DNA from: Escherichia phage JEP7
DNA length: 52,936 bases
Sequence record: MT764207.1
Strand: one strand, 5' to 3'
The notes under the pieces: model-generated
Seen by the model: the letters and a program-made list of their open reading frames with translations, nothing else
The model's database searches: none
Told to the model about the DNA's origin: nothing
In this document: piece by piece, positions 1 through 52,936 of the stretch
Position numbering within the stretch: position 1 is the stretch's first letter
How the letters are laid out: the number at the start of each line of letters is the position of its first letter
Made by a program: the position numbers and the translations under genes

Positions 1-1449
1 ATGAATCTTGACTTTCACCTGCATGACAGACAAGGTGCCGCTCTGCGGTCTCAGGCAACTGAGATTCTGTACGGGGGTGCTGCTGGTGGTGGTAAGTCTC
101 ACCTTATGCGTGTAATGTCAATTATCATGTGTTGCATGATACCTGACTTGCAGATTTACCTTTTCCGCCGAAACTATAACGACCTTACGGCTAACCACAT
201 GGTTGGTCCCACAAGTTATCCTGCCTTGCTGGATGGTATGTGCAAAGCTGGCAAGTGCAAGATTAACTACTCTAGCAACACTATTAAATTCTGGAACGGT
301 GCGAACATCAAACTCTGTCACCTCCAGTACGAAAAAGATATTTATACCTACCAGGGTGCGGAGATTCACGTTCTGCTGATGGATGAGCTTACTCACTTCA
401 CAGAAACGATGTACCGCTTCTTGCGTAACCGTGTCCGACTCGGTGCTCTCAAAGTCCCCGAGAACTTTTTCCGGCCTCTGCCACTCATCTTTTGTGGGTC
501 AAACCCCGGTGGTGTAGGTCACAACTGGGTTAAGCGTACTTTCGTAACTGCTGCTCCTCCGATGAAAATCGTTAAGCAGGAAAAACGCGAAGGTGGTATG
601 GCGCGTCAGTACATACCAGCTAAGATGACTGATAACCCTACGTTGATGGAAAACGACCCTGATTACGGCGACCGTCTTGAAGGTCTTGGTGACCCGGCGC
701 TTGTTGCCGCGATGAAAGAAGGCGACTGGGATATTGTTGCAGGTGGTGCACTCGACGATGTATGGTCAACCAAGTGTATTCTGCCTCGTATGCGTATTCC
801 AAAAGGCTGGACTATCGAACGTTCTCTTGACTGGGGTTCTACTCACCCGTTCTCTGTTGGTATCTGGGCTATTGCAAATGGCGCTTCGCTTACAGACGAC
901 GAAGGCAATGAGTACTTTATTCCGCGTGGTTCCATTATACGTATAGCTGAATGGTATGGGTGCTCTGAAAAAGAAGCTAACAGGGGTATTAAACTTTCTG
1001 CTGCCGAAGTTGCTCAAGGTGTTCTCCGCTTACAGGAAAATCTGCAAGCTGGTGGCTGGATTCAAAGCAACGTTAATCCTGGTCCGGCTGATAGTCAAAT
1101 TTATGCGTGTAAGGAAAAAGACGTTGAGACTATCGCGAAGAAAATGGAAGACGAAGGCGTAACCTGGGTCAAGGCCGACAAGTCACAAGGTTCGAGAATA
1201 AATGGCTTAGAACTATTCCGTCAGCTTCTGAAAAATGTTAAGATGGACGAAACGGAAAAGCCGGGCATTTATTTCATGGAAAACTGTCCAGCAGCCATAA
1301 ACACGTTGCCGGTTCTGCCGCGTGACAAGAACAACACGGAAGATGTCGACACGAACTCTGAAGACCACGTATACGATGATTGTCGTTACATGGTGTTGCG
1401 TGGCATCAACCGTTATACTACCAAGCTCAAAATAAATATGGGACGGTAA
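1..1449 (+). CDS. terL: terminase large subunit
   Basis: 482 aa; N-terminal Walker A-like P-loop YGGAAGGGKS; immediately upstream of portal-sized gene; first gene of the morphogenesis block. Confidence 0.8.
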   Translation: MNLDFHLHDRQGAALRSQATEILYGGAAGGGKSHLMRVMSIIMCCMIPDLQIYLFRRNYNDLTANHMVGPTSYPALLDGMCKAGKCKINYSSNTIKFWNGANIKLCHLQYEKDIYTYQGAEIHVLLMDELTHFTETMYRFLRNRVRLGALKVPENFFRPLPLIFCGSNPGGVGHNWVKRTFVTAAPPMKIVKQEKREGGMARQYIPAKMTDNPTLMENDPDYGDRLEGLGDPALVAAMKEGDWDIVAGGALDDVWSTKCILPRMRIPKGWTIERSLDWGSTHPFSVGIWAIANGASLTDDEGNEYFIPRGSIIRIAEWYGCSEKEANRGIKLSAAEVAQGVLRLQENLQAGGWIQSNVNPGPADSQIYACKEKDVETIAKKMEDEGVTWVKADKSQGSRINGLELFRQLLKNVKMDETEKPGIYFMENCPAAINTLPVLPRDKNNTEDVDTNSEDHVYDDCRYMVLRGINRYTTKLKINMGR

Positions 1450-1450
1450 A

Positions 1451-3013
1451 ATGTCGATAACCCCAAGCAGCACGCCTAACGTCGGATACCAGCGTCCTGA
1501 GCTGACTAAGAACGCTGGTAAGTACCGAATGATTAAGGACTGCATCGAGGGTCAGGAAGCTGTTAAAGCACGCGGTGATTTTTATCTGCCTCGTCCTGAC
1601 CCTACGAACTGCACAGAAGAAAACCTGATGCGGTACAATTCGTACCTGCGTCGCGCTGTGTTCTATAACGTACTACAGCGAACTCTTTCGGGTATGACTG
1701 GCCTGGTATTCCAGCAGCAACCTGAGATGCTGATGCCTGATGATATGGAAGTGCTGAAAGTAAATATCGACGGTGCAGGTATCGGTGCTATTCAGCAAAT
1801 GCGTAAGTGCTTTAAATCAGTGCTTGCGTTTGGACGGGCAGGATTGCTGACTGACTTTCCAAAAGCACGTATCGGTGAGTTTGGTGAATCCATTGGTTTT
1901 ACACGTAAAGAACTAATGGACGGAGAAGTGCAGCCGACAGTAACGCTGTACATGCCATGGCAGATTATAAACTGGCGAGAAGAGTATCGCAACGGCAAAG
2001 TGATGCTCACTCAAGTTGTCATTTGCGAGCAAATACCGGGGGTTACTGATGGCTTTCAGCAAGACTACACACCCGTGTGGCGTCACCTTTACCTGGATGA
2101 AGAAGGCAATTGCAACCAGTCTTTGTGGGTCAATAAGGGCGACAAGAATGCGCAGAACGTCTCCGGTGGTGCGTTGTATGTCACGCAGGAAAATGTTGTC
2201 TTACGCGACTCCAATGGCTTACCGTTGAAGTTTATTCCGTTCCAGTTTATTGGTTCTGAAACAAACAGCGCTGAGATTGACCCTCCGCCGATGTACGACT
2301 TAGCTGTGCTTAATATTGCACACTACCGTAACTCTGCTGACTACGAAGAGTCATGCTTCGTAACAGGTCAACCCACAGTATGGGCGTCTGGGCTTACTGA
2401 GGCATGGGTTGAAGATGTTCTGAAGGGTGAACTGCGACTTGGTTCGTTTGGTGGTATTCCGCTGCCGGCTAACGCCGCTGTAGGTATTATCCAGACCAAC
2501 CCTAACACCCAGCCGTTTGAAGCGATGAAGCAAAAAGAAGCGCAGATGATTGCAATCGGTGCTCGACTGATTCGCGAGAACGGTAAGGTAGAACGACGCG
2601 AAGTTGAGATTAAGAACGAAGCTGCATCTGAGGCATCGCTTATCGTAACTGTTGCGCAGAACGTTGAAGCTGCTTACCGTAAGGCAATCGAATGGTGTGG
2701 TCTGTTCTACGGACACCCTAAAGAAGAGATTACGATTAACCTGAGCTACAACTTCATCTATAGCCAGTTGACGTATCAAGAACGCCAACAGCTGGTTAAC
2801 GAATGGATTGCTGGTGCTATCACGTTCAGTGAGATGCGTAGTAATCTCAAACAGGCTGGCATTGCTAAACTCACTGACGAAGAAGCCAAGAAGCTCATTG
2901 ACGAAGAGCTGGCTGAACGTGATGCACGTGAGGTAGCAAAAGAAGCAGAAAAGAACGCTCAAGCAGCTAAGAACAGCGATGGGCAGGAAAATAATCCAGA
3001 AAAAACTGAATAA
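1451..3013 (+). CDS. portal protein (putative)
   Basis: 520 aa ORF directly after terL (stop/start 1 nt apart) and before scaffold/capsid genes; acidic C-terminal tail; assignment by synteny and size. Confidence 0.55.
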   Translation: MSITPSSTPNVGYQRPELTKNAGKYRMIKDCIEGQEAVKARGDFYLPRPDPTNCTEENLMRYNSYLRRAVFYNVLQRTLSGMTGLVFQQQPEMLMPDDMEVLKVNIDGAGIGAIQQMRKCFKSVLAFGRAGLLTDFPKARIGEFGESIGFTRKELMDGEVQPTVTLYMPWQIINWREEYRNGKVMLTQVVICEQIPGVTDGFQQDYTPVWRHLYLDEEGNCNQSLWVNKGDKNAQNVSGGALYVTQENVVLRDSNGLPLKFIPFQFIGSETNSAEIDPPPMYDLAVLNIAHYRNSADYEESCFVTGQPTVWASGLTEAWVEDVLKGELRLGSFGGIPLPANAAVGIIQTNPNTQPFEAMKQKEAQMIAIGARLIRENGKVERREVEIKNEAASEASLIVTVAQNVEAAYRKAIEWCGLFYGHPKEEITINLSYNFIYSQLTYQERQQLVNEWIAGAITFSEMRSNLKQAGIAKLTDEEAKKLIDEELAERDAREVAKEAEKNAQAAKNSDGQENNPEKTE

Positions 3014-3018
3014 AGCTA

Positions 3019-3047
3019 TTTACTTTCGGTTTACCTGGCTATATAAT
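3019..3047 (+). promoter_or_regulatory. sigma70-like promoter (TTTACT-N17-TATAAT)
   Basis: -35 TTTACT at 3019-3024, 17-nt spacer, -10 TATAAT at 3042-3047, in the gap between portal and scaffold genes. Confidence 0.45.
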
Positions 3048-3190
3048 CCTTCATGTCAACCGCGCAACAGCCGGCCACGAGAGTCTGCAGGGCTCAGTGG
3101 ATTTCGGATGGCTGGCTGCGCGGTTTGACCCAAACCTGTTCAGAGCCCACTTGAGTGGATTGAGCCCCTCTCATATAGGATTGTAAAATT

Positions 3191-3904
3191 ATGGCACTTA
3201 AAACAGTTGTAACTGACCTTACCGAAGTTGATGAAGGCTTCCGTGGCCTGTATATCAAAGACGAAGCATCTGGCGCATTCCGTTTGGACGTTGAACCAGA
3301 CGAAAAAACGCTGAAAGAATTAGAAGACCTGCGCAAAGAAAAACAGCGTATGGAACAGCACACCAAAAAGCTTCTCGAAGAAAAGAAAAAAGAAGCTGAA
3401 CGTGCTCGCCTGGCTGAAGAAGAACGCGCACGTCGTGAGCGTGATGTTGAATCTCTTGAGCGCTCTATCAAAGAGAAACATCAGGCTGAACTGGAACAGT
3501 ATACTAATCGTCAGGCACAGCTGCAAGCTCAGCTGGAAGCGCAAATGGTTGATAACCTGGCGCTGAACCTGGCTAACCAACTCTCTGACACCCCGGCACT
3601 TATTATGCCACACATCAAGGCCCGACTGCGCGCTCAGGAAATTGATGGTAAGTGGCGTACTACTGTCGTGGATGTTATGGGTAACCCGACTGCTACAACG
3701 CCAGATGAACTAGTGGAACATATGCGCGCTGATAAGCAGTTTGCACCTCTTGTGCGTGGAACCAAGGCTGGCGGTGGCGGTGCCAACGGCGGCGGAGCTA
3801 ATCCTGGTGGGAACGGCGGTGGCGAACAGCACACTTTCGGAGGCGGGGACGACCGCATAGCACGTGCTCGTGCTAAAATCCAAAACACACAATGGGGCAA
3901 ATAA
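3191..3904 (+). CDS. scaffolding protein (putative)
   Basis: 237 aa, highly charged coiled-coil-like (EEKKKEAERARLAEEERARRERD), Gly-rich C-terminus, located between portal and major capsid genes. Confidence 0.5.
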   Translation: MALKTVVTDLTEVDEGFRGLYIKDEASGAFRLDVEPDEKTLKELEDLRKEKQRMEQHTKKLLEEKKKEAERARLAEEERARRERDVESLERSIKEKHQAELEQYTNRQAQLQAQLEAQMVDNLALNLANQLSDTPALIMPHIKARLRAQEIDGKWRTTVVDVMGNPTATTPDELVEHMRADKQFAPLVRGTKAGGGGANGGGANPGGNGGGEQHTFGGGDDRIARARAKIQNTQWGK

Positions 3905-3907
3905 GTT

Positions 3908-4885
3908 ATGTCACTGTATATTTTTAACGAACAAGTACGTTCTACCGCCACCGAACTGGTCGACCAGGACGTACAGAAGTTTAACGAAGCTTCTGCTGGT
4001 ACCCTTATCCTGGGTAACCAGTACGTAATCGGTGATTACGTTGAGCAGGCAATGTGGCAGCTGGTTGACGGTATCGCTACTCGTCGTAACGCTTACGCAG
4101 GCACCAACAAAGTTGATGCGCAGACTCTGGGCCAGATTCTGGACCGCTCTGTTAAGATCGACGGCCGTGTTGGTCCTCTGAACATTACCGGTACTATGAT
4201 GCGTCGCATCGGTGCAGGTGATACTGAACCAGCAGCTGTTGTTGCTGCACAGGCTTCTGCTGCGATGTTCCAGGATTACCTGAACACCACTGCTGCATGT
4301 CTGGTAGCTGCTATCGGTGCAAACGCTGATGTTGTTCTGGACGTAACTGCAGGCTCTGGTGCTGCTGCAAACATCACCATGCAGAACCTGAACAAAGTCA
4401 ACGCGAAGATGGGTGACCGTTCTCAGCAGATTCGTGCGTACATCATGCACTCTACTGCGTTCCACTCCCTCATCGACCAGGCTATCAACAACACAGAACA
4501 CCTGTTCCAGATTGGTGACCTGAACGTGTACAAAGACTTCCTGGGTCGTCGTTATGTCGTTTCCGACATCCCGGCTCTGGTTGATGGCGCCGGTGCTTCC
4601 GCTAAGTACCGCACTCTGGGTCTGACCCCGTCTGCTGCAATCGTTCAGGTCGGCGGCCTGTACGACATGGTTACCTCCGAGCAAACCGGTGGTGAAAACA
4701 TCCTGCGTCAGATGCAGGGTGAATACGACTTCAACGTGTCGCTGAAAGGCTACAGCTGGGTCGGTCACAAAGCTGGTCAGTCTCCGACTGATGAAGACCT
4801 GGCTGCTCAGGCTTCCTGGTCTAAAGTTGCAACTTCCAACAAAGACACCGCTGGTGTTATGTTGCTGGCTAAGTCTGCAATCTAA
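3908..4885 (+). CDS. major capsid protein (putative)
   Basis: 325 aa, follows scaffold gene by 3 nt; strong intrinsic terminator immediately downstream; assignment by synteny. Confidence 0.6.
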   Translation: MSLYIFNEQVRSTATELVDQDVQKFNEASAGTLILGNQYVIGDYVEQAMWQLVDGIATRRNAYAGTNKVDAQTLGQILDRSVKIDGRVGPLNITGTMMRRIGAGDTEPAAVVAAQASAAMFQDYLNTTAACLVAAIGANADVVLDVTAGSGAAANITMQNLNKVNAKMGDRSQQIRAYIMHSTAFHSLIDQAINNTEHLFQIGDLNVYKDFLGRRYVVSDIPALVDGAGASAKYRTLGLTPSAAIVQVGGLYDMVTSEQTGGENILRQMQGEYDFNVSLKGYSWVGHKAGQSPTDEDLAAQASWSKVATSNKDTAGVMLLAKSAI

Positions 4886-4907
4886 CCCACAAACGGGACT
4901 AACAAAA

Positions 4908-4937
4908 GGCGAGCTGACGAGCTCGCCTTTTTTATTT
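4908..4937 (+). terminator. rho-independent terminator
   Basis: GGCGAGC-TGACGA-GCTCGCC hairpin (4908-4927) followed by TTTTTTATTT. Confidence 0.75.
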
Positions 4938-4963
4938 ACACGTATAAAGTTCTGGTATATAAT
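4935..4963 (+). promoter_or_regulatory. sigma70-like promoter (TTTACA-N17-TATAAT)
   Basis: -35 TTTACA 4935-4940, -10 TATAAT 4958-4963; 27 nt upstream of ATG at 4990. Confidence 0.5.
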
Positions 4964-4989
4964 CGGACTAAACTTGCTGGAGGCTTTCT

Positions 4990-5490
4990 ATGGCATACAC
5001 ACTTGTTGTGGAAGACGGTTCAATTGTTCCGGGTGCTAACTCGTATGTTAGCGCTGCAGAAGTAGACGAGTTTATCACTAACGAAGGTATTCTCATTCAG
5101 CCAGGAACTGACCCGTATTACCAGGCTGCCAAAGCAGCTATTCGACTTGATAACCAGTTTAACTGGCTAGGTCGTAAGGTCAGCAAAACACAGAGCATGG
5201 CTTGGCCCCGTACAGGTCTCGGTGCGTGCAATGTTGATATAGCGGAATCTGTAATTCCGCGAGAAGTTAAGCTGGCACAGCTTTATATGCTGGCTAGCGT
5301 ATTGAGCTACGACGGCGAGGAAGGTGTACGCGGTGACCAGGCTTTGCGCCGTAAGAAAGTTGGTAACCTGGAGATTGAATACTTCGACTCCAAGTCAGGT
5401 GTTACCGGTGCAACTGACCTTTGGACTTCAGACGTCAAGGTCATGCTCAAGCACCTTGTGGGTGCATCACTGAGAACGCGGAGAGTATAA
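4990..5490 (+). CDS. head-tail connector / head completion protein (putative)
   Basis: 166 aa ORF with GGAGG RBS, first gene after capsid terminator; function by position only. Confidence 0.35.
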   Translation: MAYTLVVEDGSIVPGANSYVSAAEVDEFITNEGILIQPGTDPYYQAAKAAIRLDNQFNWLGRKVSKTQSMAWPRTGLGACNVDIAESVIPREVKLAQLYMLASVLSYDGEEGVRGDQALRRKKVGNLEIEYFDSKSGVTGATDLWTSDVKVMLKHLVGASLRTRRV

Positions 5491-5978
5491 TGATTCGCAT
5501 ACGCCTTTACCGTCGTGACAAACAAAAGTTCGAGTTCACCTACCGTGCCTTTAAGTCATTCGAAGGTCAAGGCGTATCAGTAGGTGTTCACCCAGAACAT
5601 AACAGACGCGTAAACCCTAGAGATCGTATAACAAACGCTGAGCTTGCAATGGTGCATGAATACGGTCTTAACGGTCTACCAGAACGAAGCTTTCTTCGTA
5701 GCGCTGTTGGCGGTAGGGGTAAAGGTCGACAGGCGATAAACAAAGCTTTCCGTGATAACGTGCCTGCCGTTCTTAGAGGAAGTATGACTGCCCATGAACT
5801 TAACGACAGAATAGGCCGTATGCTTGTCGATGCTGTTCACGACAGAATGGACAGTGACGTGCCACCTCCTAACACCGAGCTGACAGAAGAACGCAAGCGC
5901 GGACCTGGTACACTTAGAGAATCTATGCAATTGTATGATTCGATAGGTTACAAGGTTGGCAGAAACTGGAGGCTATAA
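5490..5978 (+). CDS. neck / head-tail joining protein (putative)
   Basis: ATG at 5490 overlaps upstream stop (TAATG), RBS GAGAG; track ORF 5421-5978 trimmed to this start. Confidence 0.3.
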   Translation: MIRIRLYRRDKQKFEFTYRAFKSFEGQGVSVGVHPEHNRRVNPRDRITNAELAMVHEYGLNGLPERSFLRSAVGGRGKGRQAINKAFRDNVPAVLRGSMTAHELNDRIGRMLVDAVHDRMDSDVPPPNTELTEERKRGPGTLRESMQLYDSIGYKVGRNWRL

Positions 5979-6355
5979 TGCTCAAGATAACTTCGCTAAT
6001 GAAGGATAAGTCCTTTGTGGCATTAACAGATGTTCTTCTCCGAAATGATTCGCGCTTACCAAACGGTGACTTCGAAGACGAATATACAGCTGCAAAGTAT
6101 CTGTGTAATATTCAACCTGGTGCAGCTACCAACCAGCCTAACCTGTTGACTAAAGACGATGGCGAGCATGAGTTCCCACGTATTGCGATATACTGTGGAC
6201 AAGAGCTGAAGCTCGGAGACTTCGTTATATACGAAGACCAGCCATACCGTGTATTCCGTATCGACCCATGGAGTCGTCATGGCCACTACTACGTTACAGC
6301 AATTCTACATAAAGGACCTCAGGGAGCTCGTTCAGAAGCTTTTACCATTACCTGA
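5978..6355 (+). CDS. hypothetical virion protein
   Basis: 125 aa; ATG overlaps upstream stop (TAATG), RBS GGAGG. Confidence 0.3.
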   Translation: MLKITSLMKDKSFVALTDVLLRNDSRLPNGDFEDEYTAAKYLCNIQPGAATNQPNLLTKDDGEHEFPRIAIYCGQELKLGDFVIYEDQPYRVFRIDPWSRHGHYYVTAILHKGPQGARSEAFTIT

Positions 6356-6806
6356 CGGGACATGTATTATTGGTGAAGAGTCTGGTACAGTTGACGGTAG
6401 TCCGTATGTTTACTTGCGCCCTGGCGACGCATATGACTTCGGACCTCCTCGAACCAGACAAGGCGCTGACGGCTTTGAGTACGTCAGTAAGCCTATGATG
6501 ACATCTGTACGTATTACAGCTGTCGGTAAGAATGCTGCTGAGCTAATGCGTAAGCTACACATAGCACTAGGTAGTTCACCAGCTAAGCAGTTTAACCGTT
6601 TACGACATTATGCAATAACCAAAATATCGAAGATTGATAATGTCGGTGGTGCTATCGGTGCAGGCTATGCCCAGAAGTCAATGATGACTGTTGACATTAG
6701 CTATGTGCATAAAGTTAAGATTGAGCAACCGTACATCTACAAGGTTGACATCACTTGTATGGATGATAACGGTAACAAAGCGACTGGTACAGTAGAGGAA
6801 CCGTAA
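6279..6806 (+). CDS. hypothetical virion protein
   Basis: ATG at 6279 preceded by GGAG; track ORF begins at a GTG at 6249; overlaps upstream gene. Confidence 0.3.
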   Translation: MATTTLQQFYIKDLRELVQKLLPLPDGTCIIGEESGTVDGSPYVYLRPGDAYDFGPPRTRQGADGFEYVSKPMMTSVRITAVGKNAAELMRKLHIALGSSPAKQFNRLRHYAITKISKIDNVGGAIGAGYAQKSMMTVDISYVHKVKIEQPYIYKVDITCMDDNGNKATGTVEEP

Positions 6807-7429
6807 TGGCAACTGGAGTAGACCCGGAACTGCAAGCGCAGCTGGATAAGCTAACAACTGCTGTCCAGCTCATTCATGACTTCGGTATGTCAGACGACCC
6901 AAACATCCCTAACCCGGAAGGTGGTGTCATACGCACACTCGAAGGCATTAACGCTGCAATTAACGAAGCTATACCAAACTTTGAAAATGCTAACGAAGCT
7001 GCTATCCAGGCGCGCGCTGCTCGTGATGTAGCTATTGCAGCCAAAGAAGCTGCAGAAACCGCAGCTGAACAGGCTACAGTATCTTCGACGTCAGCAATCT
7101 ATGAGTATGGCAATGTTGCAAGTGCAGCTACCGTAACTATACCTGCTGCATCTAAAACAATTGTTAGCATTACCCTTAATCAGCCAAACACCGTAATTAA
7201 TATCGGTAATGTATCTGACCCGTCTACTGTTGCGCGTCAGATTACTATTGCTATTAAGCAAGGTACTGGTTCTAACAAGGTGACCGCTTGGGATCCCAGA
7301 ATAAAATGGGCCAACAACAGGAAGCCCGTTCTGTCATTCCTTGTGGGTTACACAGATGTTGTTACGTTGCTGACCTTTGACTCAGGCGCAACTTGGATGG
7401 GTTTCTTTAACGGTGGATGGATTAAATAA
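6806..7429 (+). CDS. hypothetical virion protein
   Basis: 207 aa, Ala-rich helical N-terminal half; start overlaps upstream stop. Confidence 0.3.
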   Translation: MATGVDPELQAQLDKLTTAVQLIHDFGMSDDPNIPNPEGGVIRTLEGINAAINEAIPNFENANEAAIQARAARDVAIAAKEAAETAAEQATVSSTSAIYEYGNVASAATVTIPAASKTIVSITLNQPNTVINIGNVSDPSTVARQITIAIKQGTGSNKVTAWDPRIKWANNRKPVLSFLVGYTDVVTLLTFDSGATWMGFFNGGWIK

Positions 7430-10386
7430 TGCACACGATGTTGCTTAAAGACGGATCAGACCATCGAGCTAATGTCGAAAGCCTTATCGAAGGTCACCAC
7501 CATTTTCTTGAGCGCAATACTGGTAGAACTGACGACGCTACGCGTCAGCACTATATCTTCAACCCAGAAGGAGTAGTGTCGAACAACCGCCATTTTATTG
7601 CGCACACTATGATGGAGTACCAGCCTAACGGTGATGCTCCGTCTGAAAGTCAGTCGCTGCTGATACTCGGCGAAATTCACGCGTACCTTGCTACTAAGGA
7701 ACAGCGGTATCTGGACAAAGCAATTGAGTACTTCAATGCTTACGTCAAGTACTATTACGAGGGGGACCCAATCCCTGATACTCCTCGACGCTGGATCGCT
7801 AACTGGCTTTGTAATGGCAAAGAGCCTGTGCTAGCCAGCTTCCCGATCAACCCTGATTCACCAACACAGGGCGGCTATAAAAATGTGCCTGTTAAATTTG
7901 TTAACGGCAAAGCACAAATCCCTCATGGTTCTCCTTTCTGGGGCGAGTACCTGGATGTTGCTACTTGGGCCCACAGGGGGCACATGGCTTGGCCTGCTAT
8001 TAATGGTGGTGTCCGTGTTATTAAAAATAAAGTTGACTGGGACGATATTTACAACAATTATCGCATCACTACCATGCCAGCTGACCCGTGGAATCAGTTA
8101 GCCTGGATTGACTGGCCGAGGTATCTGGGTGAACCAAGCTACACTGTGGACTGGTCAGCTGCTGAACCTCCTGTACATCTCATCGAGTATATTGTTGCAT
8201 GGACCAATAACAAGATTGGTGTTCTGCCTGGCAAAAACGATGAGCTATGGGGAGGCGAGATTCTTGAGACTGGACTGCCTGACTCTCGTAGAGGTGAGAT
8301 TCAACTCCGTGACCACACTGTTAACGGTGTGTATCTGCTTAACTATGCCGTTAAGCTTCCTGTTGAACACGGTGGTTATTTGCTTAAGCGAAATGAAGTA
8401 TGGCACAACAGACCGGTAAACGTTCCATTGTACGGTGAGCTTCAACGCGGTAATGCTGCTGATGCTGAGTTGTGGTTCTGTGACTGCTGCTATATGCTGT
8501 GGCGAATTACTAACGAGCAAAAGTATTACAACGCTTGGCGAGCTGTCCTGTTTACACTGGAGGAGTATATTGATATTGATAAACAAGACCAGTTCTTCAG
8601 ACAAGACCCTCACGCGTCGTCTCCGTTTACTGATGGTATCTCTTATGATTGGACTTATCCTGAACTGGCACAAGCTATATATTCACGTGATGAAAATGGT
8701 TATATAGTTCTACGTCAGAACCAAAAAGCTCAATCATCTCTGGAGCAACAGGCTGTATGGTTTAAGTGTAAGCCAACAGCTAAGATACGTACCGAGGTTG
8801 GTGGTAAAGATGACGCTGGTCAGAATATCAGTGTCAAGGTGGAAATGTACATGAACCGTGAAAAGGTTGACGTCGAGCAAAACGTCTATCGTTTTGTCAC
8901 ACAGCTACCTGCTCTTGGTGCTTCTCCTGCTAACTACGACATTCCGTTAAGCGATTTTGTCGCAGGTACTAAGCCAGACGGTTCTGAGTATATCTTAGCT
9001 GATATTCGTTCATCCACTGATTATGGTAATGCCACTATTGCAGTGTCTTATCGTACTGACATACTCGACAACAGACGTGGCAACACTGTTCGTATGACTA
9101 TACCTGATAGTTCGTCAGGTGCCATTATAGGCTTTTGGTTACTGGAATCTTCCCAGGCACCTTTAAACTCGCTGACGTATACTTCTACAGGTCCGTTGTA
9201 CATCAAAGTAACTGACGCGCAAGGCTGGAGCTGGGTACGTGATTTACCTGCCGCATCAGGCTGGGTAACTCAGCAGATTCGTACATGGGAGTTCAGGCTG
9301 GCGTCATACCAGGAAAACCCAGGTACACCACCTACCAGCCCACAATTCGGCGAGATTAAGCAGTTCTCGTTTGTACTGCCTGACGGCGTTAATACGTCGA
9401 CAAGTATTAGCTGGTACTGTGTGAATGATGTTCCGCCTCGCTATAACTGGCCAATTGGTTACACGATTAAGTATCGTCTTACTTTCTCGGCTGATAACCC
9501 GTACACAGCTAAGCTAGGTGACTGTACTGTGCTGGACTATGAGAACGATAACCTTGCATATACGCCTGGTGTTATTCCGTTCTCCAACATTTATAACCCT
9601 GATTCTCAGCAGTTTGACGGCTGGCATGGTCTACCTTACCCTGGTTATCAGTATCCGTTTGTCTTTACGCATGATGATACTGCGGCTGGTACGACCAGAC
9701 TTAACAACATGGTTAACTTCTTATACGATTCTCAGCAATGGTACTTTAAGAAGTTTGGCCAGCTAGGTCCTGGCGCATCTGCTTTTATCTGGAACCGTTG
9801 GGATAACTTTAAATACGGTGTACCTGATACATTTACCATGTATCACTGGGGCAACGGTAGTGCATGGTCAGGTTACCAGCCTCGTGCTTACTTCTCCGCA
9901 GCACGTGGATGGTATGAGCTAGTAAACCGTGGTAAGCCGGTTCCGAGTAAGCTTATTGCTTACGTGGATAACTGGTCAAAATGGTTGCTTGACTTCATGG
10001 AAAGGTCAGGAGGTGTGTCACCTTCTAACTTCCCGCAAGAAGGTGTTGCTCTGCCAGTCCCTTCAGACTTCACAGGTCACATGTGTGGACTATGGCTTGC
10101 TGGAGCAGCTATGTCAGCCCTTTGTGGGTCAACAGTATCAGGACTTGATAAGCTGATGGATATGCTTGTCAATGAGCTAGAAGACCACTATGACCTAACT
10201 GGTATTCCGGGGCATGTAATGGATGGTGGTTGGTCGCCAGCGTTACGCCTTGAAACTGGTACAGGACCTGAAAGCAACGCCATGTACTATGGTTTTTACT
10301 CTGGCGAAATATTACGAGGGTTGGGCTTATACCTGCTATACAAAAACAAAGGGGCTAAAGCAGATATTTATGATTTAGGCCCGTAA
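7429..10386 (+). CDS. large Trp/Tyr-rich virion-associated protein, possibly carbohydrate-active
   Basis: 985 aa single ORF, very rich in W/Y/N/D/G; lies between neck genes and Ig-like proteins; no P-loop or other motif recognised. Confidence 0.3.
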   Translation: MHTMLLKDGSDHRANVESLIEGHHHFLERNTGRTDDATRQHYIFNPEGVVSNNRHFIAHTMMEYQPNGDAPSESQSLLILGEIHAYLATKEQRYLDKAIEYFNAYVKYYYEGDPIPDTPRRWIANWLCNGKEPVLASFPINPDSPTQGGYKNVPVKFVNGKAQIPHGSPFWGEYLDVATWAHRGHMAWPAINGGVRVIKNKVDWDDIYNNYRITTMPADPWNQLAWIDWPRYLGEPSYTVDWSAAEPPVHLIEYIVAWTNNKIGVLPGKNDELWGGEILETGLPDSRRGEIQLRDHTVNGVYLLNYAVKLPVEHGGYLLKRNEVWHNRPVNVPLYGELQRGNAADAELWFCDCCYMLWRITNEQKYYNAWRAVLFTLEEYIDIDKQDQFFRQDPHASSPFTDGISYDWTYPELAQAIYSRDENGYIVLRQNQKAQSSLEQQAVWFKCKPTAKIRTEVGGKDDAGQNISVKVEMYMNREKVDVEQNVYRFVTQLPALGASPANYDIPLSDFVAGTKPDGSEYILADIRSSTDYGNATIAVSYRTDILDNRRGNTVRMTIPDSSSGAIIGFWLLESSQAPLNSLTYTSTGPLYIKVTDAQGWSWVRDLPAASGWVTQQIRTWEFRLASYQENPGTPPTSPQFGEIKQFSFVLPDGVNTSTSISWYCVNDVPPRYNWPIGYTIKYRLTFSADNPYTAKLGDCTVLDYENDNLAYTPGVIPFSNIYNPDSQQFDGWHGLPYPGYQYPFVFTHDDTAAGTTRLNNMVNFLYDSQQWYFKKFGQLGPGASAFIWNRWDNFKYGVPDTFTMYHWGNGSAWSGYQPRAYFSAARGWYELVNRGKPVPSKLIAYVDNWSKWLLDFMERSGGVSPSNFPQEGVALPVPSDFTGHMCGLWLAGAAMSALCGSTVSGLDKLMDMLVNELEDHYDLTGIPGHVMDGGWSPALRLETGTGPESNAMYYGFYSGEILRGLGLYLLYKNKGAKADIYDLGP

Positions 10387-10392
10387 CCACTA

Positions 10393-10421
10393 TTTACTTA
10401 ACCGAGGCGCCAGCCTATAAT
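10393..10421 (+). promoter_or_regulatory. sigma70-like promoter embedded in an inverted repeat
   Basis: TTTACT 10393-10398, N17, TATAAT 10416-10421; GCGCCAGC...GCTGGCGC dyad straddles the -10. Confidence 0.45.
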
Positions 10422-10453
10422 AAGCTGGCGCACCCAATAAGAGGATTCTCCAG

Positions 10454-11092
10454 ATGGCAAATCGTACTACAGCCAACCGTCCTGTTAAAGACGCAGACCT
10501 GCGTCAAGAGTCGGTTACTCAGTTCCCGTTAGCAAAGCCGACCAAGCTTGATGAGAACGGAAAATTCATTCCAACCCCAGTTACCGGTGTAACTGTTACC
10601 CCTAAAGCTAAGTCAATTGCTGTTGGTGAGTTTACTACTCTGACAGCAGCAGTAGCCCCGGCAGACGCAGATGACGTCACCGTATTGTGGGAAAGCGATA
10701 CACCTGCTAATGCAACTGTTGATGGTTCAGGTCGTGTTCAGGGTATCAAAGTAGGTTCAGCAACTATTACTGCTAAATCCAAGCTTGACCCTGCCAAAAC
10801 CGATACCGTAGCAATTACGGTAACTGCTCCGCCTGTAGCCGTCACTGGTGTTACGTTAGCGCCTAAGTCGCCCAGCGTTGTAGTAGGCTCTACTGTACAG
10901 CTGACTGCAACTGTGCTGCCTGCTGGCGCTACTAACAAAGCTGTTACCTACGAGTCCAATGACACGGCTAAAGCTACTGTTAGCGCTACCGGTCTGGTGA
11001 CTGGTAAAGCAGCTGGCGTCGTCACCATCACTGTCAAAACAGCTGATGGCAGCTTCACTGACACCGCGTCAGTAACTGTTACTGCTGAGTAA
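10454..11092 (+). CDS. Ig-like (BIG2) domain protein
   Basis: 212 aa with two repeats of the pattern VTGVT..PK...VGxT.QLTATV.P..AT...V.W.S....ATV...G.V.........TIT typical of bacterial Ig-like group 2 domains. Confidence 0.6.
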   Translation: MANRTTANRPVKDADLRQESVTQFPLAKPTKLDENGKFIPTPVTGVTVTPKAKSIAVGEFTTLTAAVAPADADDVTVLWESDTPANATVDGSGRVQGIKVGSATITAKSKLDPAKTDTVAITVTAPPVAVTGVTLAPKSPSVVVGSTVQLTATVLPAGATNKAVTYESNDTAKATVSATGLVTGKAAGVVTITVKTADGSFTDTASVTVTAE

Positions 11093-11103
11093 GGAGCTGA
11101 TTG

Positions 11104-13233
11104 ATGTCGCTTCCACTTAATGAGGTTGTCGACGTCCAGTTCAGTAAGAGCAACGGGGGTAAAGGTTTTACCCCCAATGTTCCGCTGGAAGGTATAATGC
11201 TTTCTAACTACGAGTACTCAATCGTCGCGGGTGATGACCCTGTTCAGCTAGTTGTGCGTTACATTCCAACCAACGCTACTGAGCGTGGTATGGCATGGAA
11301 ATCTAGCGACCCGGACGTTATCACTGTTGATGAGCTCGGATTTGTGAAGCCACTGGCGGAAGGTGTTGCATACGTGACTGGTACGTCTGTTGACGGCGGT
11401 TATACAGTACGGGCAAAGTTTAACATTGCTCGGGCACCTATCCTTGTTGAATCTGTTACAGTGTCTCCCACAAGTGTGACGCTTGAAGAGGGCAAGACTC
11501 AACGCCTGACATACACCTATTTACCTGCTAATGCAGACAAACCTGATTTCTACTGGATTTCAGACGATGAGTCTGTTGCTATAGTTAACGACAGCGGGCT
11601 TGTCACTGCCATTGGAGATGGCGAAACAACTGTAAACGTGCAGTACGGTGTTGACAGCTCTATATTCGATAGCTGTACTGTAACTGTTATTCCGCCTGTT
11701 GTACACGTTACAGGAGTTGAGTTTCTTACTCAGTCGCCTATTAACGTTAATATCGGAAGCACAGCTGGTACTAGTATTCGTATATCGCCAGAAGATGCCA
11801 CTGACAAAACAGTGACATACGAAAGCAGTGCGCCTGATGTAGCAACTGTGGATACTGACGGAAATGTTACTGGTATTATAGCTGGTAATGCCACTGTTAC
11901 TGTTAAGACGAATGACGGTGATAAGACTGACACTCTTGACATTATAGTCAGGGTACCTGCTGTAAATGTTACAGGTGTAAGTATTGATGAAGGCGATACA
12001 GCTTCTATGGAGGTTGGTGACACGCTTCAGCTACATGCCACTGTGACTCCTGAAAATGCTACTGACCCGTCTGTTGTATGGAGTGCTCCTGTATCAGAAG
12101 TTGCGTCTGTGACTGAAGCTGGTTTGGTAACCGCTAACGCTGCAGGTTTAATTGATGTTACTGTTATCACTAATGATGGGAACTTTACTGATAGAATCGA
12201 GGTTAAAGTTACAGACCCCAGAATCGCAGTTACGGATGTTGCATGGGCTCCTGACTCTCCGACTAAAGTAAGTGCCGGCCATCAGGTGCAAACTAAAATT
12301 GTTATAACACCTGACAACGCAACTAACAAAAAAGTTAGCTACAATAGTTCAAACCCAGACGCTGTTACTGTTGACACTAACGGAGTTATATACGGCCAAT
12401 CTCCTGGAACTTCGACTATTACAGTTACAACAGACGACGGTGGACTTGTTGCTTCGTTTGTAGCGACTTGCACAGAGGTGGCTGTTATTACACCAGATGG
12501 TCTTGGTGGTATTCCAGTAGGTGGTACTCAGCAGTTCACTTACACTGTTAACCAGTCTGACGCTGAGCTGACTAATATTCGTTATGAGTCTGCTGACCCA
12601 GCTATTGCAACTGTTGATTCATCAGGCGTTGTAACTGGTGTTGCTAGCGGCGGATGTAACATCTGGATTTACGCAACTAGTAATGGTGCTGACATTAGCG
12701 CAGCTACTTGGGCACAAATTTCTGAGAGGGTACAGGTCTATCCGCAGTATGCTGAATGGCTTGTGGGTAACACCAAACAACTTGATGTTGAGATCTATCC
12801 GTCGGACTCTAAGAGCGTTACTGTTACTTATAGCTCGTCAGATGACTCTATAATTAGTGTAGATGCAAATGGCTTGATGACTGCTAAGTCTGAAGGTTCA
12901 GCAACTATTACTGCTAACGTTGTAATGAACGGTGTTGCTGCTTCTGGTACAACATCTCCTTACGTGTCTGAGCTTTCTGTTACTACGGATTCGCTGCCTG
13001 CACTTACTGTTGGTAACACGCAGCAGCTCGTTGTAACTGTTAGACCTGAATACGCTAAGACAGACGCAGGCTATAGCATTCAGTATACAACTACAGACGA
13101 TACTGTCGCTACTGTAAGTAATGCTGGTGTTATTACTGGTGTTGGTAGTGGTGGATGTCGTATTGGTGCCACAGTAACTGTGAGAAACGCTACAGCGTCG
13201 GACAGCTCTTATCAGTCCGTCGATGCAGCATAA
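11104..13233 (+). CDS. multi-domain Ig-like (BIG2) repeat protein
   Basis: about 709 aa with at least six tandem Ig-like repeats of the same pattern; ATG at 11104 with AGGAG RBS (track starts at a TTG at 11101). Confidence 0.6.
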   Translation: MSLPLNEVVDVQFSKSNGGKGFTPNVPLEGIMLSNYEYSIVAGDDPVQLVVRYIPTNATERGMAWKSSDPDVITVDELGFVKPLAEGVAYVTGTSVDGGYTVRAKFNIARAPILVESVTVSPTSVTLEEGKTQRLTYTYLPANADKPDFYWISDDESVAIVNDSGLVTAIGDGETTVNVQYGVDSSIFDSCTVTVIPPVVHVTGVEFLTQSPINVNIGSTAGTSIRISPEDATDKTVTYESSAPDVATVDTDGNVTGIIAGNATVTVKTNDGDKTDTLDIIVRVPAVNVTGVSIDEGDTASMEVGDTLQLHATVTPENATDPSVVWSAPVSEVASVTEAGLVTANAAGLIDVTVITNDGNFTDRIEVKVTDPRIAVTDVAWAPDSPTKVSAGHQVQTKIVITPDNATNKKVSYNSSNPDAVTVDTNGVIYGQSPGTSTITVTTDDGGLVASFVATCTEVAVITPDGLGGIPVGGTQQFTYTVNQSDAELTNIRYESADPAIATVDSSGVVTGVASGGCNIWIYATSNGADISAATWAQISERVQVYPQYAEWLVGNTKQLDVEIYPSDSKSVTVTYSSSDDSIISVDANGLMTAKSEGSATITANVVMNGVAASGTTSPYVSELSVTTDSLPALTVGNTQQLVVTVRPEYAKTDAGYSIQYTTTDDTVATVSNAGVITGVGSGGCRIGATVTVRNATASDSSYQSVDAA

Positions 13234-13258
13234 AAATTAATTAACTTTGCCTCGGCCA

Positions 13259-13287
13259 TTTACTTGGGTAAACTTACTGAGTATAAT
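13259..13287 (+). promoter_or_regulatory. sigma70-like promoter flanked by an inverted repeat
   Basis: TTTACT 13259-13264, N17, TATAAT 13282-13287; CGGCCAT...ATGGCCG dyad flanks it. Confidence 0.45.
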
Positions 13288-13319
13288 GGCCGGAAAGTCC
13301 ACCCAAGAGGTAATCAAAA

Positions 13320-14459
13320 ATGCCGTTGAATGTAAACCAGATTGTAAACGTTCAACTGAACAACACTCCAACTGGTATCAGCAAAGGTGACTTCGGTAAG
13401 CTGGCTCTTTTAACTCAGGACCCTGGCACTGCTTTTCCTGACAGCGAAAACGGACACTATGTTGAAATCGGCAGCTACTCTGAAGCCGAGTCTTATTGGG
13501 GTACTGGTTCAGTTGTGCTTGGCGCGTTGAAGATTTTCTTTGCACAATCTCCGCGTCCTCGTTCAGTAGTTATCGCCTCATGGAACAACACCTCTACTCT
13601 GGATGCGGCTATTAAAGCATTCAACGATGTGTACCCTGACTGGTATGTTCTGCGTCCGCTCCCACCTACTGGTGAGCTGTCTGACGATGACATCGATTTG
13701 CTGGCGTCAACTGTTGCTGCTTACGACAAAAAGCGTTGCAGCTATACTACCACTAAAGCAACTCATATTGAAAACAGCGACTCCAACCCGATTAAAGTTC
13801 TGGCTGGTAAAGGCTACAACAATATGTGGCTTCAGTACGATAAGAACAACCAGCACTACGCAGACATCTCTGCTATGGCGCGTGCTCTGTCTGTTAACTT
13901 CTCTGGTAACCGCACCACTATTACCATGAAGTTCAAACAAGAGCCTGGTATTACACCGAACAACACTTTAACGCTTACTGAAGCTAACAAGTGTAAAGCG
14001 CTGGGTATTAACTGGTACACCTACTACAGCACCTTTGCTATGCTTGCAGAAGGTACTGTCCTTGGTACGTCCAAGCCGCCGCGCTTCTGGGATGAAGTAC
14101 ACGGTCTAGACTGGTTCTGTAATGCAGTTCAGACTTACGTCTTCAACTCAATCGCTACGTCACCCACGAAGGTGCCGCAGACGAACAAAGGTCACGAGCG
14201 CCTTACCGGTGCTGCAGCTGTTGCTTGTCAGCAGGCTGTCGACAACGGCTTGGTTGCGCCTGGTATCTGGTACGGTGATGAGTTTGGTACACTGTCTTAT
14301 GGTGACCGACTCGAAACAGGTTTCTACATCTACATCCCTGACGTAGATGACCAGCCTCTGGATGAGCGTGAAGCTCGTCAGGCCGTTGTAATGCAAATCG
14401 CGATTAAGCTGGCTGGTGCAATCCACTCCAGCGACATCCTGATTAACTTCACTCGCTAA
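13320..14459 (+). CDS. tail sheath protein (putative)
   Basis: 379 aa, first gene of tail block, followed by a tube-sized gene, a frameshifted chaperone and the tape measure gene; assignment by gene order. Confidence 0.4.
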   Translation: MPLNVNQIVNVQLNNTPTGISKGDFGKLALLTQDPGTAFPDSENGHYVEIGSYSEAESYWGTGSVVLGALKIFFAQSPRPRSVVIASWNNTSTLDAAIKAFNDVYPDWYVLRPLPPTGELSDDDIDLLASTVAAYDKKRCSYTTTKATHIENSDSNPIKVLAGKGYNNMWLQYDKNNQHYADISAMARALSVNFSGNRTTITMKFKQEPGITPNNTLTLTEANKCKALGINWYTYYSTFAMLAEGTVLGTSKPPRFWDEVHGLDWFCNAVQTYVFNSIATSPTKVPQTNKGHERLTGAAAVACQQAVDNGLVAPGIWYGDEFGTLSYGDRLETGFYIYIPDVDDQPLDEREARQAVVMQIAIKLAGAIHSSDILINFTR

Positions 14460-14470
14460 GGAGCAGATCA

Positions 14471-14902
14471 ATGATCATCGATTCTTCTGAATGCGTGTTG
14501 AGCCTGAATGGTGTTCAGCTGTCCGACTGGGCAGACGGTGCCGATGTCATTGACGTGCAATGGGTGGACCCAGCTTCCACCTATCTTGCAGGCGCTGATG
14601 GCGGTGGTATCCAGATTATGAACCCGTCCAAAGCCATTAAGCTGACTATCAAAGTTAAGCAAAGTGGTCCGGACGCCAAATGGCTTAACGACCAATACAA
14701 CCTGCAGCGTAACAACATTCGTGGATTCGTCCCGTTTGTGCTGCAAGCTAAAGACCTGCTGAACCAGGATTTGGCATGGGGTAAAAAAGGTTACTTTACC
14801 GATGGTTCCCCGTGGACTCGTGGTAACGGCCATAACCCGACTACCTTCTCTATTGTGTTCCACCAAGGTGGCATGCAGTTGACTGAAGGCTTTGACCAGT
14901 AA
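14471..14902 (+). CDS. tail tube protein (putative)
   Basis: 143 aa, between sheath-sized gene and chaperone; synteny only. Confidence 0.4.
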   Translation: MIIDSSECVLSLNGVQLSDWADGADVIDVQWVDPASTYLAGADGGGIQIMNPSKAIKLTIKVKQSGPDAKWLNDQYNLQRNNIRGFVPFVLQAKDLLNQDLAWGKKGYFTDGSPWTRGNGHNPTTFSIVFHQGGMQLTEGFDQ

Positions 14903-14920
14903 CAATAAAGGAAAGCACAA

Positions 14921-15349
14921 ATGACTGAGCCCAAATCATTTGACATCGACGACGTAACGTACAACATGACACTCGCAAACGCGCTGCAAGCCTGGACAGT
15001 CCTGAAAAAAGCAGGTAAGCTGTTCAAAGGCATTGGCAACGCTGACATTGTGGGTAAAGACGGCAAAGTGGACGGTAAGAAAGCAATGCTGGTCCTGTTG
15101 GACGCTGTTCTGGAGAACGCAGGTTCTGACGAGATGACAGCTATTGAGGAATTAATCTTCCGCAATACTGTTGTTGTAGTTGATGGCAAACCGCGTAAGC
15201 TGTCTGACTGTAAAGACCAACACTTCAACGCATATCGTAGCCACATCTTCGGTGTGCTTAAGGAGGGATTGGTATATCAGTTCGCGGATTTTTTCAAAGG
15301 GAATGGCCTGTCAGGTCTAGCGGGTCTAGCCACGCCCTTGACGAAATAA
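14921..15349 (+). CDS. tail assembly chaperone (G-like, short form)
   Basis: 142 aa immediately upstream of tape measure gene; contains slippery heptamer T_TTT_TTC near its 3' end. Confidence 0.55.
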   Translation: MTEPKSFDIDDVTYNMTLANALQAWTVLKKAGKLFKGIGNADIVGKDGKVDGKKAMLVLLDAVLENAGSDEMTAIEELIFRNTVVVVDGKPRKLSDCKDQHFNAYRSHIFGVLKEGLVYQFADFFKGNGLSGLAGLATPLTK

Positions 15350-15531
15350 AACGCAAGCAACAGTCAGGGACGCAAGAAACTGACTGGTTCATTTGGCTTC
15401 CTATTCTCAAGGGTCATGTGACCCTTGCAGAATTAAAGTCGTCTTACAGCTTGTGTGATTTGTGCGACCTGCATATTGCTATTCTGGACTATGCCGAGTT
15501 AGAGGAAATCCATGGCGACCATAATCGATAG
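14921..15531 (+). CDS. tail assembly chaperone, -1 frameshift-extended form (GT-like)
   Basis: slippery site T_TTT_TTC at 15289-15295 in the zero frame; the -1 frame is open for 78 codons from 15295 to TAG at 15529-15531, filling the apparent gap before the tape measure gene. Confidence 0.5.
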
Positions 15532-17173
15532 CTTTCTGGTAACGCTTGAGAGTAAAGCCGATAGCGCAGGCTTTGACCTCTTCGACCAGCTGTCCCGCCG
15601 TTTTGTGATTACCCTCGGCGATGTAATCAATCTTGCTGAGCGTGCCGCTGGTGCGCTCGGTAGGATGTTTGCGCCTGCGTTAGAGGCTGACGTACTCGCC
15701 GCCAAGATTAAAGGCTTCGGCTACGACGTCGAATCGACGTGGAAAACGCTGATGGATATGTCTTTGCAAATGGGTACACCATTTCAAGAGGCACTAGACG
15801 GCTTTACTAAACTTAAAGCGTATGGCGTTGACCCGTTAAACGGTTCACTACAAATGCTCAAAACAATCACTGCTGCAACAGGCGGTGATTTGGCGCGTAC
15901 CATTGTTGCGTATGGCCAGGCAACTGCGATGGGTTCATTGCAGGGCCAGGAAAAGAACCAATTCATTAACGCCGGTGTTGACATCTGGGGCGCATTGTCC
16001 CGTTACACTGGTAAGAAGCTTGGCGAGCTTCAGGATATGATGCGGCAGAAGCAAATCACTGCCGACATACTGACTAGCGCGCTCAAACAAGAAGCCGAAC
16101 GTTTAAAACCAATTGCCCACGAAGTGTCGCAGACACTCAAAGCGCAGTTAACTAACCTGAGTACAATTTGGTATGCTGCTCGCTCTAAGATTACCCAGAC
16201 CCGAGTATGGGACGAGGTAACCAAAGGCGCGATAAATATGGTTAAGTCACTTACCGCAGTGCTTAACGATACCACACTTACTGCAGCATTTAAAAAGTTT
16301 GATGAAATTGTATTCAATACAATTGAAAATATAAAACGACTTATCTACGTTATCGGGGATAACTTCCCGTTAATGGTTGCAATAACTTCGTACGCACTAT
16401 TGGCACTTATTCCCGTGCTGACTAAGGTCGGCAATGCCTTTGTGGGTTTAGCTGCCAAAATACTTATGAACCCGCTTACGTGGATTGTACTTGCTATCGG
16501 CGCAGTTATTGCTGTACTCGCTGACCTCGATGATGCTCTGGCAGGACGTGAGACAGTTGTTAAGTGGTCAAAAGACGTTGTTGCTGCATGGGGAATTGTC
16601 AAGCAGTATATCGTAGTTATTGCAGACTTTATTCTGTCAATATTTGACGGCCGCTTATGGAACCGGCTCGGTAACTGGTGGCAAGGTTTCCTCGGCGAAG
16701 TTAAGCAAGGCATAGAGCAAATAAAGCTGTGGTTGTCTGAAGCACTTTACCAGCTGCCTGGCGGTAAGTTCCTGATGGCGTTGTTTGGTAAGCTCGATTC
16801 TACGCTTGGCTTTGCTGGCAACAAACTTGTGACAGGTGCTGAGGCCACTGTTAATGCTGTGTCGCCTACAACTGAGCAGGGCGGAAGCTTCTGGAGTAAG
16901 GCACTCAACTGGTCAATGCGTAACTTCAACCCTATCACAGGGGAGATGACAGCTGGGGGTCAGGCTATGCAGTCGGCGATAAATACTGCTAAGCAAAACC
17001 AGCAGCAGAACGCGACTGTTATCCACCAGGATAATAGCGTTAAAGTTGACGCTACTATTACCGGTGTACAGAACCCACAAGAAGTAGGTCGTGAGGTCAA
17101 TGACCAGGTCAAACAGGCGCAGAAAGAGAATGCTACTGTAAGGGCTAACAACAAAACGGCGGTAACACAATGA
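15512..17173 (+). CDS. tail tape measure protein
   Basis: 553 aa; Ala/Gln-rich helical protein with central hydrophobic segments (LMVAITSYALLALIPVL..., IVLAIGAVIAVLADL); directly after chaperone frameshift cassette. Confidence 0.65.
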   Translation: MATIIDSFLVTLESKADSAGFDLFDQLSRRFVITLGDVINLAERAAGALGRMFAPALEADVLAAKIKGFGYDVESTWKTLMDMSLQMGTPFQEALDGFTKLKAYGVDPLNGSLQMLKTITAATGGDLARTIVAYGQATAMGSLQGQEKNQFINAGVDIWGALSRYTGKKLGELQDMMRQKQITADILTSALKQEAERLKPIAHEVSQTLKAQLTNLSTIWYAARSKITQTRVWDEVTKGAINMVKSLTAVLNDTTLTAAFKKFDEIVFNTIENIKRLIYVIGDNFPLMVAITSYALLALIPVLTKVGNAFVGLAAKILMNPLTWIVLAIGAVIAVLADLDDALAGRETVVKWSKDVVAAWGIVKQYIVVIADFILSIFDGRLWNRLGNWWQGFLGEVKQGIEQIKLWLSEALYQLPGGKFLMALFGKLDSTLGFAGNKLVTGAEATVNAVSPTTEQGGSFWSKALNWSMRNFNPITGEMTAGGQAMQSAINTAKQNQQQNATVIHQDNSVKVDATITGVQNPQEVGREVNDQVKQAQKENATVRANNKTAVTQ

Positions 17174-18066
17174 GTGACATCTTTGCTGGAATTACTGATG
17201 CTGCCAACGACTTGTACCAAGAAGCCCGCGACAGACTCATGGGCGACGGTACGACCACCTTACGCTTCCGCAACTGCGGAGGCATTAAGATGGATGCTGT
17301 CACCAATGAGGAACATCAGTCTGACCTTGACATCGCTGACAATGAACTTGAGTCCGGGGCTAAGGCTTCGGACCATGCTGCAGTACAACCAAAAGTTATT
17401 ACTGTAACTGGCGTGGTAGTTGGTTATATCGACGAGTCAATTCAAGAGTCAACAATTAAGGATGTAACCGGTCTACGGTCTATGGATTTCTTGGATGATA
17501 TTCAGCTTCCACAGGTAGTGTCTACTGCGCTTGAAGGAACAAGGGACTTTGCTGTTAACAAGCTAGCATCCTTTATAGACTGGGGCGGTTTAGACGCTAC
17601 CATTTCACGCTCTTTAGTTCCATGGCTTCCTGACTTTAGTATAGCTGAACAGCTTAAGTCTTCGGACAATATGAGGATTGAACAGGTATACCGTACCTTG
17701 CTGGATTTACAGAAAAACGTTATCTACTGTGACGTTGACACTGGTATCTTCAAGTATACGAATATGCTTTTGAAGTCTGTTCGTGTTGTACAGGAGAAAG
17801 ACGGTTCAGCTACGTTTACCCTTACGTTCCGTGAAGTCATCGAAGTGCCGATTGTAGTTACAAACGCTGTAGCCGCTAAGTCGACAGGTCGCCCTGCTAA
17901 TAACGGCACTAAGAAAAGCGGACGTGCACAAGGACAGGGTGATGCCACCAGTAAGAAGGACATAAACACAACTACACCGATTAGCGAGAAACGTGTAAAC
18001 GATAACCGCGGTTTTGGTGTAACACTCGGTGACATGTTTGGCTTTAACTTACGAGGCATATTCTGA
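17170..18066 (+). CDS. tail/baseplate protein (putative)
   Basis: 298 aa ORF after tape measure gene; position only. Confidence 0.3.
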   Translation: MSDIFAGITDAANDLYQEARDRLMGDGTTTLRFRNCGGIKMDAVTNEEHQSDLDIADNELESGAKASDHAAVQPKVITVTGVVVGYIDESIQESTIKDVTGLRSMDFLDDIQLPQVVSTALEGTRDFAVNKLASFIDWGGLDATISRSLVPWLPDFSIAEQLKSSDNMRIEQVYRTLLDLQKNVIYCDVDTGIFKYTNMLLKSVRVVQEKDGSATFTLTFREVIEVPIVVTNAVAAKSTGRPANNGTKKSGRAQGQGDATSKKDINTTTPISEKRVNDNRGFGVTLGDMFGFNLRGIF

Positions 18067-18458
18067 TGATATTTACCACAACTGCTTTCCTTGACATTAT
18101 AGGTAATGATGGTTCTGGTATTTACGACTTGGAACCTACCTCCGAAGGTAAGCAATCAATATCAATTTCTATCGCTGGATATACGTATAACATTGAGTTG
18201 TACTATAACACGGTAGGTCAGCTCTGGCAGGCTACAGTGACTGACATATCAAGTAATGCTGTACTTTGTTCCAGTTATGCTTTACAATATGGGCGTATTG
18301 CTTTTGGTAACTGGGACACGCGTATAGCGTTGCTGGTAAGTGACAAATCCTCCAGCCGCATCGGTCCTATGACTACAGATGACATGGGAGGACGTTGCAG
18401 TGTCTACATCGTCGACAAAACAGCCTACCCGTCAGTTTGGCCGCGCGTTAAAGCTTGA
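18066..18458 (+). CDS. tail/baseplate protein (hypothetical)
   Basis: 130 aa; ATG overlaps upstream stop. Confidence 0.3.
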   Translation: MIFTTTAFLDIIGNDGSGIYDLEPTSEGKQSISISIAGYTYNIELYYNTVGQLWQATVTDISSNAVLCSSYALQYGRIAFGNWDTRIALLVSDKSSSRIGPMTTDDMGGRCSVYIVDKTAYPSVWPRVKA

Positions 18459-19359
18459 GGTCAGCAACGGTAAAGATGAAGGCATAATCATCTCAAATCT
18501 TCGTGTTACCTTTGACATTCAAAAGGGTAACACGAAGCATCCAAACAAAGCGACAATCACAGTGTTCAACTTGACTGAATCCAACCGTTATAAGTTGGCG
18601 TCAGGTACCTGGGATTACGTCCGTCTCTCTGTGGGTTACGGTCTTGACAACATAGTTTATCGTTTGATATTCGAAGGCGATATTACTCGTGCTAACGACC
18701 AACGAAACGGCCTTGACATTCAGACTGTTCTCGAATGCGGCGATGCCCGTAAATCTTACAACGATGGCTTTGTTAATACGACGCTGGCTGCTGGCTCTAC
18801 GTATGACAGTGTTGTTGACGTTTGCCTGGCTAGTATGCCAAGCGTTGAAGAAGGGTACGTCTGCCTTGACAGCAACAAACCAGCTTTCCTGAGAGCACGT
18901 ACTCTGTTCGGACAAACGCACAGTGTACTCGACCAGGTTGCTGCTGCCAACAAGGCTACCTGGTCTATACAAGACAATAAACTTAATATCATTCCTAATG
19001 ACTCTGTTACTGACTATGACGTTGTTGTGCTGTCAGAATCGTCTGGCATGATTGGTGCTCCTCGCGGCACAGACAAAGGTCTTGAGGTTACTTGCAACCT
19101 GAATCCTACTCTGGCCATTGGTGGTCTTGTACAAGTAAATTCTATGTTTACACAGTACAACGGACAGTATAAAATCGACACTATAAGATTTCGGGGTGAC
19201 AATAAACCGAAAGGACCGTGGCGTGCTGACTTGACGGTTCTTGGCGGACAGTTCGCGAAGAAAGTTCGTCGACTCAAGAAGCCACGCAAACTGTCGAAGA
19301 TTGAGTACGACTATGTTACTGAACCCGGTGTTGACCATACAGTAGGCGGAGGTAGCTGA
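18400..19359 (+). CDS. baseplate hub / tail protein (putative)
   Basis: GTG at 18400 preceded by GGGAGGA RBS (track ORF starts at ATG 18379, same frame); about 319 aa. Confidence 0.3.
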   Translation: MSTSSTKQPTRQFGRALKLEVSNGKDEGIIISNLRVTFDIQKGNTKHPNKATITVFNLTESNRYKLASGTWDYVRLSVGYGLDNIVYRLIFEGDITRANDQRNGLDIQTVLECGDARKSYNDGFVNTTLAAGSTYDSVVDVCLASMPSVEEGYVCLDSNKPAFLRARTLFGQTHSVLDQVAAANKATWSIQDNKLNIIPNDSVTDYDVVVLSESSGMIGAPRGTDKGLEVTCNLNPTLAIGGLVQVNSMFTQYNGQYKIDTIRFRGDNKPKGPWRADLTVLGGQFAKKVRRLKKPRKLSKIEYDYVTEPGVDHTVGGGS

Positions 19360-20006
19360 TGTCAGCTATTGATTATAATACAGCAACACTTGACGAGGCC
19401 ATTGAAGCTGCACTGTTTGCCGCAATGATTGGTAAGCGCCACTGTTTACCTGGTCGTATAGTATCGTTTAACAGTGACCTACAGACTGTTGTTGTTGAGC
19501 CTATGGTTAGCGCCGAAAACGAAGATGGTTCAATGAGACCACTACCACCAGCAGCTGATGTTCCTTTATTCCAGCTAGGCGGTGGTGATTTTGTTATAAC
19601 GCTTGAACCAAAGAAAGGCGACCCGTGCTTACTTCTTGTTGCCGACAGATGTATTGACGTATGGTATGAGCTGGCTGAAAACGCTATACCAGGTGACTTC
19701 CGACAGAATGACCTGTCAGACTGCTTCTGTCTTGTGGGCTTCAGACCTAAGCCTCTGAAGATAACAAACTGGATGGAAGGCGTAACTATCCGTAAGGTTG
19801 ACGGAAGTCACTATATCAATATTAATAATGCTGGCAAGGTATCGATAAAGGCTACAGTAGTGGACTTGCTTGATACACCAACACTTAATGCACCAAACAC
19901 AGAAGCCAAGTTTAAAGAAGTTGACATTGGCGGCGTTAAGATGTCCAAACACAGACACCAAGAAAATGGTGACGGTGGCGGTATTACTAATGGCCCGCAA
20001 AACTAG
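19359..20006 (+). CDS. baseplate spike protein (gpV-like, putative)
   Basis: 215 aa, His-rich C-terminus (KHRHQENGDGGG); synteny with W- and J-like genes. Confidence 0.35.
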   Translation: MSAIDYNTATLDEAIEAALFAAMIGKRHCLPGRIVSFNSDLQTVVVEPMVSAENEDGSMRPLPPAADVPLFQLGGGDFVITLEPKKGDPCLLLVADRCIDVWYELAENAIPGDFRQNDLSDCFCLVGFRPKPLKITNWMEGVTIRKVDGSHYININNAGKVSIKATVVDLLDTPTLNAPNTEAKFKEVDIGGVKMSKHRHQENGDGGGITNGPQN

Positions 20007-20016
20007 GTAACCCACA

Positions 20017-20388
20017 ATGCGAACTAGACGACTCGATTCAAACTGGGACTGGAATTTTGGGCGTGGCCGACTTGACTACGCCGATACGTCTGAGTCCATT
20101 GAACAACGCATCGTGCAGATACTCCGCTGTTATACTATGGACTGGGTACATGACCTGGACTATGGTATTGACTGGTTCGGACTAATGGAGAAGCCTGTTC
20201 GATGGGCTGACCTGGAAGCTGCAATCAAGACAGCAATACTTGCGGAGTATGGAGTTAGTTCTATCGAGAGCTTTACCCTAAGCTTCGACCCTGACTCACG
20301 TCACGCTGTTTATTCGGTTGAGGTTAATGATATTTACCACAACACAACCTCTATTAACAGAAGTATTAATTTAACCGGAGAAAACTGA
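20017..20388 (+). CDS. baseplate wedge protein (gpW/gp25-like, putative)
   Basis: 123 aa small protein immediately upstream of J-like gene. Confidence 0.35.
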   Translation: MRTRRLDSNWDWNFGRGRLDYADTSESIEQRIVQILRCYTMDWVHDLDYGIDWFGLMEKPVRWADLEAAIKTAILAEYGVSSIESFTLSFDPDSRHAVYSVEVNDIYHNTTSINRSINLTGEN

Positions 20389-21560
20389 TGGGCTCTGTAA
20401 CTAGCACAGGCTATGTTCCCGTCAAGCTCGACGACTGGATCAGCAGATTCGAAACGCTCTTCCGTCGTGTGTACGGCGCGGATATTGATTTGTCAGCTAA
20501 GTCTGCTGACGGACAAATGGTTGGTATTCTGGCGCAGATGTTTGCAGACCAGGACGAGCAAGTTGCAATTCTGTTTTCTATGCTTGACCCTAACCAGGCA
20601 TCTGGTGTATACGTAGACCAGTTCCTTGCCTACGTAGCGCTTCAGCGTAAAGGCGAGATGTCAACGCTGTTGACCAGGGTTAAGATCGAAGGTGACCGTA
20701 ACACTATTATACGTACTCCTTACTATGTAACTGACAGCTCGAATAACGTGTACCAGCTTAACTCCACTGTTGCGCTGGATGATAACGGTGTAGTCGAAAC
20801 AAGCTTCAGTTCTGTTAAGACTGGCCGCTTTGTCGTACTTGCAAACGATGAGCTTAAACCACAGACCATCGTTTCTGGCGTGCGTAAAGTTACCAACATG
20901 CAAGTGTCATCTGGCGGTGCGTCCACTGAGCTCGACTCTGAGGCAATAGACCGGGCGTATAACTCTTACGGCAAACCTGGCACGAACAGCTTAGACGGTA
21001 TTGTTGCTGAGATTCGTCAGATGACTGATGTTATCGCGTGTAACGGTTACGAGAACGAAGAAGATACTCGGGACCCGTTAACTGGCTTACCTCCTCACAG
21101 TATGCAGATTGTTGTGGATGGTGGTTCGCCTGCTGCTATTGCTGACTGTATCTTCCGTCGTAAAACTAATGGCTGTAAGCAGATTGGCACTGTGTCTTAT
21201 CAGATTACGGATAAGTCAGGTACACAGCGCACAATGAAATGGAGTCAGCCTACTTATGTTGAGGCTTATGCTTCACTCGTTGTAGCCCGTAAGGAACTGT
21301 TTACCGACGTTTCCGAGGAACTTATTAAGAATGCTATTCTGTCCAAGGTATACAATATCGGTGAAGAGGTATCAACCTACGAACTGGGTCAGCTAATTCA
21401 AGAAGCGAATGGCGTAAGCCCTAACTTCTACATCAAGACTTTCTTTGTGGGTAAATCAGCTAATCCGTCGACAGATACGATTCTGCGTATCACTGCTCTT
21501 GAGCGTGCAATATTCGCTGCAGACCGTATCACTATTGCAGTGGTGAATGCTGATGGCTGA
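20388..21560 (+). CDS. baseplate J-like protein (putative)
   Basis: 390 aa; position between W-like and I-like genes upstream of tail fibre. Confidence 0.4.
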   Translation: MGSVTSTGYVPVKLDDWISRFETLFRRVYGADIDLSAKSADGQMVGILAQMFADQDEQVAILFSMLDPNQASGVYVDQFLAYVALQRKGEMSTLLTRVKIEGDRNTIIRTPYYVTDSSNNVYQLNSTVALDDNGVVETSFSSVKTGRFVVLANDELKPQTIVSGVRKVTNMQVSSGGASTELDSEAIDRAYNSYGKPGTNSLDGIVAEIRQMTDVIACNGYENEEDTRDPLTGLPPHSMQIVVDGGSPAAIADCIFRRKTNGCKQIGTVSYQITDKSGTQRTMKWSQPTYVEAYASLVVARKELFTDVSEELIKNAILSKVYNIGEEVSTYELGQLIQEANGVSPNFYIKTFFVGKSANPSTDTILRITALERAIFAADRITIAVVNADG

Positions 21561-22206
21561 ATATCATAAACTACTTATTCAACAGTACGCTGATAAACCA
21601 AAAGCTGTTGCAACTATTAAGGGCTTCGATGATGCAATTCAAGGTATCTGGGACGGCGCCCAACAAGTTGTTGATAGCCTTAATATAGATAAAGCTTTTG
21701 GTAAAGGTCTTGATAATGTTGCAGCCCGCGTCGGTGCATCTCGTGTTCTCAAGAAAGGCGTAGACCGTAAGTTCTTCGGCTTTACCAACAAAGTACCAGA
21801 CGTGCTTGGCTTCGGTGGTTCGTCTGGTAATAAAGGTGGCCCGTTCTATCGCTACGGTGCATCAGTTTGGGACCCGGTAATTCTTGACGACATTGACCTG
21901 CGTACTTACATCAAGATGAAAATCTGGAAGAACATGCAAGACGGTACTATGCCGTATCTAATTGACTTCCTGATTGAATTCTTCGGAATGAATAACTTCG
22001 TTATAACTGACAACGAAGATATGACAATGACTCTGGAGATATACAGTACTCTGACTCCGCTTAAACAAGTGTTGATTCAGAACTATGATATTCTTCCGCG
22101 CCCCACAGGGGTGAAGATTGAACTTAACACGAGCGTTGACGTCACGGATAGTCTGTACCGTTACGCTACTGTAAACTTACCAGCACAGGTGAATGTATAT
22201 GGCTGA
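21547..22206 (+). CDS. baseplate/tail protein (gpI-like, putative)
   Basis: 219 aa; overlaps both neighbours; synteny. Confidence 0.3.
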   Translation: MLMAEYHKLLIQQYADKPKAVATIKGFDDAIQGIWDGAQQVVDSLNIDKAFGKGLDNVAARVGASRVLKKGVDRKFFGFTNKVPDVLGFGGSSGNKGGPFYRYGASVWDPVILDDIDLRTYIKMKIWKNMQDGTMPYLIDFLIEFFGMNNFVITDNEDMTMTLEIYSTLTPLKQVLIQNYDILPRPTGVKIELNTSVDVTDSLYRYATVNLPAQVNVYG

Positions 22207-23533
22207 TGTACAAACAAGACCCGATAACGACATCTTCGCCAGCTCCGCGGGTACTGGTGAACTGCTGCCGTTCGGTGACCTTGCTCGTGGCTGGGGTGCA
22301 ACCCTTGGCTACTCAGAAGGTATTCCTCCGATGGAGTGGTTTAACTTTATCGGTAACCGTACTGACAAAGGTATCCACTACATCCTTCAGCAGGGTGTTG
22401 ATATATGGGTAGAAACTGAGACCTACCCGGTTGGTGCACTGGTTAAAGTTAACGCCGACAATATGCTGTACCGTTGTCTGGTGCAGAACATTAATATGCC
22501 ACCGTCTGCTAACCCTACACAGTGGCGTCCTGTACTTGACCTGACAGCTGCATCTGCTGCAGCACGACAGGTTGGTAAAGCCTCTGGTAACGTAATCCAG
22601 GTCGGTGCATTTGGCTTAGGCGGCAACGCTGAGGTAGTTACTAATGCTAACAGCATTGTAAACGACGGTATCTACCAGCTTCCAGCGTCAGGTACGGGCG
22701 GACCTACTAACGGCGTTGAGACTGAGATTCTGCATATCAACTGGGATGAGAAAAACGCTTCACAGTGGGGACGCACCAAGGGTAAGCGCGTAATAGCCAT
22801 GCGCGAGAAGGTTAACAATACCTGGGGCGGATGGTCATACTCTTACGGGCCTGACAATAAACCTACTGCCTCTGAGCTGGGTATTAATCAGGACTTCATC
22901 CCTATGGATGGTTCTGACTCAATCCGAGGTAACTTAGGTACTGTCGGCTGGCTGCATATTGCACGTACTACTTCCGACTTGCTACGTGCTGCTAACTCCG
23001 CCGGCGTAGGTACTGTTGAGTACTCCGGTAACATCGCAGGCGGTACTGCTGTTCAGGAGTTGCTGACTTCGGTTTCTGTTGCGGCTAACAGTAATGTTAT
23101 CACTGCGGCTCGCTGGGGTTCTGTGCCTATGTCACATATCCAGCACCTTCTTACGGCAGGTGGCGCTACCCAGATTAACATGGCGGTATGTCGCCCTGGT
23201 GGTATTGCCGACCGCCGTACAGTAGCTTTGCAGGTGGATGGCCTTAACAGCCGAGTAACTACCACAAATAGCTTTATTTTATGCGAGAATGGTGTTAGAG
23301 TATATTCACCTAACAACCCGCAGCCTATCGATACTTCAGCCGGTAACGTTCGGGGTATTCGACTCGGCGCTCGTATTGCTGCTGGTGTATCCGAGTCAAC
23401 GTTCTACCCTGGGCATGTAATGACTGGCTGGCGCTTCGGCAATAAGAAAGAGCTGCGTGGTGGTACATACTGGTCAGCGCCGTTACAGTATTATATCAAC
23501 GGCACTTGGATTAACGTAAGCAACGTATCGTAA
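22193..23533 (+). CDS. tail fibre protein
   Basis: 446 aa, Gly/Ala/Thr/Ser-rich; followed by two tail-fibre-assembly-like genes. Confidence 0.5.
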   Translation: MYMADVQTRPDNDIFASSAGTGELLPFGDLARGWGATLGYSEGIPPMEWFNFIGNRTDKGIHYILQQGVDIWVETETYPVGALVKVNADNMLYRCLVQNINMPPSANPTQWRPVLDLTAASAAARQVGKASGNVIQVGAFGLGGNAEVVTNANSIVNDGIYQLPASGTGGPTNGVETEILHINWDEKNASQWGRTKGKRVIAMREKVNNTWGGWSYSYGPDNKPTASELGINQDFIPMDGSDSIRGNLGTVGWLHIARTTSDLLRAANSAGVGTVEYSGNIAGGTAVQELLTSVSVAANSNVITAARWGSVPMSHIQHLLTAGGATQINMAVCRPGGIADRRTVALQVDGLNSRVTTTNSFILCENGVRVYSPNNPQPIDTSAGNVRGIRLGARIAAGVSESTFYPGHVMTGWRFGNKKELRGGTYWSAPLQYYINGTWINVSNVS

Positions 23534-23542
23534 AGGTTTATT

Positions 23543-24085
23543 ATGACTAAGCATAAGGTGTTCCGTAACTTTACCATGTACCATCCTGAGGTAACAGAAG
23601 AGAACGAGAACATTGTAAATGCTGGTGCAATCTTCCTCAAGGATGAGGAAGGTCGCGACTGGTACAATCTAGCAAAAGAGTTCGCTATCAAATACGAAGG
23701 CGCAACGTTCTTGCAGGTAGATAAGAACGGAGTTGTAATTGCCGCACATACCGACCCGACTATGTTCCATCCTGTGGGCTGCGATATGGTTGTAACGTAC
23801 GACCCGCCCTTCAACATCTTCGAGACGGTTGGCGAATGGCTGTTTGACGGTAAAGAGTTTACGCTTAACGCACCAATGATGAAGGAGATTGCTCGTGAGC
23901 GTAAAGAACAAGCTCTGTCCATCGCTTCGACCAAGGTCAGTGTTTTACGCGACACAGTTGATAGTGGCAATGCTACCGATGAAGAAAAAGAGCTATTTGC
24001 TAAGTGGCGTGATTACAGGATTGCTGTCAATCGTCTTGACATTAACCTTGGTTCCGCTATGGTTGTTCCACCTATGCCGGAGTAA
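23543..24085 (+). CDS. tail fibre assembly protein (putative)
   Basis: 180 aa; paralog of next gene (shared ...FLKDEEGRDWYNLAKEFA... vs ...FIKDNNGNDWRKLAKELA...); position after fibre gene. Confidence 0.5.
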   Translation: MTKHKVFRNFTMYHPEVTEENENIVNAGAIFLKDEEGRDWYNLAKEFAIKYEGATFLQVDKNGVVIAAHTDPTMFHPVGCDMVVTYDPPFNIFETVGEWLFDGKEFTLNAPMMKEIARERKEQALSIASTKVSVLRDTVDSGNATDEEKELFAKWRDYRIAVNRLDINLGSAMVVPPMPE

Positions 24086-24088
24086 ACC

Positions 24089-24592
24089 ATGCAACTGTCA
24101 TTTTTCAACTTTACAGAATACAACCCACAAAGGACAGCGGAGACACTTCCGCTGATTAAGCAAGGCGTTGTATTCATCAAGGATAACAATGGTAATGACT
24201 GGCGCAAGCTGGCTAAAGAGCTGGCTAAGAATAAAGAGCTGGTTCATTACATTGTTGTGGACAAGTACAATGCTGTTGCCGCGTATGCTAACGATCCTAC
24301 GCTACTGTTTCCTGTTAATTGCGATTTGCATATTGTTGAGTCTGTCCCTGCTGATAAGTTTGCGGATTGCTATTACGAGTGGTCTTACGTTAATGGCAAA
24401 TTCGTTAAGCACTCAGAACTGCAGAAGGTGATTGCAGAAGAACGCCTGCAGGAAGAACAGGCTTGGGTTGAAGGACAACTCGACACTGAAGAAGATGAGG
24501 AACGTATTATCGCTCTCCATAAATTCCGTGCCGATTTGTTGCTGCTTGTTATGTCAGATGCGCCGCATATCGACTGGCCTGTACGACCGTAA
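24089..24592 (+). CDS. tail fibre assembly protein paralog (putative)
   Basis: 167 aa; paralogous to 23543-24085. Confidence 0.45.
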   Translation: MQLSFFNFTEYNPQRTAETLPLIKQGVVFIKDNNGNDWRKLAKELAKNKELVHYIVVDKYNAVAAYANDPTLLFPVNCDLHIVESVPADKFADCYYEWSYVNGKFVKHSELQKVIAEERLQEEQAWVEGQLDTEEDEERIIALHKFRADLLLLVMSDAPHIDWPVRP

Positions 24593-24599
24593 CTAATTG

Positions 24600-24640
24600 C
24601 TACCAGCAAGCTTGTGCAGTTGCTGGTAGTGTTTCTTTTA
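24600..24640 (+). terminator. rho-independent terminator (putative)
   Basis: CTACCAGCAA / TTGCTGGTAG 10-bp stem with 10-nt loop followed by TGTTTCTTTT, just after the stop of 24089-24592. Confidence 0.5.
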
Positions 24641-24660
24641 CGCTTGAGTCGTGCTATAAT
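24632..24660 (+). promoter_or_regulatory. promoter with extended -10 (TGcTATAAT)
   Basis: TGCTATAAT at 24652-24660 upstream of holin start. Confidence 0.4.
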
Positions 24661-24694
24661 CCACTCTGGGTATACAATAAACCGGAGATATGGG

Positions 24695-24955
24695 ATGTTT
24701 GACTACAACGACAAGTCTTCCCTTATTGGCCAGTTTGTGGCTTGGGTAACAATAACAGTAAGTACTTTATCACTAAGTGATTGGGGTACTCTTATCGGTA
24801 TACTCAGTTCCTTGGTGATGCTGATTGTTGTTACGTATAACCAAACACGGCGAACCAAAATTATGTCGGATTATTACAATCGTAAGAAGCCGATAGAGGA
24901 TGAAGTCGCATCGAAAGAAGAGGTGTTGCGTGAGTCTGAAATCAGCAGCGACTAA
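24695..24955 (+). CDS. holin (class II-like)
   Basis: 86 aa from ATG 24695 (RBS GGAGAT); two hydrophobic helices (LIGQFVAWVTITVSTLSL, WGTLIGILSSLVMLIVV) and charged C-terminus; directly upstream of lysozyme. Confidence 0.6.
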   Translation: MFDYNDKSSLIGQFVAWVTITVSTLSLSDWGTLIGILSSLVMLIVVTYNQTRRTKIMSDYYNRKKPIEDEVASKEEVLRESEISSD

Positions 24956-25475
24956 AGGAGGTTGCAGCGTGCTGGCTATCATCGGGCTTGTATTGTCGAT
25001 GACGAGTACACATGTCCGTACTAATAAAGAAGGTCTTGAAATAATCGGTAATGCAGAAGGTTGTATGCGCAACCCGTATGTATGTCCTACTGGTTACTTA
25101 ACAGTTGGCATTGGTAGCCGCATCTACAGCGATGAGCCCGCTGTACGGCGCGAAGGCCTGACAGACCAGGAGATTGCTGACCGCTGGGTCAAGAATATTC
25201 AAGAGGCTGAAAAGTGTGTTAATGACTGGTTTCACGGTAAAGACATGAACACCAACCAGTTCAGCGCCATGACCTCTATGGTATTTAACCATGGTTGCAC
25301 TAGACTCCGTAAGAACAAGGATGGTTCACCTACCAAAATATATACTGCTGCTCGTAAACAAAACTGGACGGAAATGTGTAACCGCATAACTGACTGGGAT
25401 ATGGGCGGCAAGTACAGGGGCTTGACAATACGTAAGCAAAAGGAAAAAGCGTTATGTCTAAAACCGGTGCAATAA
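24900..25475 (+). CDS. endolysin, lysozyme family with N-terminal signal-anchor (SAR)-like segment
   Basis: catalytic-region pattern EGLEIIGNAEGCMRNPYVCPTGYLTVGIG resembles T4/P21-type lysozymes; N-terminal Gly/Ala-rich weakly hydrophobic segment GGCSVLAIIGLVLSMTST; alternative GTG starts at 24930 and 24969 (the latter with AAAGGAGG RBS). Confidence 0.7.
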   Translation: MKSHRKKRCCVSLKSAATKGGCSVLAIIGLVLSMTSTHVRTNKEGLEIIGNAEGCMRNPYVCPTGYLTVGIGSRIYSDEPAVRREGLTDQEIADRWVKNIQEAEKCVNDWFHGKDMNTNQFSAMTSMVFNHGCTRLRKNKDGSPTKIYTAARKQNWTEMCNRITDWDMGGKYRGLTIRKQKEKALCLKPVQ

Positions 25476-25783
25476 TTGCAGCTATTCTCGGCATCGCCAT
25501 TGTGTTCTTGTCTTTGTGGGTACGTGAGCTGAAAGATGATGTTGCCGATCGCGACTGTACAATCAAACAGCTTAACAAAACCAATGGCGAATTGTCTGCT
25601 GCTAATCAAACGCTGATTAATTCCGTAAAGGATGAGCGTGAGGCTTCAGCCAAACGCGCTAGTAAGATAGCTGAGCTTGAGCAACAACTGCGTGACAGGA
25701 AAGGTAAATATGACGAAGCTACAAAAGATGATTCGTGCGCTAATACCGTTGCTCCTTCTGCCGTTCTTGACCTCATGCGCTGA
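25454..25783 (+). CDS. i-spanin (Rz-like)
   Basis: 109 aa; N-terminal transmembrane helix (GAIIAAILGIAIVFLSLWV) then charged coiled-coil periplasmic domain; follows endolysin. Confidence 0.6.
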   Translation: MSKTGAIIAAILGIAIVFLSLWVRELKDDVADRDCTIKQLNKTNGELSAANQTLINSVKDEREASAKRASKIAELEQQLRDRKGKYDEATKDDSCANTVAPSAVLDLMR

Positions 25784-25985
25784 TAAACCTGAAGTTGTTT
25801 ATGTTGACAGGATAGTCAAGGTTTATCCGCCTGGCGCATACATGGTTAAATGTCATAAGCCTGAATTAACCGGTAACACCTGGAAAGCAATAGGTCAGTT
25901 AGCTATTGAACGTGGAACAGCTCTTGATGATTGTGCAGACAAGATGGACAGCATAATTGACTGGAGTAACAAAGGGGCCGAGTGA
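25710..25985 (+). CDS. o-spanin (Rz1-like lipoprotein)
   Basis: ATG 25710 in the +1 frame inside/overlapping the i-spanin; signal peptide MTKLQKMIRALIPLLLLPFLTSC with lipobox LTSC. Confidence 0.55.
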   Translation: MTKLQKMIRALIPLLLLPFLTSCADKPEVVYVDRIVKVYPPGAYMVKCHKPELTGNTWKAIGQLAIERGTALDDCADKMDSIIDWSNKGAE

Positions 25986-26002
25986 AGGCCCCTTCATTTA
26001 TT
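25974..26002. terminator. bidirectional terminator hairpin between convergent gene blocks
   Basis: GGGGCC-GAGTGAA-GGCCCC hairpin flanked by A-run upstream and TTCATTTATT downstream, at the junction of + strand lysis genes and - strand genes. Confidence 0.55.
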
Positions 26003-26225
26003 AGCGTTTACCTTTTAGTTCGTTATACTGCGCACACGCTGCACACAGCACTGTACCGGGTAAAAGCTGACGTCGTTTTTCTTCAATGTCTTCCCCACAC
26101 TGGTAGCACGTCAGCGGGCTTACTCCGGTGTATCTTACTCGGTTCGATAGTGCTGCGTCCCGGGCAACTTGTTCAGCTTCAGAAGCCATATCAGTAATGT
26201 CCGATGTGCGCATAGACTCAATCAT
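26001..26225 (-). CDS. DksA/TraR-family C4 zinc-finger protein
   Basis: 74 aa with CxxC-N17-CxxC (CYQCGEDIEEKRRQLLPGTVLCAACA) characteristic of the TraR/DksA zinc finger. Confidence 0.6.
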   Translation of the reverse strand: MIESMRTSDITDMASEAEQVARDAALSNRVRYTGVSPLTCYQCGEDIEEKRRQLLPGTVLCAACAQYNELKGKR

Positions 26226-26500
26226 TATTTTCCCTCTTCTTCACAATACAGGGTTTCTAATTCATCGCATAGCTGTTGCGTCCAGTAATCATCCTCGCCA
26301 CGTATCTGGAAGCACAGCACAGGAATATCCTGTCGTAAAATATCGCTCTTGTAAATCTTTTTGGCAACAGCTTCTGGTTCTTCCTGGAATATCTTCATAA
26401 ACCAGTCCAGGCCTGACGTGCAGCCTGAGGCGTCTAGTATCTCCTTCGCCCTTAACTTAAGCGTTTCATCTACCTTATACTCTAAACCTATATTAGACAT
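26225..26500 (-). CDS. hypothetical protein
   Basis: 91 aa ORF, ATG overlapping downstream stop. Confidence 0.3.
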   Translation of the reverse strand: MSNIGLEYKVDETLKLRAKEILDASGCTSGLDWFMKIFQEEPEAVAKKIYKSDILRQDIPVLCFQIRGEDDYWTQQLCDELETLYCEEEGK

Positions 26501-26515
26501 ATCATAGACCTTTAA

Positions 26516-28483
26516 TTAGTGCGCCTCTGCCCAGTTACTTTCTATCTTAGCATCAGTAAGAACAGGTACACGAAGCGGTAGCACAGTTTCCATGACCCGT
26601 ACGAAATCGTAGAATCCATCTTCTGCTTGCTTACCAGTTGGTAGAGAGAAGTTAAGCTCATCGTGTACCGTCAGGCGAGGCACGCCAATCACGTCGAAGT
26701 AACCGTCTTCATACCCTTTCAGCATTGCAGACTTCATCTGGTCTGCTGACGACCCTTGCAGCACTCGGTTGATTGCTTTGTGGGTGTCTGCCAGTTTAAT
26801 GTTTGGGCCATACTCCTGACGTGCTTCTTCAAATGGCAAAGGCGTCTTCCCGAATCCACCACGTTTTGGGACCCATTTGTTGAACCACGTTTTCCGGCCC
26901 ATAAAGGTTTCTACATACCCCTGGCTATAACATAAATCTTCATAATGCTTCATGGTAGCACCAATGAATGGTGCACCCTGATGGTACGCCTTCAGAACAG
27001 GTTCTGCTTCTTCAGGTGTCATTGCTAACTTACGGGCAAGAGCATTAAGCATCATGCCGTACAACAAACCAAAGTTGATGGTCTTAGCCGGTTTACGCTC
27101 TATAACGTGACCTGAGGCTTCCTTGATAATATCGACCATAACATTGTGGTAATCTGCTTCCGGGTTAGCCGCGAAAATTGCTCGTAACTCATCAGCGCCC
27201 GGGCCGACTGCAAAATGCGCCATGAATCTATATTCAATTTGGGCGTAGTCTGCGGATCCCCATCGGTGTCCGACATCCGGTACGAAACAAGCACGAAGGA
27301 GTGGTCCCAGTATTTTGTGTCTAGACGGTATATTCTGCAGATTAGGGTCAGATGAGCTAAACCGACCACTAACGGTTCCACCGTCATCACCGCGCATTTG
27401 ATGGAATTGACCGTGAAGGAAGCCATTTGTATTCATCCCCAATATATAGCCACGAATAAACGTGGACTGGATTTTTTCATAAGACTTAATCTCAGACACC
27501 AGTTCCGCAAACGGATGGTGCAAGCCTGCTAAGAAGTCCGCTGTAAACGACGGATTACCCGCCGCTGTTTTGAAGTACTCCAGACCTAAATGGTCAAATG
27601 CAAGTGCTAAATCAGGACCGGAGTTAACGTTAATGTTAAAGCCAATCTGGTCTTTAATCTGCTGGTGCATTTTCCTTATTTCAGCGCTAAGCGTATCATC
27701 CGCCTCTTTGGCTTTGTCAAGGTCAACACGCACACCTGCAAAACGCATCTTAAGCATTAATGGAATGAGCTTGCACTCCATATAGAATACGTCTGTTAAA
27801 CACCAGCGACTTAACAAAGGCCACTGGGCTTTGATAATGTGTATTGGTAAGTCGGCGTCAGATTCAGCGTAGTAACCCACAAGACGAGGAGGTGTTTTGT
27901 AGATGTACTTTCTGGCTTCACCTGTTGGCTTACAACCATAAGCATCTGAAATCCATTGGTACATCTCAGCTGAGTCTTTACCTTCGCCTACATACTTTCG
28001 TCCAAGTCCTTCAAGTGCAACACGCGCGCCTGGGTCGAGTAATGCTTCCGCGAATTGTACATCCATGCACAATCCTTTGACTTCCACGCCTTCTGCTGCA
28101 AGCCAGCCCAAGTCATATGTGATGTTAGCACCGACTTTAACTTGGTTAGGTCGCGAGAGTTCGAGCCGAAGCCAACCAAGTACTTCCTCAGCTGGAAGGT
28201 TATCCTCTTCGCCGAGCTCGTGTCTGATTGGGTAGTAAGCCTTGAAGCCATTGTCCGTAGCGATACTAACTCCAACGATATGACCTTCCCTCCTGGCCCA
28301 ACCACTACCATTTGCATCCATCCCTGGGTCATATGTTTCACAGTCAAGACCGATAATCTTCGCAGAAGACAAATCCGGGTAATGCGCGCGCGGCCGCCAT
28401 CCAGTATCCCTGACGTATGGTATAGGACGGTTGATAGGTTTAACATTCTTTGCACCTTCAAAGCTATCGAATAAAAAGCTCAT
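26516..28483 (-). CDS. DNA polymerase, family A (PolI-like) with 3'-5' exonuclease domain
   Basis: 655 aa; polymerase motif A (DYAQIEYR), motif B (KTINFGLLYGM), motif C (TVHDELNF); N-terminal exonuclease-like region (GLDCETYD). Confidence 0.9.
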   Translation of the reverse strand: MSFLFDSFEGAKNVKPINRPIPYVRDTGWRPRAHYPDLSSAKIIGLDCETYDPGMDANGSGWARREGHIVGVSIATDNGFKAYYPIRHELGEEDNLPAEEVLGWLRLELSRPNQVKVGANITYDLGWLAAEGVEVKGLCMDVQFAEALLDPGARVALEGLGRKYVGEGKDSAEMYQWISDAYGCKPTGEARKYIYKTPPRLVGYYAESDADLPIHIIKAQWPLLSRWCLTDVFYMECKLIPLMLKMRFAGVRVDLDKAKEADDTLSAEIRKMHQQIKDQIGFNINVNSGPDLALAFDHLGLEYFKTAAGNPSFTADFLAGLHHPFAELVSEIKSYEKIQSTFIRGYILGMNTNGFLHGQFHQMRGDDGGTVSGRFSSSDPNLQNIPSRHKILGPLLRACFVPDVGHRWGSADYAQIEYRFMAHFAVGPGADELRAIFAANPEADYHNVMVDIIKEASGHVIERKPAKTINFGLLYGMMLNALARKLAMTPEEAEPVLKAYHQGAPFIGATMKHYEDLCYSQGYVETFMGRKTWFNKWVPKRGGFGKTPLPFEEARQEYGPNIKLADTHKAINRVLQGSSADQMKSAMLKGYEDGYFDVIGVPRLTVHDELNFSLPTGKQAEDGFYDFVRVMETVLPLRVPVLTDAKIESNWAEAH

Positions 28484-29478
28484 CAGTCCCCTCTCACATA
28501 CGCAATTACAACTGTACGAGTTGAGTTTTCCATTTTGAGCGCCTGACTACCAAGCCCTATTCTTTCCATGCCTTTAGCCAGTTTACTCATCTGACTAATA
28601 ACACAGTTGAACGGTTTACTAAACTTAGTCGACTGGAACTTAATGTCGACGGACATCTTAGGAATAATCTTGTCTGGTAAGTCTGCTTTTGCTGTTGACT
28701 CGCCAGTTATCTCCAGAATGGCTTGACCTTCGTCATACCCAGTAAGCTGGTCCATAACTTCCAGGAATTCAGGAGTGATGGCCTGCATATCCATTTCCAT
28801 ATTGAAGAACTTCGATACGTCTGGCCATTTGGCTGCGAGTACCGGAGCATCCATCTGTACGCCATCCGCAAAACCGAAGAACATCTGACCGCGGGTATAT
28901 CCTACGCTTGTGGGTTCCATCTTCAGCTTAACCAGAGCCTCAAGCATTGGTTTGGCTATGGCACATTCAAATTCAAAATCTACATTCAACTTCTCGCGTA
29001 TCATATACTTACCGTTAGTGGCGTAAGCATAACCATCGCGCAGAAGTAAAGATGTTGCCCATACCTGCGGTGCTTCGTTAGGTACCCATTTGGCTAAGGC
29101 AGTTAATACCGGGAGTAATTCGCCATGTGCTGAATACCAGTTGTTAACTGTAGCAAGCGGCGGTATTGGTTCATTAAGCGCTTGCATTCTTGTTTTAAGT
29201 ACACCTGCTGTGACCGTGAGGTTTCCAGCGGCTGTAATGTTAAAAGTAATCTGTTCAGTTCTTGCCGCATTAACGGCCTTACGAAATGATTCAGCATCCA
29301 CTTGCAGGTCTGGAAATCCTTTACATGGCGCTCGTAGTAATACGTTCTTGTAGTATGAATGGATTGTTCCGTCTGCAATCCATATTTTGCCCATAAGACC
29401 ACTATCAGTATACTTGATGGGACGAGCTTGTTGAACGGCAGTCTGTATTTGTTTGGTGTCATAGTTAAACTTGCTCAT
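28483..29478 (-). CDS. hypothetical protein (replication-associated by position)
   Basis: 331 aa ORF between DNA polymerase and ThyA-like gene; no motif recognised. Confidence 0.3.
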   Translation of the reverse strand: MSKFNYDTKQIQTAVQQARPIKYTDSGLMGKIWIADGTIHSYYKNVLLRAPCKGFPDLQVDAESFRKAVNAARTEQITFNITAAGNLTVTAGVLKTRMQALNEPIPPLATVNNWYSAHGELLPVLTALAKWVPNEAPQVWATSLLLRDGYAYATNGKYMIREKLNVDFEFECAIAKPMLEALVKLKMEPTSVGYTRGQMFFGFADGVQMDAPVLAAKWPDVSKFFNMEMDMQAITPEFLEVMDQLTGYDEGQAILEITGESTAKADLPDKIIPKMSVDIKFQSTKFSKPFNCVISQMSKLAKGMERIGLGSQALKMENSTRTVVIAYVRGD

Positions 29479-29508
29479 AGCATAACGGGGCCGAAGCCCC
29501 GCTCCATC

Positions 29509-30393
29509 TTATACGGCCATTTGTAGTTTGATGTTTGGCATTGGTTTGTACTTCTCAACCATTGGCGTAACATCGGCAGGAGTGAAGTCAAACACTGACA
29601 CGTCGTAAATTGCGTTAATGTCAGGACGACCTTCAAAGTTAGTGTCCAGTGTAGTATCAGAATTGCTTACGATACGTTGCAGGAAAATCTTTGCAGCATC
29701 GATATGATTCTGATAGATGTGATAGTCACCCAGCGTAACAGTCATATCACCTACCCCAGTACCCAGCTCAGCAGCAATGGTAATCTGCAGCATTTGATGC
29801 AACAGAATATCGTGAGGCAGACCCAGAATAACATCCGCGCTACGCATGTGGAACATCAGCTCTAATTCATTGCGGTTGTTAATGAACAGCTGAAAACCAT
29901 GGTAACAAGGCGGAAGGGCCATGGCGTCCATCTCTTGTGGGTTCCATGCCGTAATGTATGCCCGGCGGTCAGTAGGCTTAACCTTCAGCGTTTCAATAAC
30001 ATCTTTAAGCTGGTTAGTAAGAACACCATTCTTGTAGAATGGCTTAATCCATTGCACGCCGTACACAGGACCTAAGTCACGGTTGTCTGGCGTACCCCAG
30101 CGTTTGTTTGCGTCCTGCAGGTTACCTTCCCACCAGTTGCAGCCAAAGCCTTTGAGCGTGTCGACGTTTGAAATACCGTTGATAAAGCAGTAAAGCTCAG
30201 CAGCAACAGCTTTGATGTTAACAGGTTTAAACACCGGCACCATCAGTTTGTTGTCGTTAAAAGCCAGCTTAAATGCTGTACCAAAACAACGGCGTGTACC
30301 AACACCTGTACGGTCTACAACATCCTCGCCTTTACGCAGGATAAAAGAAATGATGTCGCTGTAAAGAGAATCGACAGTGCTATATGTTTTCAT
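29509..30393 (-). CDS. thymidylate synthase-fold enzyme with Asn-to-Asp at the pyrimidine specificity position (putative dCMP C5-hydroxymethylase or -methylase)
   Basis: 294 aa; by-eye alignment to E. coli ThyA across DRTGVGT, DLGPVYGVQW, RRAYITAWNP, ALPPC (catalytic Cys163, codon 29905-29907), RSADVILGLPHD, GDYHIYQNH; residue matching ThyA Asn177 is Asp195 (codon 29809-29811). Confidence 0.85.
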   Translation of the reverse strand: MKTYSTVDSLYSDIISFILRKGEDVVDRTGVGTRRCFGTAFKLAFNDNKLMVPVFKPVNIKAVAAELYCFINGISNVDTLKGFGCNWWEGNLQDANKRWGTPDNRDLGPVYGVQWIKPFYKNGVLTNQLKDVIETLKVKPTDRRAYITAWNPQEMDAMALPPCYHGFQLFINNRNELELMFHMRSADVILGLPHDILLHQMLQITIAAELGTGVGDMTVTLGDYHIYQNHIDAAKIFLQRIVSNSDTTLDTNFEGRPDINAIYDVSVFDFTPADVTPMVEKYKPMPNIKLQMAV

Positions 30394-30986
30394 TAAAACA
30401 GTTCCTTTTGAGCCGGGTTAACGTGTGCGTCGATGATGGCCTGGATGTCAGGTGCTTTCCATCCTTCAGGCTTAACAATATCCTGACCAGACTTATGCTT
30501 ACTGTTGCTTGCATCAGGCTTAGCACGTTCTTTCGCCATGTTAGCAACTTGTACCGCATCCCATGCTGCGTCGAGTGGCCAGTTGTTGTTTGCACACCAG
30601 GTAATCAGGTGGATAATTAACTGGGCCAGACGGTCGCAATGAGTGTCTTCAGTATCCTTAACGTATACAATAAGGCCGTCAGCATCGAAGCGGTCCATAA
30701 ATCCGCATGGCGTAGTTAACAGAATCGGATACTCAAATTCGTTGGTGAACCATGCAGTCTGGTCATACAGATATAACGTACCTGCAGCAATGTAAATTAA
30801 ATCTACAATACCGTCTAAGAATCCAGCTTTATCGCCGTCCTTCTTAGCTTGTTTAATTTCTTCCATCTCCTCAATAAGACGGTCATAGCGAAGCTTGAAC
30901 TCAGGTTTACCGCCTTGACTAACAGGCTTGAGGTCAAACTTCTCATGAAAAGCGGTAACGCCTGCAGCAATTTTACTGAATCGCAT
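30393..30986 (-). CDS. MazG-like nucleoside triphosphate pyrophosphohydrolase (putative)
   Basis: 197 aa; acidic helical segment RLIEEMEEIKQAKKDGDKAGFLDGIVDLIYIAAG resembling the EExxE...D metal-binding helices of all-alpha NTP pyrophosphatases; AGGAG RBS. Confidence 0.45.
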   Translation of the reverse strand: MRFSKIAAGVTAFHEKFDLKPVSQGGKPEFKLRYDRLIEEMEEIKQAKKDGDKAGFLDGIVDLIYIAAGTLYLYDQTAWFTNEFEYPILLTTPCGFMDRFDADGLIVYVKDTEDTHCDRLAQLIIHLITWCANNNWPLDAAWDAVQVANMAKERAKPDASNSKHKSGQDIVKPEGWKAPDIQAIIDAHVNPAQKELF

Positions 30987-31371
30987 TTCGTAACTCCTTA
31001 CAAACAGTTTCGATAAACTTACGCTTAATTTCTGTAGACCAGATAATATGACGAGCCTGTTCTAAAGTGTCCCAACGTTCTTTACCCACAGGAAAGGGAA
31101 CAATGAAAAGGCCGGTACGGGATATGCGCTTGATAAACGGGAATTTACAGCGCATGGTTGTTTCAAACTTGATAAAGTTGGTTTGCACTTCGCGTGTAAA
31201 CTTGACCTTATCAAATTCATGTTCAAGAGTTTGAGCAAGGTTGCATACTTCCTGGAAAGAAGATGTGGGTAAATAATCTTCGCGGCCGACGGTGTTCACG
31301 TAGTCGATTTGGCCTTCGAGTCGAAGTATCCAAATCCTGTAATAAGCTTCAGCAACACGTTGTAGGTTCAT
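30973..31371 (-). CDS. hypothetical protein
   Basis: 132 aa; GAGGAGAG RBS; first gene downstream of promoter at 31398-31426. Confidence 0.3.
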   Translation of the reverse strand: MNLQRVAEAYYRIWILRLEGQIDYVNTVGREDYLPTSSFQEVCNLAQTLEHEFDKVKFTREVQTNFIKFETTMRCKFPFIKRISRTGLFIVPFPVGKERWDTLEQARHIIWSTEIKRKFIETVCKELRNAIQ

Positions 31372-31397
31372 TGTATCTCTCCTCTAAAAGATAACTT

Positions 31398-31426
31398 ATT
31401 ATACCACATCACTCTCTAGTGGTAAA
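31398..31426 (-). promoter_or_regulatory. promoter with TTTACC -35 and extended -10 (TGgTATAAT), CCAC/GTGG dyad in spacer
   Basis: minus-strand reading CTTTACCACTAGAGAGTGATGTGGTATAAT; 17-nt spacer. Confidence 0.5.
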
Positions 31427-31453
31427 GCACTTTTTACGCTTCTGGTAAAAATA

Positions 31454-31482
31454 AAAAGGACCAGCGTTAACTGGTCCTTTTG
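31454..31482 (-). terminator. rho-independent terminator (minus-strand orientation)
   Basis: GGACCAG-CGTTAA-CTGGTCC stem-loop with A-run on + strand, i.e. hairpin followed by TTTTTATTTTT on the minus strand. Confidence 0.6.
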
Positions 31483-32047
31483 GCAGGGTGGCGTAAGGAG
31501 ATACAAGGCATCATAACTATGCAACCAGGCAGCGCATATGAGATTGGCCAAAAGATTTACCATTTTAATCCCCGCGACGAGACGAAAGGAGGTGCCATCA
31601 AGTAGCCAATCACATATGCGTTACTTGCTGTGTGCTCTCACCGCGGAAAGTATAGAGCGTTGCACTTATCACACCGATGGAGTGGCAAAAGCACACAGCA
31701 AGTACAACCTTAGTTGTGGTGTCTTAGCACCTGAGTTATTGTGGATAACCTGCACCCGACGGGTGTCAAAAAGATACGCCAAAACACCACAACTAAAATT
31801 GTGACCGCCGTCTACACCAGGCGCCTGGGGTCAAGGTAGCGAGCCAATACCCTTTTCAGCGTCGGAGGAATCGAACCTCACACATCACGGCTTTTACCAA
31901 ATCTCGGTCAGCGAGCAGAATTGAACTGCATTCACTGGACACCCTCACTGTTTCAACACACCAGGCTTAATTGATTGTTGATAAGAAGAGAGATGTAAGG
32001 ATGTCCATTGAATGCACCTCCGTAGAGGTGCGTTCAGATCAGCGCTA
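31483..32047 (-). ncRNA. candidate structured non-coding RNA / long 3' UTR
   Basis: about 570 nt without a credible ORF between the stop of 32048-32515 and the terminator; contains nested inverted repeats (CTTAGTTGTGGTGT ... ACACCACAACTAA enclosing CACCC-GAC-GGGTG), a 12-bp palindrome CCAGGCGCCTGG and a tRNA T-arm-like GAGGTTCGATTCCTC on the minus strand. Confidence 0.3.
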
Positions 32048-32515
32048 TTATTCAGCAACTTCTTCGTTGTCGCCTTCGATCGCGCCAGCCAGTTTAGCAG
32101 CTTCAGCTTTAGCAGCTTCTGCTTTCTGGCGAGCTTTTTCAGCTTTCTCTTCAGCTTTGCGAATCTGCTCAGCAGCTTTCGCTTCGGCTTTTTCAGCTTT
32201 GATGCGAGCACGCTCTTCAGCTTTACGCTGTTTTTCAGCGGCTTTAGCAGCATCGCGTTCTGCTTTAGCGGTATCAACACGCTTAGCCAGAACTTTACCA
32301 GTGGCTTTACGCCAGTAGGTCAGCTGGGAAGAAACAGTACCACGGGACATTTCGGTAGTGGCAACAACTTCGTCCATAACGTCAGAGCTGGACTTGCCTT
32401 CTTCATGGGCTTTATCAGCCAGGTCCCATACGTAACGTGCGCCAGTACCAGCTGCCGGATACAGTACGCCGTTAACTTCTTCTTTACCAGTTACAAAAGT
32501 CAGTTTCTCGCTCAT
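32048..32515 (-). CDS. Lys/Ala/Glu-repeat protein (histone H1-like, putative DNA-binding)
   Basis: ATG 32515 with GAGGA RBS; C-terminal third is KAAEK/AEKA low-complexity repeats; codon choice typical of highly expressed genes. Confidence 0.4.
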   Translation of the reverse strand: MSEKLTFVTGKEEVNGVLYPAAGTGARYVWDLADKAHEEGKSSSDVMDEVVATTEMSRGTVSSQLTYWRKATGKVLAKRVDTAKAERDAAKAAEKQRKAEERARIKAEKAEAKAAEQIRKAEEKAEKARQKAEAAKAEAAKLAGAIEGDNEEVAE

Positions 32516-32621
32516 AATTTTTTCCTCGTCTACAGGGCTTAATGTTTGTTCGTTACGTGAGTTAATATACGTCATTTAAAAGAGTGTGTAAACACCTTTT
32601 TTAAACTTTTTTCATTAGTGT

Positions 32622-32849
32622 CTAGAAAGGCACATCATAGTCAAAAAGTTTACATCCGGAAGACAGGACTGCCGGCGGTGGTGTTTTGCCTCCGGATAAT
32701 AGACAACCTCCTGCCTGAAAACTACGGCAGTTCGCACAGCTCATATCCTGCAGGTATATAATAAGCTGCCGGCGAACATGCCGTGGTAAAGCTTTAGCTT
32801 GGGTAGCTACCCGTTCAAATAGTTCTCTGTCATCGAGCGCCATAGCCAT
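32622..32849 (-). CDS. hypothetical small Cys-containing protein
   Basis: 75 aa ORF overlapping the helicase 3' end; weak call. Confidence 0.25.
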   Translation of the reverse strand: MAMALDDRELFERVATQAKALPRHVRRQLIIYLQDMSCANCRSFQAGGCLLSGGKTPPPAVLSSGCKLFDYDVPF

Positions 32850-34500
32850 TCCCCCAGTCGTAGTTCATGATTTGTGGGTAGGGTCGTTTAATCCATACCT
32901 TGATGCGCTTAGGAATAGCCAGCTCACCCTTACGGCGAATAAACTCATCGCATGTTTCAGGCGGTTCGGTTCCTGCAGCATTACGCCACCAGGCATCTGC
33001 CATTTGCTTAGCATTACCATGGGCCTCAATATTTACCCAAGTTGTGTACACTTCCAGGTTTGAATAATACACAACCTTTATACTGTCAGGCCGTCCTTGC
33101 TTCTGGAATAAAGAATAGTTTACCAGCGTAACATCCTTATCCACAACACGAAGCTGACCGTTAGTCATTACCTCTTCTTCTGATGAAGTGAAGGCAATAG
33201 CAGGTCCGTTAACTGTAAATTCAAATTCATGTCCGCACATCGGATATACACCATTCTCGTCTGGCGTACTTCCTTTAGCCGGATGTTTACATGTACGAGC
33301 AGCATAACCACTTACCTGGTGGCAGATAGGGCACTCTTTACCGCCAGGTGTTTTCTCTGACCGTTTCTTTTTCTTCTTACCAAGACGTGGCGGAACAGCC
33401 GGGTCATCAATAGGACCAAGGTCAATGGTGTTAGATGTGAAGTCCATAACAAGACAGTCATGCTTACCAGGCGCTGTACGTAATCCTCGACCGAGTATCT
33501 GCACCCACAAGGCAACAGACGTGGACGGGCGCAAGATGCCGAGCATATCAATTTCAGGATAGTCAAAGCCTGTTGTCAATACGTTTACGTTTACGCATAC
33601 CCTGGCACGTCCGCTTGTAAACTCTTCCAGTGCGGCTTCACGTTCTTTCTTTGTAAGACCGCCATGCACAACTACAGTCTGCCACCCGCGCAGATTAAAT
33701 TCGTCTGCTATGTTGTGGGCGTGCTCAACACTTGTGGCAAATACAAGAACGTGGTTCCTGTCTTTACCGTAGTGCATCATCTCACGAATAGCCGCGACTG
33801 TTATACTATGCTGGTTGGCTACCTTCTCGAGCTCTGACGGGATATAGTCACCCATCCTTTCGCCAACATTACTGGTGTCAATCTTGGTTAACACTTTCTT
33901 GTTGACCAGGCGCGACAGGAAGCCTTCATTTACCAGTCGGGTGAATGCGTCAGGTGTTGTAAGGTCATAGCAGATGTCGGTAAATATACCACAGTCAAGC
34001 AAGTGACCACCTGCCAGTCGATACGGAGTTGCTGTAAGGCCTGTTACCTTTACCTTAGGATTAAGCTCTTTGAAATGAGCAATAACCTTACGGTATGTTG
34101 TTTCAGACTTCTCAGGAACGAGATGGGCTTCGTCAATGAATATAAGATTGAACTTACCTGCTTCTTCCAGGTTCTTAATAATCGACTGTACTGACGCTAC
34201 AACTATACGACCTGAAAAGTCTTTGTGTCCTGCACCTGAAGAGTAGATTGATACTGGTGCTTGTGGCCAGTGGCGAACAATTGCTTTGGCGTCTTGTTCT
34301 ACCAGCTCCTTGACGTGTGTCAATATAAGAATGCGCTGACGTGGATAGCTGGTAAGAATATCCTTCATCAACATACCAAGCACAGGTGATTTACCTGAAC
34401 CTGTTGGCATGACAATAAGTGGGTTACCACTATAAGAATTGAAGTACGACCACCAAGCGGTCACAGCTTCTTGTTGATACCAGCGAGCTTCAAAAGCCAT
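32830..34500 (-). CDS. superfamily 2 DEAD/DEAH-box DNA helicase with C-terminal zinc-ribbon
   Basis: 556 aa; motif I VMPTGSGKS, motif II FIDEAH, motif III-like LTATP; C-terminal CPICH...C...C cluster. Confidence 0.8.
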   Translation of the reverse strand: MAFEARWYQQEAVTAWWSYFNSYSGNPLIVMPTGSGKSPVLGMLMKDILTSYPRQRILILTHVKELVEQDAKAIVRHWPQAPVSIYSSGAGHKDFSGRIVVASVQSIIKNLEEAGKFNLIFIDEAHLVPEKSETTYRKVIAHFKELNPKVKVTGLTATPYRLAGGHLLDCGIFTDICYDLTTPDAFTRLVNEGFLSRLVNKKVLTKIDTSNVGERMGDYIPSELEKVANQHSITVAAIREMMHYGKDRNHVLVFATSVEHAHNIADEFNLRGWQTVVVHGGLTKKEREAALEEFTSGRARVCVNVNVLTTGFDYPEIDMLGILRPSTSVALWVQILGRGLRTAPGKHDCLVMDFTSNTIDLGPIDDPAVPPRLGKKKKKRSEKTPGGKECPICHQVSGYAARTCKHPAKGSTPDENGVYPMCGHEFEFTVNGPAIAFTSSEEEVMTNGQLRVVDKDVTLVNYSLFQKQGRPDSIKVVYYSNLEVYTTWVNIEAHGNAKQMADAWWRNAAGTEPPETCDEFIRRKGELAIPKRIKVWIKRPYPQIMNYDWGNGYGAR

Positions 34501-34526
34501 TTATCATCTCCTCATTAACTTTATAT

Positions 34527-34555
34527 ATTATACCACTTCCTTGTGGTAAAGTATA
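34527..34555 (-). promoter_or_regulatory. promoter with extended -10 (TGgTATAAT) and CCAC/GTGG dyad
   Basis: minus-strand reading CTTTACCACAAGGAAGTGGTATAAT upstream of helicase gene. Confidence 0.45.
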
Positions 34556-34558
34556 CTT

Positions 34559-35437
34559 TTATTTTAAGGAAAGTTTAACGGGCTTCTCATCCTGCGGGAA
34601 GACATCAGCAGGGCGATAATCATCACAAGCTGCTAATTGCTCTTCGAGTGTTTCGAGTTCTTTCTGGTGCTTGTTGCAGTACCACACTTTGCCCTGGAGC
34701 GGTTTACTGTAATGGCAGGTTCTGCAGTTCCTGTCTGGCATTGCTCCTTTGTGGCACAGGTGATGGTATTCGCACATCCCTGGTTTGCACTCCCACCAAA
34801 TAGGCGATTCAGAAATCTTCGGCATATCCAAACCAGATTCCGCATATACAACAGCCTCCGCTTTACTCAGTTGTATGTCGCTTTCCAGTAAGTCAATCTC
34901 GACCACCTCAAAATACATCTCGTCGGTGTTCTTGTTGATTGCGATGTACACAGCTTGATTCAGCTTAAGCTTCCGCATGTATACCTGCATCTGGGCATAG
35001 TGTACCGGCTTACTTGCTTTAACAGACTTGAGCTTGACTAACTCTTTAAACGACTTATCGCCATGCGTCTTGAATTCAGCAAGTGCCCATACGCCTTTGT
35101 ATTTAATTACACAGTCACAAGACCCAGAGAAGATGTCATTGAATTCGTGTATGCGCCATTGCTTACCAGTCTTGGGATTGACGTCCAGCACCTCATCACA
35201 TACGGAACGAAGCCACTTTACAATTCTGCTTTCTTCAAGGTTACCTCGCTCAAACAGACGAAGTTGCTTAGCTGTAAACTTCTCCTTGAACGACCAGTGC
35301 AGAACGTGCCAAAGATAGCGATAGCAGTTGTGCCCTATCTGCGATGCTCCAAGATGCCCGCGTCGTTCTTCTCTTTCGTGGGCTTCGACTATCTTGATGT
35401 CAATACGTTTCTGCAGGTCGTCAAACGGACTTGGCAT
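34559..35437 (-). CDS. PD-(D/E)XK exonuclease (Cas4/RecB-nuclease-like) with C-terminal Cys cluster
   Basis: ATG 35437 with GAGGAG RBS; D...EFK motif (DCVIKYKGVWALAEFKTHGD); C-terminal CKPGMC...C..C....C cysteine cluster. Confidence 0.5.
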   Translation of the reverse strand: MPSPFDDLQKRIDIKIVEAHEREERRGHLGASQIGHNCYRYLWHVLHWSFKEKFTAKQLRLFERGNLEESRIVKWLRSVCDEVLDVNPKTGKQWRIHEFNDIFSGSCDCVIKYKGVWALAEFKTHGDKSFKELVKLKSVKASKPVHYAQMQVYMRKLKLNQAVYIAINKNTDEMYFEVVEIDLLESDIQLSKAEAVVYAESGLDMPKISESPIWWECKPGMCEYHHLCHKGAMPDRNCRTCHYSKPLQGKVWYCNKHQKELETLEEQLAACDDYRPADVFPQDEKPVKLSLK

Positions 35438-35906
35438 TGTTAAACTCCTCAACGCTGAATTCATCGTACACAATATTATGAGCCCACAAATGAGCGACGG
35501 CGTTTGCCATACTGTCTTTCCATTTGGATTGTGAAGCTGTATGAGCCAATGCAACTACACGAACCAGGTTAAGGTTGGCTATCAGCATATCTGCACAATG
35601 TTCGCACGGCGGGTAGGTTATGTAGATGGTAACCGGGCCTAAAGAAGGAGTGTCTAACTCACTCCTTATATTAGCTAAGGTATTTATCTCGCTATGAATA
35701 GTTAGAGCGTTCTTGAGGCTATTAGGCACTATTCTTATAGAGTCTAGCTGCGTAGGTAAGCCGTTATATCCAGTGGAAATAATACGCTTGTTCTGGTCCA
35801 CAAGAACACTACCGACTTGACGTTTCGGGTCCTTTGACCAGCTTGCAACTTCACAAGCTATGCGCATAAACCGCTTGTCCCACTTGTCCATCTTCTTCTT
35901 TTGCAT
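35421..35906 (-). CDS. dCMP deaminase (cytidine/deoxycytidylate deaminase family)
   Basis: 161 aa; zinc-binding motifs HSEINT and PCEHC. Confidence 0.85.
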   Translation of the reverse strand: MQKKKMDKWDKRFMRIACEVASWSKDPKRQVGSVLVDQNKRIISTGYNGLPTQLDSIRIVPNSLKNALTIHSEINTLANIRSELDTPSLGPVTIYITYPPCEHCADMLIANLNLVRVVALAHTASQSKWKDSMANAVAHLWAHNIVYDEFSVEEFNNAKSV

Positions 35907-35925
35907 GGTAGTCTCCGTATACGAA

Positions 35926-35945
35926 AATAGGGGCCGAAGCCCCTA
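35926..35945 (-). terminator. GGGGC-UUCG-GCCCC hairpin (possible terminator/attenuator)
   Basis: minus-strand hairpin GGGGCTTCGGCCCC followed by TATTTTCG, between SSB-like gene stop and dCMP deaminase start. Confidence 0.4.
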
Positions 35946-35967
35946 TTGAATATCTACTCGGCAGGGA

Positions 35968-36513
35968 TTACTCTTCCCAAGGAGCTGCTTCACCACCATC
36001 AGTACCAGGTGCCGTTGCAGTAGCACTCCCCTTCATTGAAGTACCCGCACCTGCACCTACTTTCTTCGTCGTCGATGCAGTTGCTTGAGACTGACCGCCT
36101 ACTGCAGTAGTTGCTTCAGTTGACGCTTTGTATTCGCGAATATCGTTTTGTGGGTCGTATTCACCGGTCTTGTCGATACGAACACCAACTTTACCGGCTA
36201 CAATACGGTTTTCCAGTAAGTCGGTAGAAGTCAGTTCAACAATACCCAGCGCACGACACAACGCAGACAGTTTGCGATGACCGATTTCAACAGCTTGTGC
36301 ATTAGGGTTGGAGTAGGTAATCATGTCAAATACAACACGGTTAGCGAACTCACCTTCCTGCACTTTCAGACGCAGGGACAGGTAAGAACCAGTGCCTGCT
36401 TTAGTCGGCTTCAGCTCAACCTCTTCAATCATGAAGTTGTACCAGCCTTTCGGGATAGGGTCAAAAGACTGTTGCGGTTCGACGGTAGAGCTGTTGAAGT
36501 TTAATTCAGCCAT
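35968..36513 (-). CDS. putative ssDNA-binding protein
   Basis: 181 aa; Gly/Ala/Thr-rich flexible C-terminal region ending in acidic tail (APWEE); adjacent to RecA-like ATPase; weak call. Confidence 0.3.
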   Translation of the reverse strand: MAELNFNSSTVEPQQSFDPIPKGWYNFMIEEVELKPTKAGTGSYLSLRLKVQEGEFANRVVFDMITYSNPNAQAVEIGHRKLSALCRALGIVELTSTDLLENRIVAGKVGVRIDKTGEYDPQNDIREYKASTEATTAVGGQSQATASTTKKVGAGAGTSMKGSATATAPGTDGGEAAPWEE

Positions 36514-36585
36514 TGTTTGGTATCCTGTTTAAGTTTAGTTTAATTTCGTTTAACGCTTTACCGGCAGCGTTCGGCCGTGATGCTT

Positions 36586-36615
36586 ATTATACGCCACTTT
36601 TTATCATGGCGTAAA
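36586..36615 (-). promoter_or_regulatory. promoter (TTTACG ... GTGGCGTATAAT)
   Basis: minus-strand reading GTTTACGCCATGATAAAAAGTGGCGTATAAT. Confidence 0.4.
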
Positions 36616-36620
36616 CACTT

Positions 36621-37505
36621 TTATTTGCTGGTTTCTTTCTCAGCTTGAGCGGCTTTCTTCGCCATCCAGGCTTGGTGCTTCTCTTTCGATTCGTCCGAAC
36701 CGATTTTAGTGAGCTGCACGTTTGGGTCGTCGTTCTGCATCTGTTCTGCAGCTCGACCTGTCAGGAGCAGGTAGCTGTCTGACTCCGGATGATAATACCA
36801 CAGCTGGTAAGGATGATAGCCTTGTAGCTTATCATAAATCCAGCCCAGATCTGCAGGTTCACGTGCATCCAGTTCACGGCCTGGTGCGTTACGGCACTTA
36901 GCTTCCCATTGATAGTCAGGTTGTGTCTGAATATAGCGCTCGCTGTTACCATTGGCATCAGGTGCAGTCATACGTAAAGCAAGCACCGCATCCATAAGGT
37001 ACGGTAACTGTTTAGGTAACTGCTGACCAGGCATAAGAGGTGAGTACAACATTGCACCAGTAACCTCGTCCTTGTTCTTCTCAAGCTTGCACAGGTATGC
37101 AACGCTGAAAGGCAAGTCACGGAACTGACGCATGATATACATCATCTTGTCGTTGGTATTACCATACGCCTGTCGTTTGTCATTAACCTGTGACTTCTCG
37201 TAGTCCAGACAAACTTCAGCAACATCTGATAGTGAGTCGAAAATCAGATGCTCATACTTCTGCGCATCCTTACTTTCGGTAAGCCATTTGTACAGCGCCA
37301 GAATGTCGTTGAACGTATTGATTGGCGTAGAGTCGATGTCAGCGTCTGCAATTGACATCAAACCGCCTTCGGCATTAATGACAAGAACCTTGTCATGAGG
37401 CAAGGTCTTAGCCAGGGTGGTTTTACCAACACCTGATGCGCCGTAAATAGCGACCTTAGGTCGCTTATTTTCTACGGCTTGTTTAGTAGATACAATCTGA
37501 ACCAT
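36621..37505 (-). CDS. RecA-like P-loop ATPase (Sak4-like recombination protein, putative)
   Basis: 294 aa; Walker A AIYGASGVGKTT near N-terminus; Walker B-like LIFD. Confidence 0.5.
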   Translation of the reverse strand: MVQIVSTKQAVENKRPKVAIYGASGVGKTTLAKTLPHDKVLVINAEGGLMSIADADIDSTPINTFNDILALYKWLTESKDAQKYEHLIFDSLSDVAEVCLDYEKSQVNDKRQAYGNTNDKMMYIMRQFRDLPFSVAYLCKLEKNKDEVTGAMLYSPLMPGQQLPKQLPYLMDAVLALRMTAPDANGNSERYIQTQPDYQWEAKCRNAPGRELDAREPADLGWIYDKLQGYHPYQLWYYHPESDSYLLLTGRAAEQMQNDDPNVQLTKIGSDESKEKHQAWMAKKAAQAEKETSK

Positions 37506-37735
37506 TAATGATAGTCCTCGTAAAGTGATTCTTCATCGCAGTACATACGATAAAGAGCTTCTTCGGCTTCTTCCAGGGTGTCAAACTCCTCGCCACAGAC
37601 GGAGTATTTTGTGGGTTCATCGAATGACTCGACGATGTGCCAGTCATGATGAATACCGTATGTCCACAAGTCGCAGTCATCTTTTGCAACAAGCTTACGT
37701 GTGGAACGAAATTGTGCTAGAGTATTGATGCTCAT
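37505..37735 (-). CDS. hypothetical protein
   Basis: ATG 37735 with AGGAGAG RBS (track ORF extends to 37774 across the promoter). Confidence 0.3.
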   Translation of the reverse strand: MSINTLAQFRSTRKLVAKDDCDLWTYGIHHDWHIVESFDEPTKYSVCGEEFDTLEEAEEALYRMYCDEESLYEDYH

Positions 37736-37762
37736 ATTCTCTCTCCTCATGTGTATAGAGGT

Positions 37763-37791
37763 ATTATACACCACTTACATGGGGTAAGTAC
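37763..37791 (-). promoter_or_regulatory. promoter (CTTACC ... GTGGTGTATAAT)
   Basis: minus-strand reading GTACTTACCCCATGTAAGTGGTGTATAAT. Confidence 0.4.
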
Positions 37792-37795
37792 ACTA

Positions 37796-38242
37796 CTATT
37801 TTACACTAACAGCTTGACACGATAGCCGTGACAAACCGAGGTTGGCTATGACACCATCGAGCAATACTCCTGCATGCTCTTCGTTGTATGCTTCTACCCA
37901 CAAAGGGATGGTCACGCCCTTCATATGGTCGCTGTATACGTTGAACGTAAACAATTGTTTGTGTGCTTTGTCAACACGCACAACAGTAAGATTACCATCC
38001 TCTCGTGGCGGAAGCTCAACGCCGTTATTACTCCAGAAGCTACGGAATTCGTCGCTGTTAACAATACCATGCACGACACGTTCTGTAAGTTCTGTTTTGA
38101 GGTCAGCACGTGCCTTTGTACTGATAAAGAAACGACAAGAGAAGAAGGCATTGACGTTTAGCACATCAACAGCATACACAACGTTATGCTCTTCAGTAGT
38201 TGGCGCTTTATAAACAATATATTTAGTCTTGAACAGGTCCAT
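37796..38242 (-). CDS. hypothetical protein
   Basis: ATG 38242 with GGAGAG RBS (track ORF starts at a GTG at 38278). Confidence 0.3.
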   Translation of the reverse strand: MDLFKTKYIVYKAPTTEEHNVVYAVDVLNVNAFFSCRFFISTKARADLKTELTERVVHGIVNSDEFRSFWSNNGVELPPREDGNLTVVRVDKAHKQLFTFNVYSDHMKGVTIPLWVEAYNEEHAGVLLDGVIANLGLSRLSCQAVSVK

Positions 38243-38290
38243 AGTACTCTCCAGGGAGGAAGACTGGCGGGCTTGCACCCGCCTAAGTTA

Positions 38291-39196
38291 TTACAGCAGT
38301 TCTGCTTTCAGCGCAGCGATACCATCGAGCAATGCTTTGATGTCCGGGTTAGATGCCGCCAGGTCAGCAACAACTGACTGACGACGACGTTCCAGCTCTT
38401 TCTCAACTTCCAGGTCGAGTCGTGCTGACGCTTCACGCAGTAAGTCTTCAACCTGCTGACGACGCTGATACTTGTTAAAGTCAGGCACATCAACCAGCCA
38501 TTTGAGAGTTGCAGTGTTATAGCCGGAAGTATTGGCTGCACTTACAGACACAACATCAACGAGCTTGGTACCGTTCAGCTCCGGATAATTAACATTGCGA
38601 ACGTCAACAACTGCTTTGTCACCTACACTTACTTTGCCGATGTACTTGTAAGTGTACACACGACCATTCGGTTCAAACTTAACACCAACAAACTTCAGTT
38701 TGTCGTCTGCAATAACCTCTTCCTCAACTTTGAAGTTGATTGCAGTATTCTTAACAGGTGCAGCCGCTTTGAGCTTAGCAACCATGTACTGTTCGGAATG
38801 AGACGGACGGCACAGACGGAAGACGTCTTCATTGTAGGTCAGCCAGTTACCGGTCTCATCCATGCATGCAATCTGATTAGTGCCATCCAGCGAACGAACG
38901 CCCGGGCGATTCTTCTCAACACGATACAGCTTACCTTCTTTCAGGTTAGCATAAGAACGGCGGGCGATACCCCAGTTGTGTTTTTCAGATTCATACTTAG
39001 CGAAACGGTCAACACTGAAGTTCTGCTTCAGGCCACGGTCGTCGATTACCCATAAGTTATCGTAAGCCCCGCAAAAAGAACCTAGGTTGGCATACACTTT
39101 GCCCTGCGTCAACAGGGAAGTGGTTCCCTCGTCAACACAGATAACAAAACCCAGAGCTTCGTGTGCTTTACCGCTGCGGTCAAATACTGTAGTCAT
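38291..39196 (-). CDS. hypothetical protein
   Basis: 301 aa; AAGGAAAC RBS; coiled-coil C-terminus. Confidence 0.3.
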   Translation of the reverse strand: MTTVFDRSGKAHEALGFVICVDEGTTSLLTQGKVYANLGSFCGAYDNLWVIDDRGLKQNFSVDRFAKYESEKHNWGIARRSYANLKEGKLYRVEKNRPGVRSLDGTNQIACMDETGNWLTYNEDVFRLCRPSHSEQYMVAKLKAAAPVKNTAINFKVEEEVIADDKLKFVGVKFEPNGRVYTYKYIGKVSVGDKAVVDVRNVNYPELNGTKLVDVVSVSAANTSGYNTATLKWLVDVPDFNKYQRRQQVEDLLREASARLDLEVEKELERRRQSVVADLAASNPDIKALLDGIAALKAELL

Positions 39197-39278
39197 TTCT
39201 TGTTTCCTTGTATACCAGTTTAATTGTATGCCAGAGTTATTCCCTGCGCATGTGCTTTATTGCTTAACCGTTAAAGAC

Positions 39279-39307
39279 ATTATATCATTAGCGAGTGGTG
39301 ACGTACA
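39279..39307 (-). promoter_or_regulatory. promoter with extended -10 (TGaTATAAT)
   Basis: minus-strand reading GTGTACGTCACCACTCGCTAATGATATAAT. Confidence 0.4.
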
Positions 39308-39310
39308 CAT

Positions 39311-39601
39311 TTATTTTAAGGCAGAAGTGCAAATAGCATCACACAAACAATAATGAGCACGGTCGTAGTCTTCAAACAAGAACACTTCGCCATTGGCGAC
39401 AACTTCATTACTGTTGACCTGCAGGCTAATACCTGAATGCAGAAGCACATCCATAGCCTGGTCCTTGTTCTTGTACGGGTCCCAAATAAGCTGGAAGCCT
39501 GACCCACAAAGGAGACATCCCTTGAGCTCCGGAAGAGTTGACTCCTTCACGGTCACATTACAAATCTTAGCCAGCTTAGCACGAGAATCGAGAGTACTCA
39601 T
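39311..39601 (-). CDS. hypothetical protein
   Basis: 96 aa; ATG overlaps upstream stop. Confidence 0.3.
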   Translation of the reverse strand: MSTLDSRAKLAKICNVTVKESTLPELKGCLLCGSGFQLIWDPYKNKDQAMDVLLHSGISLQVNSNEVVANGEVFLFEDYDRAHYCLCDAICTSALK

Positions 39602-39876
39602 TTACGTTTGTGTGGAGGTGTATATGTTTTCTTCGGTACGCCGAACATGGCCGCATATGTACCGACTTCTTTCTTTGTTGGCTTATCCACAATCTCGTCA
39701 ATCACGATTAAGTCATGGTTGATATTGCGAAAGACTTCAGCCGCTCTTTTCTCAACAGGAGTAAAGTCAATAACCAGCTCTTTGCCTATCAGGCTTTCTT
39801 TGAACTTGTCAAATAGCCATTTGTCACGCGGACCAGGATTGCCCATAAACATAACACGCATCTGCTTATTGTCCAT
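39598..39876 (-). CDS. hypothetical protein
   Basis: 92 aa basic protein. Confidence 0.3.
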   Translation of the reverse strand: MDNKQMRVMFMGNPGPRDKWLFDKFKESLIGKELVIDFTPVEKRAAEVFRNINHDLIVIDEIVDKPTKKEVGTYAAMFGVPKKTYTPPHKRK

Positions 39877-39944
39877 GGATGATATACCCCGTTATTTGTG
39901 TTGCCAGGTACAAACCGTATACCACACACCCAACTAGTATGGCA

Positions 39945-40244
39945 TCAAGAATAAGATGGGCTATCCTCACGTTTGATCTCCACGTTACGGCTGTTAACAA
40001 CTTCCAGGCTGGTACCATCATTTTTGTGGGTTACACGAATAAATGCAACACCCTCAGCCTGTGCCTGCTCAATAGCTTTATTCAGCACAACATTATCCTG
40101 TACCATATGACGTACGCGAGGAAGGATATTACAAAGAGGTTCCATCTCATCCATTCCTGCAGTACGCATGACGGACTTGAGAATGCCAAGATGATGCTTG
40201 TAACGGTCTTCAAGATTATACTTCTTGCTGTTATCTGATGCCAT
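39945..40244 (-). CDS. hypothetical protein
   Basis: ATG 40244 with GGAG RBS (track ORF starts at a TTG at 40256). Confidence 0.3.
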   Translation of the reverse strand: MASDNSKKYNLEDRYKHHLGILKSVMRTAGMDEMEPLCNILPRVRHMVQDNVVLNKAIEQAQAEGVAFIRVTHKNDGTSLEVVNSRNVEIKREDSPSYS

Positions 40245-40263
40245 GTAAGTCTCCAAAAGTCAA

Positions 40264-40282
40264 GGGGCTTGTGCTAAGCCCC
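40264..40282 (-). terminator. hairpin (possible terminator)
   Basis: GGGGCTT-GTGCT-AAGCCCC stem-loop between genes; minus-strand downstream CTTTTGG. Confidence 0.35.
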
Positions 40283-40288
40283 GTCTAA

Positions 40289-40738
40289 TTACTCGGCTTC
40301 TTCCGTAGCCGCCGGGGTGAATGTTACAGTCGGAATACCAGGCGAGGTCTTCACAACAGGGTCGACGATAGCCAGTTGTTCTGGTGTCAGGTTACGGTAT
40401 GCAGTAACTGACATTTCATACTTGGTTTTAAACAGCTTGGCAACAACAGTCTTCGGTAACTTCTTCATTACATCAGGCACAAGCTTCTGATCAAGTGAGC
40501 GGTTAACCTTCTGCTCAACCTTGAGTTTACCAGGTACGCCATGCATACTGAACTCAACAGTTTGTGTACCTTCTTTACCGCGGTTGATAATCATGTCGCG
40601 TTCAAGACGTGCTTTAATGGTCCGGCGCAACGTCTCCTGGTCAGCTTTCGCTTGTGCCATCCAGCGGTTCAGATTCGCCAGCTTGTCGTACAGCTGTTCC
40701 GTGTCCATCGATTCCAGTTCTTGTGGGTTCAATGCCAT
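40289..40738 (-). CDS. hypothetical protein
   Basis: ATG 40738 with GAGGA RBS; overlaps upstream ORF by about 98 nt. Confidence 0.3.
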   Translation of the reverse strand: MALNPQELESMDTEQLYDKLANLNRWMAQAKADQETLRRTIKARLERDMIINRGKEGTQTVEFSMHGVPGKLKVEQKVNRSLDQKLVPDVMKKLPKTVVAKLFKTKYEMSVTAYRNLTPEQLAIVDPVVKTSPGIPTVTFTPAATEEAE

Positions 40739-41009
40739 CAGTTGTTTCCTCAGGTTGCATGTGCATAGTTGCACCAATTAGTAGACAATAGTTATTGAAC
40801 ATTGTACGTAGTGCCTGGCCCGCAGCAATATCCGTTACGTCTATTATACCACTTTTAGTGGTGACGCGTAAAGCTTTTTCTTTCTTTGTTTTTTCCACGA
40901 ATGCAATGCTGATGATTTCTTCCGCATGGATTACGTGGATGGTACCTGCAAACTCACCAGTCTTAGCTGGCGCCTGGTACACTAACGACATAGACGGTTG
41001 GTTACTCAC
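40641..41009 (-). CDS. hypothetical protein
   Basis: GTG start at 41009 with AGGAG RBS; 3' part overlaps next gene and contains promoter-like sequence. Confidence 0.25.
   Translation of the reverse strand: MSNQPSMSLVYQAPAKTGEFAGTIHVIHAEEIISIAFVEKTKKEKALRVTTKSGIIDVTDIAAGQALRTMFNNYCLLIGATMHMQPEETTDGIEPTRTGIDGHGTAVRQAGESEPLDGTSES
40843..40872 (-). promoter_or_regulatory. promoter with extended -10 (TGgTATAAT) and CCAC/GTGG dyad
   Basis: minus-strand reading CTTTACGCGTCACCACTAAAAGTGGTATAAT. Confidence 0.4.
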
Positions 41010-41019
41010 TTAATTGCTC

Positions 41020-41457
41020 CTATTTGTATAAGTCCATCCAGTTACGATACTCGTCATAAAACCGGTCAAACTCGTTTTTGGTGAGTGCAATAGCAACACC
41101 ATTTACCAGATGCATGGTTCGTGTTTTGATGTTGACATACATGACATTGCTGTACGGGAATAAGCTACCGTCATTGTCAGTAAAATAAGTAGGTGTAATA
41201 TGAAGCGCATCACGCAATGCAACCAGTGATTCAACAGCTTCAGCGTGCCATTCACGTTTGAAGGTCATGCAAGGCGGTGCACCGTCTTCGTCCTGGGTAC
41301 CGCGCAAAGTAAGGTATACAATTTCGGCAGTATCATTGTGTACAATTACGCTAATGTCAACGATGTCGCTGGTACGGAAGGTAACAAAGTGCTCTTCAAT
41401 TACTTGTTCGTCGGTATTAGGGCTGACGCCCTGAAAGGTCTTGAGTGTGTGAAACAT
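41020..41457 (-). CDS. hypothetical protein
   Basis: ATG 41457 with AAGGAG RBS; last gene of the minus-strand replication block. Confidence 0.3.
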   Translation of the reverse strand: MFHTLKTFQGVSPNTDEQVIEEHFVTFRTSDIVDISVIVHNDTAEIVYLTLRGTQDEDGAPPCMTFKREWHAEAVESLVALRDALHITPTYFTDNDGSLFPYSNVMYVNIKTRTMHLVNGVAIALTKNEFDRFYDEYRNWMDLYK

Positions 41458-41550
41458 TGGTTGTATCTCCTTAGCAGAATGTACGTCTATTATGTATATA
41501 AAGGAGGGGAAAGTAAATAGATATAAATGTATAAAATACATAAAAGTCTA

Positions 41551-41580
41551 TTTACTCTGGTTTAATAACGTGTATATAAT
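41551..41580 (+). promoter_or_regulatory. sigma70-like promoter (TTTACT ... TATAAT)
   Basis: in AT-rich divergent intergenic region 41458-41610. Confidence 0.4.
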
Positions 41581-41610
41581 GAGAGCCCCACAAACAAGAG
41601 GAGAGACTCA

Positions 41611-41943
41611 ATGATAAAGCCAAAACTGTTGCGGCATATTCGCAACGGTATTAAGCTACTCGCCGAAGGCAATGAATATGCCTGCAAGCAACGCGGTATT
41701 ACAAAAGTCGGCCTGTTCAATAAAGAGTTACCAACTCGCTACTTTACCAAATCACCACTAACACTCGTACCTGCAGCGGAGTATTATAAAGACCCCGAAG
41801 CAGCCCGGGCTAAAATCAAGGAAGGTCTTGACCGACTTGTAGAGGAAGGCTATTTGACAGTACGTCAACACACTGAATCATCTTATTACTATAAGCCAAC
41901 TTCTAAGGTAACCAGCAATGACAATGACGAGTCAGCCGAGTGA
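41611..41943 (+). CDS. hypothetical protein (possible regulator)
   Basis: 110 aa basic protein with GAGGAGAG RBS, first gene of rightward operon containing primase-helicase. Confidence 0.3.
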   Translation: MIKPKLLRHIRNGIKLLAEGNEYACKQRGITKVGLFNKELPTRYFTKSPLTLVPAAEYYKDPEAARAKIKEGLDRLVEEGYLTVRQHTESSYYYKPTSKVTSNDNDESAE

Positions 41944-44452
41944 TATTCTCGGTCTGAAATACTTTAAGCCAGAAGGGATTCCCCAAGTCTTCAAAGATAT
42001 GAAGCGCTGGGCTATCTTTGAGCTAACGTACGAAGACGAGACTCTTGAAGTTCAATCCAAACCGAAGAAACCTGCAAGAGCGCCATCAGGCCGTTCCTTC
42101 AGCACAACAGTGCCTGAAGAGTGGATGACTTTCGACGACGCCCTGACACGTTGTATTCGCAATCGTGAAATGAAGATTAAAGCTGTACAGGGTAATATCA
42201 CCTTTGTGCCGGCTTTGGTTGTTCCTCGCCAGTGGTACTTTGTTGACCTGGACAACCATGAAGATAACCCAGACATTGAAGCTACCCACAAGGCGATAAT
42301 TGAGGGGACCCGTGGTGCTTATGCCGAGACGTCAATCTCTGGCAAAGGGCAACACATTGCAATCCCTTTACCCTGGACTGCAGCAACATCTAAAGAGAAA
42401 GACGAACAGCTGGACATCAAAATCCAGAAGGCTGAGATGTTCCTGGTAATGACGGGTAACGTGTTGAGTGAGTTCAATGCTAATCCTGTTTCAGCCCGTG
42501 AATGGCATGCAGCAATTGAGAAGTTCTTTCTTGAATCAAGCGCACCTGACATTGATGTTGAGTTTGAGCAAGACGAAGACCGTGGCGAAGAGTATGACAA
42601 AGAGCTGTACGAACAGCTAGCCGACAATACTCGCTGGGCTTTAGAACACTATCTGAATGAGCATGCACCAGACGGTGTTGGTGTGAGTAACGACGGTTCT
42701 GAACGTTTAAGCCGTATCCTAAAAGACTTGCTTCGTGTAACCCGTAACTATGAAGTTACACAACGCATCTTTATGGCCAGCAAAGCTGCAGCATACGAAG
42801 GTCGTCGTCCTAGCCGACATAACTTGTCTGTTGATAAGTACCATCAGTGGTTCAGTCGTGTCGGTAAGACTGTGCTGAAAGAGATGCAACGTGATGGCTT
42901 ATTCGTTAAGACCAAGTTTGCTCTTGACATCAACAAAGAGTTAACCAAGAATTCTGGTGTCTCCCTGGCTGAGAATGTTGAGTTCAAAGTCAACGACGAT
43001 ATTCTGCCATCTGATGTATTCGTCAGGACGGCTCCGTCCGGGTTTAAACGGCTTATTGCTGAGATACAGGATAACATATCTCCTGCTAACAGGGTTAACG
43101 ACTATGCCATCGGCACAGCTCTTAACATCCTGAGCAACTGCGCTGGTCGCAAGTATGTTTGTCCAGTAGGCGGTCATGCTAACTTCCTGGTAACCAACAT
43201 CATTCTTGTGGGTGGTTCATCAATCGGTAAATCGTTGTATACTGAGATGTTCCCACAAATCCAGGCAAGCTTACCTGACACATCGCCTATCAGCCTTAAT
43301 CGTATTCCAAGGGAACAGACTTTTGCAACCAGGACGTTTGCTGAACTGATGTCCAACCCGTCATACCATTCAGTACAGTTGTTCTATCCTGAATTTGGTC
43401 TGGCTTTAGGTTCAGGCTTACGCATGAATCCTAACAACCCGGACAACTTTCAGAAAGCTCTGATGGACGCTTCAACCAAGCGTAAGGTTGGTGGTATACT
43501 GACAGGTATCAAACGTGCTAATGCTGACAATGATGTCAAGACAGTAAGCGAACCGTGTTACTCTATCCTGGGTGACTCCACTCAAGAGCTTATTCTTGAC
43601 AACACCCGGAAGCAAGACTTCTCAAGTGGCTTTTTGCCCCGCTTCCTGTTCATCCCGAACTATGAACGAGCGGAGTTTGCCAAACCTGAGAAGGTAGGAC
43701 GTCGCCAGCAGATTCGCCGTACTCAATTCTCCAAAGAGCTGATTGAGAAGCTGGAAGCAATCGCTTATGTGAATGCTATCCCGCCTAACGGTAAACTAAG
43801 GCATGACCCGATTCCTATTTACGACGAATCGGACGATGATGACTTCCTGTATGAGTACCAGTGCAATATTAATGACATGCGCAAGTATTACAGGGACAAC
43901 GAAGTAGCATCCGCCTTTGTGGGCCGAATGGGTGAGTATGTATTCAACATAGCAGCACTGATTGGCTTACTCGACAACTGGGATGCTCCTGTAATGACCA
44001 GGGACAACATCGAATGGGCTTACAAATATGTTCTTCGTTGTATAACCGCCTGGGTCAATAACACAAGCAGGATAGTCGCACCACCAACTACCAACGCCGA
44101 AGTAGTGGACGGCTTCCTAAAAGTCTACAGGGACATTTTGGCCCTTTACACCAAAAGAGGATGGTCTGGCATTGTCAAGCATTATCCCGAAGGTGTTGTA
44201 AGAAGTATCCGGGAAGAACACCTCCAGATGAATGGTTTAAGCATATATGCTATTCGTCAGTCTTTGAGCTGGTTTAAATCGAATTACGGTTTTAACATCA
44301 CAGCTAATAACAAAGTCATTGACGGTATGCTCCAGGATATGATTGACCAGGACTATTTAGCAGTACAAGTATATAAGCCCACAAGAGGCCGATCTGCTAA
44401 CATTTACTGCCTGACGGAGCGAGGATATGACACTGCTAAGAAGTTAAAATAA
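41918..44452 (+). CDS. DNA primase / SF3 helicase fusion (D5/P4-type)
   Basis: 844 aa; C-terminal Walker A GGSSIGKS in a helicase-like domain; N-terminal region with acidic DxD-like motifs (FVDLDNHED); replication-block position. Confidence 0.65.
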   Translation: MTMTSQPSDILGLKYFKPEGIPQVFKDMKRWAIFELTYEDETLEVQSKPKKPARAPSGRSFSTTVPEEWMTFDDALTRCIRNREMKIKAVQGNITFVPALVVPRQWYFVDLDNHEDNPDIEATHKAIIEGTRGAYAETSISGKGQHIAIPLPWTAATSKEKDEQLDIKIQKAEMFLVMTGNVLSEFNANPVSAREWHAAIEKFFLESSAPDIDVEFEQDEDRGEEYDKELYEQLADNTRWALEHYLNEHAPDGVGVSNDGSERLSRILKDLLRVTRNYEVTQRIFMASKAAAYEGRRPSRHNLSVDKYHQWFSRVGKTVLKEMQRDGLFVKTKFALDINKELTKNSGVSLAENVEFKVNDDILPSDVFVRTAPSGFKRLIAEIQDNISPANRVNDYAIGTALNILSNCAGRKYVCPVGGHANFLVTNIILVGGSSIGKSLYTEMFPQIQASLPDTSPISLNRIPREQTFATRTFAELMSNPSYHSVQLFYPEFGLALGSGLRMNPNNPDNFQKALMDASTKRKVGGILTGIKRANADNDVKTVSEPCYSILGDSTQELILDNTRKQDFSSGFLPRFLFIPNYERAEFAKPEKVGRRQQIRRTQFSKELIEKLEAIAYVNAIPPNGKLRHDPIPIYDESDDDDFLYEYQCNINDMRKYYRDNEVASAFVGRMGEYVFNIAALIGLLDNWDAPVMTRDNIEWAYKYVLRCITAWVNNTSRIVAPPTTNAEVVDGFLKVYRDILALYTKRGWSGIVKHYPEGVVRSIREEHLQMNGLSIYAIRQSLSWFKSNYGFNITANNKVIDGMLQDMIDQDYLAVQVYKPTRGRSANIYCLTERGYDTAKKLK

Positions 44453-44463
44453 GTAAGTAAATC

Positions 44464-44506
44464 AAGGGCTTGGGTAATTGTAAAAATCCTAAGCCCTTAT
44501 TTTTTA
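44464..44506 (+). terminator. rho-independent terminator
   Basis: AAGGGCTTGGG / CCTAAGCCCTT stem with 13-nt loop followed by ATTTTTTAAG directly after primase-helicase stop. Confidence 0.6.
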
Positions 44507-44599
44507 AGCTTATTTTACAAACTGATTAATATTTAAACTATAATTAAATATATGGGCTCTAAGAGTATGATTTTATTACTCTTTTACAAATCATAATAT

Positions 44600-44860
44600 A
44601 TGAGCTCCTTATAAAAGATTAAGGGGGTAAAAAAGGGGGATACAAGTACCGGATAAAGGGGGTATATATTTATTTATTATTATTATTATTATTATATATT
44701 ATTAATTATATTAGAAGTAATAAAAACAGCTACTTAGAGGCGTCTATATGTATGATCCGGTTTATCTCTTTATTAATATCAGAACCGGATGAAAAAAATT
44801 TACGCCGGCGAAAAAAATAAAAAAGCCGGATTGATAAATAAATCTGTAGACGTTTACACT
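44600..44860. repeat. AT-rich iteron/microsatellite region (candidate replication origin or regulatory hub)
   Basis: three AAGGGGG(T/A)A copies (44622, 44634, 44656); (TTA)7 microsatellite about 44676-44697; repeated CCGGAT/ATCCGG/GCCGGC motifs each followed by A-runs. Confidence 0.4.
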
Positions 44861-44882
44861 GTAAAAAAGATGTGCTACAATA
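44854..44882 (+). promoter_or_regulatory. sigma70-like promoter (TTTACA-N17-TACAAT)
   Basis: upstream of gene starting 44936. Confidence 0.45.
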
Positions 44883-44935
44883 TTTATCAATGTTGCTGAT
44901 TACCAAAACTTTGAATTGTATACGAGGCTGAATAA

Positions 44936-45367
44936 ATGGTTAATATAAGACAGAAAGGACAGAACTTTGAGCGTAAAATGGCTAAGAAGTTTAATAGCTC
45001 GTTCGGATTAACTGTTGAGCGCAATCTTCAACAGTCTATTAATGGCGGGGATGACTTGCTGGGTGTGCCGTTTTTCAGTGTTGAACTGAAGAAGCACAAT
45101 ACCAAGTCTATCGGAACATGGTGGAGACAGTGTGCGGCATCGGCAAAGGCTCAGAACAAGATGCCGGTACTGATATACGAACTACCAAGAAAACAGCCTA
45201 CCGTGGTGATGAATAAGGCTGATGTGATTGACTGTTTTCCAAGTGGCACGACTTTTAACGAGGCATCGAACCGCCTCTTTGTGGGTCTAGTAGAATTAAC
45301 ATGGGAACAATTTTGCCGGGTCTACAACTATTACGTTGCGCCCGGCACTCAATATCACGTCAATTAA
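44936..45367 (+). CDS. putative PD-(D/E)XK-type nuclease (Holliday-junction-resolvase-like)
   Basis: 143 aa; motif GGDDLLGVPFFSVELKKH consistent with D...ExK nuclease core; weak call. Confidence 0.3.
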   Translation: MVNIRQKGQNFERKMAKKFNSSFGLTVERNLQQSINGGDDLLGVPFFSVELKKHNTKSIGTWWRQCAASAKAQNKMPVLIYELPRKQPTVVMNKADVIDCFPSGTTFNEASNRLFVGLVELTWEQFCRVYNYYVAPGTQYHVN

Positions 45368-45549
45368 TCTTGTTTCAGCTCGTCACAAATGACACGCTGA
45401 TTTTTGGCAGGGATAATACCAAGATTCAGTAAGGTGTATGGACTATCGGCGGCACATTGTTCAACGGTAGTCCATTCAGTTTTGGATTCAACAATTTTGT
45501 AACTACAATCATGAGTAGCCACACATGTTGCCAGGATTAAGCCAATCAC
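45364..45549 (-). CDS. hypothetical small protein
   Basis: 61 aa, GTG start; hydrophobic N-terminus with LATC lipobox-like motif but no charged n-region. Confidence 0.25.
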   Translation of the reverse strand: MIGLILATCVATHDCSYKIVESKTEWTTVEQCAADSPYTLLNLGIIPAKNQRVICDELKQD

Positions 45550-45725
45550 AAGTAATCGCCTTCAACCAGGAACTCAAACAGTTGGTTGTAAACGTTGCAA
45601 CCTTTAGCGAAAGAGCTTTCAGCAGGTTTACCATCGCGGACGATCATCATATACTCACCGCCATGAATATCAACCCAATATTGCATGCCACCTTTGACCG
45701 TGTTACGTTGTAAGAATTTAAACAT
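45546..45725 (-). CDS. hypothetical small protein (not in ORF track)
   Basis: 59 codons; ATG overlaps upstream stop (TAATG); AAGGAG RBS; translation MFKFLQRNTVKGGMQYWVDIHGGEYMMIVRDGKPAESSFAKGCNVYNQLFEFLVEGDYL. Confidence 0.35.
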   Translation of the reverse strand: MFKFLQRNTVKGGMQYWVDIHGGEYMMIVRDGKPAESSFAKGCNVYNQLFEFLVEGDYL

Positions 45726-45970
45726 TATTTGCTCCTTATTCCAAGTTTATTCAATAACCAAATTGTCATGTCAACCCAGGTTAACGGTACAGTTTTCGGG
45801 GGTTGATAATTCCAGCAGCTTGCAGTTCTTTGTATTTCTGCTTGGCGCCGCTCCGCTTCGCGTAATACCGCATCGTCAGAAGTGCCGGCAGAAAAAAGAT
45901 CGGTAACACCAGATAAATCGCGTTGATTAACACGTCGAGCAATGTCATATAAATCATCCTTAGAAAACAT
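45725..45970 (-). CDS. hypothetical protein
   Basis: 81 aa; start overlaps the 3' end of the 41-codon ORF upstream. Confidence 0.3.
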   Translation of the reverse strand: MFSKDDLYDIARRVNQRDLSGVTDLFSAGTSDDAVLREAERRQAEIQRTASCWNYQPPKTVPLTWVDMTIWLLNKLGIRSK

Positions 45971-46085
45971 AAGCCAATACCATAAGAATTATCAGAAAGA
46001 TCCCAACCAGCTTCCTCATAGCCCGACCTTCAGCATATGCAGGATTCACAACAGAATACTCAACAACATGTTTACATCGGACCAT
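45960..46085 (-). CDS. hypothetical small membrane peptide (not in ORF track)
   Basis: 41 codons; GGAGG RBS 4 nt before ATG; C-terminal hydrophobic helix KLVGIFLIILMVLAYVF. Confidence 0.3.
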   Translation of the reverse strand: MVRCKHVVEYSVVNPAYAEGRAMRKLVGIFLIILMVLAYVF

Positions 46086-46197
46086 AAGGCCTCCACTTGT
46101 GGGTTAATTCAAGCATGAGGACTTTCATCAAATCCTCAGGATTGAATTAATTACCAGCTTTTAATCAAGCCCTGTCAGCGCCAGGACTTGACTAATA

Positions 46198-46398
46198 TCA
46201 CTCTATCATTACCTGAACTACTATTATACACTCTTTATTGAAGCGAGTAAACACTTTTCCACCATTAGTGCGTTTAGCCCCAGATTTTAGAGCTGACTGG
46301 CACCAGATATGCCACTCCTCAACTGTCAAGAATTTTTGCTCAGCTTTGGGTGGCAATCCATGGGCAAGGTCTACCGTCGTAAATTTGACTAGTGGCAT
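46198..46398 (-). CDS. hypothetical protein
   Basis: 66 aa from ATG 46398 (track ORF starts at a GTG at 46401). Confidence 0.3.
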   Translation of the reverse strand: MPLVKFTTVDLAHGLPPKAEQKFLTVEEWHIWCQSALKSGAKRTNGGKVFTRFNKECIIVVQVMIE

Positions 46399-46787
46399 CA
46401 CTTGACCTCAAACTTTGACTCGTCGTATTCCGGATCAGTCACGTCCCGGGTCGCACAATTTTTGATTGCTTCCCAGTAGCGTTGGGCATCATCACCATCG
46501 ACGTAAACCGTCCAGTGGCCATAACCACCTTCAAATCTGTCCCAGGCTTGTTCCCAGACTTTGCCATCTTCCAGCTTGTACCAAGTTGGACGACTGTCAA
46601 ACTCACGAATTGGATGGTACCCCATCAAGGGATTCATCAGGTCGATAATGTCTTCCCGACTAATCTCCTGGTTCTCCCACAACACCGTCATGAATTGCTC
46701 AAACTTGAAGGCGTTTGGCAGAACTTTGAGTACTTTACCGTCACAATATACGGTATAGGTGCCATCTTCGCATTTTGCACTGTACAT
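46398..46787 (-). CDS. hypothetical protein
   Basis: 129 aa from ATG 46787 with AGGAGAG RBS; preceded by conserved leader and dyad. Confidence 0.35.
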   Translation of the reverse strand: MYSAKCEDGTYTVYCDGKVLKVLPNAFKFEQFMTVLWENQEISREDIIDLMNPLMGYHPIREFDSRPTWYKLEDGKVWEQAWDRFEGGYGHWTVYVDGDDAQRYWEAIKNCATRDVTDPEYDESKFEVK

Positions 46788-46855
46788 GTTTCTCTCTCCT
46801 ATTGATATAATTTCAATCATGAACTATCACAACTTTGGATAGTTCATTGTTGAAA

Positions 46856-47029
46856 CTATACTAACTTTGTTGCGATCTGAATTGTCAGCCGGAAATCTTC
46901 CATCAAGTTATCAAACTCTTTGGAACCACCAACAGCATCAGATATTTGATCTTTCACAATTTGGGCATTTGATTCCAGTAATTCAATCAGGTGCGCCAAT
47001 TCGTCTTCAGTCAATTTCAAATCTTTCAT
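46856..47029 (-). CDS. small acidic helical protein, paralog family member A
   Basis: 57 aa from ATG 47029; N-terminus MKDLKLTEDELAHLIELLE similar to the products of 47289-47447 and 48144-48317. Confidence 0.35.
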   Translation of the reverse strand: MKDLKLTEDELAHLIELLESNAQIVKDQISDAVGGSKEFDNLMEDFRLTIQIATKLV

Positions 47030-47283
47030 AATGCATCCACCCAAGCCATAACTTTTGCCAGTCTTACAACGTCTTCATGGTCCCGCTCGCCATCAGAAAA
47101 TTCGCTGGCGATGATATCCATAATTGACGCCAGATTCATGTTGATGATGTAGGCGTGTTGGCGCACTTCATCAATTCCTGAATCTATCACCAGTTCCGCA
47201 AATTCTTGTGAACCTTCATCCCATTCAGCCCAATACTGCTCAGCATAAAAGTCCAGTTCTTTTTTCATCTCAATATCAGTCAT
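47026..47283 (-). CDS. highly acidic small protein
   Basis: 85 aa, many D/E and aromatic residues; AGGAG RBS. Confidence 0.35.
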   Translation of the reverse strand: MTDIEMKKELDFYAEQYWAEWDEGSQEFAELVIDSGIDEVRQHAYIINMNLASIMDIIASEFSDGERDHEDVVRLAKVMAWVDAL

Positions 47284-47288
47284 TTTGA

Positions 47289-47447
47289 TTACTCCTCAGA
47301 ACCTGAAAATTTGTCATCAATGGACTCAACAATATAATCAAGAGTTGAAGTGTGAGAACTATCAGAAAAAGTGCCCATCTTCTCCAGCTCAATCATCATA
47401 TCCCGTAAAGCCATTGCCTGGTCTTTGGTCAGTTTAATTTTAAGCAT
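47289..47447 (-). CDS. small acidic helical protein, paralog family member B
   Basis: 52 aa from ATG 47447 with CAGGAGAG RBS; MLKIKLTKDQAMALRDMMIELE. Confidence 0.35.
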   Translation of the reverse strand: MLKIKLTKDQAMALRDMMIELEKMGTFSDSSHTSTLDYIVESIDDKFSGSEE

Positions 47448-47511
47448 GTTTCTCTCCTGTTGATTGTGAATAATTTCAATTGATGGCACTACTTGAGTGC
47501 CATCTCAAAAA

Positions 47512-48048
47512 TTACTCTTCAGTTTCTTGGGTTTCAGGTTTTTGACCAGTTACTGACTTGCCATCAGTCACTTTACCAGATTTTACATCATTCCGGTAGT
47601 ATGACATATATGACTGGATAACTCTTTTGGCTTTGATGTCATCCGCCTCCATCCCACAGGCTTTCATGGCATCAACTAGGGCCAGTTTGGAATCTTCCTT
47701 ATCCATCAGGTTATAATCCTTAAACACCAGATAACAAGTGTCCTTGGTTGATGGACCAGATGACTTCCGGGTCCCGCCATTGGAAGATCTTGATGCCACA
47801 ACTTTGACCTCTTCAACTTCCAGTTGGTTCAGTTCATCAAACAATGCCTTGACCAACACTTCTTTGGAGTCCTTGACAGTTGCAGAACTTTCATCATTAA
47901 GGGACTTAATCATCTTAATGATCTGGTTATTGGCAAAGTACTGAAGACTATCCATCTGCACTACAATAGTCCCAAGACTTTCAGTAGTCAGACCAGATTT
48001 TACAGACTCAACAGAAAAGGCGGAAGTCAGGTAAACATAGTTAGTCAT
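47512..48048 (-). CDS. hypothetical protein
   Basis: 178 aa from ATG 48048 with GAGGA RBS; Ser/Lys/Glu-rich. Confidence 0.35.
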   Translation of the reverse strand: MTNYVYLTSAFSVESVKSGLTTESLGTIVVQMDSLQYFANNQIIKMIKSLNDESSATVKDSKEVLVKALFDELNQLEVEEVKVVASRSSNGGTRKSSGPSTKDTCYLVFKDYNLMDKEDSKLALVDAMKACGMEADDIKAKRVIQSYMSYYRNDVKSGKVTDGKSVTGQKPETQETEE

Positions 48049-48143
48049 TGATGTATCCTCATTGATAGAATTTTTGATAAGTGTCAATCCTTGACAAGTA
48101 AGTCCAATCATGAGGACTTTTACCAAGTCCCCATTGTTGGAAA

Positions 48144-48317
48144 TTACTTCAACTTATCCAGAATTGATTGGAGTAACTTGACCCTCACTTCCTGGTCTTT
48201 GACATCCCTTCCACTCTCCCTGTCATATTCCAACAGGTCACTTTCCATAAATAAAGTAGTGTCCAATTGGTCAACCAATAATTCCAGTTCTTCTTGGGAC
48301 AATTCTAAAACTTTCAT
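48144..48317 (-). CDS. small acidic helical protein, paralog family member C
   Basis: 57 aa from ATG 48317 with AGGAGT RBS; MKVLELSQEELELLVDQLD. Confidence 0.35.
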   Translation of the reverse strand: MKVLELSQEELELLVDQLDTTLFMESDLLEYDRESGRDVKDQEVRVKLLQSILDKLK

Positions 48318-48321
48318 CTTA

Positions 48322-48468
48322 TTACTCCTGATATTTAATAACTTGGGATTGGATAAAGTCAACACAATCTTCCACATCCATTGACTCAAAGTCTGGAACT
48401 GGACCATTGTTTATATTGACACACCAAAGCCCTTCATTGGTATCATACCAAAGTGTGTAGTTGTCCAT
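48322..48468 (-). CDS. hypothetical small protein
   Basis: 48 aa from ATG 48468 with GAGGTGA RBS; first gene of leftward early block. Confidence 0.3.
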   Translation of the reverse strand: MDNYTLWYDTNEGLWCVNINNGPVPDFESMDVEDCVDFIQSQVIKYQE

Positions 48469-48834
48469 CTTAATAGTCACCTCTTGTACTAGTTTCCAGT
48501 TGTGACTACTGTTACCAATAGTCACTGGTTGAAACTATTACTAGTGTTACTATCAACAAGAAACATGTTACCAGATTGTTAAAGAGCAAAAGGTACCATT
48601 GACATCTACCAGATGTACCTGTTGACTGGTTAAGTACTACCTACCCAAATTAAACCATACTAATACCCTCCAGACCAGTTGACTGGTCACTTGGTCATCA
48701 CATTCAATAAATATATAATAGTCCAATCCCTCTTGATTGTACACCTTATATTTGTAAGTTTATGCAAGTTTTTAGAAATGATAATCACTTGCGATTGAGA
48801 GTGGTTCTCATATGCAATTGATATAGTTTCACAT

Positions 48835-48914
48835 GTAATTACTCACTTCAAAATGGTCGGCGGGGGTTATAGTAACGTAGGGGTGCCACTTAAAGGAGCC
48901 GGCGAAATTATTTC
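48835..48914. repeat. GC-rich direct repeat, copy 1
   Basis: TAATTACTCACTTCAAAATGG-TCGGCGGGGGT...GGGTGCCAC...AGGAGCCGGCGAAATT; imperfect copy of 49010-49090. Confidence 0.5.
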
Positions 48915-49009
48915 TAAAAATATAATTTCAATCTGAATTATAGACGCTTTGTACTATAACGGCCGAAGTAGTTCACCCGGTAATTGTACCAATCATAATA
49001 GTTACCAGA

Positions 49010-49090
49010 GTAATCATTTCAATCGAAATAGGTGCGGCGGGGGTAATTTCGCAAGGGTGCTACCCGCCAGGAGCCAGCGGAATTTTTTTA
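49010..49090. repeat. GC-rich direct repeat, copy 2
   Basis: TAATCATTTCAATCGAAATAGG-TGCGGCGGGGGT...GGGTGCTAC...AGGAGCCAGCGGAATT followed by a T-run. Confidence 0.5.
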
Positions 49091-49319
49091 TTTTTTGGTA
49101 TTTTTGCCTTATCAGGACCAATCATCATCAGATTGATACAATAGGAGCTAACCTTTTGCCTAACACAATAATAAGTGAAGCCCCTCTAAAATTTTTTTTT
49201 ATATTTTTCGGAAATTGTGTAGACACTCACTAAAAAGTGGTGTACTTTCTCTCCTCCACGCGCTATCATTAATGTGAATCATCAAACGGCCTCACGGTCT
49301 CCTACTTGTGGGTAACATT

Positions 49320-49805
49320 ATGAAAATTGTTCAATTAGAGCCATATCCGCCTCAATTGGCTATCGTTTGCAGCGAAAAAGAGCACGAAGAGCTCCAAAAA
49401 CTGATGGATTTGCCTGATTTTGGCAACTGGAATGACCGAGAAACGCGTACTGCATCTACCTTTACGTTCTCTCGCGTTAACTATCCGTACCTGTTAATCG
49501 TCGTCGAGCTGTACCACCCGGACGACCTGAAGTACAACACCATTTCCCACGAAGGCATTCACGTAATGTCGTCGCTGATGAACTATGTCGGCCTTAAATA
49601 CGACCCAGAAAACGATGAATGGTACGCATATCAGCATGATTTCATCGTAAATGCCATTTGTAAGGCCCATGACGAGTACATTGAGCGCCAAAAAACGCCA
49701 AAAACTAAGCCAAAAATCGAAACAGGCAACCATCCTGTGATACTGCCACAAGACGTTATGAACTCGCTTTTGACTGACACTACTGGGGACTTTTTAGGTG
49801 ATTGA
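49320..49805 (+). CDS. HExxH-motif protein (putative zinc metallopeptidase-like)
   Basis: about 161 aa from ATG 49320 (track starts at a GTG at 49308); HEGIH motif (NTISHEGIHVMSSLM). Confidence 0.3.
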   Translation: MKIVQLEPYPPQLAIVCSEKEHEELQKLMDLPDFGNWNDRETRTASTFTFSRVNYPYLLIVVELYHPDDLKYNTISHEGIHVMSSLMNYVGLKYDPENDEWYAYQHDFIVNAICKAHDEYIERQKTPKTKPKIETGNHPVILPQDVMNSLLTDTTGDFLGD

Positions 49806-50307
49806 AATACTCCGTAAGTATTTTCGCTATGAGCCAGACACAGGCTTATTGTACAGAATACGACAGGCTAAAACAGGTAAACGAGTCGATTTGAGCCAGC
49901 CTGTAGGCACGGAACATAGCGGTTATCTGTTTTGCAGTGTACCAGAAGGCATTCGTACAAAGCCTGTGCACGTAATCTGCTATGCTTTACAAACTGGCGA
50001 ACTACCTGAAGTAGTTGACCATAAAGATGGTAACGGGCTTAACAACAAATGGTACAACCTTCGTAACGGTACTCAAACGCAGAACCGGTATAACTCAAAA
50101 GTCAAATCAAGTAACACAACAGGCGTAAAAGGCTTGTTTGAGTACGCACCAAAAGGTCGTAAACCTCTTTGGAAAGCCAGCATTAAAGTAGATGGAGTCA
50201 ATCATCAGAAGTATTTCCCTTATACTGATAACGGTAGGCTGGAAGCTATTGAGTGGCTTGACGAACAAAGACATCAACATGGCGAATTCGCCAACAAAGG
50301 AAATTAA
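49798..50307 (+). CDS. HNH homing endonuclease with AP2-like DNA-binding domain
   Basis: 169 aa; HNH core VVDHKDGNGLNNKWYNLRNGTQTQN; C-terminal GVKGLFEYAPKGRKPLWKASIKVDGVNHQKYFPYTDNGRLEAIEW resembles AP2 domain. Confidence 0.75.
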   Translation: MIEILRKYFRYEPDTGLLYRIRQAKTGKRVDLSQPVGTEHSGYLFCSVPEGIRTKPVHVICYALQTGELPEVVDHKDGNGLNNKWYNLRNGTQTQNRYNSKVKSSNTTGVKGLFEYAPKGRKPLWKASIKVDGVNHQKYFPYTDNGRLEAIEWLDEQRHQHGEFANKGN

Positions 50308-50308
50308 T

Positions 50309-50983
50309 GTGATAAACCTAATCTTCGCAATGGGCCAAAATGGGGAATTCGGGTTATCTCCGGAGTTTATGAAGCATCAGGTTGACTCGTGCAAGACCAT
50401 GGAAGAGGTTCGTGCGCTTCCTAAGTCTGGTCTGCCCTGGAAATGTCCGTCAGACATGCTCTTTTTCAGGACTATGACTAATTCAGTTGCGACAGAACCA
50501 GGCTATAATGCGTATCAGCAACTACGTGGACAGTTCCCAAGTGACCAGTTGCGAAACATGATAGCAGATGTAACGGTAAAAATGGTCGGACATAGTGTAC
50601 TGTTAGCCGGTCGTAACACGTATATGACTATGAGTCTGCCTATGTCAGCCCACAGAATACTGCTGCCGGTATCTCGCCAGATTATGGCTTCAGAAGGCTA
50701 CAATAATTTGGGTGAGATGGCAGCAGACCTTGAATCCAGAGGTACTGACGTCTGGATTGTAGGCGGTGCCGAGTTGATACTTTCGGCCCTTGAAGAGCAT
50801 GCAAAAGACTTACTCCGTATCGACAACATGTTTATCAGTACGATCAAGCAATCAGGTCCAAGTGATATTTTAATGGATCGTAGCAAATTAATGATGTACA
50901 TTGATAGCGACTTCACTTATAATGATGAATATGTTGATAACAAACAAGTTCTGATACAACGGTACAGGAGTTTACACGAATGA
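50309..50983 (+). CDS. dihydrofolate reductase
   Basis: GTG 50309 with AAAGGA RBS (in-frame ATG also at 50279); DHFR-like order of motifs: INLIFAMGQNGEFG, LPW, DMLFF, VLLAGRNTY, VWIVGGAELI. Confidence 0.75.
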   Translation: MINLIFAMGQNGEFGLSPEFMKHQVDSCKTMEEVRALPKSGLPWKCPSDMLFFRTMTNSVATEPGYNAYQQLRGQFPSDQLRNMIADVTVKMVGHSVLLAGRNTYMTMSLPMSAHRILLPVSRQIMASEGYNNLGEMAADLESRGTDVWIVGGAELILSALEEHAKDLLRIDNMFISTIKQSGPSDILMDRSKLMMYIDSDFTYNDEYVDNKQVLIQRYRSLHE

Positions 50984-51486
50984 ACATCATAATCGAGGGT
51001 CCCGATAATGCTGGTAAAAGTACACTTATTGAGTTCCTTAAATCTCATACTGGCCGCAATGTTATTCATAATACTGTTGATAAAGACCCCGAATCGGTCA
51101 TGGCTAAACAGGCCAAAGAAAACGCGTTGGAAGGCAATTGCATTTATGACCGTAGCGCTGTTATATCTGAGTATATCTATTGTCTGGTTCTTCAACGTAC
51201 GCCTGTCATCAATATTAATGTATCACATGTAGCAGATATGTGTGACAACGCCATCGTTATCTTTTGTATGCCGCCTGTTGAAAAGGTACTGGCAACTACA
51301 AAAGACGAAATGCCTGGTGTTGTGGAAAATCTTGAGGCGTTATACAATCAGTATGACAACCTCATTGACGAGCTGGTTATGATGAGTAAGCAGTTCTTCA
51401 TTTACGACTGGACTGTTGAAGAAGACGGTCCTGAAGCAGTTCTCGAATACATCAACGAACGTATTAATAAGGAGTGGAACAAATGA
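50980..51486 (+). CDS. P-loop deoxynucleoside monophosphate kinase (thymidylate-kinase-like)
   Basis: 168 aa; N-terminal Walker A IIIEGPDNAGKST; CAGGAG RBS; adjacent to DHFR. Confidence 0.55.
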   Translation: MNIIIEGPDNAGKSTLIEFLKSHTGRNVIHNTVDKDPESVMAKQAKENALEGNCIYDRSAVISEYIYCLVLQRTPVININVSHVADMCDNAIVIFCMPPVEKVLATTKDEMPGVVENLEALYNQYDNLIDELVMMSKQFFIYDWTVEEDGPEAVLEYINERINKEWNK

Positions 51487-52175
51487 GCCCAGTATACAAT
51501 AGCACAGTCACGCTGTCAGCAACCGTAGGAGACGTCAACAAGACTGTTACTGTGGGTTCAACTAACCCGAACCTGTCAGGTGACGACCTGCTGCGCCTGG
51601 CCAAACGTGCTCTTGAAGATAACGAAGTGACTGGTACTGAAGGCGTCAGCATTGAAATTAACGTCGAAGGATGTCCACACAGCATCAGTATTGCGACTTC
51701 TGGCGATGAAATTGAAAAGTTCAACGATGAGCTGGAATATCGTACTGGTGAGATGTTCAGCAGTGCTCTAAACTGGTACTTGTGCAAGGCCTCAAACTAC
51801 GCTGGCGCTCCTATGTCAGACCGTATGTTAGCTGATATGTCAGCTCGCGAAATTGCTAAAGGCTGGGCGCATGTACAGATGCTGCAGGAGCATATCTGCA
51901 AGCTGGAAAGCTGCAATAAAGATGCGTCTGAGCTTATCACTGCCTATAAACGGCAGATTACCGACCTGCAGCAACTGATGGGCAAGCGTGCTGAAGAATA
52001 TGAGGCTGAGATTCGTAGCCTTAACGGTACAGCTGTTGCTAATAACCGTGCTTTCAGCGAAGAGCGTAAAGCGCTTATTGCCCAGCGTGACGCTGAAAAA
52101 CGTCGTGCAGACGACCTGGCAGATCGTCTCAACTTTATCCGTAAGCATATGGATGCTATGGAAGGGGTAATCTGA
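51483..52175 (+). CDS. hypothetical protein
   Basis: 230 aa from ATG 51483 (overlaps kinase stop, GGAGTGG RBS); C-terminal coiled coil. Confidence 0.3.
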   Translation: MSPVYNSTVTLSATVGDVNKTVTVGSTNPNLSGDDLLRLAKRALEDNEVTGTEGVSIEINVEGCPHSISIATSGDEIEKFNDELEYRTGEMFSSALNWYLCKASNYAGAPMSDRMLADMSAREIAKGWAHVQMLQEHICKLESCNKDASELITAYKRQITDLQQLMGKRAEEYEAEIRSLNGTAVANNRAFSEERKALIAQRDAEKRRADDLADRLNFIRKHMDAMEGVI

Positions 52176-52465
52176 TGGACTTGTTCGATATGGTCGAACA
52201 TCCTGAAGTAAACGGCTTAGCCTCCGCCAAGCCGTTTAGCTGGGATGAGTTCGTAGCAGGCAAACCTGCTGTAACCCACAACGGGCAGATTGCATATTAC
52301 GGAGGCCATAGCGAACATCCGATGTGCACTCACCTGTACAACGCTATAACAACCATAACCGATGAAAACGTTATTAAATACGGAAAAGAGGTAATGCCTT
52401 TTCTTGTAGATGAGCGCGGTTACTTCGAAGGTAAATGGTTCCCGTTTCTGGTAGAAATGGCCTAA
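52175..52465 (+). CDS. hypothetical protein
   Basis: 96 aa; ATG overlaps upstream stop. Confidence 0.3.
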   Translation: MDLFDMVEHPEVNGLASAKPFSWDEFVAGKPAVTHNGQIAYYGGHSEHPMCTHLYNAITTITDENVIKYGKEVMPFLVDERGYFEGKWFPFLVEMA

Positions 52466-52581
52466 AAACCGGATAAATATAAAGGCGTCTAAGCTAGTTC
52501 TTCATCTATATAAGCTACTTATTCGCCTTTCTACTGTAGACTTTCTCATCATCTCTCTAGACACTTCATTTTTATATTCTG

Positions 52582-52610
52582 TTTACTTACTTCGCGTAAC
52601 TCGTTATAAT
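52582..52610 (+). promoter_or_regulatory. sigma70-like promoter (TTTACT-N17-TATAAT)
   Basis: -35 52582-52587, -10 52605-52610, upstream of 52643 gene. Confidence 0.5.
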
Positions 52611-52642
52611 CCCGACTATCCGGATTAACGAGGACGACACCC

Positions 52643-52933
52643 ATGGCAAAACCGAAAAAAACCCGTGAGGCAACAGAAGAACTGTTGGCCACGATGCGAC
52701 GTATCCAGCTGGACCCGTTGGAAGTTATGCAACGGGCTATCATACTTGCTGAACGTGAAGACGACTACAAAGCAATGATGGATGGTGCACTGGGCGTTAT
52801 GCCGTACATGTATCCTAAGCTGAAAGAATCCGTTGTCAAAGCAGACATCGACCAGAACCTGTCTGGTAATGGTGTCAACCTGAACATTACAATAGGCGAC
52901 CAGAAAGTGGTAGATACTACTGGGGAAGAGTAA
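52643..52933 (+). CDS. terminase small subunit (putative)
   Basis: 96 aa with basic N-terminus (MAKPKKTREATEE); last gene of window, so directly upstream of terL if the genome is circularly permuted; GAGGA RBS. Confidence 0.4.
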   Translation: MAKPKKTREATEELLATMRRIQLDPLEVMQRAIILAEREDDYKAMMDGALGVMPYMYPKLKESVVKADIDQNLSGNGVNLNITIGDQKVVDTTGEE

Positions 52934-52936
52934 TAA

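What the first reader, a model, noticed from the sequence alone, without database searches (positions are those of the whole stretch)
29486..35943. Identical GGGGC-UUCG-GCCCC hairpins at two nucleotide-metabolism gene junctions
The same stable tetraloop hairpin occurs on the minus strand at 29486-29501 (between the ThyA-like gene stop and the next gene start) and at 35930-35943 (between the SSB-like gene stop and the dCMP deaminase start). Only the second is followed by a U-rich tract. They may be transcript-stability or processing elements.
Basis: seen in the sequence. Interest (0 to 1): 0.35.

Follow-up and report, generated by a model that had tools for sequence, protein, structure and literature searches.

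The report
Two look-alike hairpins, two different jobs
Two identical ultra-stable RNA hairpins between phage replication genes are real and conserved, but one most likely ends the SSB transcript while the other most likely bridges a split ribosome-binding site, as in phage T4 gene 38; both are known kinds of element.

Summary
GGGGCUUCGGCCCC occurs exactly twice, both on the minus (sense) strand and both intergenic (2 C(UUCG)G hairpins with stems of 5+ bp, against 0.07 expected). The window is a complete Rosemountvirus-type phage genome. Both hairpins are kept, with compensatory stem changes, in relatives only 65-80% identical. In those relatives the two stems differ from each other, so the 14-mer identity is convergence, not a repeated element.

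Site 2 (35926-35947) lies after the SSB-like gene. In all relatives it is a classical A-tract/stem/U-tract intrinsic terminator followed by a normal SD. It is probably leaky, because the next two genes have no recognisable promoter of their own.

Site 1 (29486-29501) sits between a conserved GGAG and the AUG of the DNA polymerase processivity-factor gene. That gene has no other SD. The linear SD-AUG distance is 23 nt, and 7 nt lie outside the hairpin. This is the architecture, and almost the same hairpin, of the experimentally studied T4 gene 38 split ribosome-binding site.

Scans of viral contigs show the same hairpin is a common intercistronic element, mostly of the site-2 type and less often of the site-1 type. 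Nothing here is experimentally tested. I rate it a new member of known kinds, of modest interest.

The parts
29486..29501 (-). Hairpin 1: CGGGGC-UUCG-GCCCCG (6 bp plus C(UUCG)G tetraloop). It can extend by G.U and A-U pairs into the AG of the upstream GGAG.
   Evidence: Folds at -12.0 kcal/mol, z -3.1, and is kept in the MFE and centroid of the 55-nt context. Covariation in relatives: 4 of 8 pairs changed on both sides, 93.8% of cells paired.
29502..29505 (-). GGAG, the only Shine-Dalgarno-like motif upstream of the processivity-factor gene. It abuts the 5' base of hairpin 1 and lies 23 nt from the AUG.
   Evidence: SD census. Invariant in all four clades although the bases between the stop codon and GGAG vary in length and sequence.
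29479..29485 (-). 7-nt spacer UUAUGCU between hairpin 1 and the AUG. It contains no SD. Position 29481 is G here and A in all relatives, which creates an out-of-frame AUG.
29476..29478 (-). AUG start of the DNA polymerase processivity-factor ('beta subunit') gene (28483-29478).
   Evidence: ORF list. M1, K3, F4 and 12 more of the first 28 residues are invariant across relatives of 65-81% identity. phrog_947.
29509..30393 (-). Thymidylate synthase gene upstream of hairpin 1; stop codon at 29509-29511.
   Evidence: PF00303, E 2e-62.
35926..35947 (-). Hairpin 2: AAUAGGGGC-UUCG-GCCCCUAUU (five G-C/C-G pairs, including the loop-closing C-G, plus 4 A-U/U-A pairs).
   Evidence: Folds at -14.5 kcal/mol, z -3.4, and is the centroid structure of the 81-nt context. 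Covariation: 6 of 9 pairs changed on both sides, 100% of cells paired.
35919..35929 (-). U-rich tract UAUUUUCGUAU following the GC core of hairpin 2. It partly pairs with the upstream AAUA. Relatives have an uninterrupted U5.
35913..35916 (-). Ordinary SD (GGAG) of the dCMP deaminase gene, 6 nt before the AUG at 35906 and downstream of hairpin 2.
35968..36513 (-). SSB-like gene (DUF669) whose transcript hairpin 2 would terminate.
36586..36615 (-). Sigma-70-like promoter (TTTACG, 18 nt, TATAAT) upstream of the SSB-like gene. Together with hairpin 2 it frames a short transcription unit.
   Evidence: Consensus scan. The equivalent site is annotated as a promoter in BP63. Prediction only.
35421..35906 (-). 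dCMP deaminase gene downstream of hairpin 2. No promoter-like site lies between hairpin 2 and this gene or the next one (exonuclease, 34559-35437).
   Evidence: PF00383, E 2e-21.

Best explanation
The two hairpins are independent RNA elements built on the same extra-stable C(UUCG)G hairpin, and they probably do different jobs. Hairpin 2 is a Rho-independent terminator/attenuator at the end of the SSB-like gene. RNA polymerase starting at the promoter upstream of that gene transcribes the GC stem and the U-rich tract, and a fraction of transcripts end there. The hairpin left at the 3' end protects the abundant SSB message. Read-through transcripts supply the dCMP deaminase and exonuclease genes, which use an ordinary SD downstream of the hairpin. 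Hairpin 1 is the insert of a split (noncontiguous) ribosome-binding site. The only SD (GGAG) lies 23 nt before the AUG of the processivity-factor gene, too far to work in a linear RNA. The fast-folding 16-nt hairpin loops out the intervening bases, so only 7 nt lie outside it, and a 30S subunit can hold the SD and the AUG together. Shown here: existence, strand specificity, conservation with compensatory changes, the geometry, the absence of any other SD, and near-identity of the design to T4 gene 38. Inferred: that translation and termination actually behave this way in this phage.
For: Structure is real and RNA-level: compensatory changes appear in both stems across four clades, and the G.U pairs and the UUCG loop work only on the sense strand. 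Hairpin 2: every relative has A-tract, GC stem, U5, then an SD 5-7 nt before the AUG. Crude d'Aubenton-Carafa-type scores are 20-29 for relatives. A promoter-like site lies upstream of the SSB-like gene and none lies before the next two genes. In an unfiltered sample of this 14-mer in viral contigs, 78 of 110 usable occurrences have the same hairpin-then-SD-then-start layout. Hairpin 1: 48 of 65 genes in this genome have an SD of 4+ nt at 3-13 nt, and this gene has none except GGAG at 23 nt. GGAG, the hairpin, and the 7-10 nt lying outside the hairpin between GGAG and the AUG are conserved in all clades while the surrounding bases change. The start codon is confirmed by a conserved N-terminus. 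The T4 gene 37-38 junction reads UAA GGAG A GGGGC UUCG GCCC UUCUAAAU AUG, the case for which a review reports 22 nt reduced to 5 nt and loss of initiation when the structure is destabilised (PMC3014915; PMC7297116). The exact design GGAG, 0-3 nt, this hairpin, 4-10 nt, ATG occurs in at least 120 viral contigs against 17 for a CCTC control. Those matches include 72 distinct junctions and 23 unrelated downstream protein families. None has an SD in the spacer, tails are U-poor, and 5-8 nt lie outside the stem in 81 of 105.
Against: There are no transcript-end, half-life or translation data for this phage group; the papers found contain predictions only. In this window the U-tract of hairpin 2 is interrupted (UAUUUUCGUAU), my crude score is about 0, and the built-in scanner did not list it. 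A phage (rivia) lacking the whole site-2 junction is deposited as a genome, so hairpin 2 may be dispensable. In relatives hairpin 1 is followed by UUUU and scores as terminator-like (d 12-18), so it may also or instead terminate. The AG of the GGAG can pair with the following UU, which could hinder rather than help. 17 of 65 annotated genes here lack a canonical SD, so SD-independent or coupled initiation exists in this genome. Among hairpin-adjacent real starts in viral contigs only 18% have a strict SD just upstream, so the upstream SD is enriched (against 2.5%, p 5e-4) but is not the rule.
Confidence: 0.6

Rival explanations
1. Both hairpins are simply intercistronic mRNA stability or processing elements. 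They would act as barriers to 3'-to-5' exonucleases after read-through or endonucleolytic cleavage, setting different half-lives for operon segments, with no role in termination or initiation.
For: C(UUCG)G hairpins are reported as common in phage intergenic regions with varied functions, including transcript stabilisation (PMC8948821). Many site-2-type occurrences in viral contigs have only moderately U-rich tails (mean 4.2 T in 8; 30 of 78 have 5+). The U-tracts in this window are imperfect.
Against: This does not explain the invariant GGAG abutting hairpin 1, the lack of any other SD for an essential replication gene, or the conserved A-tract plus U5 around hairpin 2 in relatives.
Confidence: 0.2
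2. Hairpin 1 is mainly a weak intrinsic terminator/attenuator separating the nucleotide-metabolism genes from the clamp and polymerase genes. The downstream gene would then be translated by termination-reinitiation or SD-independent initiation, and the GGAG would be incidental or part of the extended stem.
For: Relatives have UUUU right after the stem and positive crude terminator scores. Site 1 is the only sizeable gap in an otherwise overlapping operon. Most hairpin-adjacent starts in viral contigs lack a strict upstream SD.
Against: In this window the tail is GUUAUGCU with a score of about -1.5. No promoter is predicted for the clamp and polymerase genes downstream, so termination cannot be efficient. 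GGAG is invariant while neighbouring bases vary. Site-1-type junctions elsewhere have U-poor tails. A dual role remains possible.
Confidence: 0.2
3. Hairpin 1 is a translational damper. By pairing the AG of the SD and crowding the initiation region, it lowers clamp translation relative to thymidylate synthase.
For: The MFE structure extends the stem to 8 bp using A-U and G.U pairs with the SD. In 62 of 105 site-1-type junctions elsewhere the stem can reach into GGAG.
Against: T4 gene 38 has the same potential extension (AGAGGGGC/GCCCUUCU), yet the structure is reported to enhance initiation (PMC3014915). The extension pairs are weak. Without the hairpin the SD would be 23 nt away and useless.
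Confidence: 0.1
4. The palindromes act at the DNA level, as a protein-binding site or cruciform, or the repeat is a chance event.
For: Perfect inverted repeats are symmetric in DNA, and the antisense strand folds almost as well.
Against: G.U pairs in relatives become C-A mismatches on the other strand. UUCG is conserved on the sense strand only. Both copies are intergenic and on the sense strand. Shuffles reach 2 copies in 0.1% of trials.
Confidence: 0.03

Closest known systems
Split (noncontiguous) translation initiation region of bacteriophage T4 gene 38, and the related T4 gene 25 (Gold 1988; Nivinskas et al. 1999; Malys and Nivinskas 2009, as summarised in PMC3014915 and PMC7297116)
   Same: The layout is the same: stop codon of the upstream gene, GGAG, a C(UUCG)G hairpin, a short A/U-rich spacer, then AUG. 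T4 reads UAA GGAG A GGGGC UUCG GCCC UUCUAAAU AUG (22 nt linear). Window site 1 reads UAA GAU GGAG C GGGGC UUCG GCCCC G UUAUGCU AUG (23 nt linear). Thirteen of the 14 hairpin-core bases are identical. There is no SD in the spacer.
   Different: The gene is unrelated (processivity factor versus tail-fibre assembly protein) and so is the phage lineage, so this is convergence, not homology. No mutational or probing data exist here. In relatives a UUUU follows the stem, which T4 gene 38 lacks.
Rho-independent (intrinsic) transcription terminators
   Same: Hairpin 2 and its orthologues have a GC-rich stem, a short stable loop, a 3' U-tract and a 5' A-tract. They sit just after a stop codon and ahead of the next gene's own SD.
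   Different: In this window the U-tract is interrupted, and four of its bases can pair with the A-rich 5' flank. The terminator must be leaky, because two downstream genes have no recognisable promoter. Termination has not been measured.
C(UUCG)G extra-stable tetraloop hairpins of phage intercistronic regions (Tuerk et al. 1988, as cited in PMC8948821 and PMC4371310)
   Same: Both have the UUCG loop and C-G closing pair, a stem within the reported (X)2-8 CUUCGG (Y)2-8 form, and an intergenic position in a phage.
   Different: That class is defined by structure, not function. Here the two copies can each be assigned a likely and different function from context.
E. coli thrS split ribosome-binding site (Sacerdot et al. 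1998, cited in PMC7297116)
   Same: A hairpin interrupts the ribosome-binding region and is tolerated by the 30S subunit.
   Different: In thrS the SD is properly spaced, and the hairpin separates it from an upstream enhancer and serves as a protein operator. No regulator is indicated here.

Membership tests
C(UUCG)G extra-stable hairpin | UUCG tetraloop closed by a C-G pair | tested here: met
   Both sites read C-UUCG-G. The loop is kept in most relatives, with the exceptions S144 site 1 (UUAG) and Erwinia site 2 (a 7-nt loop).
C(UUCG)G extra-stable hairpin | Watson-Crick stem of about 2-8 further pairs, on the transcribed strand, in an intercistronic position | tested here: met
   Stems of 6 and 9 bp on the sense strand within 30-nt and 61-nt intergenic gaps.
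Split (T4 gene 38/25-type) translation initiation region | The SD is too far from the start codon in the linear sequence (about 20 nt or more), with no other SD nearer | tested here: met
   GGAG lies 23 nt from the AUG, and no SD-like motif of 4+ nt lies at 3-13 nt. Most other genes in the genome have one.
Split (T4 gene 38/25-type) translation initiation region | A stable hairpin lies wholly between the SD and the AUG and reduces the spacing to a functional 5-11 nt | tested here: met
   A 16-nt hairpin leaves 7 nt outside it in the window, 8-10 nt in relatives and 6 nt in T4 gene 38 by the same count. The hairpin is present in the context MFE.
Split (T4 gene 38/25-type) translation initiation region | The arrangement is conserved with structure-preserving changes among related phages | tested here: met
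   Four clades keep it; 4 of 8 pairs have double changes and GGAG is invariant. The sample is small (4 distinct sequences).
Split (T4 gene 38/25-type) translation initiation region | Destabilising the hairpin lowers translation initiation and restoring it rescues | not testable with these tools
   This needs reporter fusions or toeprinting. It is reported for T4 only (PMC3014915).
Intrinsic (Rho-independent) terminator | GC-rich stem-loop immediately followed by a U-rich tract | tested here: met
   Met for hairpin 2. The window has UAUUUUCGUAU after the GC core, which is imperfect; relatives have U5 plus a 5' A-tract, with crude d scores of 20-29.
Intrinsic (Rho-independent) terminator | The same feature applied to hairpin 1 | tested here: inconclusive
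   The window tail GUUAUGCU gives nT 2.37 and d about -1.5. Relatives have UUUUAACU or UUUUAUUAU with d 12-18.
Intrinsic (Rho-independent) terminator | Transcript 3' ends map to the U-tract | not testable with these tools
   No transcriptome data were found for Rosemountvirus or Loughboroughvirus.
Any curated RNA family (Rfam 15) | Match at the gathering threshold | tested here: not met
   There were 0 matches in the whole window.

The most novel reading that the evidence does not exclude
The SD, C(UUCG)G hairpin, AUG 'split' ribosome-binding site is not a T4 curiosity. It would be a widespread, repeatedly evolved junction design in phages, placed right after the stop codon of an upstream gene, in which one hairpin serves both as the 3' end or protective element of the upstream message and as the bridge that lets ribosomes start the next gene on read-through RNA. 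Site 1 and its U-tailed orthologues would be such a dual-purpose element.
Probability: 0.4. Interest if true: 0.55.

Novelty: new member of a known kind. Interest (0 to 1): 0.35.

Why it matters
For this phage group it gives a concrete, testable map of how the replication module is expressed. There would be an SSB unit closed by a leaky terminator, and a clamp/polymerase block whose translation depends on a hairpin-bridged ribosome-binding site. Automatic annotation misses both features or mislabels them; for example, a 'promoter' and an 'RBS' are annotated inside the hairpin of S144.

More generally, it adds a second, independently evolved and phylogenetically supported lineage to the very short list of natural split ribosome-binding sites. 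The viral-contig scans also suggest that the design recurs in many unrelated phage genes. This matters for gene-start prediction and for RBS-strength calculators, which treat structure between the SD and the AUG as inhibitory.

It also cautions against reading identical short hairpins as copies of one element. The usable sequence space (a G/C stem plus CUUCGG) is so small that identity arises by convergence.

Tried and rejected
- **Built-in terminator scan:** it lists neither site. For site 2 this is because it extends the stem maximally into the A-U pairs, which leaves too few T in the tail, so absence from that list is not evidence against a terminator.
- **My own d'Aubenton-Carafa-style score:** it is crude. 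It uses modern energies with a formula recalled from memory, and obvious terminators at 31481 and 4904 also score near 0 when A-U pairs are counted in the stem. I use it only for relative comparison.
- **IMG/VR searches with the processivity-factor protein and with a six-sequence alignment:** they returned only the known isolates plus one metagenomic genome (L013). The comparative depth is therefore four clades.
- **tblastn against all phage records:** beyond these clades it found only clamps of 20-27% identity in unrelated genome types, which are not useful for junction homology.
- **Tuerk et al. 1988 (PMC279771):** the paper is not held, so its content is cited second-hand from PMC8948821 and PMC4371310.
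- **T4 gene 38 sequence typed from memory:** it hit T2/JS98-type gp38 and was not used. The real T4 junction was read from NC_000866.
- **Repeated or mobile element:** rejected. There are only two copies, with no flank similarity and different stems in relatives.
- **RNase III site:** rejected, because the stems are far too short.
- **Quantification limits:** They give lower bounds and arbitrary samples, not totals.


Full report
**What the window is.** The 52,936-nt window is a complete genome of a Rosemountvirus-type (BP63-like) myophage. It is co-linear, base for base, with Escherichia phage vB_EcoM_PiR (OM313461). Over the first 50 kb there are 1386 substitutions and no indels. The finding lies in the leftward (minus-strand) replication and nucleotide-metabolism module.

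**Check of the observation.** GGGGCTTCGGCCCC occurs on the minus strand at 29487-29500 and 35930-35943 and nowhere else, even with 2 mismatches.
- The full stems are CGGGGC-UUCG-GCCCCG (29501..29486) and AAUAGGGGC-UUCG-GCCCCUAUU (35947..35926).
- A repeated 14-mer alone would not be remarkable in 53 kb. Two C(UUCG)G hairpins with stems of 5+ bp are: 1000 dinucleotide shuffles give a mean of 0.072, and 0.1% reach two.
- Both are intergenic and on the sense strand of their operons.
- Isolated, they fold at -12.0 and -14.5 kcal/mol (z -3.1 and -3.4). Both persist in the MFE and centroid structures of their 55-nt and 81-nt contexts.
- Gene identities are ThyA (PF00303), dCMP deaminase (PF00383) and an 'SSB' that matches DUF669.
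- The gene after site 1 is a DNA polymerase processivity factor (phrog_947), not a nucleotide-metabolism gene.

**Comparative evidence.** Sixty phage records share the region. About 44 are more than 92% identical, and 15 lie in the 60-80% identity band. I read both junctions in BP63, swi3, ciri, SE13 and rivia (close relatives). I also read them in S144, SE4 and Klebsiella AEV23 (Loughboroughvirus), in fHy-Eco03, KE25, KM and the metagenomic genome L013, and in Erwinia SOI901.
- Synteny and gap sizes are conserved.
- Both hairpins are present everywhere except at site 2 in rivia, and the stem sequences differ between clades.
- On loop-anchored alignments, site 1 has 93.8% of cells paired, with changes on both sides in 4 of 8 pairs.
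- Site 2 has 100% of cells paired, with changes on both sides in 6 of 9 pairs.
- Registers slid by 1-3 columns drop to 26-70% paired, with at most one pair changed on both sides (none at site 1).
- Several pairs are G.U, which would be C-A on the opposite strand, and the UUCG loop is conserved on the sense strand only. The structures therefore act as RNA.
- In the other clades the site-1 and site-2 stems are not identical to each other. In S144, for example, they are GGGCGGC/GUCGCCC and CAGGAGC/GCUCCUG. The 14-mer identity in the BP63 clade is convergence within a tiny sequence space, not duplication.

**Site 2.** In sense orientation the window reads: UAA, 20 nt, AAUAGGGGC UUCG GCCCCUAUU UUCGUAUAC GGAG ACUACC AUG.
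- Every relative has A-tract, GC stem and U5, and then an SD 5-7 nt before the AUG. Crude terminator scores for relatives are 20-29.
- A sigma-70-like promoter (TTTACG, 18 nt, TATAAT; 36615..36586) precedes the SSB-like gene and is annotated as a promoter in BP63.
- No promoter-like site precedes the deaminase or the exonuclease gene. The next one lies before the helicase gene.
- The best reading is a leaky intrinsic terminator that closes a short, strongly expressed SSB unit and meters read-through into the enzymes downstream.
- In this window the U-tract is interrupted, so efficiency may be modest.
- Phage rivia carries a 79-nt in-frame deletion that removes the whole junction and fuses the SSB-like gene to the deaminase gene. 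If the assembly is right, the element is dispensable.

**Site 1.** In sense orientation the window reads: UAA GAU GGAG C GGGGC UUCG GCCCC G UUAUGCU AUG.
- An SD census of the 65 annotated genes checked shows 48 with an SD-like motif of 4+ nt at 3-13 nt. These include every other gene of this operon.
- The processivity-factor gene has none. Its only SD-like motif is GGAG at 23 nt, with the hairpin exactly in between.
- The start codon is secure: M1, K3, F4 and 12 more of the first 28 residues are invariant in relatives of 65-81% identity.
- Across the four clades the bases between the stop codon and GGAG vary (GAU; none; AA; CUUCA; CUUUU), but GGAG is invariant.
- The hairpin follows GGAG within 0-2 nt, and the AUG lies 7-9 nt after the hairpin.
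- Linear SD-AUG distances are 23-28 nt, and 7-10 nt lie outside the hairpin.
- Site 1 is also the only sizeable gap in an operon whose other genes overlap or abut.

**Comparison with T4.** I read the T4 gene 37-38 junction directly: UAA GGAG A GGGGC UUCG GCCC UUCUAAAU AUG. It has the same layout and nearly the same hairpin. A review states that in T4 genes 38 and 25 a structure between the SD and the AUG reduces 22 nt to 5 nt and 27 nt to 11 nt. It also states that destabilising mutations reduce initiation, with reporter and DMS confirmation for gene 25 (PMC3014915). Such sites are called noncontiguous or split (PMC7297116). C(UUCG)G hairpins are described as common in phage intergenic regions, with varied functions (PMC8948821; PMC4371310).

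**How general is it?**
The same pattern with CCTC in place of GGAG hits 17 in total.
- Of 128 GGAG matches, 108 have an ORF of 50+ codons ending within 40 nt upstream and another of 50+ codons opening at the ATG. The control gives 7 of 17.
- The 105 matches whose ATG opens an ORF of 50+ codons comprise 72 distinct junctions and 23 BLASTP-unlinked downstream families. These include a T4-like gp38, a tail protein (phrog_394) and a small HTH-like protein.
- Their spacers never contain an SD, and tails are U-poor (mean 2.6 T in 8). In 81 of 105, 5-8 nt lie outside the stem.
- Less biased samples temper this. Of 110 usable occurrences of the bare 14-mer, 78 are site-2-like (hairpin, then SD, then start) and 1 is site-1-like.
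- Among hairpins with a real-looking start 4-10 nt downstream, 11 of 61 distinct junctions have a strict SD just upstream. That compares with 3 of 119 in the unfiltered sample (p 5e-4) and 2 of 40 for non-gene ATGs (p 0.07).
- So the hairpin is a common intercistronic element. The site-2 layout is its main use, and the site-1 layout is a recurrent minority use.

**Rivals.**
- A terminator role for site 1 is plausible in relatives (UUUU tail, d 12-18) but weak in this window (d about -1.5). It cannot be efficient, because the clamp and polymerase genes have no promoter downstream. A dual role is possible.
- A repressive role through pairing of the AG of the SD is disfavoured, because T4 gene 38 has the same potential pairing and is reported to be enhanced.
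- DNA-level function and chance are disfavoured by the strand asymmetry and the shuffles.

**Verdict.** These are two conserved RNA hairpins of known kinds. Site 2 is an intrinsic terminator/attenuator (confidence about 0.75). Site 1 is a T4 gene 38-type split ribosome-binding site (about 0.6), not previously described for this phage group in the papers I could search. No Rfam family covers them. I rate the finding a new member of a known kind, of modest interest.

Noticed in passing
L014 (Salmonella phage rivia MT074438) about 430-440; equivalent to window 35897-35975: A 79-nt in-frame deletion removes the last codons of the SSB-like gene, the whole intergenic region with hairpin 2 and the SD, and the first codons of the dCMP deaminase gene. 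It leaves one annotated 1014-nt fusion CDS. The same assembly also splits the processivity-factor gene into two CDSs, so sequence quality is uncertain.
   Followed up: partly
window 1-50000 versus L012 (PiR OM313461): The window has exactly the length of PiR and aligns without a single indel, yet differs at 1386 positions in the first 50 kb (about 2.8%). Many of these are spaced at multiples of three. Some 1-kb bins (30, 33, 36) have no differences and others have 60-80, a mosaic pattern suggesting recombination between close relatives.
   Followed up: partly
window 29481: This is the only difference from PiR within 500 nt around site 1, and it differs from all relatives read. The minus strand has G instead of A in the spacer (GUUAUGCU versus GUUAUACU), which creates an out-of-frame AUG 5 nt upstream of the real start.
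   Followed up: partly
window 40264-40282 (-) and 38266-38283 (-): Two further GC-rich intercistronic hairpins lie in the same leftward module: GGGGCUUAGCACAAGCCCC and GGCGGGUGCAAGCCCGCC. Each sits just after a stop codon and is followed by the next gene's own SD and AUG, the site-2-type layout. The first shares GGGGCUU...AAGCCCC with the 14-mer.
   Followed up: no
window 31454-31481 (-) with 31398-31426 (-); 25972-25994; 4904-4931 (+): A strong terminator-like hairpin (12 bp, then UAUUUUU) lies immediately upstream of a TG-extended sigma-70-like promoter (TTTACC, 17 nt, TATAAT), which starts the operon containing site 1. There is a bidirectional terminator between the convergent late and replication modules, annotated in BP63. 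A further terminator-like hairpin follows the major head protein gene.
   Followed up: no
L002 809-840 (S144 MT663719): The deposited S144 annotation places a 'promoter' and an 'RBS' (AGGU) inside the site-1 hairpin, and another 'promoter' over the site-2 terminator. These are machine predictions that conflict with the conserved RNA structures.
   Followed up: partly
L005 6841-7389 (fHy-Eco03) and L007 3193-3353 (Erwinia SOI901): fHy-Eco03 has an HNH homing endonuclease gene inserted between the dCMP deaminase and exonuclease genes. Erwinia SOI901 carries tRNA-Gln and tRNA-Pro genes in the variable region that corresponds to window positions of about 31.5-32 kb.
   Followed up: no
Loci L020-L139 (IMG/VR), e.g. 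L023, L020, L029: In many marine or metagenomic podovirus-like contigs the same 14-mer hairpin, preceded by GGAG, sits at the junction after an ORF of about 335 codons and before a 92-aa HTH-like gene. It also sits at the junction after an ORF of about 90 codons and before a 194-197-aa tail protein gene (phrog_394). The spacers are U-poor. These look like serial split ribosome-binding sites in a structural operon.
   Followed up: partly
Loci L277-L387 (IMG/VR): Most ORFs of 50+ codons whose ATG lies 4-10 nt after this hairpin (50 of 61 distinct junctions) have no strict SD either upstream of the hairpin or in the spacer. Many are ORFs of 60-70 codons following a stop codon. How these starts are recognised is unexplained; they might use SD-poor hosts or reinitiation, or some may be false ORFs.
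   Followed up: no
window 40641-40991 (-), and small ORFs at 31399-31563 and 32622-32849: The PiR annotation appears to start the 40641-40991 gene 18 nt too far downstream: AGGAG lies 25 nt upstream, and BP63 annotates a longer CDS. It also omits small ORFs that are annotated in BP63.
   Followed up: no

What the first reader, a model, noticed from the sequence alone, without database searches (positions are those of the whole stretch)
29509..30393. Thymidylate-synthase homolog carries Asp at the uracil/cytosine specificity position: candidate dCMP C5-hydroxymethylase or -methylase
The protein aligns by eye with E. coli ThyA through the conserved blocks and keeps the catalytic Cys (Cys163, codon 29905-29907). 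Where ThyA has LGLPFN (Asn177) it has LGLPHD: Asp195 is encoded by GAT at 29809-29811 on the minus strand. In thymidylate synthase this Asn specifies dUMP; T4 dCMP hydroxymethylase has Asp at the equivalent position, and an Asn-to-Asp change switches thymidylate synthase toward dCMP. The enzyme therefore probably modifies dCMP at C5, implying modified cytosine in the virion DNA. Which modification (5-hydroxymethyl or 5-methyl) cannot be read from sequence.
Basis: partly seen in the sequence, partly recalled or inferred. Interest (0 to 1): 0.78.

Follow-up and report, generated by a model that had tools for sequence, protein, structure and literature searches.

The report
Phage enzyme that likely methylates dCMP
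This Salmonella/E. coli phage's only "thymidylate synthase" has the active-site changes that switch the enzyme from uracil to cytosine, so the phage probably fills its DNA with 5-methylcytosine, a known anti-restriction trick (phage XP12) not yet reported for this much-used phage group.

Summary
ORF 29509-30393 (-) is a 294-aa thymidylate-synthase homolog (Pfam E=2e-62) with Cys163 (TGT) and Asp195 (GAT) at the stated codons. Three independent alignments put Asp195 at E. coli ThyA Asn177.

The window is a whole Rosemountvirus genome (phage vB_EcoM_PiR). A distinct clade of 31 homologs from about 45-54 kb phage contigs carries an invariant signature (H147Y, Q165M, F176H) and N177D in 29 of 31. 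All 89 canonical relatives keep H/Q/F/N.

The rest of the catalytic apparatus is canonical: L143, D169, the C-terminal Val, and a phage DHFR. Published rules therefore favour reductive methylation (5-methyl-dCMP) over 5-hydroxymethyl or 5-hydroxy products.

It is the only TS homolog in the genome. A dimeric-d(C/U)TPase-like pyrophosphatase, a dCMP-family deaminase and a P-loop kinase accompany it. XP12, the archetypal 5mC phage, has homologs of the TS, pyrophosphatase, deaminase and DHFR.

DNA of relative S144 (identical active-site strings) resists all C/G-containing restriction enzymes tested, which its authors could not explain.

No base-composition data exist for these phages. Verdict: interpretation supported and sharpened to a probable dCMP methylase. 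This is a new member of a known kind, of moderate interest.

The parts
29509..30393 (-). Thymidylate-synthase homolog, 294 aa; predicted dCMP C5-methyltransferase (5-methyl-dCMP synthase). It is the only TS homolog in the genome.
   Evidence: ORF; Pfam PF00303 E=2.3e-62; PDB phmmer; AF2 pLDDT 94 with TS fold; tblastn with four TS-family queries finds no second copy.
29809..29811 (-). GAT codon for Asp195, at the position of E. coli ThyA Asn177 (pyrimidine specificity).
29905..29907 (-). TGT codon for catalytic Cys163 (= ThyA Cys146).
29902..29904 (-). TAC codon for Tyr164 (= ThyA His147). It is Tyr in 31/31 clade members and His in 89/89 canonical hits. Position 147 is the second most discriminating position between modified and unmodified contigs in PMC8670742.
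29845..29847 (-). ATG codon for Met183 (= ThyA Gln165, partner of Asn177). It is Met in 31/31 clade members and in T4 gp42, Leu in XP12, and Gln in 89/89 canonical hits.
29812..29814 (-). CAC codon for His194 (= ThyA Phe176). This is a clade-specific change of unknown effect.
29914..29916 (-). CTT codon for Leu160 (= ThyA Leu143). It is retained; hydroxymethylases and 5-hydroxy-dCMP synthases have Asp/Glu here.
29833..29835 (-). GAT codon for Asp187 (= ThyA Asp169). It is retained; 5-hydroxy-dCMP synthases have Asn here.
30393..30986 (-). All-alpha NTP pyrophosphohydrolase, 197 aa. Its stop overlaps the TS start (TAATG). Predicted d(C/U)TPase that supplies dCMP and removes dCTP.
30973..31371 (-). 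132-aa ORF of unknown function, first gene of the same operon.
   Evidence: PHROG 36727, unknown; annotated in relatives.
31398..31481 (-). Terminator-like hairpin (31454-31481) followed by a promoter-like site (31398-31426) in front of the operon ORF132 - pyrophosphatase - TS - clamp - PolA.
   Evidence: consensus scan only
35421..35906 (-). dCMP/cytidine-deaminase-family protein, 161 aa, with HSE and PCEHC zinc motifs. Predicted to deaminate a 5-methyl-dC nucleotide to a dT nucleotide (or dCMP to dUMP).
   Evidence: Pfam dCMP_cyt_deam_1 E=2e-21; 33% identity to the XP12 deaminase, E=4e-23; best PDB hit 7FH4, the PBCV-1 dCMP/dCTP deaminase; conserved in distant relatives.
50309..50983 (+). 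Dihydrofolate reductase, GTG start, 224 aa. It would recycle the DHF produced only by reductive methyl transfer.
   Evidence: Pfam DHFR_1 E=1e-6; PHROG 316 E=1e-25; annotated in SPLA2; start checked.
50980..51486 (+). P-loop nucleoside-monophosphate kinase (thymidylate-kinase-like), 168 aa. Predicted to phosphorylate 5-methyl-dCMP and/or dTMP.
   Evidence: PHROG 761 E=3e-27; weak Pfam dNK/Thymidylate_kin; GPDNAGKST P-loop.
26516..29478 (-). Context: family-A DNA polymerase (26516-28483) and clamp-like processivity factor (28483-29478), directly downstream in the same operon.

Best explanation
The gene encodes a deoxycytidylate C5-methyltransferase (5-methyl-dCMP synthase). It is a thymidylate synthase whose pyrimidine pocket has been re-tuned from uracil to cytosine.

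Proposed mechanism: Cys163 attacks C6 of dCMP. Asp195, with Met183 replacing the Gln that orients Asn177 in ThyA, hydrogen-bonds N3/N4 of cytosine instead of N3-H/O4 of uracil. The methylene of CH2-THF is transferred to C5 and reduced by hydride from the folate, giving 5-methyl-dCMP and dihydrofolate.

Proposed pathway: the adjacent d(C/U)TPase-like pyrophosphatase turns dCTP into dCMP, which supplies substrate and excludes dCTP. The phage kinase and host NDP kinase raise 5-methyl-dCMP to 5-methyl-dCTP. The phage PolA incorporates it, so virion DNA carries 5-methylcytosine in place of most or all cytosine. The phage deaminase converts part of the 5-methyl-dC nucleotide pool to thymidine nucleotides. 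The phage DHFR regenerates THF.

Shown here: the residues, the fold, the single copy, the gene set and its conservation. Inferred: substrate, product, roles of the accessory enzymes, and the composition of virion DNA.
For: 1. Asp195 sits at the ThyA Asn177 position in phmmer and MAFFT alignments. Per the literature quoted, N177D/N229D converts canonical TS into a dCMP methylase.
2. Clade-wide signature: H147Y, Q165M and F176H in 31/31 and N177D in 29/31, against H/Q/F/N in 89/89 canonical hits. Positions 177 and 147 are the two most discriminating positions between modified and unmodified metaviromic contigs. Met165 is shared with T4 gp42.
3. Everything needed for reductive methylation is canonical: E58, W80, Y94, R21/126/127/166, S167, D169, H207, Y209, L143 and the C-terminal Val. 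L143D/E marks hydroxymethylases and D169N marks 5-hydroxy-dCMP synthases. Neither change is present.
4. The phage encodes a DHFR, which is needed only if DHF is produced.
5. There is only one TS homolog in the 52.9-kb genome.
6. Accessory module: a pyrophosphatase with a dimeric-dUTPase fold, a deaminase and a kinase. The XP12 5mC phage has homologous TS (28% identity, Asp), pyrophosphatase (E=8e-11), deaminase (33%) and DHFR side by side. The same domain set (TS, PRA-PH, deaminase, PolA plus exonuclease) typifies cytosine-modified contigs, where 5 of 7 Asp-type TS tested made 5mdC.
7. The synteny is conserved in relatives at 50-55% identity.
8. Relative S144 has an enzyme 73% identical with identical active-site strings. 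Its DNA is cut only by the A/T-only enzymes SspI and PacI and by none of 7 C/G-containing enzymes.
Against: - No nucleoside analysis exists for any Rosemountvirus or Loughboroughvirus in the searched literature.
- The S144 digests cannot tell which base or which C5 group is modified.
- The L143 rule is not absolute. In my alignment the proven methylase of XP12 has Asn, not Leu, in that column, in a gapped region.
- Two of seven Asp-type enzymes tested by others did not give 5mdC.
- RB69-type enzymes show that this fold can do unexpected chemistry.
- The clade-specific H147Y and F176H changes have unknown effects.
- GenBank lists E. coli K-12 hosts (MG1655 for CF2, an UNVERIFIED record; K514 for BEC1-17). 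From my own knowledge, K-12 carries McrBC, which restricts 5mC DNA, so an unknown inhibitor or a different modification would be needed.
- Restriction-site statistics of the genome gave no signal either way.
Confidence: 0.62

Rival explanations
1. It is a dCMP hydroxymethylase (T4 gp42-like). The exocyclic methylene intermediate is hydrated, giving 5-hydroxymethyl-dCMP and THF, and the virion DNA carries 5hmC, possibly further decorated.
For: It shares Asp177 and Met165 with T4 gp42. The S144 restriction resistance fits 5hmC equally well. The pyrophosphatase, kinase and deaminase set also parallels T4 gp56/gp1/cd (for gp56 and gp42; the rest is my knowledge of T4).
Against: Leu143 is retained, whereas gp42 has Asp. 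The full TS C-terminus ending in Val is retained, whereas gp42 ends earlier in the alignment. Identity to gp42 is only 21-24%, against 33-39% to canonical TS. No glycosyltransferase is annotated or detected among the roughly 72 genes. A DHFR is unnecessary for a hydroxymethylase that has no companion TS.
Confidence: 0.12
2. It is an ordinary thymidylate synthase (dUMP to dTMP) that tolerates Asp at the specificity position. The phage DNA is unmodified, or is modified by something else.
For: Every one of 61 GenBank records calls it thymidylate synthase. It exceeds the NCBIfam TIGR03284 cut-off (172 vs 108 bits). Two clade members carry Asn. A deaminase, TS, DHFR and thymidylate kinase also read as a classical dTMP pathway (as argued for S144).
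Against: Asn is invariant in 89/89 canonical hits, and Asp is fixed together with H147Y and Q165M across a clade spanning 50-100% identity. The mutational literature says Asp excludes dUMP and admits dCMP. The protein fails four NCBIfam ThyA equivalog cut-offs by a wide margin, for example 187 vs 327 bits. S144 DNA is clearly modified, and no other candidate gene was found by its authors or here.
Confidence: 0.07
3. It is a dCMP methylase, but the pathway serves mainly as a thymidylate bypass (dCMP to 5-methyl-dC nucleotide to dT nucleotide via the deaminase). Virion DNA would then contain little or only partial 5mC.
For: A deaminase route from 5mdCTP to dTTP is documented for XP12-type phages. 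The phage has no canonical TS of its own.
Against: In XP12 the same pathway goes with complete replacement. A d(C/U)TPase-like enzyme next to the TS suggests active dCTP exclusion. S144 DNA resisted all seven C/G-containing enzymes at every site.
Confidence: 0.1
4. It is a flavin-dependent 5-hydroxy-dCMP synthase of the RB69/DLP3 type.
For: It has Asp at position 177 like those enzymes.
Against: Both diagnostic changes are absent: D169N, which is invariant in all tested 5hodCMP synthases, and L143E. No glycosyltransferase or NDP-sugar genes are present.
Confidence: 0.02

Closest known systems
Xanthomonas phage XP12 deoxycytidylate methyltransferase and its module (Pamexvirus/Bosavirus group: XP12, PaMx74, AXL1)
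   Same: Both are TS-family enzymes with Asp at ThyA position 177 and a hydrophobic residue at 165. Both are accompanied by a homologous all-alpha pyrophosphatase, a dCMP-family deaminase, a DHFR, a family-A polymerase and a Cas4-like nuclease. Close relatives of each have DNA cut only by A/T-only restriction enzymes.
   Different: The TS proteins are only 28% identical. The query clade is closer to cellular ThyA (33-39%) and groups with it, not with XP12, in a simple NJ tree, which suggests an independent Asn-to-Asp switch. Residues 143/147/176 are L/Y/H here against N/P/Y in XP12. The virus type also differs: a 53-kb enterobacterial myovirus against a 64-kb siphovirus of Xanthomonas. The product has been shown experimentally for XP12 but not here.
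Engineered N177D (E. coli) / N229D (L. casei) thymidylate synthase
   Same: Both combine a canonical TS scaffold with Asp at the specificity position. The mutants are reported to methylate dCMP (literature quoted).
   Different: The natural enzyme also carries H147Y, Q165M and F176H, fixed across the clade. These changes are presumably optimising. No kinetics are available.
T4 gp42 dCMP hydroxymethylase
   Same: Both have Asp177, Met165 and the catalytic Cys, and both sit in a pyrimidine-replacement context with a dCTPase-type enzyme, a kinase and a deaminase.
   Different: gp42 has L143D and a shorter C-terminus, and is 21-24% identical. T4 also has a separate td gene and glucosyltransferases, which this phage lacks.
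Canonical ThyA (dUMP to dTMP)
   Same: Best sequence and structure matches, same length class, and all catalytic and folate/phosphate-binding residues conserved except four.
   Different: The four differences are N177D, Q165M, H147Y and F176H, that is, the pyrimidine-recognition network.

Membership tests
Thymidylate synthase / dCMP hydroxymethylase superfamily (PF00303) | Significant match to the family profile over the whole domain | tested here: met
   E=2.3e-62, 211 bits against a 24.3 cut-off, profile positions 3-266 of 266.
Thymidylate synthase / dCMP hydroxymethylase superfamily (PF00303) | Catalytic Cys and phosphate-binding Arg residues; TS fold | tested here: met
   C163, R28, R143/R144 and R184 are aligned with ThyA C146, R21, R126/127 and R166. 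AF2 pLDDT 94 and Foldseek TM about 0.82 to TS.
Canonical thymidylate synthase ThyA (dUMP-specific) | Asn at position 177, with Gln165 and His147 forming the uracil-recognition network | tested here: not met
   The query has Asp195, Met183 and Tyr164, whereas 89/89 canonical hits have N/Q/H.
Canonical thymidylate synthase ThyA (dUMP-specific) | Reaches curated equivalog score cut-offs | tested here: inconclusive
   It passes TIGR03284 (172 vs 108). It fails NF002497 (187 vs 327), NF002496, NF002499 and the other NCBIfam equivalog models.
XP12-type dCMP methyltransferase (5-methyl-dCMP synthase) | Asp at the position of ThyA Asn177 | tested here: met
XP12-type dCMP methyltransferase (5-methyl-dCMP synthase) | Retention of residues for hydride transfer and water exclusion (no L143D/E, no D169N, intact C-terminus) | tested here: met
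   L160, D187 and the C-terminal V294 are retained. Caveat: XP12 itself aligns Asn at position 143.
XP12-type dCMP methyltransferase (5-methyl-dCMP synthase) | Genomic association with a dCMP-family deaminase, pyrophosphatase and DHFR | tested here: met
   The association is conserved in relatives.
XP12-type dCMP methyltransferase (5-methyl-dCMP synthase) | Product is 5-methyl-dCMP, and virion DNA has 5mC replacing C | not testable with these tools
   The only indirect evidence is the restriction resistance of relative S144 DNA.
XP12-type dCMP methyltransferase (5-methyl-dCMP synthase) | Common descent with the XP12 enzyme (same subfamily) | tested here: inconclusive
   Identity is 28%. An NJ tree places the query clade with canonical ThyA and XP12 outside, but without support values and with long branches.
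T4 gp42-type dCMP hydroxymethylase | Acidic residue at ThyA position 143 together with Asp177 | tested here: not met
   Leu160 is present here, whereas gp42 has Asp.
RB69/DLP3-type 5-hydroxy-dCMP synthase | D169N (diagnostic) and L143E | tested here: not met
   Asp187 and Leu160 are present here.
Dimeric all-alpha d(C/U)TPase / MazG-like NTP pyrophosphohydrolases (for the neighbour ORF 30393-30986) | All-alpha fold similar to dimeric dUTPases, and conserved acidic metal-binding residues | tested here: met
   [not shown]

The most novel reading that the evidence does not exclude
The clade is an independent, recent re-invention of a cytosine-specific TS from a canonical ThyA, with its own fixed triad (Tyr147, Met165, His176). 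Its product, or a downstream derivative, may not be plain 5mC. Members are recorded on McrBC-bearing E. coli K-12 hosts. That would require either an unknown C5 modification that escapes type IV restriction or a new anti-McrBC factor among the many unknown early genes.
Probability: 0.12. Interest if true: 0.75.

Novelty: new member of a known kind. Interest (0 to 1): 0.45.

Why it matters
Rosemountviruses and Loughboroughviruses are among the phages most often isolated and proposed for Salmonella and E. coli biocontrol. There are 61 GenBank genomes carrying this gene, and every one labels it "thymidylate synthase".

If their DNA is fully C5-methylated, several things follow:
- It explains the unexplained restriction resistance of S144 DNA.
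- It predicts insensitivity to most type II and type I/III systems.
- It predicts sensitivity to type IV systems (McrBC, Mrr), a possible determinant of their patchy E. coli host range.
- It affects nanopore base-calling, cloning and restriction mapping of these phages.
- As far as I know, it would make them the first enterobacterial phages with XP12-type 5mC replacement, on a TS scaffold that looks independently derived.
- The enzyme and its deaminase could be useful reagents: natural counterparts of N177D TS and of the 5mC-selective deaminases.
- It shows that routine annotation pipelines miss this one-residue functional switch.

Tried and rejected
- Restriction-site statistics. I compared A/T-only with C/G-containing palindromes by Markov O/E. 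The values were 0.92 vs 0.89 for 4-mers and 0.92 vs 0.90 for 6-mers, so there is no discriminating signal.
- I searched supplementary files of the MetaGPA papers for the clade's active-site strings, to see whether a tested enzyme belongs to this clade. No files are held for the preprint, and there were no matches in the eLife supplements.
- I searched Rosemountvirus and Loughboroughvirus papers for restriction or base-composition data. Only the S144 paper has any. The XP12 restriction paper does not name the enzymes used on S144 in its main text.
- I considered the 233-aa ORF after the kinase (51474-52175) as a possible extra modification enzyme, because one homolog is labelled UDP-glucose 4-epimerase. 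I rejected this. It has no Pfam support and a coiled-coil C-terminus, is confined to these genera, and evolves fast.
- I considered guanine (7-deazaguanine) modification as the cause of S144 resistance. No queC/D/E, folE or dpdA-like genes are annotated or detected.
- A second TS or a hidden canonical TS: none was found by tblastn. ThyX was not searched with its own query; it is absent from the PHROG-based annotation of relative SPLA2.
Full report
**Observation**

The minus-strand ORF at 29509-30393 is real and encodes 294 aa. The protein matches Pfam Thymidylat_synt over the whole domain (E=2.3e-62) and solved thymidylate synthases at E about 1e-40.

In the HMMER alignments, 'MRSADVILGLPHDI' pairs with 'QRSADLFLGVPFNI'. 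In MAFFT alignments with E. coli ThyA (fetched from NC_000913), T4 gp42 and the XP12 enzyme, Asp195 shares a column with ThyA Asn177, gp42 Asp and XP12 Asp. An AlphaFold model built on 52 sequences has pLDDT 94. It superposes on dUMP-bound TS structures with TM about 0.82.

**What the window is**

The window is a complete Rosemountvirus genome. It has the length and gene coordinates of Escherichia phage vB_EcoM_PiR (OM313461). In 28000-32000 it is 99.2% identical to that record, with a TS protein that is 100% identical. Forty-four other Salmonella/E. coli phage records carry a 98-100% identical protein, and Loughboroughviruses carry one at 71-74%. All records with annotation call it thymidylate synthase.

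**A distinct clade with a fixed signature**

A search of 5.8 billion proteins gives 31 clusters at 50% identity or more, almost all on 44-54 kb phage contigs. There is then a sharp drop to canonical bacterial ThyA at 37% or less.

I mapped E. coli numbering onto a 124-sequence alignment. Against the 89 canonical hits:
- The clade has H147Y, Q165M and F176H in 31/31, and N177D in 29/31.
- The 89 canonical hits have H, Q, F and N without exception.
- All other catalytic, phosphate-binding and deoxyribose-binding residues are conserved: R21, E58, W80, Y94, R126/127, L143, C146, R166, S167, D169, G173, H207, Y209 and the C-terminal Val.

The change is therefore a concerted remodelling of the pyrimidine-recognition network on an otherwise canonical TS, not a stray substitution. 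Positions 177 and 147 are the two positions that best separated cytosine-modified from unmodified contigs in the MetaGPA study (PMC8670742). Met at 165 is shared with T4 gp42, and XP12 has Leu there.

**Which modification**

Recent literature gives diagnostic residues:
- An acidic residue at L143 marks hydroxymethylases (T4 gp42, MilA).
- D169N marks the flavin-dependent 5-hydroxy-dCMP synthases of RB69/DLP3 type, which also carry L143E.
- Leu143 is thought to exclude water so that the exocyclic methylene is reduced rather than hydrated (PMC13326640).

The query keeps Leu160 and Asp187. It also keeps the full C-terminal segment ending in Val, which gp42 lacks in the alignment. The N177D/N229D mutants of canonical TS are reported to be dCMP methylases (cited), and the query is in effect a natural version of that mutant.

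The phage also encodes a DHFR (GTG 50309-50983). This makes sense only if DHF is produced, that is, for reductive methylation. No glycosyltransferase, sugar-nucleotide enzyme, TET-like dioxygenase or DNA methyltransferase appears among the roughly 72 genes. I therefore favour 5-methyl-dCMP.

Caveats are as follows. XP12's proven methylase aligns Asn, not Leu, at position 143, in a gapped stretch. Two of seven Asp-type enzymes tested by others did not yield 5mdC. The effects of H147Y and F176H are unknown.

**Pathway context**

tblastn with four TS-family queries finds only this one homolog in the genome.

The pyrophosphatase lies immediately upstream, with its stop overlapping the TS start.
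- It is a 197-aa all-alpha pyrophosphohydrolase (Pfam PRA-PH; PHROG 671).
- Acidic residues E39/E40/E43/D58/D62 are invariant.
- From my own knowledge, this dimeric d(C/U)TPase family also includes T4 dCTPase gp56. I could not show that link here, because BLASTP was negative.

The remaining parts are:
- A dCMP-family deaminase with intact zinc motifs at 35421-35906. Its best solved relative is the PBCV-1 dCMP/dCTP deaminase 7FH4, the same structure reported as closest to the 5mC-selective deaminase mSCD-B5.
- A P-loop thymidylate-kinase-like protein following the DHFR.
- A terminator-like hairpin and promoter-like site in front of ORF132 - pyrophosphatase - TS - clamp - PolA (pattern match only).

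The order deaminase ... helicase ... pyrophosphatase - TS - clamp - PolA is conserved in contigs whose TS is only 50-55% identical.

**Comparison with XP12**

XP12, in which 5mC replaces all C, has DHFR, deaminase, TS and a 'HAD hydrolase' side by side. Its proteins compare with the window's as follows:
- XP12's TS has Asp and is 28% identical to the query.
- The deaminases are 33% identical.
- XP12's 'HAD hydrolase' is homologous to the query's pyrophosphatase in both conserved motifs (E=8e-11).
- The DHFRs are weakly similar.

The related phage AXL1 lists the same module plus PolA, a helicase and a Cas4-like nuclease. Its DNA is cut completely only by the A/T-only enzymes; two other enzymes cut it partially.

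The NEB preprint reports several relevant points. TS, PRA-PH, deaminase, DNA_pol_A and its exonuclease are the domains most often found together on cytosine-modified contigs. Five of seven such Asp-type TS made 5mdC in vivo. The linked deaminases make dTTP from 5mdCTP, which removes the need for a second TS. The window fits that template point by point.

**Experimental hint from a relative**

Salmonella phage S144 (Loughboroughvirus) DNA was cut by SspI and PacI. It was cut by none of seven C/G-containing enzymes, whichever host it was grown on. Its authors concluded that cytosine is modified but found no responsible gene (PMC7432712). The S144 TS homolog is 73% identical to the query and has the same MALPPCYHGFQ...FHMRSADVILGLPHDILLHQ strings. 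The present reading supplies the missing gene. Later papers on these genera repeat the thymidylate-synthase label and do not revisit the modification.

**Relationship to known enzymes**

The query clade is closer to cellular ThyA (33-39% identity) than to XP12 (27-28%) or gp42 (21-24%). In a simple NJ tree it groups with canonical ThyA, with XP12 outside. This suggests, but does not prove, an independent Asn-to-Asp switch.

Two clade members from short metagenomic contigs carry Asn while keeping Tyr147/Met165/His176, and they nest inside the Asp-bearing clade. In one of them the upstream pyrophosphatase-like ORF is highly diverged.

**Points against, and what remains unknown**
- There are no chemical data for these phages.
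- GenBank lists K-12 strains as hosts for two members (MG1655 for the UNVERIFIED, mis-classified record CF2; K514 for BEC1-17). From my own knowledge, K-12 McrBC restricts 5mC DNA and 5hmC DNA alike. This does not discriminate between the simple modifications, but it implies either an inhibitor or something other than plain 5mC.
- Genome-wide palindrome statistics are uninformative.

**Verdict**

My estimates are as follows:
- Confidence that the enzyme is cytosine-specific: about 0.85.
- Confidence that the product is methyl and ends up in virion DNA: about 0.62.
- Novelty: a new member of a known kind.
- Interest: moderate. The principle is textbook for specialists, but the phage group is widely used and uniformly mis-annotated, and an unexplained published observation is accounted for.

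Noticed in passing
whole window: GATC is strongly avoided (32 observed vs 158 expected, O/E 0.20), and GATATC occurs once vs 13 expected. Other C/G-containing palindromes are near expectation. Cytosine modification does not explain this. It suggests pressure from a GATC-recognising host system (Dam/MutH or a DpnI/DpnII-type enzyme).
   Followed up: no
L012:584-1462 (P0013) and L013:53-931 (P0020): Two metagenomic members of the query's TS clade have Asn at the specificity position while keeping Tyr147/Met165/His176. They nest inside the Asp-bearing clade in an NJ tree, which looks like a D-to-N reversal. In L012 the upstream pyrophosphatase-like ORF is only 25% identical, and the alignment does not cover the N-terminal EExxE motif.
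   Followed up: partly
window 49798-50307 (+): An HNH endonuclease ORF (Pfam HNH_3, E=1e-9) sits directly in front of the DHFR start (GTG 50309). Relative SPLA2 has no such gene at that place, so it is probably a mobile homing endonuclease insertion.
   Followed up: no
window 51474-52175 (+): A 233-aa ORF follows the kinase. It has a coiled-coil C-terminus, is restricted to Rosemountvirus and Loughboroughvirus, and varies in length (225-242 aa). It is only 86-98% identical among phages whose TS is 98-100% identical, so it evolves fast. The SE4 homolog is labelled 'UDP-glucose 4-epimerase' without any domain support.
   Followed up: partly
window 29478-29508 (-): The 30-nt spacer between the TS stop and the clamp start contains a GC-rich hairpin with a UUCG tetraloop (CGGGGC-UUCG-GCCCCG). 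Fold energy is -19.9 kcal/mol, but z is only -1.8 against shuffles. S144 annotates a promoter in the equivalent spacer.
   Followed up: partly
window 31437-31680: The window differs from the PiR GenBank record at 34 positions within 28000-32000. Of these, 24 cluster in 31437-31680, upstream of the operon's promoter-like site. The TS gene itself is identical.
   Followed up: no
L009 (KY608966.1, Escherichia phage CF2): This 53-kb Rosemountvirus genome is filed in GenBank as UNVERIFIED under Tequatrovirus/Straboviridae, with host E. coli K-12 MG1655. That is a taxonomy error. It is also a host record worth checking, given the expected McrBC sensitivity of 5mC DNA.
   Followed up: no
[not shown]
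   Followed up: yes

What the first reader, a model, noticed from the sequence alone, without database searches (positions are those of the whole stretch)
30393..35906. Dispersed T4-like nucleotide-metabolism set (MazG-like NTPase, dCMP deaminase, DHFR, dNMP kinase) that could support full base replacement
A MazG-like pyrophosphohydrolase gene (30393-30986) overlaps the ThyA-like gene by one nucleotide (shared coordinate 30393), and a dCMP deaminase lies at 35421-35906. Elsewhere in the window are DHFR (50309-50983) and a P-loop dNMP kinase (50980-51486). This mirrors the T4 logic: a dNTPase removes the canonical dNTP, a C5-modifying ThyA homolog acts on the monophosphate, and a kinase phosphorylates the modified dNMP. 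DHFR is only needed if the ThyA-like enzyme oxidises tetrahydrofolate, which would favour a reductive methylation (5-methyl-dC) over hydroxymethylation.
Basis: inference. Interest (0 to 1): 0.65.

Follow-up and report, generated by a model that had tools for sequence, protein, structure and literature searches.

The report
Predicted 5-methylcytosine DNA pathway in coliphage
This Escherichia/Salmonella phage carries a gene set, centred on a "thymidylate synthase" whose active site is switched to act on cytosine nucleotides, that most likely replaces the cytosine in its DNA with 5-methylcytosine; this would explain why DNA of related phages resists restriction enzymes.

Summary
The window is a Rosemountvirus genome (about 97% identical to Escherichia phage vB_EcoM_PiR). 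All five genes exist at the stated coordinates.

The ThyA-like protein is not an ordinary thymidylate synthase. It has Asp where E. coli ThyA has Asn177, the dUMP/dCMP specificity switch, and Tyr in place of His147. Asp is present in 29 of 31 clade members; 89 of 89 canonical hits have Asn. The protein keeps Leu143, Trp80 and the full TS C-terminus. That points to reductive methylation (5-methyl-dCMP), not hydroxymethylation.

Xanthomonas phage Xp12, whose DNA is fully 5mC, has the same set: a homologous MazG/PRA-PH gene directly upstream of its Asp177 ThyA, a related deaminase (33% identity) and DHFR.

Two relatives with the same signature, S144 and fHy-Eco03, have published but unexplained restriction-resistant DNA. 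Their cutting patterns fit the Xp12 (5mC) data better than the T4gt (5hmC) data.

The deaminase probably makes thymidine nucleotides from 5-methyl-dC nucleotides, because no dUMP-type synthase is encoded.

No chemistry was tested here. I classify it as a new member of a known kind.

The parts
29509..30393 (-). ThyA homolog with Asp at the E. coli Asn177 position, predicted to be a dCMP C5-methyltransferase (5-methyl-dCMP synthase)
   Evidence: PF00303, E 2e-62. Residues by E. coli numbering: R21, E58, W80, W83, Y94, L143, C146, R166, S167, D169, H207, Y209 and the C-terminal ...MAV are kept; H147Y, F176H and N177D are changed. Asp is present in 29 of 31 clade members; Asn is present in 89 of 89 canonical hits. 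It is the only ThyA homolog in the window, and no ThyX was found.
30393..30986 (-). All-alpha NTP pyrophosphohydrolase (MazG/PRA-PH/dimeric-dUTPase superfamily), predicted pyrimidine dNTPase (dCTP, and possibly dUTP, to the monophosphate)
35421..35906 (-). dCMP-deaminase-family zinc deaminase, predicted to deaminate 5-methyl-dC nucleotides to dT nucleotides
   Evidence: PF00383 76 bits and PF14437. 33% identity over 160 aa (E 4e-23) to the Xp12 deaminase. Best solved relative is 7FH4, the PBCV-1 dCMP/dCTP deaminase, which is also the closest structure reported for the 5mC-selective deaminase mSCD-B5. Conserved in all relatives examined.
50309..50983 (+). Divergent dihydrofolate reductase, which would recycle the dihydrofolate made by a reductive methylation
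   Evidence: PF00186 30 bits against a cut-off of 25; PHROG 316, E 5e-26. Homologs occur in exactly 60 phage records, the same number as records holding the Asp177 ThyA clade. Xp12 also has a DHFR in its ThyA operon.
50980..51486 (+). Clade-specific P-loop deoxynucleos(t)ide kinase, candidate 5-methyl-dCMP/dTMP kinase
   Evidence: PHROG 761, E 3e-27. Pfam and NCBIfam Tmk/dNK hits are below cut-off and cover the P-loop only. Only 22 homolog clusters, all within this phage group. AF2 pLDDT 90.6. Foldseek best hit is YorR 3KB2 (E 5e-7, TM 0.70), followed by dAK, dCK and Tmk. No similarity to T4 gp1.
31398..31426 (-). Promoter-like site that would drive orf132, the MazG-like gene, the ThyA-like gene, the clamp gene and PolA
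   Evidence: TTTACC-17-TATAAT with an upstream TG, 10 of 12 matches, directly after a 12-bp terminator-like hairpin at 31454-31481. A promoter is annotated at the equivalent place in BP63. The scan as a whole found no more sites than shuffled sequence, so this is weak on its own.
26516..28483 (-). Family A DNA polymerase at the end of the same gene string; it would have to accept 5-methyl-dCTP
   Evidence: ORF and annotation. DNA_pol_A is among the five domains most often next to modification-associated deaminases in MetaGPA. The synteny is conserved in relatives.

Best explanation
The five genes form a pre-replicative pathway that replaces cytosine with 5-methylcytosine in the phage DNA, of the kind known from Xanthomonas phage Xp12. 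The proposed steps are as follows.

1. The MazG-like pyrophosphohydrolase converts dCTP (and perhaps dUTP) to the monophosphate. This removes the canonical triphosphate and feeds the next enzyme (inferred).
2. The ThyA homolog is switched to dCMP by Asp at position 177. It transfers a methyl group from methylene-tetrahydrofolate to C5 of dCMP, giving 5-methyl-dCMP and dihydrofolate. The specificity residue is shown; the product is inferred from retained Leu143, Trp80 and the TS C-terminus.
3. The phage DHFR regenerates tetrahydrofolate (inferred).
4. The P-loop kinase, together with host NDP kinase, raises 5-methyl-dCMP to the triphosphate for the phage family A polymerase (inferred).
5. The deaminase converts part of the 5-methyl-dC nucleotide pool to dT nucleotides, so one methylation step supplies both 5mC and T. 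This step is inferred from the absence of any dUMP-type synthase in the phage and from homology to the Xp12 deaminase.

The resulting 5mC DNA resists most type II restriction enzymes.
For: - Asp177, Tyr147 and His176 in the ThyA-like protein; conserved in 29 of 31 clade members, against Asn in 89 of 89 canonical TS hits.
- Positions 177 and 147 are the two residues that best separate modified from unmodified phage contigs in MetaGPA.
- N177D alone turns E. coli and L. casei TS into a dCMP methylase (Hardy & Nalivaika 1992; Liu & Santi 1992, as cited).
- Leu143 is kept, whereas T4 gp42 has Asp and the RB69/DLP3 enzymes have Glu. The full TS C-terminus is kept.
- The Xp12 operon has MazG/PRA-PH, ThyA(Asp177), deaminase and DHFR. 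The MazG-like proteins are homologous (E 8e-11) and so are the deaminases (E 4e-23).
- The neighbourhood of deaminase, TS, PRA-PH and DNA_pol_A is the signature of cytosine-modified contigs.
- Deaminase, MazG-like gene and ThyA(Asp) are conserved in synteny in relatives down to 50% ThyA identity.
- DHFR has the same distribution as the ThyA clade, 60 records each.
- Published data on relatives with the same signature: S144 DNA was cut only by SspI and PacI out of 9 enzymes, and fHy-Eco03 DNA was cut only by ScaI.
- On Xp12 5mC DNA, ScaI cuts partially, while NcoI, NotI, SphI, AflII, Sau3AI, SmaI, XhoI, KasI, SacII and PspOMI do not cut. On 5hmC T4gt DNA, ScaI does not cut.
- No other ThyA or ThyX gene in the window. 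No TET, glycosyltransferase, carbamoyltransferase or DNA methyltransferase domain in 20 other ORFs.
Against: - No measurement exists for this phage or for any Rosemountvirus. The restriction data come from relatives with 58-74% ThyA identity.
- Those restriction panels cannot separate cytosine from guanine modification.
- The 5mC-versus-5hmC call rests largely on one enzyme (ScaI), compared across laboratories and enzyme versions.
- The Leu143 rule is imperfect: the proven 5-methyl-dCMP synthase of Xp12 aligns Asn there.
- The ThyA clade is not related to the Xp12 clade (about 26% identity; joined in 13 of 100 NJ bootstraps), so function is transferred by active-site logic and not by orthology.
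- The MazG-like substrate is unknown. Its nearest folds are dUTPases.
- The kinase has no homolog in Xp12 or T4.
- The deaminase lies 5.0 kb from the ThyA-like gene, outside the +/-3 kb window used in the MetaGPA study.
- Some members of the genus are recorded on E. coli K-12 hosts that carry McrBC. However, McrBC was only marginally active on Xp12 DNA in vitro.
- Two clade members have Asn177.
Confidence: 0.66

Rival explanations
1. Ordinary phage dTTP supply. The dCMP deaminase makes dUMP, a canonical thymidylate synthase makes dTMP, DHFR recycles folate, thymidylate kinase phosphorylates dTMP, and the MazG-like protein is a dUTPase or house-cleaning enzyme. The DNA is unmodified. This is how the S144 and ZCSE2 papers and GenBank annotate the genes.
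For: The ThyA-like protein passes the NCBIfam thymidylate synthase equivalog TIGR03284 (172 bits against 108) and keeps all the catalytic and folate-binding residues. It is closer to canonical TS (about 34% identity) than to Xp12 or T4 gp42. The nearest folds of the MazG-like protein are dUTPases. At 45.9% GC the genome is more A+T-rich than is typical for its hosts (my own knowledge). The S144 authors read the gene set this way.
Against: Asp177 and Tyr147 are conserved across the clade, while all 89 canonical hits have Asn and His. Asn177 is what selects dUMP. DNA of two relatives with the same enzyme is resistant to most enzymes whose sites contain G/C.
Confidence: 0.1
2. The ThyA homolog makes a different C5-modified dCMP: 5-hydroxymethyl (T4 type), 5-hydroxy (RB69/DLP3 type) or something new. 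The product might be further elaborated by unannotated phage proteins.
For: Asp177 says only that the substrate is dCMP. The Leu143 rule fails for Xp12. The fHy-Eco03 authors found that known methylation sensitivities did not explain the resistance they saw. More than half of the early genes have no recognisable domain.
Against: Leu143 and the complete TS C-terminus are kept, whereas known hydroxymethylases and hydroxylases have Asp or Glu at 143 and T4 gp42 lacks the C-terminal tail. DHFR, which hydroxymethylation does not need, is strictly co-distributed with the clade. No glycosyltransferase, TET or carbamoyltransferase domain was found. ScaI cuts fHy-Eco03 DNA and partially cuts Xp12 DNA but not 5hmC T4gt DNA. 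Vendor methylation tables do not cover complete 5mC substitution, so the fHy-Eco03 remark does not exclude 5mC.
Confidence: 0.13
3. The ThyA(Asp177) enzyme and the deaminase serve only as an alternative route to dTMP (dCMP to 5-methyl-dCMP to dTMP). Little or no 5mC ends up in DNA, and the restriction resistance of relatives has another cause.
For: The phage has no dUMP-type synthase, so a dT route through 5-methyl-dC is needed in any case. The MazG-like protein could equally hydrolyse 5-methyl-dCTP. The completeness of replacement is unknown.
Against: No other candidate modification gene was found. The resistance patterns in two relatives match Xp12 5mC DNA. In Xp12 the same gene set gives complete replacement.
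Confidence: 0.07
4. The restriction resistance in this phage group comes from a guanine or other purine modification, and the nucleotide-metabolism genes have nothing to do with it.
For: The enzymes that failed on S144 and fHy-Eco03 all have G as well as C in their sites.
Against: No DpdA, QueC/D/E or FolE-like domain, or any other recognisable modification gene, was found among the ORFs scanned or in the RefSeq BP63 annotation. ScaI (AGTACT) has G in its site and still cuts fHy-Eco03 DNA.
Confidence: 0.03

Closest known systems
Xanthomonas phage Xp12 5-methylcytosine pathway: ThyA-homolog dCMP methylase, 5-methyl-dCTP deaminase, DHFR and a MazG/PRA-PH protein. PaMx74 and the metagenomic mSCD-B5 contig are of the same type.
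   Same: The parts list is the same. There is a ThyA homolog with Asp177 and a non-His residue at 147. A homologous MazG/PRA-PH gene lies directly upstream of it (E 8e-11). There is a homologous deaminase (33% identity, E 4e-23) and a DHFR, all next to a family A polymerase and a helicase. The predicted logic is the same: one methylation step feeds both 5mC and T.
   Different: - The ThyA proteins belong to different lineages: about 26% identity, and the PiR clade groups with canonical TS in 84 of 100 NJ bootstraps.
- The active-site signatures differ: L143/Y147/H176/V264 here against N143/P147/Y176/E264 in the Xp12 clade.
- The genes are dispersed here (deaminase 5 kb away, DHFR and kinase 20 kb away on the other strand), whereas Xp12 has one operon.
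- The PiR group has its own P-loop kinase, with no homolog in Xp12.
- It lacks the HhH-GPD gene and the ribonucleotide reductase of Xp12.
- The hosts are Enterobacteriaceae and the virion is a myovirus.
Bacteriophage T4 hydroxymethylcytosine pathway: gp56 dCTPase, gp42 dCMP hydroxymethylase, gp1 dNMP kinase, Cd, Td, Frd.
   Same: The overall logic is the same: a dNTP pyrophosphatase, a dCMP-specific ThyA homolog (Asp at the 177 position), a dNMP kinase, a deaminase and a DHFR.
   Different: - gp42 has Asp at position 143 and lacks the TS C-terminus; PiR keeps Leu143 and the tail.
- The two proteins share only 21% identity.
- T4 has a separate true TS (Td), which explains its DHFR; PiR has only one ThyA homolog.
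- No similarity of the MazG-like protein to gp56 or of the kinase to gp1 by BLAST.
- No glucosyltransferase domain was found.
Engineered N177D (E. coli) and N229D (L. casei) thymidylate synthases
   Same: Both are a canonical TS scaffold in which Asn->Asp alone gives a dCMP methylase. The PiR protein is a near-canonical TS (about 34% identity to bacterial TS) with that same change.
   Different: The natural protein also carries H147Y and F176H and an 8-residue insertion after Trp80. Its activity has not been tested.
[quoted passage not shown]
   Same: It is a dCMP_cyt_deam_1/MafB19-type protein encoded alongside an Asp177 ThyA, a PRA-PH protein and PolA. Its closest solved structure is the PBCV-1 dCMP/dCTP deaminase 7FH4.
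   Different: Selectivity is polyphyletic and no sequence rule is known, so it cannot be assigned here. It is unknown whether the substrate is the mono- or the triphosphate.

Membership tests
Xp12-type pre-replicative 5mC replacement system | ThyA homolog with Asp at the position of E. coli Asn177 | tested here: met
   LGLPHD aligns with LGLPFN; 29 of 31 clade members have Asp.
Xp12-type pre-replicative 5mC replacement system | Non-His residue at position 147, the second modification-associated position | tested here: met
   Tyr147 throughout the clade; the rule comes.
Xp12-type pre-replicative 5mC replacement system | MazG/PRA-PH pyrophosphohydrolase next to the ThyA homolog | tested here: met
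   TAATG overlap with the ThyA-like gene; homologous to the Xp12 neighbour, E 8e-11; PRA-PH hit in both.
Xp12-type pre-replicative 5mC replacement system | dCMP-deaminase-family gene encoded with the ThyA homolog | tested here: met
   Present in the same replication module, but 5.0 kb away, outside the +/-3 kb window used. It is 33% identical to the Xp12 deaminase.
Xp12-type pre-replicative 5mC replacement system | DHFR encoded by the phage | tested here: met
   PF00186 above cut-off; co-distributed with the ThyA clade in 60 records.
Xp12-type pre-replicative 5mC replacement system | ThyA homolog belongs to the Xp12/Mesyanzhinovviridae ThyA lineage | tested here: not met
   About 26% identity; no PiR-clade protein among the 120 best Xp12 hits; joined with the Xp12 clade in only 13 of 100 NJ bootstraps.
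Xp12-type pre-replicative 5mC replacement system | Enzyme product is 5-methyl-dCMP, and virion DNA has C replaced by 5mC | not testable with these tools
   Only indirect evidence: restriction resistance of S144 and fHy-Eco03 DNA matches the Xp12 table.
Canonical thymidylate synthase ThyA (EC 2.1.1.45) | TS fold with catalytic Cys146, Arg166, Asp169, Tyr94, His207 | tested here: met
   PF00303, E 2e-62; all these residues present; passes TIGR03284.
Canonical thymidylate synthase ThyA (EC 2.1.1.45) | Asn177 (with His147), which selects dUMP | tested here: not met
   Asp177 and Tyr147 here; 89 of 89 canonical hits have Asn and the 13 tabulated have His; all 24 canonical sequences in the alignment have both.
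T4-type dCMP hydroxymethylase / RB69-type 5-hydroxy-dCMP synthase | Acidic residue at the position of Leu143 | tested here: not met
   Leu143 in PiR and in all 11 clade members aligned; T4 gp42 has Asp; the rule is.
T4-type dCMP hydroxymethylase / RB69-type 5-hydroxy-dCMP synthase | Companion glycosyltransferases in the genome | tested here: not met
   No such Pfam domain in the 30 ORFs scanned or in the BP63 RefSeq annotation.
All-alpha NTP pyrophosphohydrolase superfamily (MazG / HisE / dimeric dUTPase) | Family HMM match, conserved acidic metal-binding residues and four-helix all-alpha fold | tested here: met
All-alpha NTP pyrophosphohydrolase superfamily (MazG / HisE / dimeric dUTPase) | dCTP as substrate | not testable with these tools
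   Inferred only from its position next to a dCMP-specific enzyme in both PiR and Xp12.
Thymidylate kinase (Tmk) / T4 gp1 dNMP kinase | Family-level sequence match | tested here: not met
   Pfam Thymidylate_kin 17.7 against 27, dNK 20.8 against 27, TIGR00041 22 against 83, all P-loop only. No BLAST similarity to T4 gp1.
Thymidylate kinase (Tmk) / T4 gp1 dNMP kinase | P-loop deoxynucleos(t)ide kinase fold | tested here: met
   AF2 pLDDT 90.6. Foldseek hits: YorR 3KB2 (E 5e-7, TM 0.70), then dAK, dCK and Tmk. PHROG 761, E 3e-27.
dCMP deaminase family (PF00383) | HxE and PCxxC zinc-binding motifs and the family HMM | tested here: met
   76 bits against 25. The HSE and PCEHC motifs can be read in the translation.
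dCMP deaminase family (PF00383) | Selectivity for 5-methyl-dC nucleotides | not testable with these tools
   The trait is polyphyletic and has no known sequence rule.

The most novel reading that the evidence does not exclude
A whole group of widely used Salmonella/E. coli biocontrol myoviruses (Rosemountvirus, Loughboroughvirus, fHy-Eco03-like phages and metagenomic relatives) packages DNA in which every cytosine is 5-methylcytosine. The methyl group is added by a dCMP methylase that arose from a canonical thymidylate synthase independently of the Xp12 enzyme. All phage thymidine is made by deaminating 5-methyl-dC nucleotides rather than from dUMP. The strong avoidance of GATC would cover one of the few site classes that 5mC leaves open to MboI/DpnII-type enzymes.
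Probability: 0.45. Interest if true: 0.65.

Novelty: new member of a known kind. Interest (0 to 1): 0.55.

Why it matters
If the prediction holds, it names the unexplained DNA modification reported for phages S144 (2020) and fHy-Eco03 (2021).

It would give the first 5mC-substituted phages that I know of growing on E. coli and Salmonella laboratory hosts, which would be a convenient source of fully methylated DNA. It would also give a genetic system for studying 5mC-dependent defences such as McrBC, McrA and type IV enzymes.

It adds an apparently independent natural example of a thymidylate synthase converted to a dCMP methylase by the Asn177Asp switch. It also adds a new candidate to the family of 5mC-selective deaminases now used for methylome sequencing.

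Finally, it shows that the automatic annotation 'thymidylate synthase' for about 60 deposited genomes is probably wrong in substrate.

Tried and rejected
- PDB sequence search for the kinase found nothing useful.
- Pfam scans of 20 further ORFs, looking for TET/5mYOX, glycosyltransferase, carbamoyltransferase or DNA methyltransferase domains, returned only DUF7173.
- A search for a second thymidylate synthase (tblastn with E. coli ThyA, and a ThyX RHR...S motif scan) found none.
- Looked for restriction-digest data in the Rosemountvirus papers on swi3, vB_SenM-1, the SPLA phages, SE13, PA13076, ZCSE2 and AV127. None report any.
- Looked for a later paper solving the S144 or fHy-Eco03 modification. 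None is in the library.
- Considered orf132 (30973-31371), which overlaps the MazG-like gene, as a pathway member. Rejected as a core part because it is absent from the more distant relatives that keep the MazG-like gene, ThyA(Asp) and the deaminase.
- Considered using the Leu143 rule alone to call the product. Downgraded it because Xp12, a proven 5-methyl-dCMP synthase, has Asn there.
- The promoter scan found no more sites than shuffled sequence, so the operon structure rests mainly on gene overlaps and on the BP63 annotation.

Full report
**Identity of the window.** Megablast places the window in the genus Rosemountvirus. The best hit is Escherichia phage vB_EcoM_PiR (OM313461.1), which has the same length (52,936 bp) and the same coordinates. 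The window is 97.1% identical to that record, with no indels and patchy differences. The genus includes Salmonella phages BP63, LPSEYT, PA13076 and SE13. The sister genus Loughboroughvirus includes ZCSE2 and S144.

**The observation.**
- MazG-like gene, 30393-30986 (-): Pfam PRA-PH above cut-off; PHROG 'nucleotide pyrophosphohydrolase'.
- ThyA-like gene, 29509-30393 (-): PF00303, E 2e-62.
- dCMP-deaminase-family gene, 35421-35906 (-): PF00383, 76 bits, plus MafB19-deam.
- DHFR, 50309-50983 (+): PF00186 above cut-off; PHROG 316.
- P-loop kinase, 50980-51486 (+): PHROG 'thymidylate kinase', E 3e-27. Its Pfam and NCBIfam Tmk models are matched only at the P-loop and below cut-off.

The one-base overlap is a TAATG stop/start junction. 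DHFR and the kinase overlap by 4 nt.

**What the ThyA-like protein is.** Aligned to E. coli ThyA and to solved TS structures, it keeps the catalytic Cys146, Arg21/166, Ser167, Asp169, Glu58, Tyr94, His207, Tyr209, Trp80/83 and Leu143. It also keeps the C-terminal ...MAV that closes the TS active site. It has Asp in place of Asn177, Tyr in place of His147 and His in place of Phe176.

Homologs split sharply into two groups. The first is a clade of 31 protein clusters with at least 50% identity, on phage-sized contigs of 45-54 kb; 29 of these have Asp177, and all have Tyr147 and His176. After a drop to 37% identity or less come canonical bacterial TS, and 89 of 89 of those have Asn177.

Asn177 is the established determinant of dUMP versus dCMP specificity. 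N177D in E. coli TS, or N229D in L. casei TS, makes a dCMP methylase, and T4 dCMP hydroxymethylase has Asp at this position (papers cited). In the MetaGPA study, positions 177 and 147 were the two residues that best separated cytosine-modified from unmodified phage contigs.

The window has no second ThyA homolog and no ThyX.

**Methyl, hydroxymethyl or hydroxyl.** Lee et al. (NAR 2026) state that a bulky hydrophobic residue at position 143 excludes water and favours methyl transfer. T4-type hydroxymethylases and RB69/DLP3 5-hydroxy-dCMP synthases have Asp or Glu there. PiR and all clade members examined have Leu143, and T4 gp42 aligns Asp. gp42 also lacks the TS C-terminal tail, which PiR keeps.

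The rule is not perfect. The Xp12 enzyme is experimentally a 5-methyl-dCMP synthase, yet it aligns Asn at 143.

DHFR gives independent support. Methylation oxidises tetrahydrofolate to dihydrofolate, whereas hydroxymethylation does not (established TS and gp42 chemistry). Homologs of the PiR DHFR occur in exactly 60 phage records, the same number as hold the Asp177 ThyA clade. This is supportive rather than decisive, because the host ThyA also makes dihydrofolate.

**Comparison with Xp12.** In Xp12 all cytosine is 5mC. Its genome encodes, in one operon, a protein annotated 'HAD hydrolase', a ThyA homolog with Asp177, a dCMP deaminase and a DHFR.
- The 'HAD hydrolase' is in fact a PRA-PH/MazG-like protein (55.7 bits). 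It is homologous to the PiR MazG-like protein (37% over 92 aa, E 8e-11) and shares its conserved acidic residues.
- The deaminases are 33% identical over 160 aa (E 4e-23). That is closer than PiR is to any solved canonical dCMP deaminase.

Yang et al. (bioRxiv 2024) report several relevant points. In cytosine-modified contigs, 70% of deaminase genes lie next to a TS gene, against 6% in unmodified contigs. The domains most often nearby are TS, MafB19-deam, PRA-PH, DNA_pol_A and its exonuclease. Five of the seven associated TS homologs they tested make 5mdCMP. Many of the deaminases prefer 5mC. In Xp12, deamination of 5-methyl-dCTP supplies dTTP and removes the need for a dUMP-type TS.

The PiR neighbourhood (PolA, clamp, ThyA(Asp), MazG-like gene ... 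helicase, exonuclease, deaminase) contains all of these domains.

**Conservation.** The order deaminase, Cas4-like exonuclease, helicase, x, MazG-like gene, ThyA(Asp177), clamp, PolA is kept in S144, in fHy-Eco03 and in three metagenomic relatives whose ThyA is only 50-56% identical. All of them carry the same signature of L143, Y147, H176 and D177.

**Experimental evidence from relatives.**
- S144 (ThyA 73.5% identical): DNA grown on three hosts was cut only by SspI and PacI, whose sites are A/T only, out of nine enzymes. The authors suggested a cytosine modification but found no responsible gene, and read the ThyA, deaminase, DHFR and Tmk genes as a dTTP pathway.
- fHy-Eco03 (ThyA 58% identical): only ScaI cut, and the authors concluded that the DNA carries an 'unknown modification'.
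- I found no later paper that resolves either case.

The systematic tables of Flodman et al. (2020) allow a comparison. On Xp12 5mC DNA, ScaI cuts partially, while NcoI, NotI, SphI, AflII, Sau3AI, SmaI, XhoI, KasI, SacII and PspOMI do not cut. On 5hmC T4gt DNA, ScaI does not cut. Both published patterns therefore fit complete 5mC substitution, and the ScaI result argues against 5hmC. This is a cross-laboratory comparison that rests largely on one enzyme, so it is suggestive only.

**The accessory enzymes.**
- Kinase: the family is confined to this phage group (22 clusters). The model (pLDDT 90.6) has a deoxynucleos(t)ide kinase fold, with best hits SPbeta YorR, then dAK, dCK and Tmk. It is not a canonical Tmk by sequence, and its substrate is unknown.
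- Other ORFs: no TET, glycosyltransferase, carbamoyltransferase or DNA methyltransferase domain was found in 20 further ORFs. Nothing therefore suggests elaboration beyond a methyl group, although many ORFs remain unannotated.

**Relationship to the Xp12 enzyme.** The PiR clade is about 34% identical to canonical TS, about 26% to the Xp12 clade and about 19% to gp42. In an NJ tree rooted on gp42, the PiR clade grouped with canonical TS to the exclusion of the Xp12 clade in 84 of 100 bootstraps, and with the Xp12 clade in 13. The two Asp177 clades also differ at positions 143, 147, 176 and 264. The switch therefore probably arose separately. A simple NJ tree with a long-branch root is weak evidence for this.

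**Caveats.**
- Nothing has been measured for this phage or its genus.
- The restriction panels cannot formally separate C from G modification, although no guanine-modification genes were seen.
- Some genus members are recorded on K-12-derived hosts that carry McrBC. McrBC was only marginally active on Xp12 DNA in vitro.
- Two clade members on very short contigs have Asn177.

**Verdict.** The system is a previously unrecognised member of a known kind. The chemistry is predicted and has not been shown.

Noticed in passing
whole window: GATC is about five-fold under-represented: 32 sites against 158 expected from a second-order Markov model. This is by far the strongest avoidance among 4-bp palindromes; CTAG is next at 0.61. 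MboI still cuts fully 5mC Xp12 DNA, so 5mC would not protect GATC from MboI/DpnII-type enzymes. Avoidance related to Dam or MutH is an alternative explanation.
   Followed up: partly
whole window, compared with OM313461.1 (L001, L004): The window has the same length and coordinates as GenBank OM313461.1 but differs at 1,551 positions (97.1% identity) with no indels. The differences are patchy. The ThyA-like, MazG-like, orf132, clamp and SSB genes are identical. DHFR differs at 21 of 225 residues, the kinase at 16 of 169 and a tail protein at 54 of 710. The window's DHFR is 99.6% identical to that of Salmonella phage triss. This looks like a mosaic or a differently called consensus of the same draft assembly.
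   Followed up: partly
window 49798-50307 (+): An HNH homing endonuclease (PF13392; PHROG 99) sits immediately upstream of DHFR. BP63 has no such gene at the equivalent place (its gp14 and gp15 are adjacent). In fHy-Eco03 another HNH gene is inserted between the deaminase and the exonuclease. The homing endonucleases in these two phages both lie next to nucleotide-metabolism genes.
   Followed up: partly
proteins P0013 and P0020 (metagenomic contigs of 1.6 and 1.0 kb): Two members of the Asp177 ThyA clade (55% and 53% identical to PiR) have Asn at 177 while keeping His176 and Tyr147. They may be natural revertants or intermediates between TS and dCMP methylase, or assembly errors.
   Followed up: no
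L002 (Xp12, MT664984.1) 46207-47455: The Xp12 gene annotated 'hydrolase (HAD superfamily)' is a PRA-PH/MazG-like pyrophosphohydrolase (55.7 bits) with an extra C-terminal domain. The gene upstream of it is an HhH-GPD base-excision glycosylase homolog (30.4 bits). That is a plausible companion for a 5mC genome prone to T:G mismatches, and PiR has no counterpart.
   Followed up: partly
window 30973-31371 (-): orf132 (PHROG 36727, no Pfam hit) overlaps the start of the MazG-like gene by 14 nt and follows a promoter-like site. It is conserved in S144 (77%) and fHy-Eco03 (43%) but absent from the more distant relatives L006-L008. Its function is unknown.
   Followed up: partly
window 31454-31481 (-): A perfect 12-bp stem-loop followed by a T-run (terminator-like) lies directly upstream of the promoter-like site for the orf132 / MazG-like / ThyA-like / PolA gene string. 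It marks a transcription-unit boundary inside the replication module.
   Followed up: no
L010 (fHy-Eco03, MW602648.1) 7399-8930: The GenBank notes say that the ThyA-like protein, the MazG-like protein, the polymerase, the helicase and the exonuclease were all detected by LC-MS/MS in purified virions. This is unusual for replication enzymes and may reflect carry-over rather than packaging.
   Followed up: no
one search hit list (PP583539.1): A record named 'Listeria phage 220426122051', with host Listeria monocytogenes, is 96.9% identical to this Gram-negative myovirus over 7 kb. The host label is probably an error or reflects contamination.
   Followed up: no
window 32048-32575 (-): This ORF encodes a Lys/Ala/Glu-rich, TolA-like low-complexity protein (PHROG 28664) between the helicase and the MazG-like/ThyA-like operon. 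Xp12 also has a gene annotated 'TolA protein' next to its helicase. I did not test whether the two are related.
   Followed up: no

What the first reader, a model, noticed from the sequence alone, without database searches (positions are those of the whole stretch)
31398..40872. Replication-block promoters share an extended -10 and a CCAC/GTGG dyad, distinct from the morphogenesis promoters
Six minus-strand intergenic sites (31398-31426, 34527-34555, 36586-36615, 37763-37791, 39279-39307, 40843-40872) read (T)TTAC(C/G)...CCAC...GTGG(N0-2)TATAAT, for example CTTTACCACTAGAGAGTGATGTGGTATAAT and CTTTACCACAAGGAAGTGGTATAAT. The morphogenesis and late promoters (3019, 4935, 10393, 13259, 41551, 44854, 52582) are plain TTTAC(T/A)-N17-TATAAT. 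The shared dyad between -35 and -10 looks like an operator for a common regulator, or marks a temporal promoter class.
Basis: seen in the sequence. Interest (0 to 1): 0.45.

Follow-up and report, generated by a model that had tools for sequence, protein, structure and literature searches.

The report
Phage promoters with built-in stem-loops
The six sites are host-type promoters of a Rosemountvirus phage, and the "CCAC/GTGG dyad" is best read as short stem-loops built into some of these promoters rather than a repressor binding site, a layout already described in T4-like phages, so it is a modest addition to something known.

Summary
The window is a Rosemountvirus genome (Salmonella/E. coli myophage). 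All six sites are real sigma70-type promoters at the stated coordinates. Five of the six have a perfect dyad of 6 bp or more in the spacer, against none of eight other promoters. The literal CCAC...GTGG is present at only three sites (31403, 34532, 40848). A TGn extended -10 is present at four.

Twelve diverged relatives change the reading. At three promoters (helicase 34532, SSB 36591, gp66/Sak4 37768) the dyad is kept by compensatory changes. Arm sequences and loop lengths differ. Internal G.T pairs fall on the sense strand. The helicase site keeps an asymmetric loop, A(A/T)GGA(A/C). In a distant relative that hairpin survives with no promoter and a T-rich tail.

This is the signature of a hairpin, not of an operator for one regulator. 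The dyads at 31403 and 40848 exist only in the window's lineage, and 40848 lies inside a conserved gene. Two morphogenesis promoters (10416, 13282) also carry conserved hairpins.

The layout matches the PeSL promoter/stem-loop cassettes of T4-type phages. The likely role is attenuation or stabilisation of read-through RNA, which is inferred and not shown.

The parts
31398..31426 (-). Promoter P1 (TTTACC-N17-TATAAT, TGn). The dyad TACCAC 31424-31419 / GTGGTA 31407-31402 is found only in the window's lineage.
   Evidence: Relatives read GTAGTATAAT, which removes the dyad and the TGn. Annotated as a promoter in BP63.
31454..31481 (-). Strong intrinsic terminator (12-bp stem followed by a T run) directly upstream of P1.
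32564..32592 (-).
34527..34555 (-). Promoter P2 upstream of the helicase gene (TATACT-N17-TATAAT, TGn).
   Evidence: Annotated in BP63 and S144.
34531..34548 (-). P2 stem-loop TACCAC-AAGGAA-GTGGTA. The stem covaries and the loop A(A/T)GGA(A/C) is conserved in all 12 lineages.
   Evidence: 92% of cells paired, 3 of 6 pairs with changes on both sides, 0 of 500 shuffles reach the observed value. Retained without a promoter in L082.
36586..36615 (-). Promoter P3 upstream of the SSB (DUF669) gene (TTTACG-N18-TATAAT, no TGn).
36590..36613 (-). P3 stem-loop TACGCCAT-GATAAAAA-GTGGCGTA (8 pairs, -12 kcal/mol).
   Evidence: z = -4.3; a hairpin in 9 of 9 lineages, mean z = -5; 100% of cells paired, one pair GC<->AU, three pairs that vary only to G.U.
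37763..37792 (-). Promoter P4 upstream of the gp66/Sak4 genes (TGTACT-N18-TATAAT).
37767..37786 (-). P4 stem-loop TACCCCA-TGTAAG-TGGTGTA, with one C.T mismatch in the window and a perfect stem in SE13 and ZCSE2. An alternative dyad is ACTTAC 37789-37784 / GTAAGT 37778-37773.
   Evidence: a hairpin in 7 of 10 lineages. Pairs 3, 4 and 7 change on both sides. 0 of 5000 column shuffles reach the observed pairing, on a hand-fitted alignment.
39279..39307 (-). Promoter P5 (TGTACG-N17-TATAAT, TGn) with no hairpin. The primary sequence TCACCACT..ACTAG(T/C)GA is conserved.
40843..40872 (-). Promoter P6 (TTTACG-N18-TATAAT, TGn), embedded in the coding sequence of ORF 40641-40991. The dyad ACCACT 40862-40857 / AGTGGT 40853-40848 is found only in the Rosemountvirus lineage (window, BP63, SE13); ZCSE2 has a different, weaker dyad (ATACCA-CTAA-TGGTAT).
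   Evidence: The hexamers are read as the codons TTA and ATA-ATA.
41489..41517 (-). Promoter P7 (TTTACT-N17-CATAAT), the first promoter of the leftward block, with no hairpin.
10407..10431 (+). Morphogenesis promoter P10416 sits in an 11-pair hairpin, GCGCCAGCCTA-TAA-TAAGCTGGCGC, with TATAAT at its tip.
   Evidence: Conserved in ZCSE2. In KE25 it reads TGCCAGCTA-TAATG-TAGCTGGCA.
13253..13292 (+). Morphogenesis promoter P13282 is enclosed by an outer stem CGGCCATT/AATGGCCG plus a spacer stem TACTTGG 13261-13267 / CTGAGTA 13277-13283.
   Evidence: -12.7 kcal/mol, z = -4.2. ZCSE2 has TACACAG/CTGTGTA and KE25 has TACTTG/CGGGTA.

Best explanation
These are composite promoter/stem-loop cassettes of the PeSL type. 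Each cassette runs in this order: the stop codon of the upstream gene inside an A-rich stretch, a -35 hexamer (TTTAC or TGTAC), a 17-18 bp spacer, TATAAT, a short leader with GAGGAG, and the start codon.

As double-stranded DNA each cassette is a promoter for the host sigma70 RNA polymerase.

At the helicase, SSB and gp66/Sak4 promoters the spacer also encodes a 5-8 bp hairpin, whose 3' arm runs into the first bases of TATAAT. A transcript started at that promoter does not contain the hairpin. Only RNA made by polymerases arriving from the promoter upstream does.

In that read-through RNA the hairpin sits between two A/U-rich single-stranded stretches at the cistron boundary. There it most likely attenuates read-through, or defines and stabilises RNA ends, so that each transcription unit is partly insulated from the one before it.

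The CCAC/GTGG spelling shared by sites 1, 2 and 6 is peculiar to the window's lineage. At site 1 a single A-to-G change created both GTGG and a TGn extended -10. At site 6 the sequence is constrained by codons.

Shown here: promoter conservation, selection for base pairing, and independence of the hairpin from the promoter.
Inferred: that the structure acts in RNA, and what it does there.
For: Promoters.
- The hexamers are conserved in 12 lineages whose Sak4 protein is 46-99% identical.
- Four are annotated as promoters in BP63, with the corresponding positions annotated in S144.
- P6 is kept inside a gene whose protein is only 27-34% identical between lineages.

Selection for pairing.
- Helicase site: 92% of cells paired, pair types CG/UA/GC/AU at one position and AU/GC at another, 0 of 500 shuffles reach the observed value, and slid controls give 9-58% paired.
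- SSB site: 100% paired, one GC<->AU swap, and three pairs that change only to G.U.
- gp66 site: three pairs change on both sides, 0 of 5000 shuffles.
- RNAalifold finds the same helices on its own.
- Fold z-scores per lineage average -5.0 for P3, -2.4 for P4 and -1.9 for P2, against about 0 to -1 for P1, P1b, P5 and P6 (P7 does not fold at all).

Strand.
- Internal G.T against A.C mismatches in stems are 6:0 on the sense strand, counted with a rule that treats both alike.
- The SSB helix is 100% paired on the sense strand and 89% on the antisense strand.

Independence from the promoter.
- In L082 (Sak4 55% identical) TAGCAC-ATGGAA-GTGCTA remains with no promoter-like site, and its T-rich tail is scored terminator-like.
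- In the same contig TTGACA-N18-TATCTT at 6697-6726 and a terminator-like hairpin at 6700-6721 are the same piece of DNA.
- L084 (46% identical) keeps GCCGC-AAGGAC-GCGGC.

Distribution.
- The block-initial promoters (41494, 41575) have no hairpin.
- P1, which follows a strong terminator, has no conserved hairpin.

Precedent.
- PeSLs of phages phi1 and RB49 have the same order of parts. [quoted passage not shown] One stem-loop was tested and terminated transcription (PMC2839356).
- The PST/T4 PeSL promoter consensus is TTTACW-N17-TAYWAT (PMC4122927).
Against: - No transcript ends have been mapped in this phage group. The literature searches found only promoter predictions.
- In the window the hairpins are weak (-5 to -12 kcal/mol) and are followed by UAUAAU rather than a U run, so none passes the terminator scan.
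- P5 and P1b are internal promoters with neither a hairpin nor a terminator.
- The gp66 hairpin is broken in L014, weak in L086, and carries a mismatch in the window itself.
- The evidence for the sense strand rests on only 4-6 partly dependent positions, and the helicase helix pairs slightly better on the antisense strand at its outermost pair.
- The lagging-strand template of a leftward-moving fork would expose the same strand as single-stranded DNA, so RNA against single-stranded DNA is not resolved.
- The lineages are few (9-12) and related, so the shuffle counts overstate significance.
Confidence: 0.55

Rival explanations
1. One reading: the dyad is an operator. A dimeric phage (or host) regulator binds double-stranded DNA between the -35 and -10 of the replication-block promoters and switches them off or on together.
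For: - The dyads sit where a bound protein would block RNA polymerase.
- ACCAC/GTGGT recurs at three window promoters, and GTGGTATAAT occurs exactly three times.
- Many small ORFs have no known function, so a regulator cannot be excluded.
Against: - Arm spacing is 3, 6, 6, 8 and 11 nt at the five sites.
- Arm sequences differ between sites (ACCAC, GCCA, CCCCA).
- Within one site the arms change between lineages while staying complementary: ACCAC, ATCAC, AGCAC, CGCGC, GCCGC.
- What is conserved at the helicase site is the asymmetric centre, the opposite of what a dimer's operator would show.
- The dyads at sites 1 and 6 are absent or rebuilt with different arms in relatives, and site 5 has none.
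- The helicase hairpin persists without a promoter.
- No helix-turn-helix or other DNA-binding family was found in 30 ORFs. The only hit of that kind is a DksA/TraR zinc finger, a family I recall as binding RNA polymerase rather than DNA (memory).
Confidence: 0.08
2. The structure acts in DNA. The inverted repeats either extrude as cruciforms under negative supercoiling, or fold as hairpins on the single-stranded lagging-strand template. This would silence or mark the promoter, for example by shutting off replication-gene promoters once replication starts, or would serve replication or recombination proteins.
For: - Covariation shows pairing but not which nucleic acid is paired.
- The arms overlap -12/-11 of the -10 hexamer, so extrusion would destroy the promoter.
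- The sense strand is also the lagging-strand template if forks move leftward from the 41.5-44.9 kb region (inference).
- Engineered promoters with a palindromic spacer have been reported to respond to supercoiling (recalled from memory: Horwitz and Loeb 1988).
Against: - Stems of 5-8 bp with loops of 6-10 nt are poor candidates for cruciform extrusion (general knowledge).
- G.T pairs are better tolerated in RNA than in DNA.
- The conserved single-stranded loop, and a hairpin that survives loss of the promoter, do not fit a device whose purpose is to control that promoter.
- T-rich tails in L082 point to an effect on transcripts.
Confidence: 0.15
3. The dyads have no function of their own. They are by-products of the promoter consensus (TAC of TTTAC is complementary to GTA of G+TATAAT, and GTGG supplies TGn), combined with common descent of duplicated promoters.
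For: - Three of the eight SSB-site pairs (TAC/GTA) come free from the -35 and -10 hexamers.
- The site-1 dyad arose by one A-to-G change that also made TGn.
- The site-6 dyad lies in codons.
- So this reading probably does hold for sites 1 and 6.
Against: It cannot explain changes on both sides that keep pairing at three sites. It also cannot explain z-scores of -4.5 to -6.0 at the SSB site in 8 of 9 lineages (-3.5 in L087), or retention of the helicase hairpin at 46-55% protein identity with wholly different stems.
Confidence: 0.07

Closest known systems
PeSLs (promoter-early stem-loops) of T4-type phages phi1, RB49, PST/T4 and nt-1/KVP40 (Arbiol et al. 2010, PMC2839356; Comeau et al. 2014, PMC4122927)
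   Same: - The order of parts is the same: upstream stop codon in an AT-rich stretch, sigma70-like promoter, Shine-Dalgarno sequence, start codon.
[quoted passage not shown]
- G-T pairs occur in the stems.
- The PST/T4 promoter consensus is TTTACW-N17-TAYWAT.

   Different: - The host phage here is an unrelated 53-kb myovirus.
- The cassettes sit in a syntenic core replication module, not in hyperplastic ORFan regions, and I found no sign of cassette-mediated shuffling (not examined systematically).
- The stems are short and not of the GGGG/CCCC type.
- No U run follows the stems in the window.
- Orthologous hairpins are kept by compensatory change, and one has an invariant loop. The passages I read of the two PeSL papers do not report either feature.
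T4 early promoters
   Same: A TTTAC-type -35 with an A-rich upstream region, used by unmodified host RNA polymerase. The consensus is taken from PMC4122927. The match of AAAAGTG to an UP element is from memory.
   Different: A spacer hairpin is not part of the T4 early promoter consensus.
Operators placed in the -35/-10 spacer, e.g. MerR-family sites (from memory)
   Same: [quoted passage not shown]
   Different: MerR-type promoters have 19-20 bp spacers and one conserved dyad sequence. Here the spacers are 17-18 bp and the dyads differ and covary.
Hairpin promoters of phage N4 virion RNA polymerase, and single-stranded-DNA promoters such as F plasmid Frpo (from memory)
   Same: A small DNA hairpin associated with a promoter.
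   Different: - N4 needs a giant virion polymerase. The largest ORF listed in 28-45 kb is 844 aa and the PiR record annotates no RNA polymerase gene.
- In Frpo the hairpin itself rebuilds a double-stranded -35/-10. Here the arms pair spacer with spacer, or -35 with -10, so no promoter duplex would form.

Membership tests
PeSL-type composite promoter/stem-loop cassette | [quoted passage not shown] | tested here: met
   TTTAC/TGTAC-N17-18-TATAAT preceded by AAAATAAAAGTG-like stretches at all six sites.
PeSL-type composite promoter/stem-loop cassette | Stem-loop inside or overlapping the promoter (between the -35 and -10, or over the -10) | tested here: met
   P2, P3 and P4 have spacer hairpins. 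P10416 is centred on the -10. P13282 encloses the whole promoter. Not met at P5, P1b and P7.
PeSL-type composite promoter/stem-loop cassette | Intergenic position: upstream stop codon at the 5' end, Shine-Dalgarno sequence and start codon at the 3' end | tested here: met
   True for P1-P5. P6 lies inside an ORF.
PeSL-type composite promoter/stem-loop cassette | The stem-loop terminates or attenuates upstream transcription | not testable with these tools
   The window hairpins fail the terminator pattern. The L082 orthologues pass it. Reporter assays or 3'-end mapping are needed.
PeSL-type composite promoter/stem-loop cassette | Enriched in hyperplastic regions and flanking ORFan indels (recombination role) | tested here: not met
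   The cassettes lie in a syntenic replication module shared by all lineages. This feature describes where PeSLs were found rather than what they are.
Operator for a dimeric regulator | The same half-site sequence at fixed spacing at all regulated promoters | tested here: not met
   Arm sequences differ between sites and the spacing is 3-11 nt.
Operator for a dimeric regulator | Half-sites conserved in relatives, with the centre free to vary | tested here: not met
   The opposite is seen at the helicase site: the arms covary and the centre is conserved.
Operator for a dimeric regulator | A cognate DNA-binding protein encoded by the phage | tested here: inconclusive
   No DNA-binding family was found in 30 small ORFs by Pfam or PHROGs. 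Many remain ORFans.
MerR-type spacer operator | An overlong 19-20 bp spacer | tested here: not met
   The spacers are 17-18 bp.
Intrinsic (Rho-independent) terminator | A G+C-rich stem followed at once by a U run | tested here: not met
   None of the six sites is listed by the scan. The only strong terminator in the block is 31481-31454.
Known RNA family (Rfam 15) | A match to a curated covariance model | tested here: not met
   Only three chance-level miRNA matches in 26000-49500, with E of 0.5-0.8.

The most novel reading that the evidence does not exclude
The helicase-leader hairpin (window 34548-34531) may be a specific RNA operator rather than a generic attenuator. Its stem has been replaced completely several times, yet its loop A(A/T)GGA(A/C) is unchanged down to relatives with 46% protein identity. 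A phage or host protein, or the ribosome through the GGA core, could read that loop on read-through transcripts to set helicase translation or processing. More broadly, spacer hairpins would make each internal promoter's output depend on whether polymerases arrive from upstream, giving a protein-free way to time or balance replication genes.
Probability: 0.2. Interest if true: 0.55.

Novelty: new member of a known kind. Interest (0 to 1): 0.3.

Why it matters
It corrects a tempting misreading. A dyad in a promoter spacer looks like an operator, but comparison with relatives shows it is a base-paired structure.

It extends the promoter/stem-loop cassette design, so far described in T4-type phages, to an unrelated group of therapeutic-candidate Salmonella and E. 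coli phages. It also adds evidence I did not see in the passages I read of the PeSL papers: compensatory evolution of orthologous hairpins, and survival of a hairpin after loss of its promoter.

It also flags spacer sequences that should not be treated as free when these promoters are reused or engineered.

Tried and rejected
- Rfam scan of 26-49.5 kb: nothing.
- IMG/VR loci found through the helicase: only five belong to the clade. Relatives with 31-47% identical helicase (mostly 34-43%) have it abutting or directly following the upstream gene, with no TATAAT promoter or A(A/T)GGA(A/C)-loop hairpin in the 110 nt upstream, so they add nothing.
- The ZCSE2 annotation 'putative sigma factor', considered as a possible class-specific factor: the gene is the Sak4-like AAA ATPase.
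- CRP-like reading of TCAC-N6-GTGA: the half-sites are in the wrong order (from memory).
- Direct repeat AAAAGTG at about -40 and about -17 as tandem activator sites: the upstream copy fits an A-rich UP-like stretch and the downstream copy is the hairpin's 3' side. Not pursued further.
- One literature search for transcriptomes of these genera returned only irrelevant papers because the terms were too general.
- Strand asymmetry that includes terminal mismatches is not clean. The helicase helix pairs 92% on the sense strand and 95% on the antisense strand, so only internal mismatches were used.
- The metagenome and genome collection scans were not used. Logan and ENA contigs reached through Sak4 homologues gave enough lineages.


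Full report
**Identity of the window.** The window is a complete Rosemountvirus genome. Over the stretches queried (31-41.5 kb) it is 95-98% identical to Salmonella phage BP63, yarpen, UPF_BP2 and about 40 others. It has the same length and coordinates as Escherichia phage vB_EcoM_PiR (OM313461.1). Genes at 26.0-41.5 kb run leftward and encode DNA polymerase, thymidylate synthase, helicase, a Cas4-like exonuclease, dCMP deaminase, SSB (DUF669) and Sak4. The six sites all lie in this block.

**The observation.** Each has a TTTAC-, TGTAC- or TATAC-type hexamer 17-18 bp upstream. Four were already annotated as consensus promoters in the BP63 record, and the S144 record carries PhagePromoter predictions at the corresponding places.

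In a window-only test, five of the six spacers contain a perfect dyad of 6-7 bp, with shuffle p of 0.01-0.036 each. None of eight other TTTAC...TATAAT promoters does. The description is looser than stated in several ways:
- CCAC...GTGG is literally present only at 31403, 34532 and 40848, and the pattern is not enriched genome-wide.
- Site 39284 has no dyad at all.
- TGn is present at four of the six sites, and also at the 'late' promoter 44853.
- At 34532 the TTTAC belongs to the dyad, not to the -35.
- Site 40848 lies inside a conserved ORF. Its hexamers are read as Leu (TTA) and Ile-Ile (ATA-ATA) codons of a protein that is 27-34% identical in distant relatives.
- Two further promoters of the block, 32592-32564 and 41517-41489, were missed.

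**Comparative evidence.** I collected diverged, syntenic relatives:
- Loughboroughvirus ZCSE2, S144 and SE4; KE25; fHy-Eco03; Erwinia phage SOI901.
- One IMG/VR contig.
- Seven Logan or ENA contigs reached through Sak4 homologues of 46-70% identity.

The -35 and -10 hexamers are conserved throughout the lineages with 66% or more Sak4 identity, which supports promoter function. The dyads behave differently from site to site.

*Helicase promoter (P2).* The element reads as follows in each lineage:
- TACCAC-AAGGAA-GTGGTA (window)
- TATCAC-ATGGAA-GTGATA (ZCSE2, KE25, L014)
- CGCGC-ATGGAA-GCGCG (SOI901, L083)
- ACGC-ATGGAA-GCGT (L081)
- TAGCAC-ATGGAA-GTGCTA (L082)
- GCCGC-AAGGAC-GCGGC (L084)

On the alignment, 92% of cells pair. 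One position shows all four Watson-Crick types, three of six pairs change on both sides, no shuffle of 500 reaches the observed scores, and slid controls collapse.

*SSB promoter (P3).* All 72 cells pair. One pair swaps GC for AU, and three pairs vary only to G.U. The hairpin is found in 9 of 9 lineages, with a mean z of -5.

*gp66/Sak4 promoter (P4).* Seven of ten lineages have a hairpin with different arms: TACCCCA/TGGGGTA, TACCCCT/AGGGGTA, TAACCC/GGGTTA, TACATCC/GGGTGTA. L082 has ACACCCTC/GAGGGTGT.

RNAalifold predicts the P2 and P3 helices independently.

*The other sites.* The dyad at 31403 is missing in relatives, which read GTAG instead of GTGG. The dyad at 40848 is absent or rebuilt with different arms in relatives. 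Sites 39284, 32569 and 41494 have none in any lineage.

**What this means.** Arms that differ between sites, stay complementary through changes on both sides, and sit 3-11 nt apart are what a hairpin shows. At P2 they also surround a conserved asymmetric centre. A binding site for one dimeric regulator would show the reverse: conserved arms and a free centre.

Internal G.T against A.C mismatches are 6:0 on the sense strand under a rule that does not favour either. The P3 helix is 100% paired on the sense strand and 89% on the antisense strand. This suggests the gene-sense strand folds, as RNA or as single-stranded DNA. The number of positions is small, and the P2 helix does not show the asymmetry.

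In L082 the P2 hairpin remains although no promoter-like site is found, and its tail TTTCCTGTT makes it terminator-like. In the same contig a TTGACA-N18-TATCTT promoter and a terminator-like hairpin are one and the same DNA. The hairpin is therefore the older and more independent feature.

**Not a class mark.** Two morphogenesis promoters also carry conserved hairpins.
- P10416 sits at the tip of an 11-pair stem.
- P13282 lies inside a 14-pair interrupted stem. Its spacer part is TACTTGG/CTGAGTA in the window, TACACAG/CTGTGTA in ZCSE2 and TACTTG/CGGGTA in KE25.

The replication-block promoters do differ in other respects. They have an A-rich AAAAGTG stretch upstream of the -35, more TGTAC-type hexamers, and TGn at 4 of 6 against 0 of the 7 exact-TATAAT promoters outside the block (the TACAAT promoter at 44853 does carry TGn). 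A temporal class therefore remains possible but cannot be tested here. No DNA-binding regulator was recognised among 30 small ORFs. The only transcription-related hit is a DksA/TraR zinc finger at 26001-26225.

**Comparison with what is known.** The arrangement matches the PeSLs of T4-type phages. Those have the upstream stop codon in an AT-rich stretch and a sigma70-like promoter. The stem-loop is most commonly between the -35 and -10 or over the -10, G-T pairs are noted in the stems, and a Shine-Dalgarno sequence and start codon follow. The stem-loops were proposed, and in one case shown, to terminate upstream transcription (PMC2839356). The PST/T4 version even uses TTTACW-N17-TAYWAT (PMC4122927).

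The differences are these:
- The phage lineage is unrelated.
- The cassettes lie in a conserved replication module rather than in ORFan-rich plastic regions.
- The stems are short and are not G-run/C-run.
- No U run follows them in the window.

Rfam has no matching family. I found no transcript mapping for these genera.

**Mechanism I commit to (confidence about 0.55).** These are sigma70 promoters whose spacers double as RNA stem-loops, seen only by read-through transcripts. The stem-loops attenuate those transcripts or define and stabilise their ends at cistron boundaries.
- Shown: the promoters are conserved, pairing is under selection, and the hairpin does not depend on the promoter.
- Inferred: that the structure acts in RNA, and its precise effect.
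- The weak stems, the UAUAAU tails and the hairpin-less internal promoters P5 and P1b count against a simple terminator model.

**Verdict.** The operator reading is not supported. The feature is a new member of a known kind and of modest interest.

Noticed in passing
window 11000-52936 against OM313461.1: The window has exactly the length and coordinates of the vB_EcoM_PiR record, yet differs from it by 1265 substitutions over 41.9 kb. These are mostly transitions and patchy (0-80 per kb), with no indel at all. That is odd for two independent genomes and may reflect a reference-guided assembly or another version of the record.
   Followed up: partly
window 36552-36571 (-), in the SSB 5' leader: Conserved stem AACGCT-loop-AGCGTT inside the transcript made from P3. 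Relatives have AACGCA...TGCGTT, a compensatory T:A to A:T change, and the element is also present in L082 and L087. SOI901 and L014 carry a different leader. It may be an autoregulatory element of the SSB mRNA.
   Followed up: partly
window 10407-10431 (+): An 11-pair hairpin, GCGCCAGCCTA-TAA-TAAGCTGGCGC, has the TATAAT of a morphogenesis promoter exactly at its tip. It is conserved in ZCSE2 and, with changed outer pairs, in KE25. It could equally be a palindromic operator centred on the -10.
   Followed up: partly
window 13253-13292 (+): The promoter between the major tail protein gene (11104-13233) and the next tail gene (annotated tail sheath in ZCSE2) is wholly enclosed in a 14-pair interrupted hairpin (-12.7 kcal/mol, z = -4.2). 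The inner stem covaries in ZCSE2 and KE25.
   Followed up: partly
window 40843-40872 within ORF 40641-40991 (-): This promoter lies inside a gene. TTTACG and TATAAT are read as Leu (TTA) and Ile-Ile (ATA-ATA, recalled as rare codons in E. coli). They are kept in relatives whose protein is only 27-34% identical, which suggests selection on the DNA signal within coding sequence.
   Followed up: yes
window 31371-31403, 34500-34532, 37735-37768 (-): P1, P2 and P4 share the same downstream layout, TATAAT-N13/14-(A/T)GAGGAGA-N5-7-ATG. This gives leaders of about 20 nt, whereas P3, P5 and P6 have 73-105 nt between the -10 and the start codon.
   Followed up: no
L004 4498-4647, L081 9671-9820, L082 9829-9984: ZCSE2 and two metagenomic relatives have a gene of about 50 codons inserted between the P2 cassette and the helicase start. 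S144, of the same species as ZCSE2, lacks it.
   Followed up: no
L004 6751-7641 (ZCSE2 QBZ70546.1): This gene is annotated 'putative sigma factor', but it is the orthologue of the Sak4-like AAA_24 ATPase (PF13479). The annotation is likely wrong.
   Followed up: yes
window 26001-26225 (-): A 74-aa DksA/TraR C4 zinc-finger protein (E = 6e-10). It is the only recognisable transcription-related protein found, and could modulate host RNA polymerase at particular promoter classes.
   Followed up: no
window 44676-44710 (-): A very AT-rich stretch with TAATAATAATAATAA repeats lies between the primase/helicase gene and the next gene. It may be an origin of replication.
   Followed up: no
PP583539.1, hit H15: A record named 'Listeria phage 220426122051' is 96% identical to this Salmonella/E. 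coli phage genus. The host label is probably wrong.
   Followed up: no
L007 2761-2921 (Erwinia phage SOI901): Two tRNA genes (Gln, Pro) occupy the variable gap between the P1b-driven gene (the 32048-32515 orthologue) and P1, which holds only small ORFs in other lineages.
   Followed up: no
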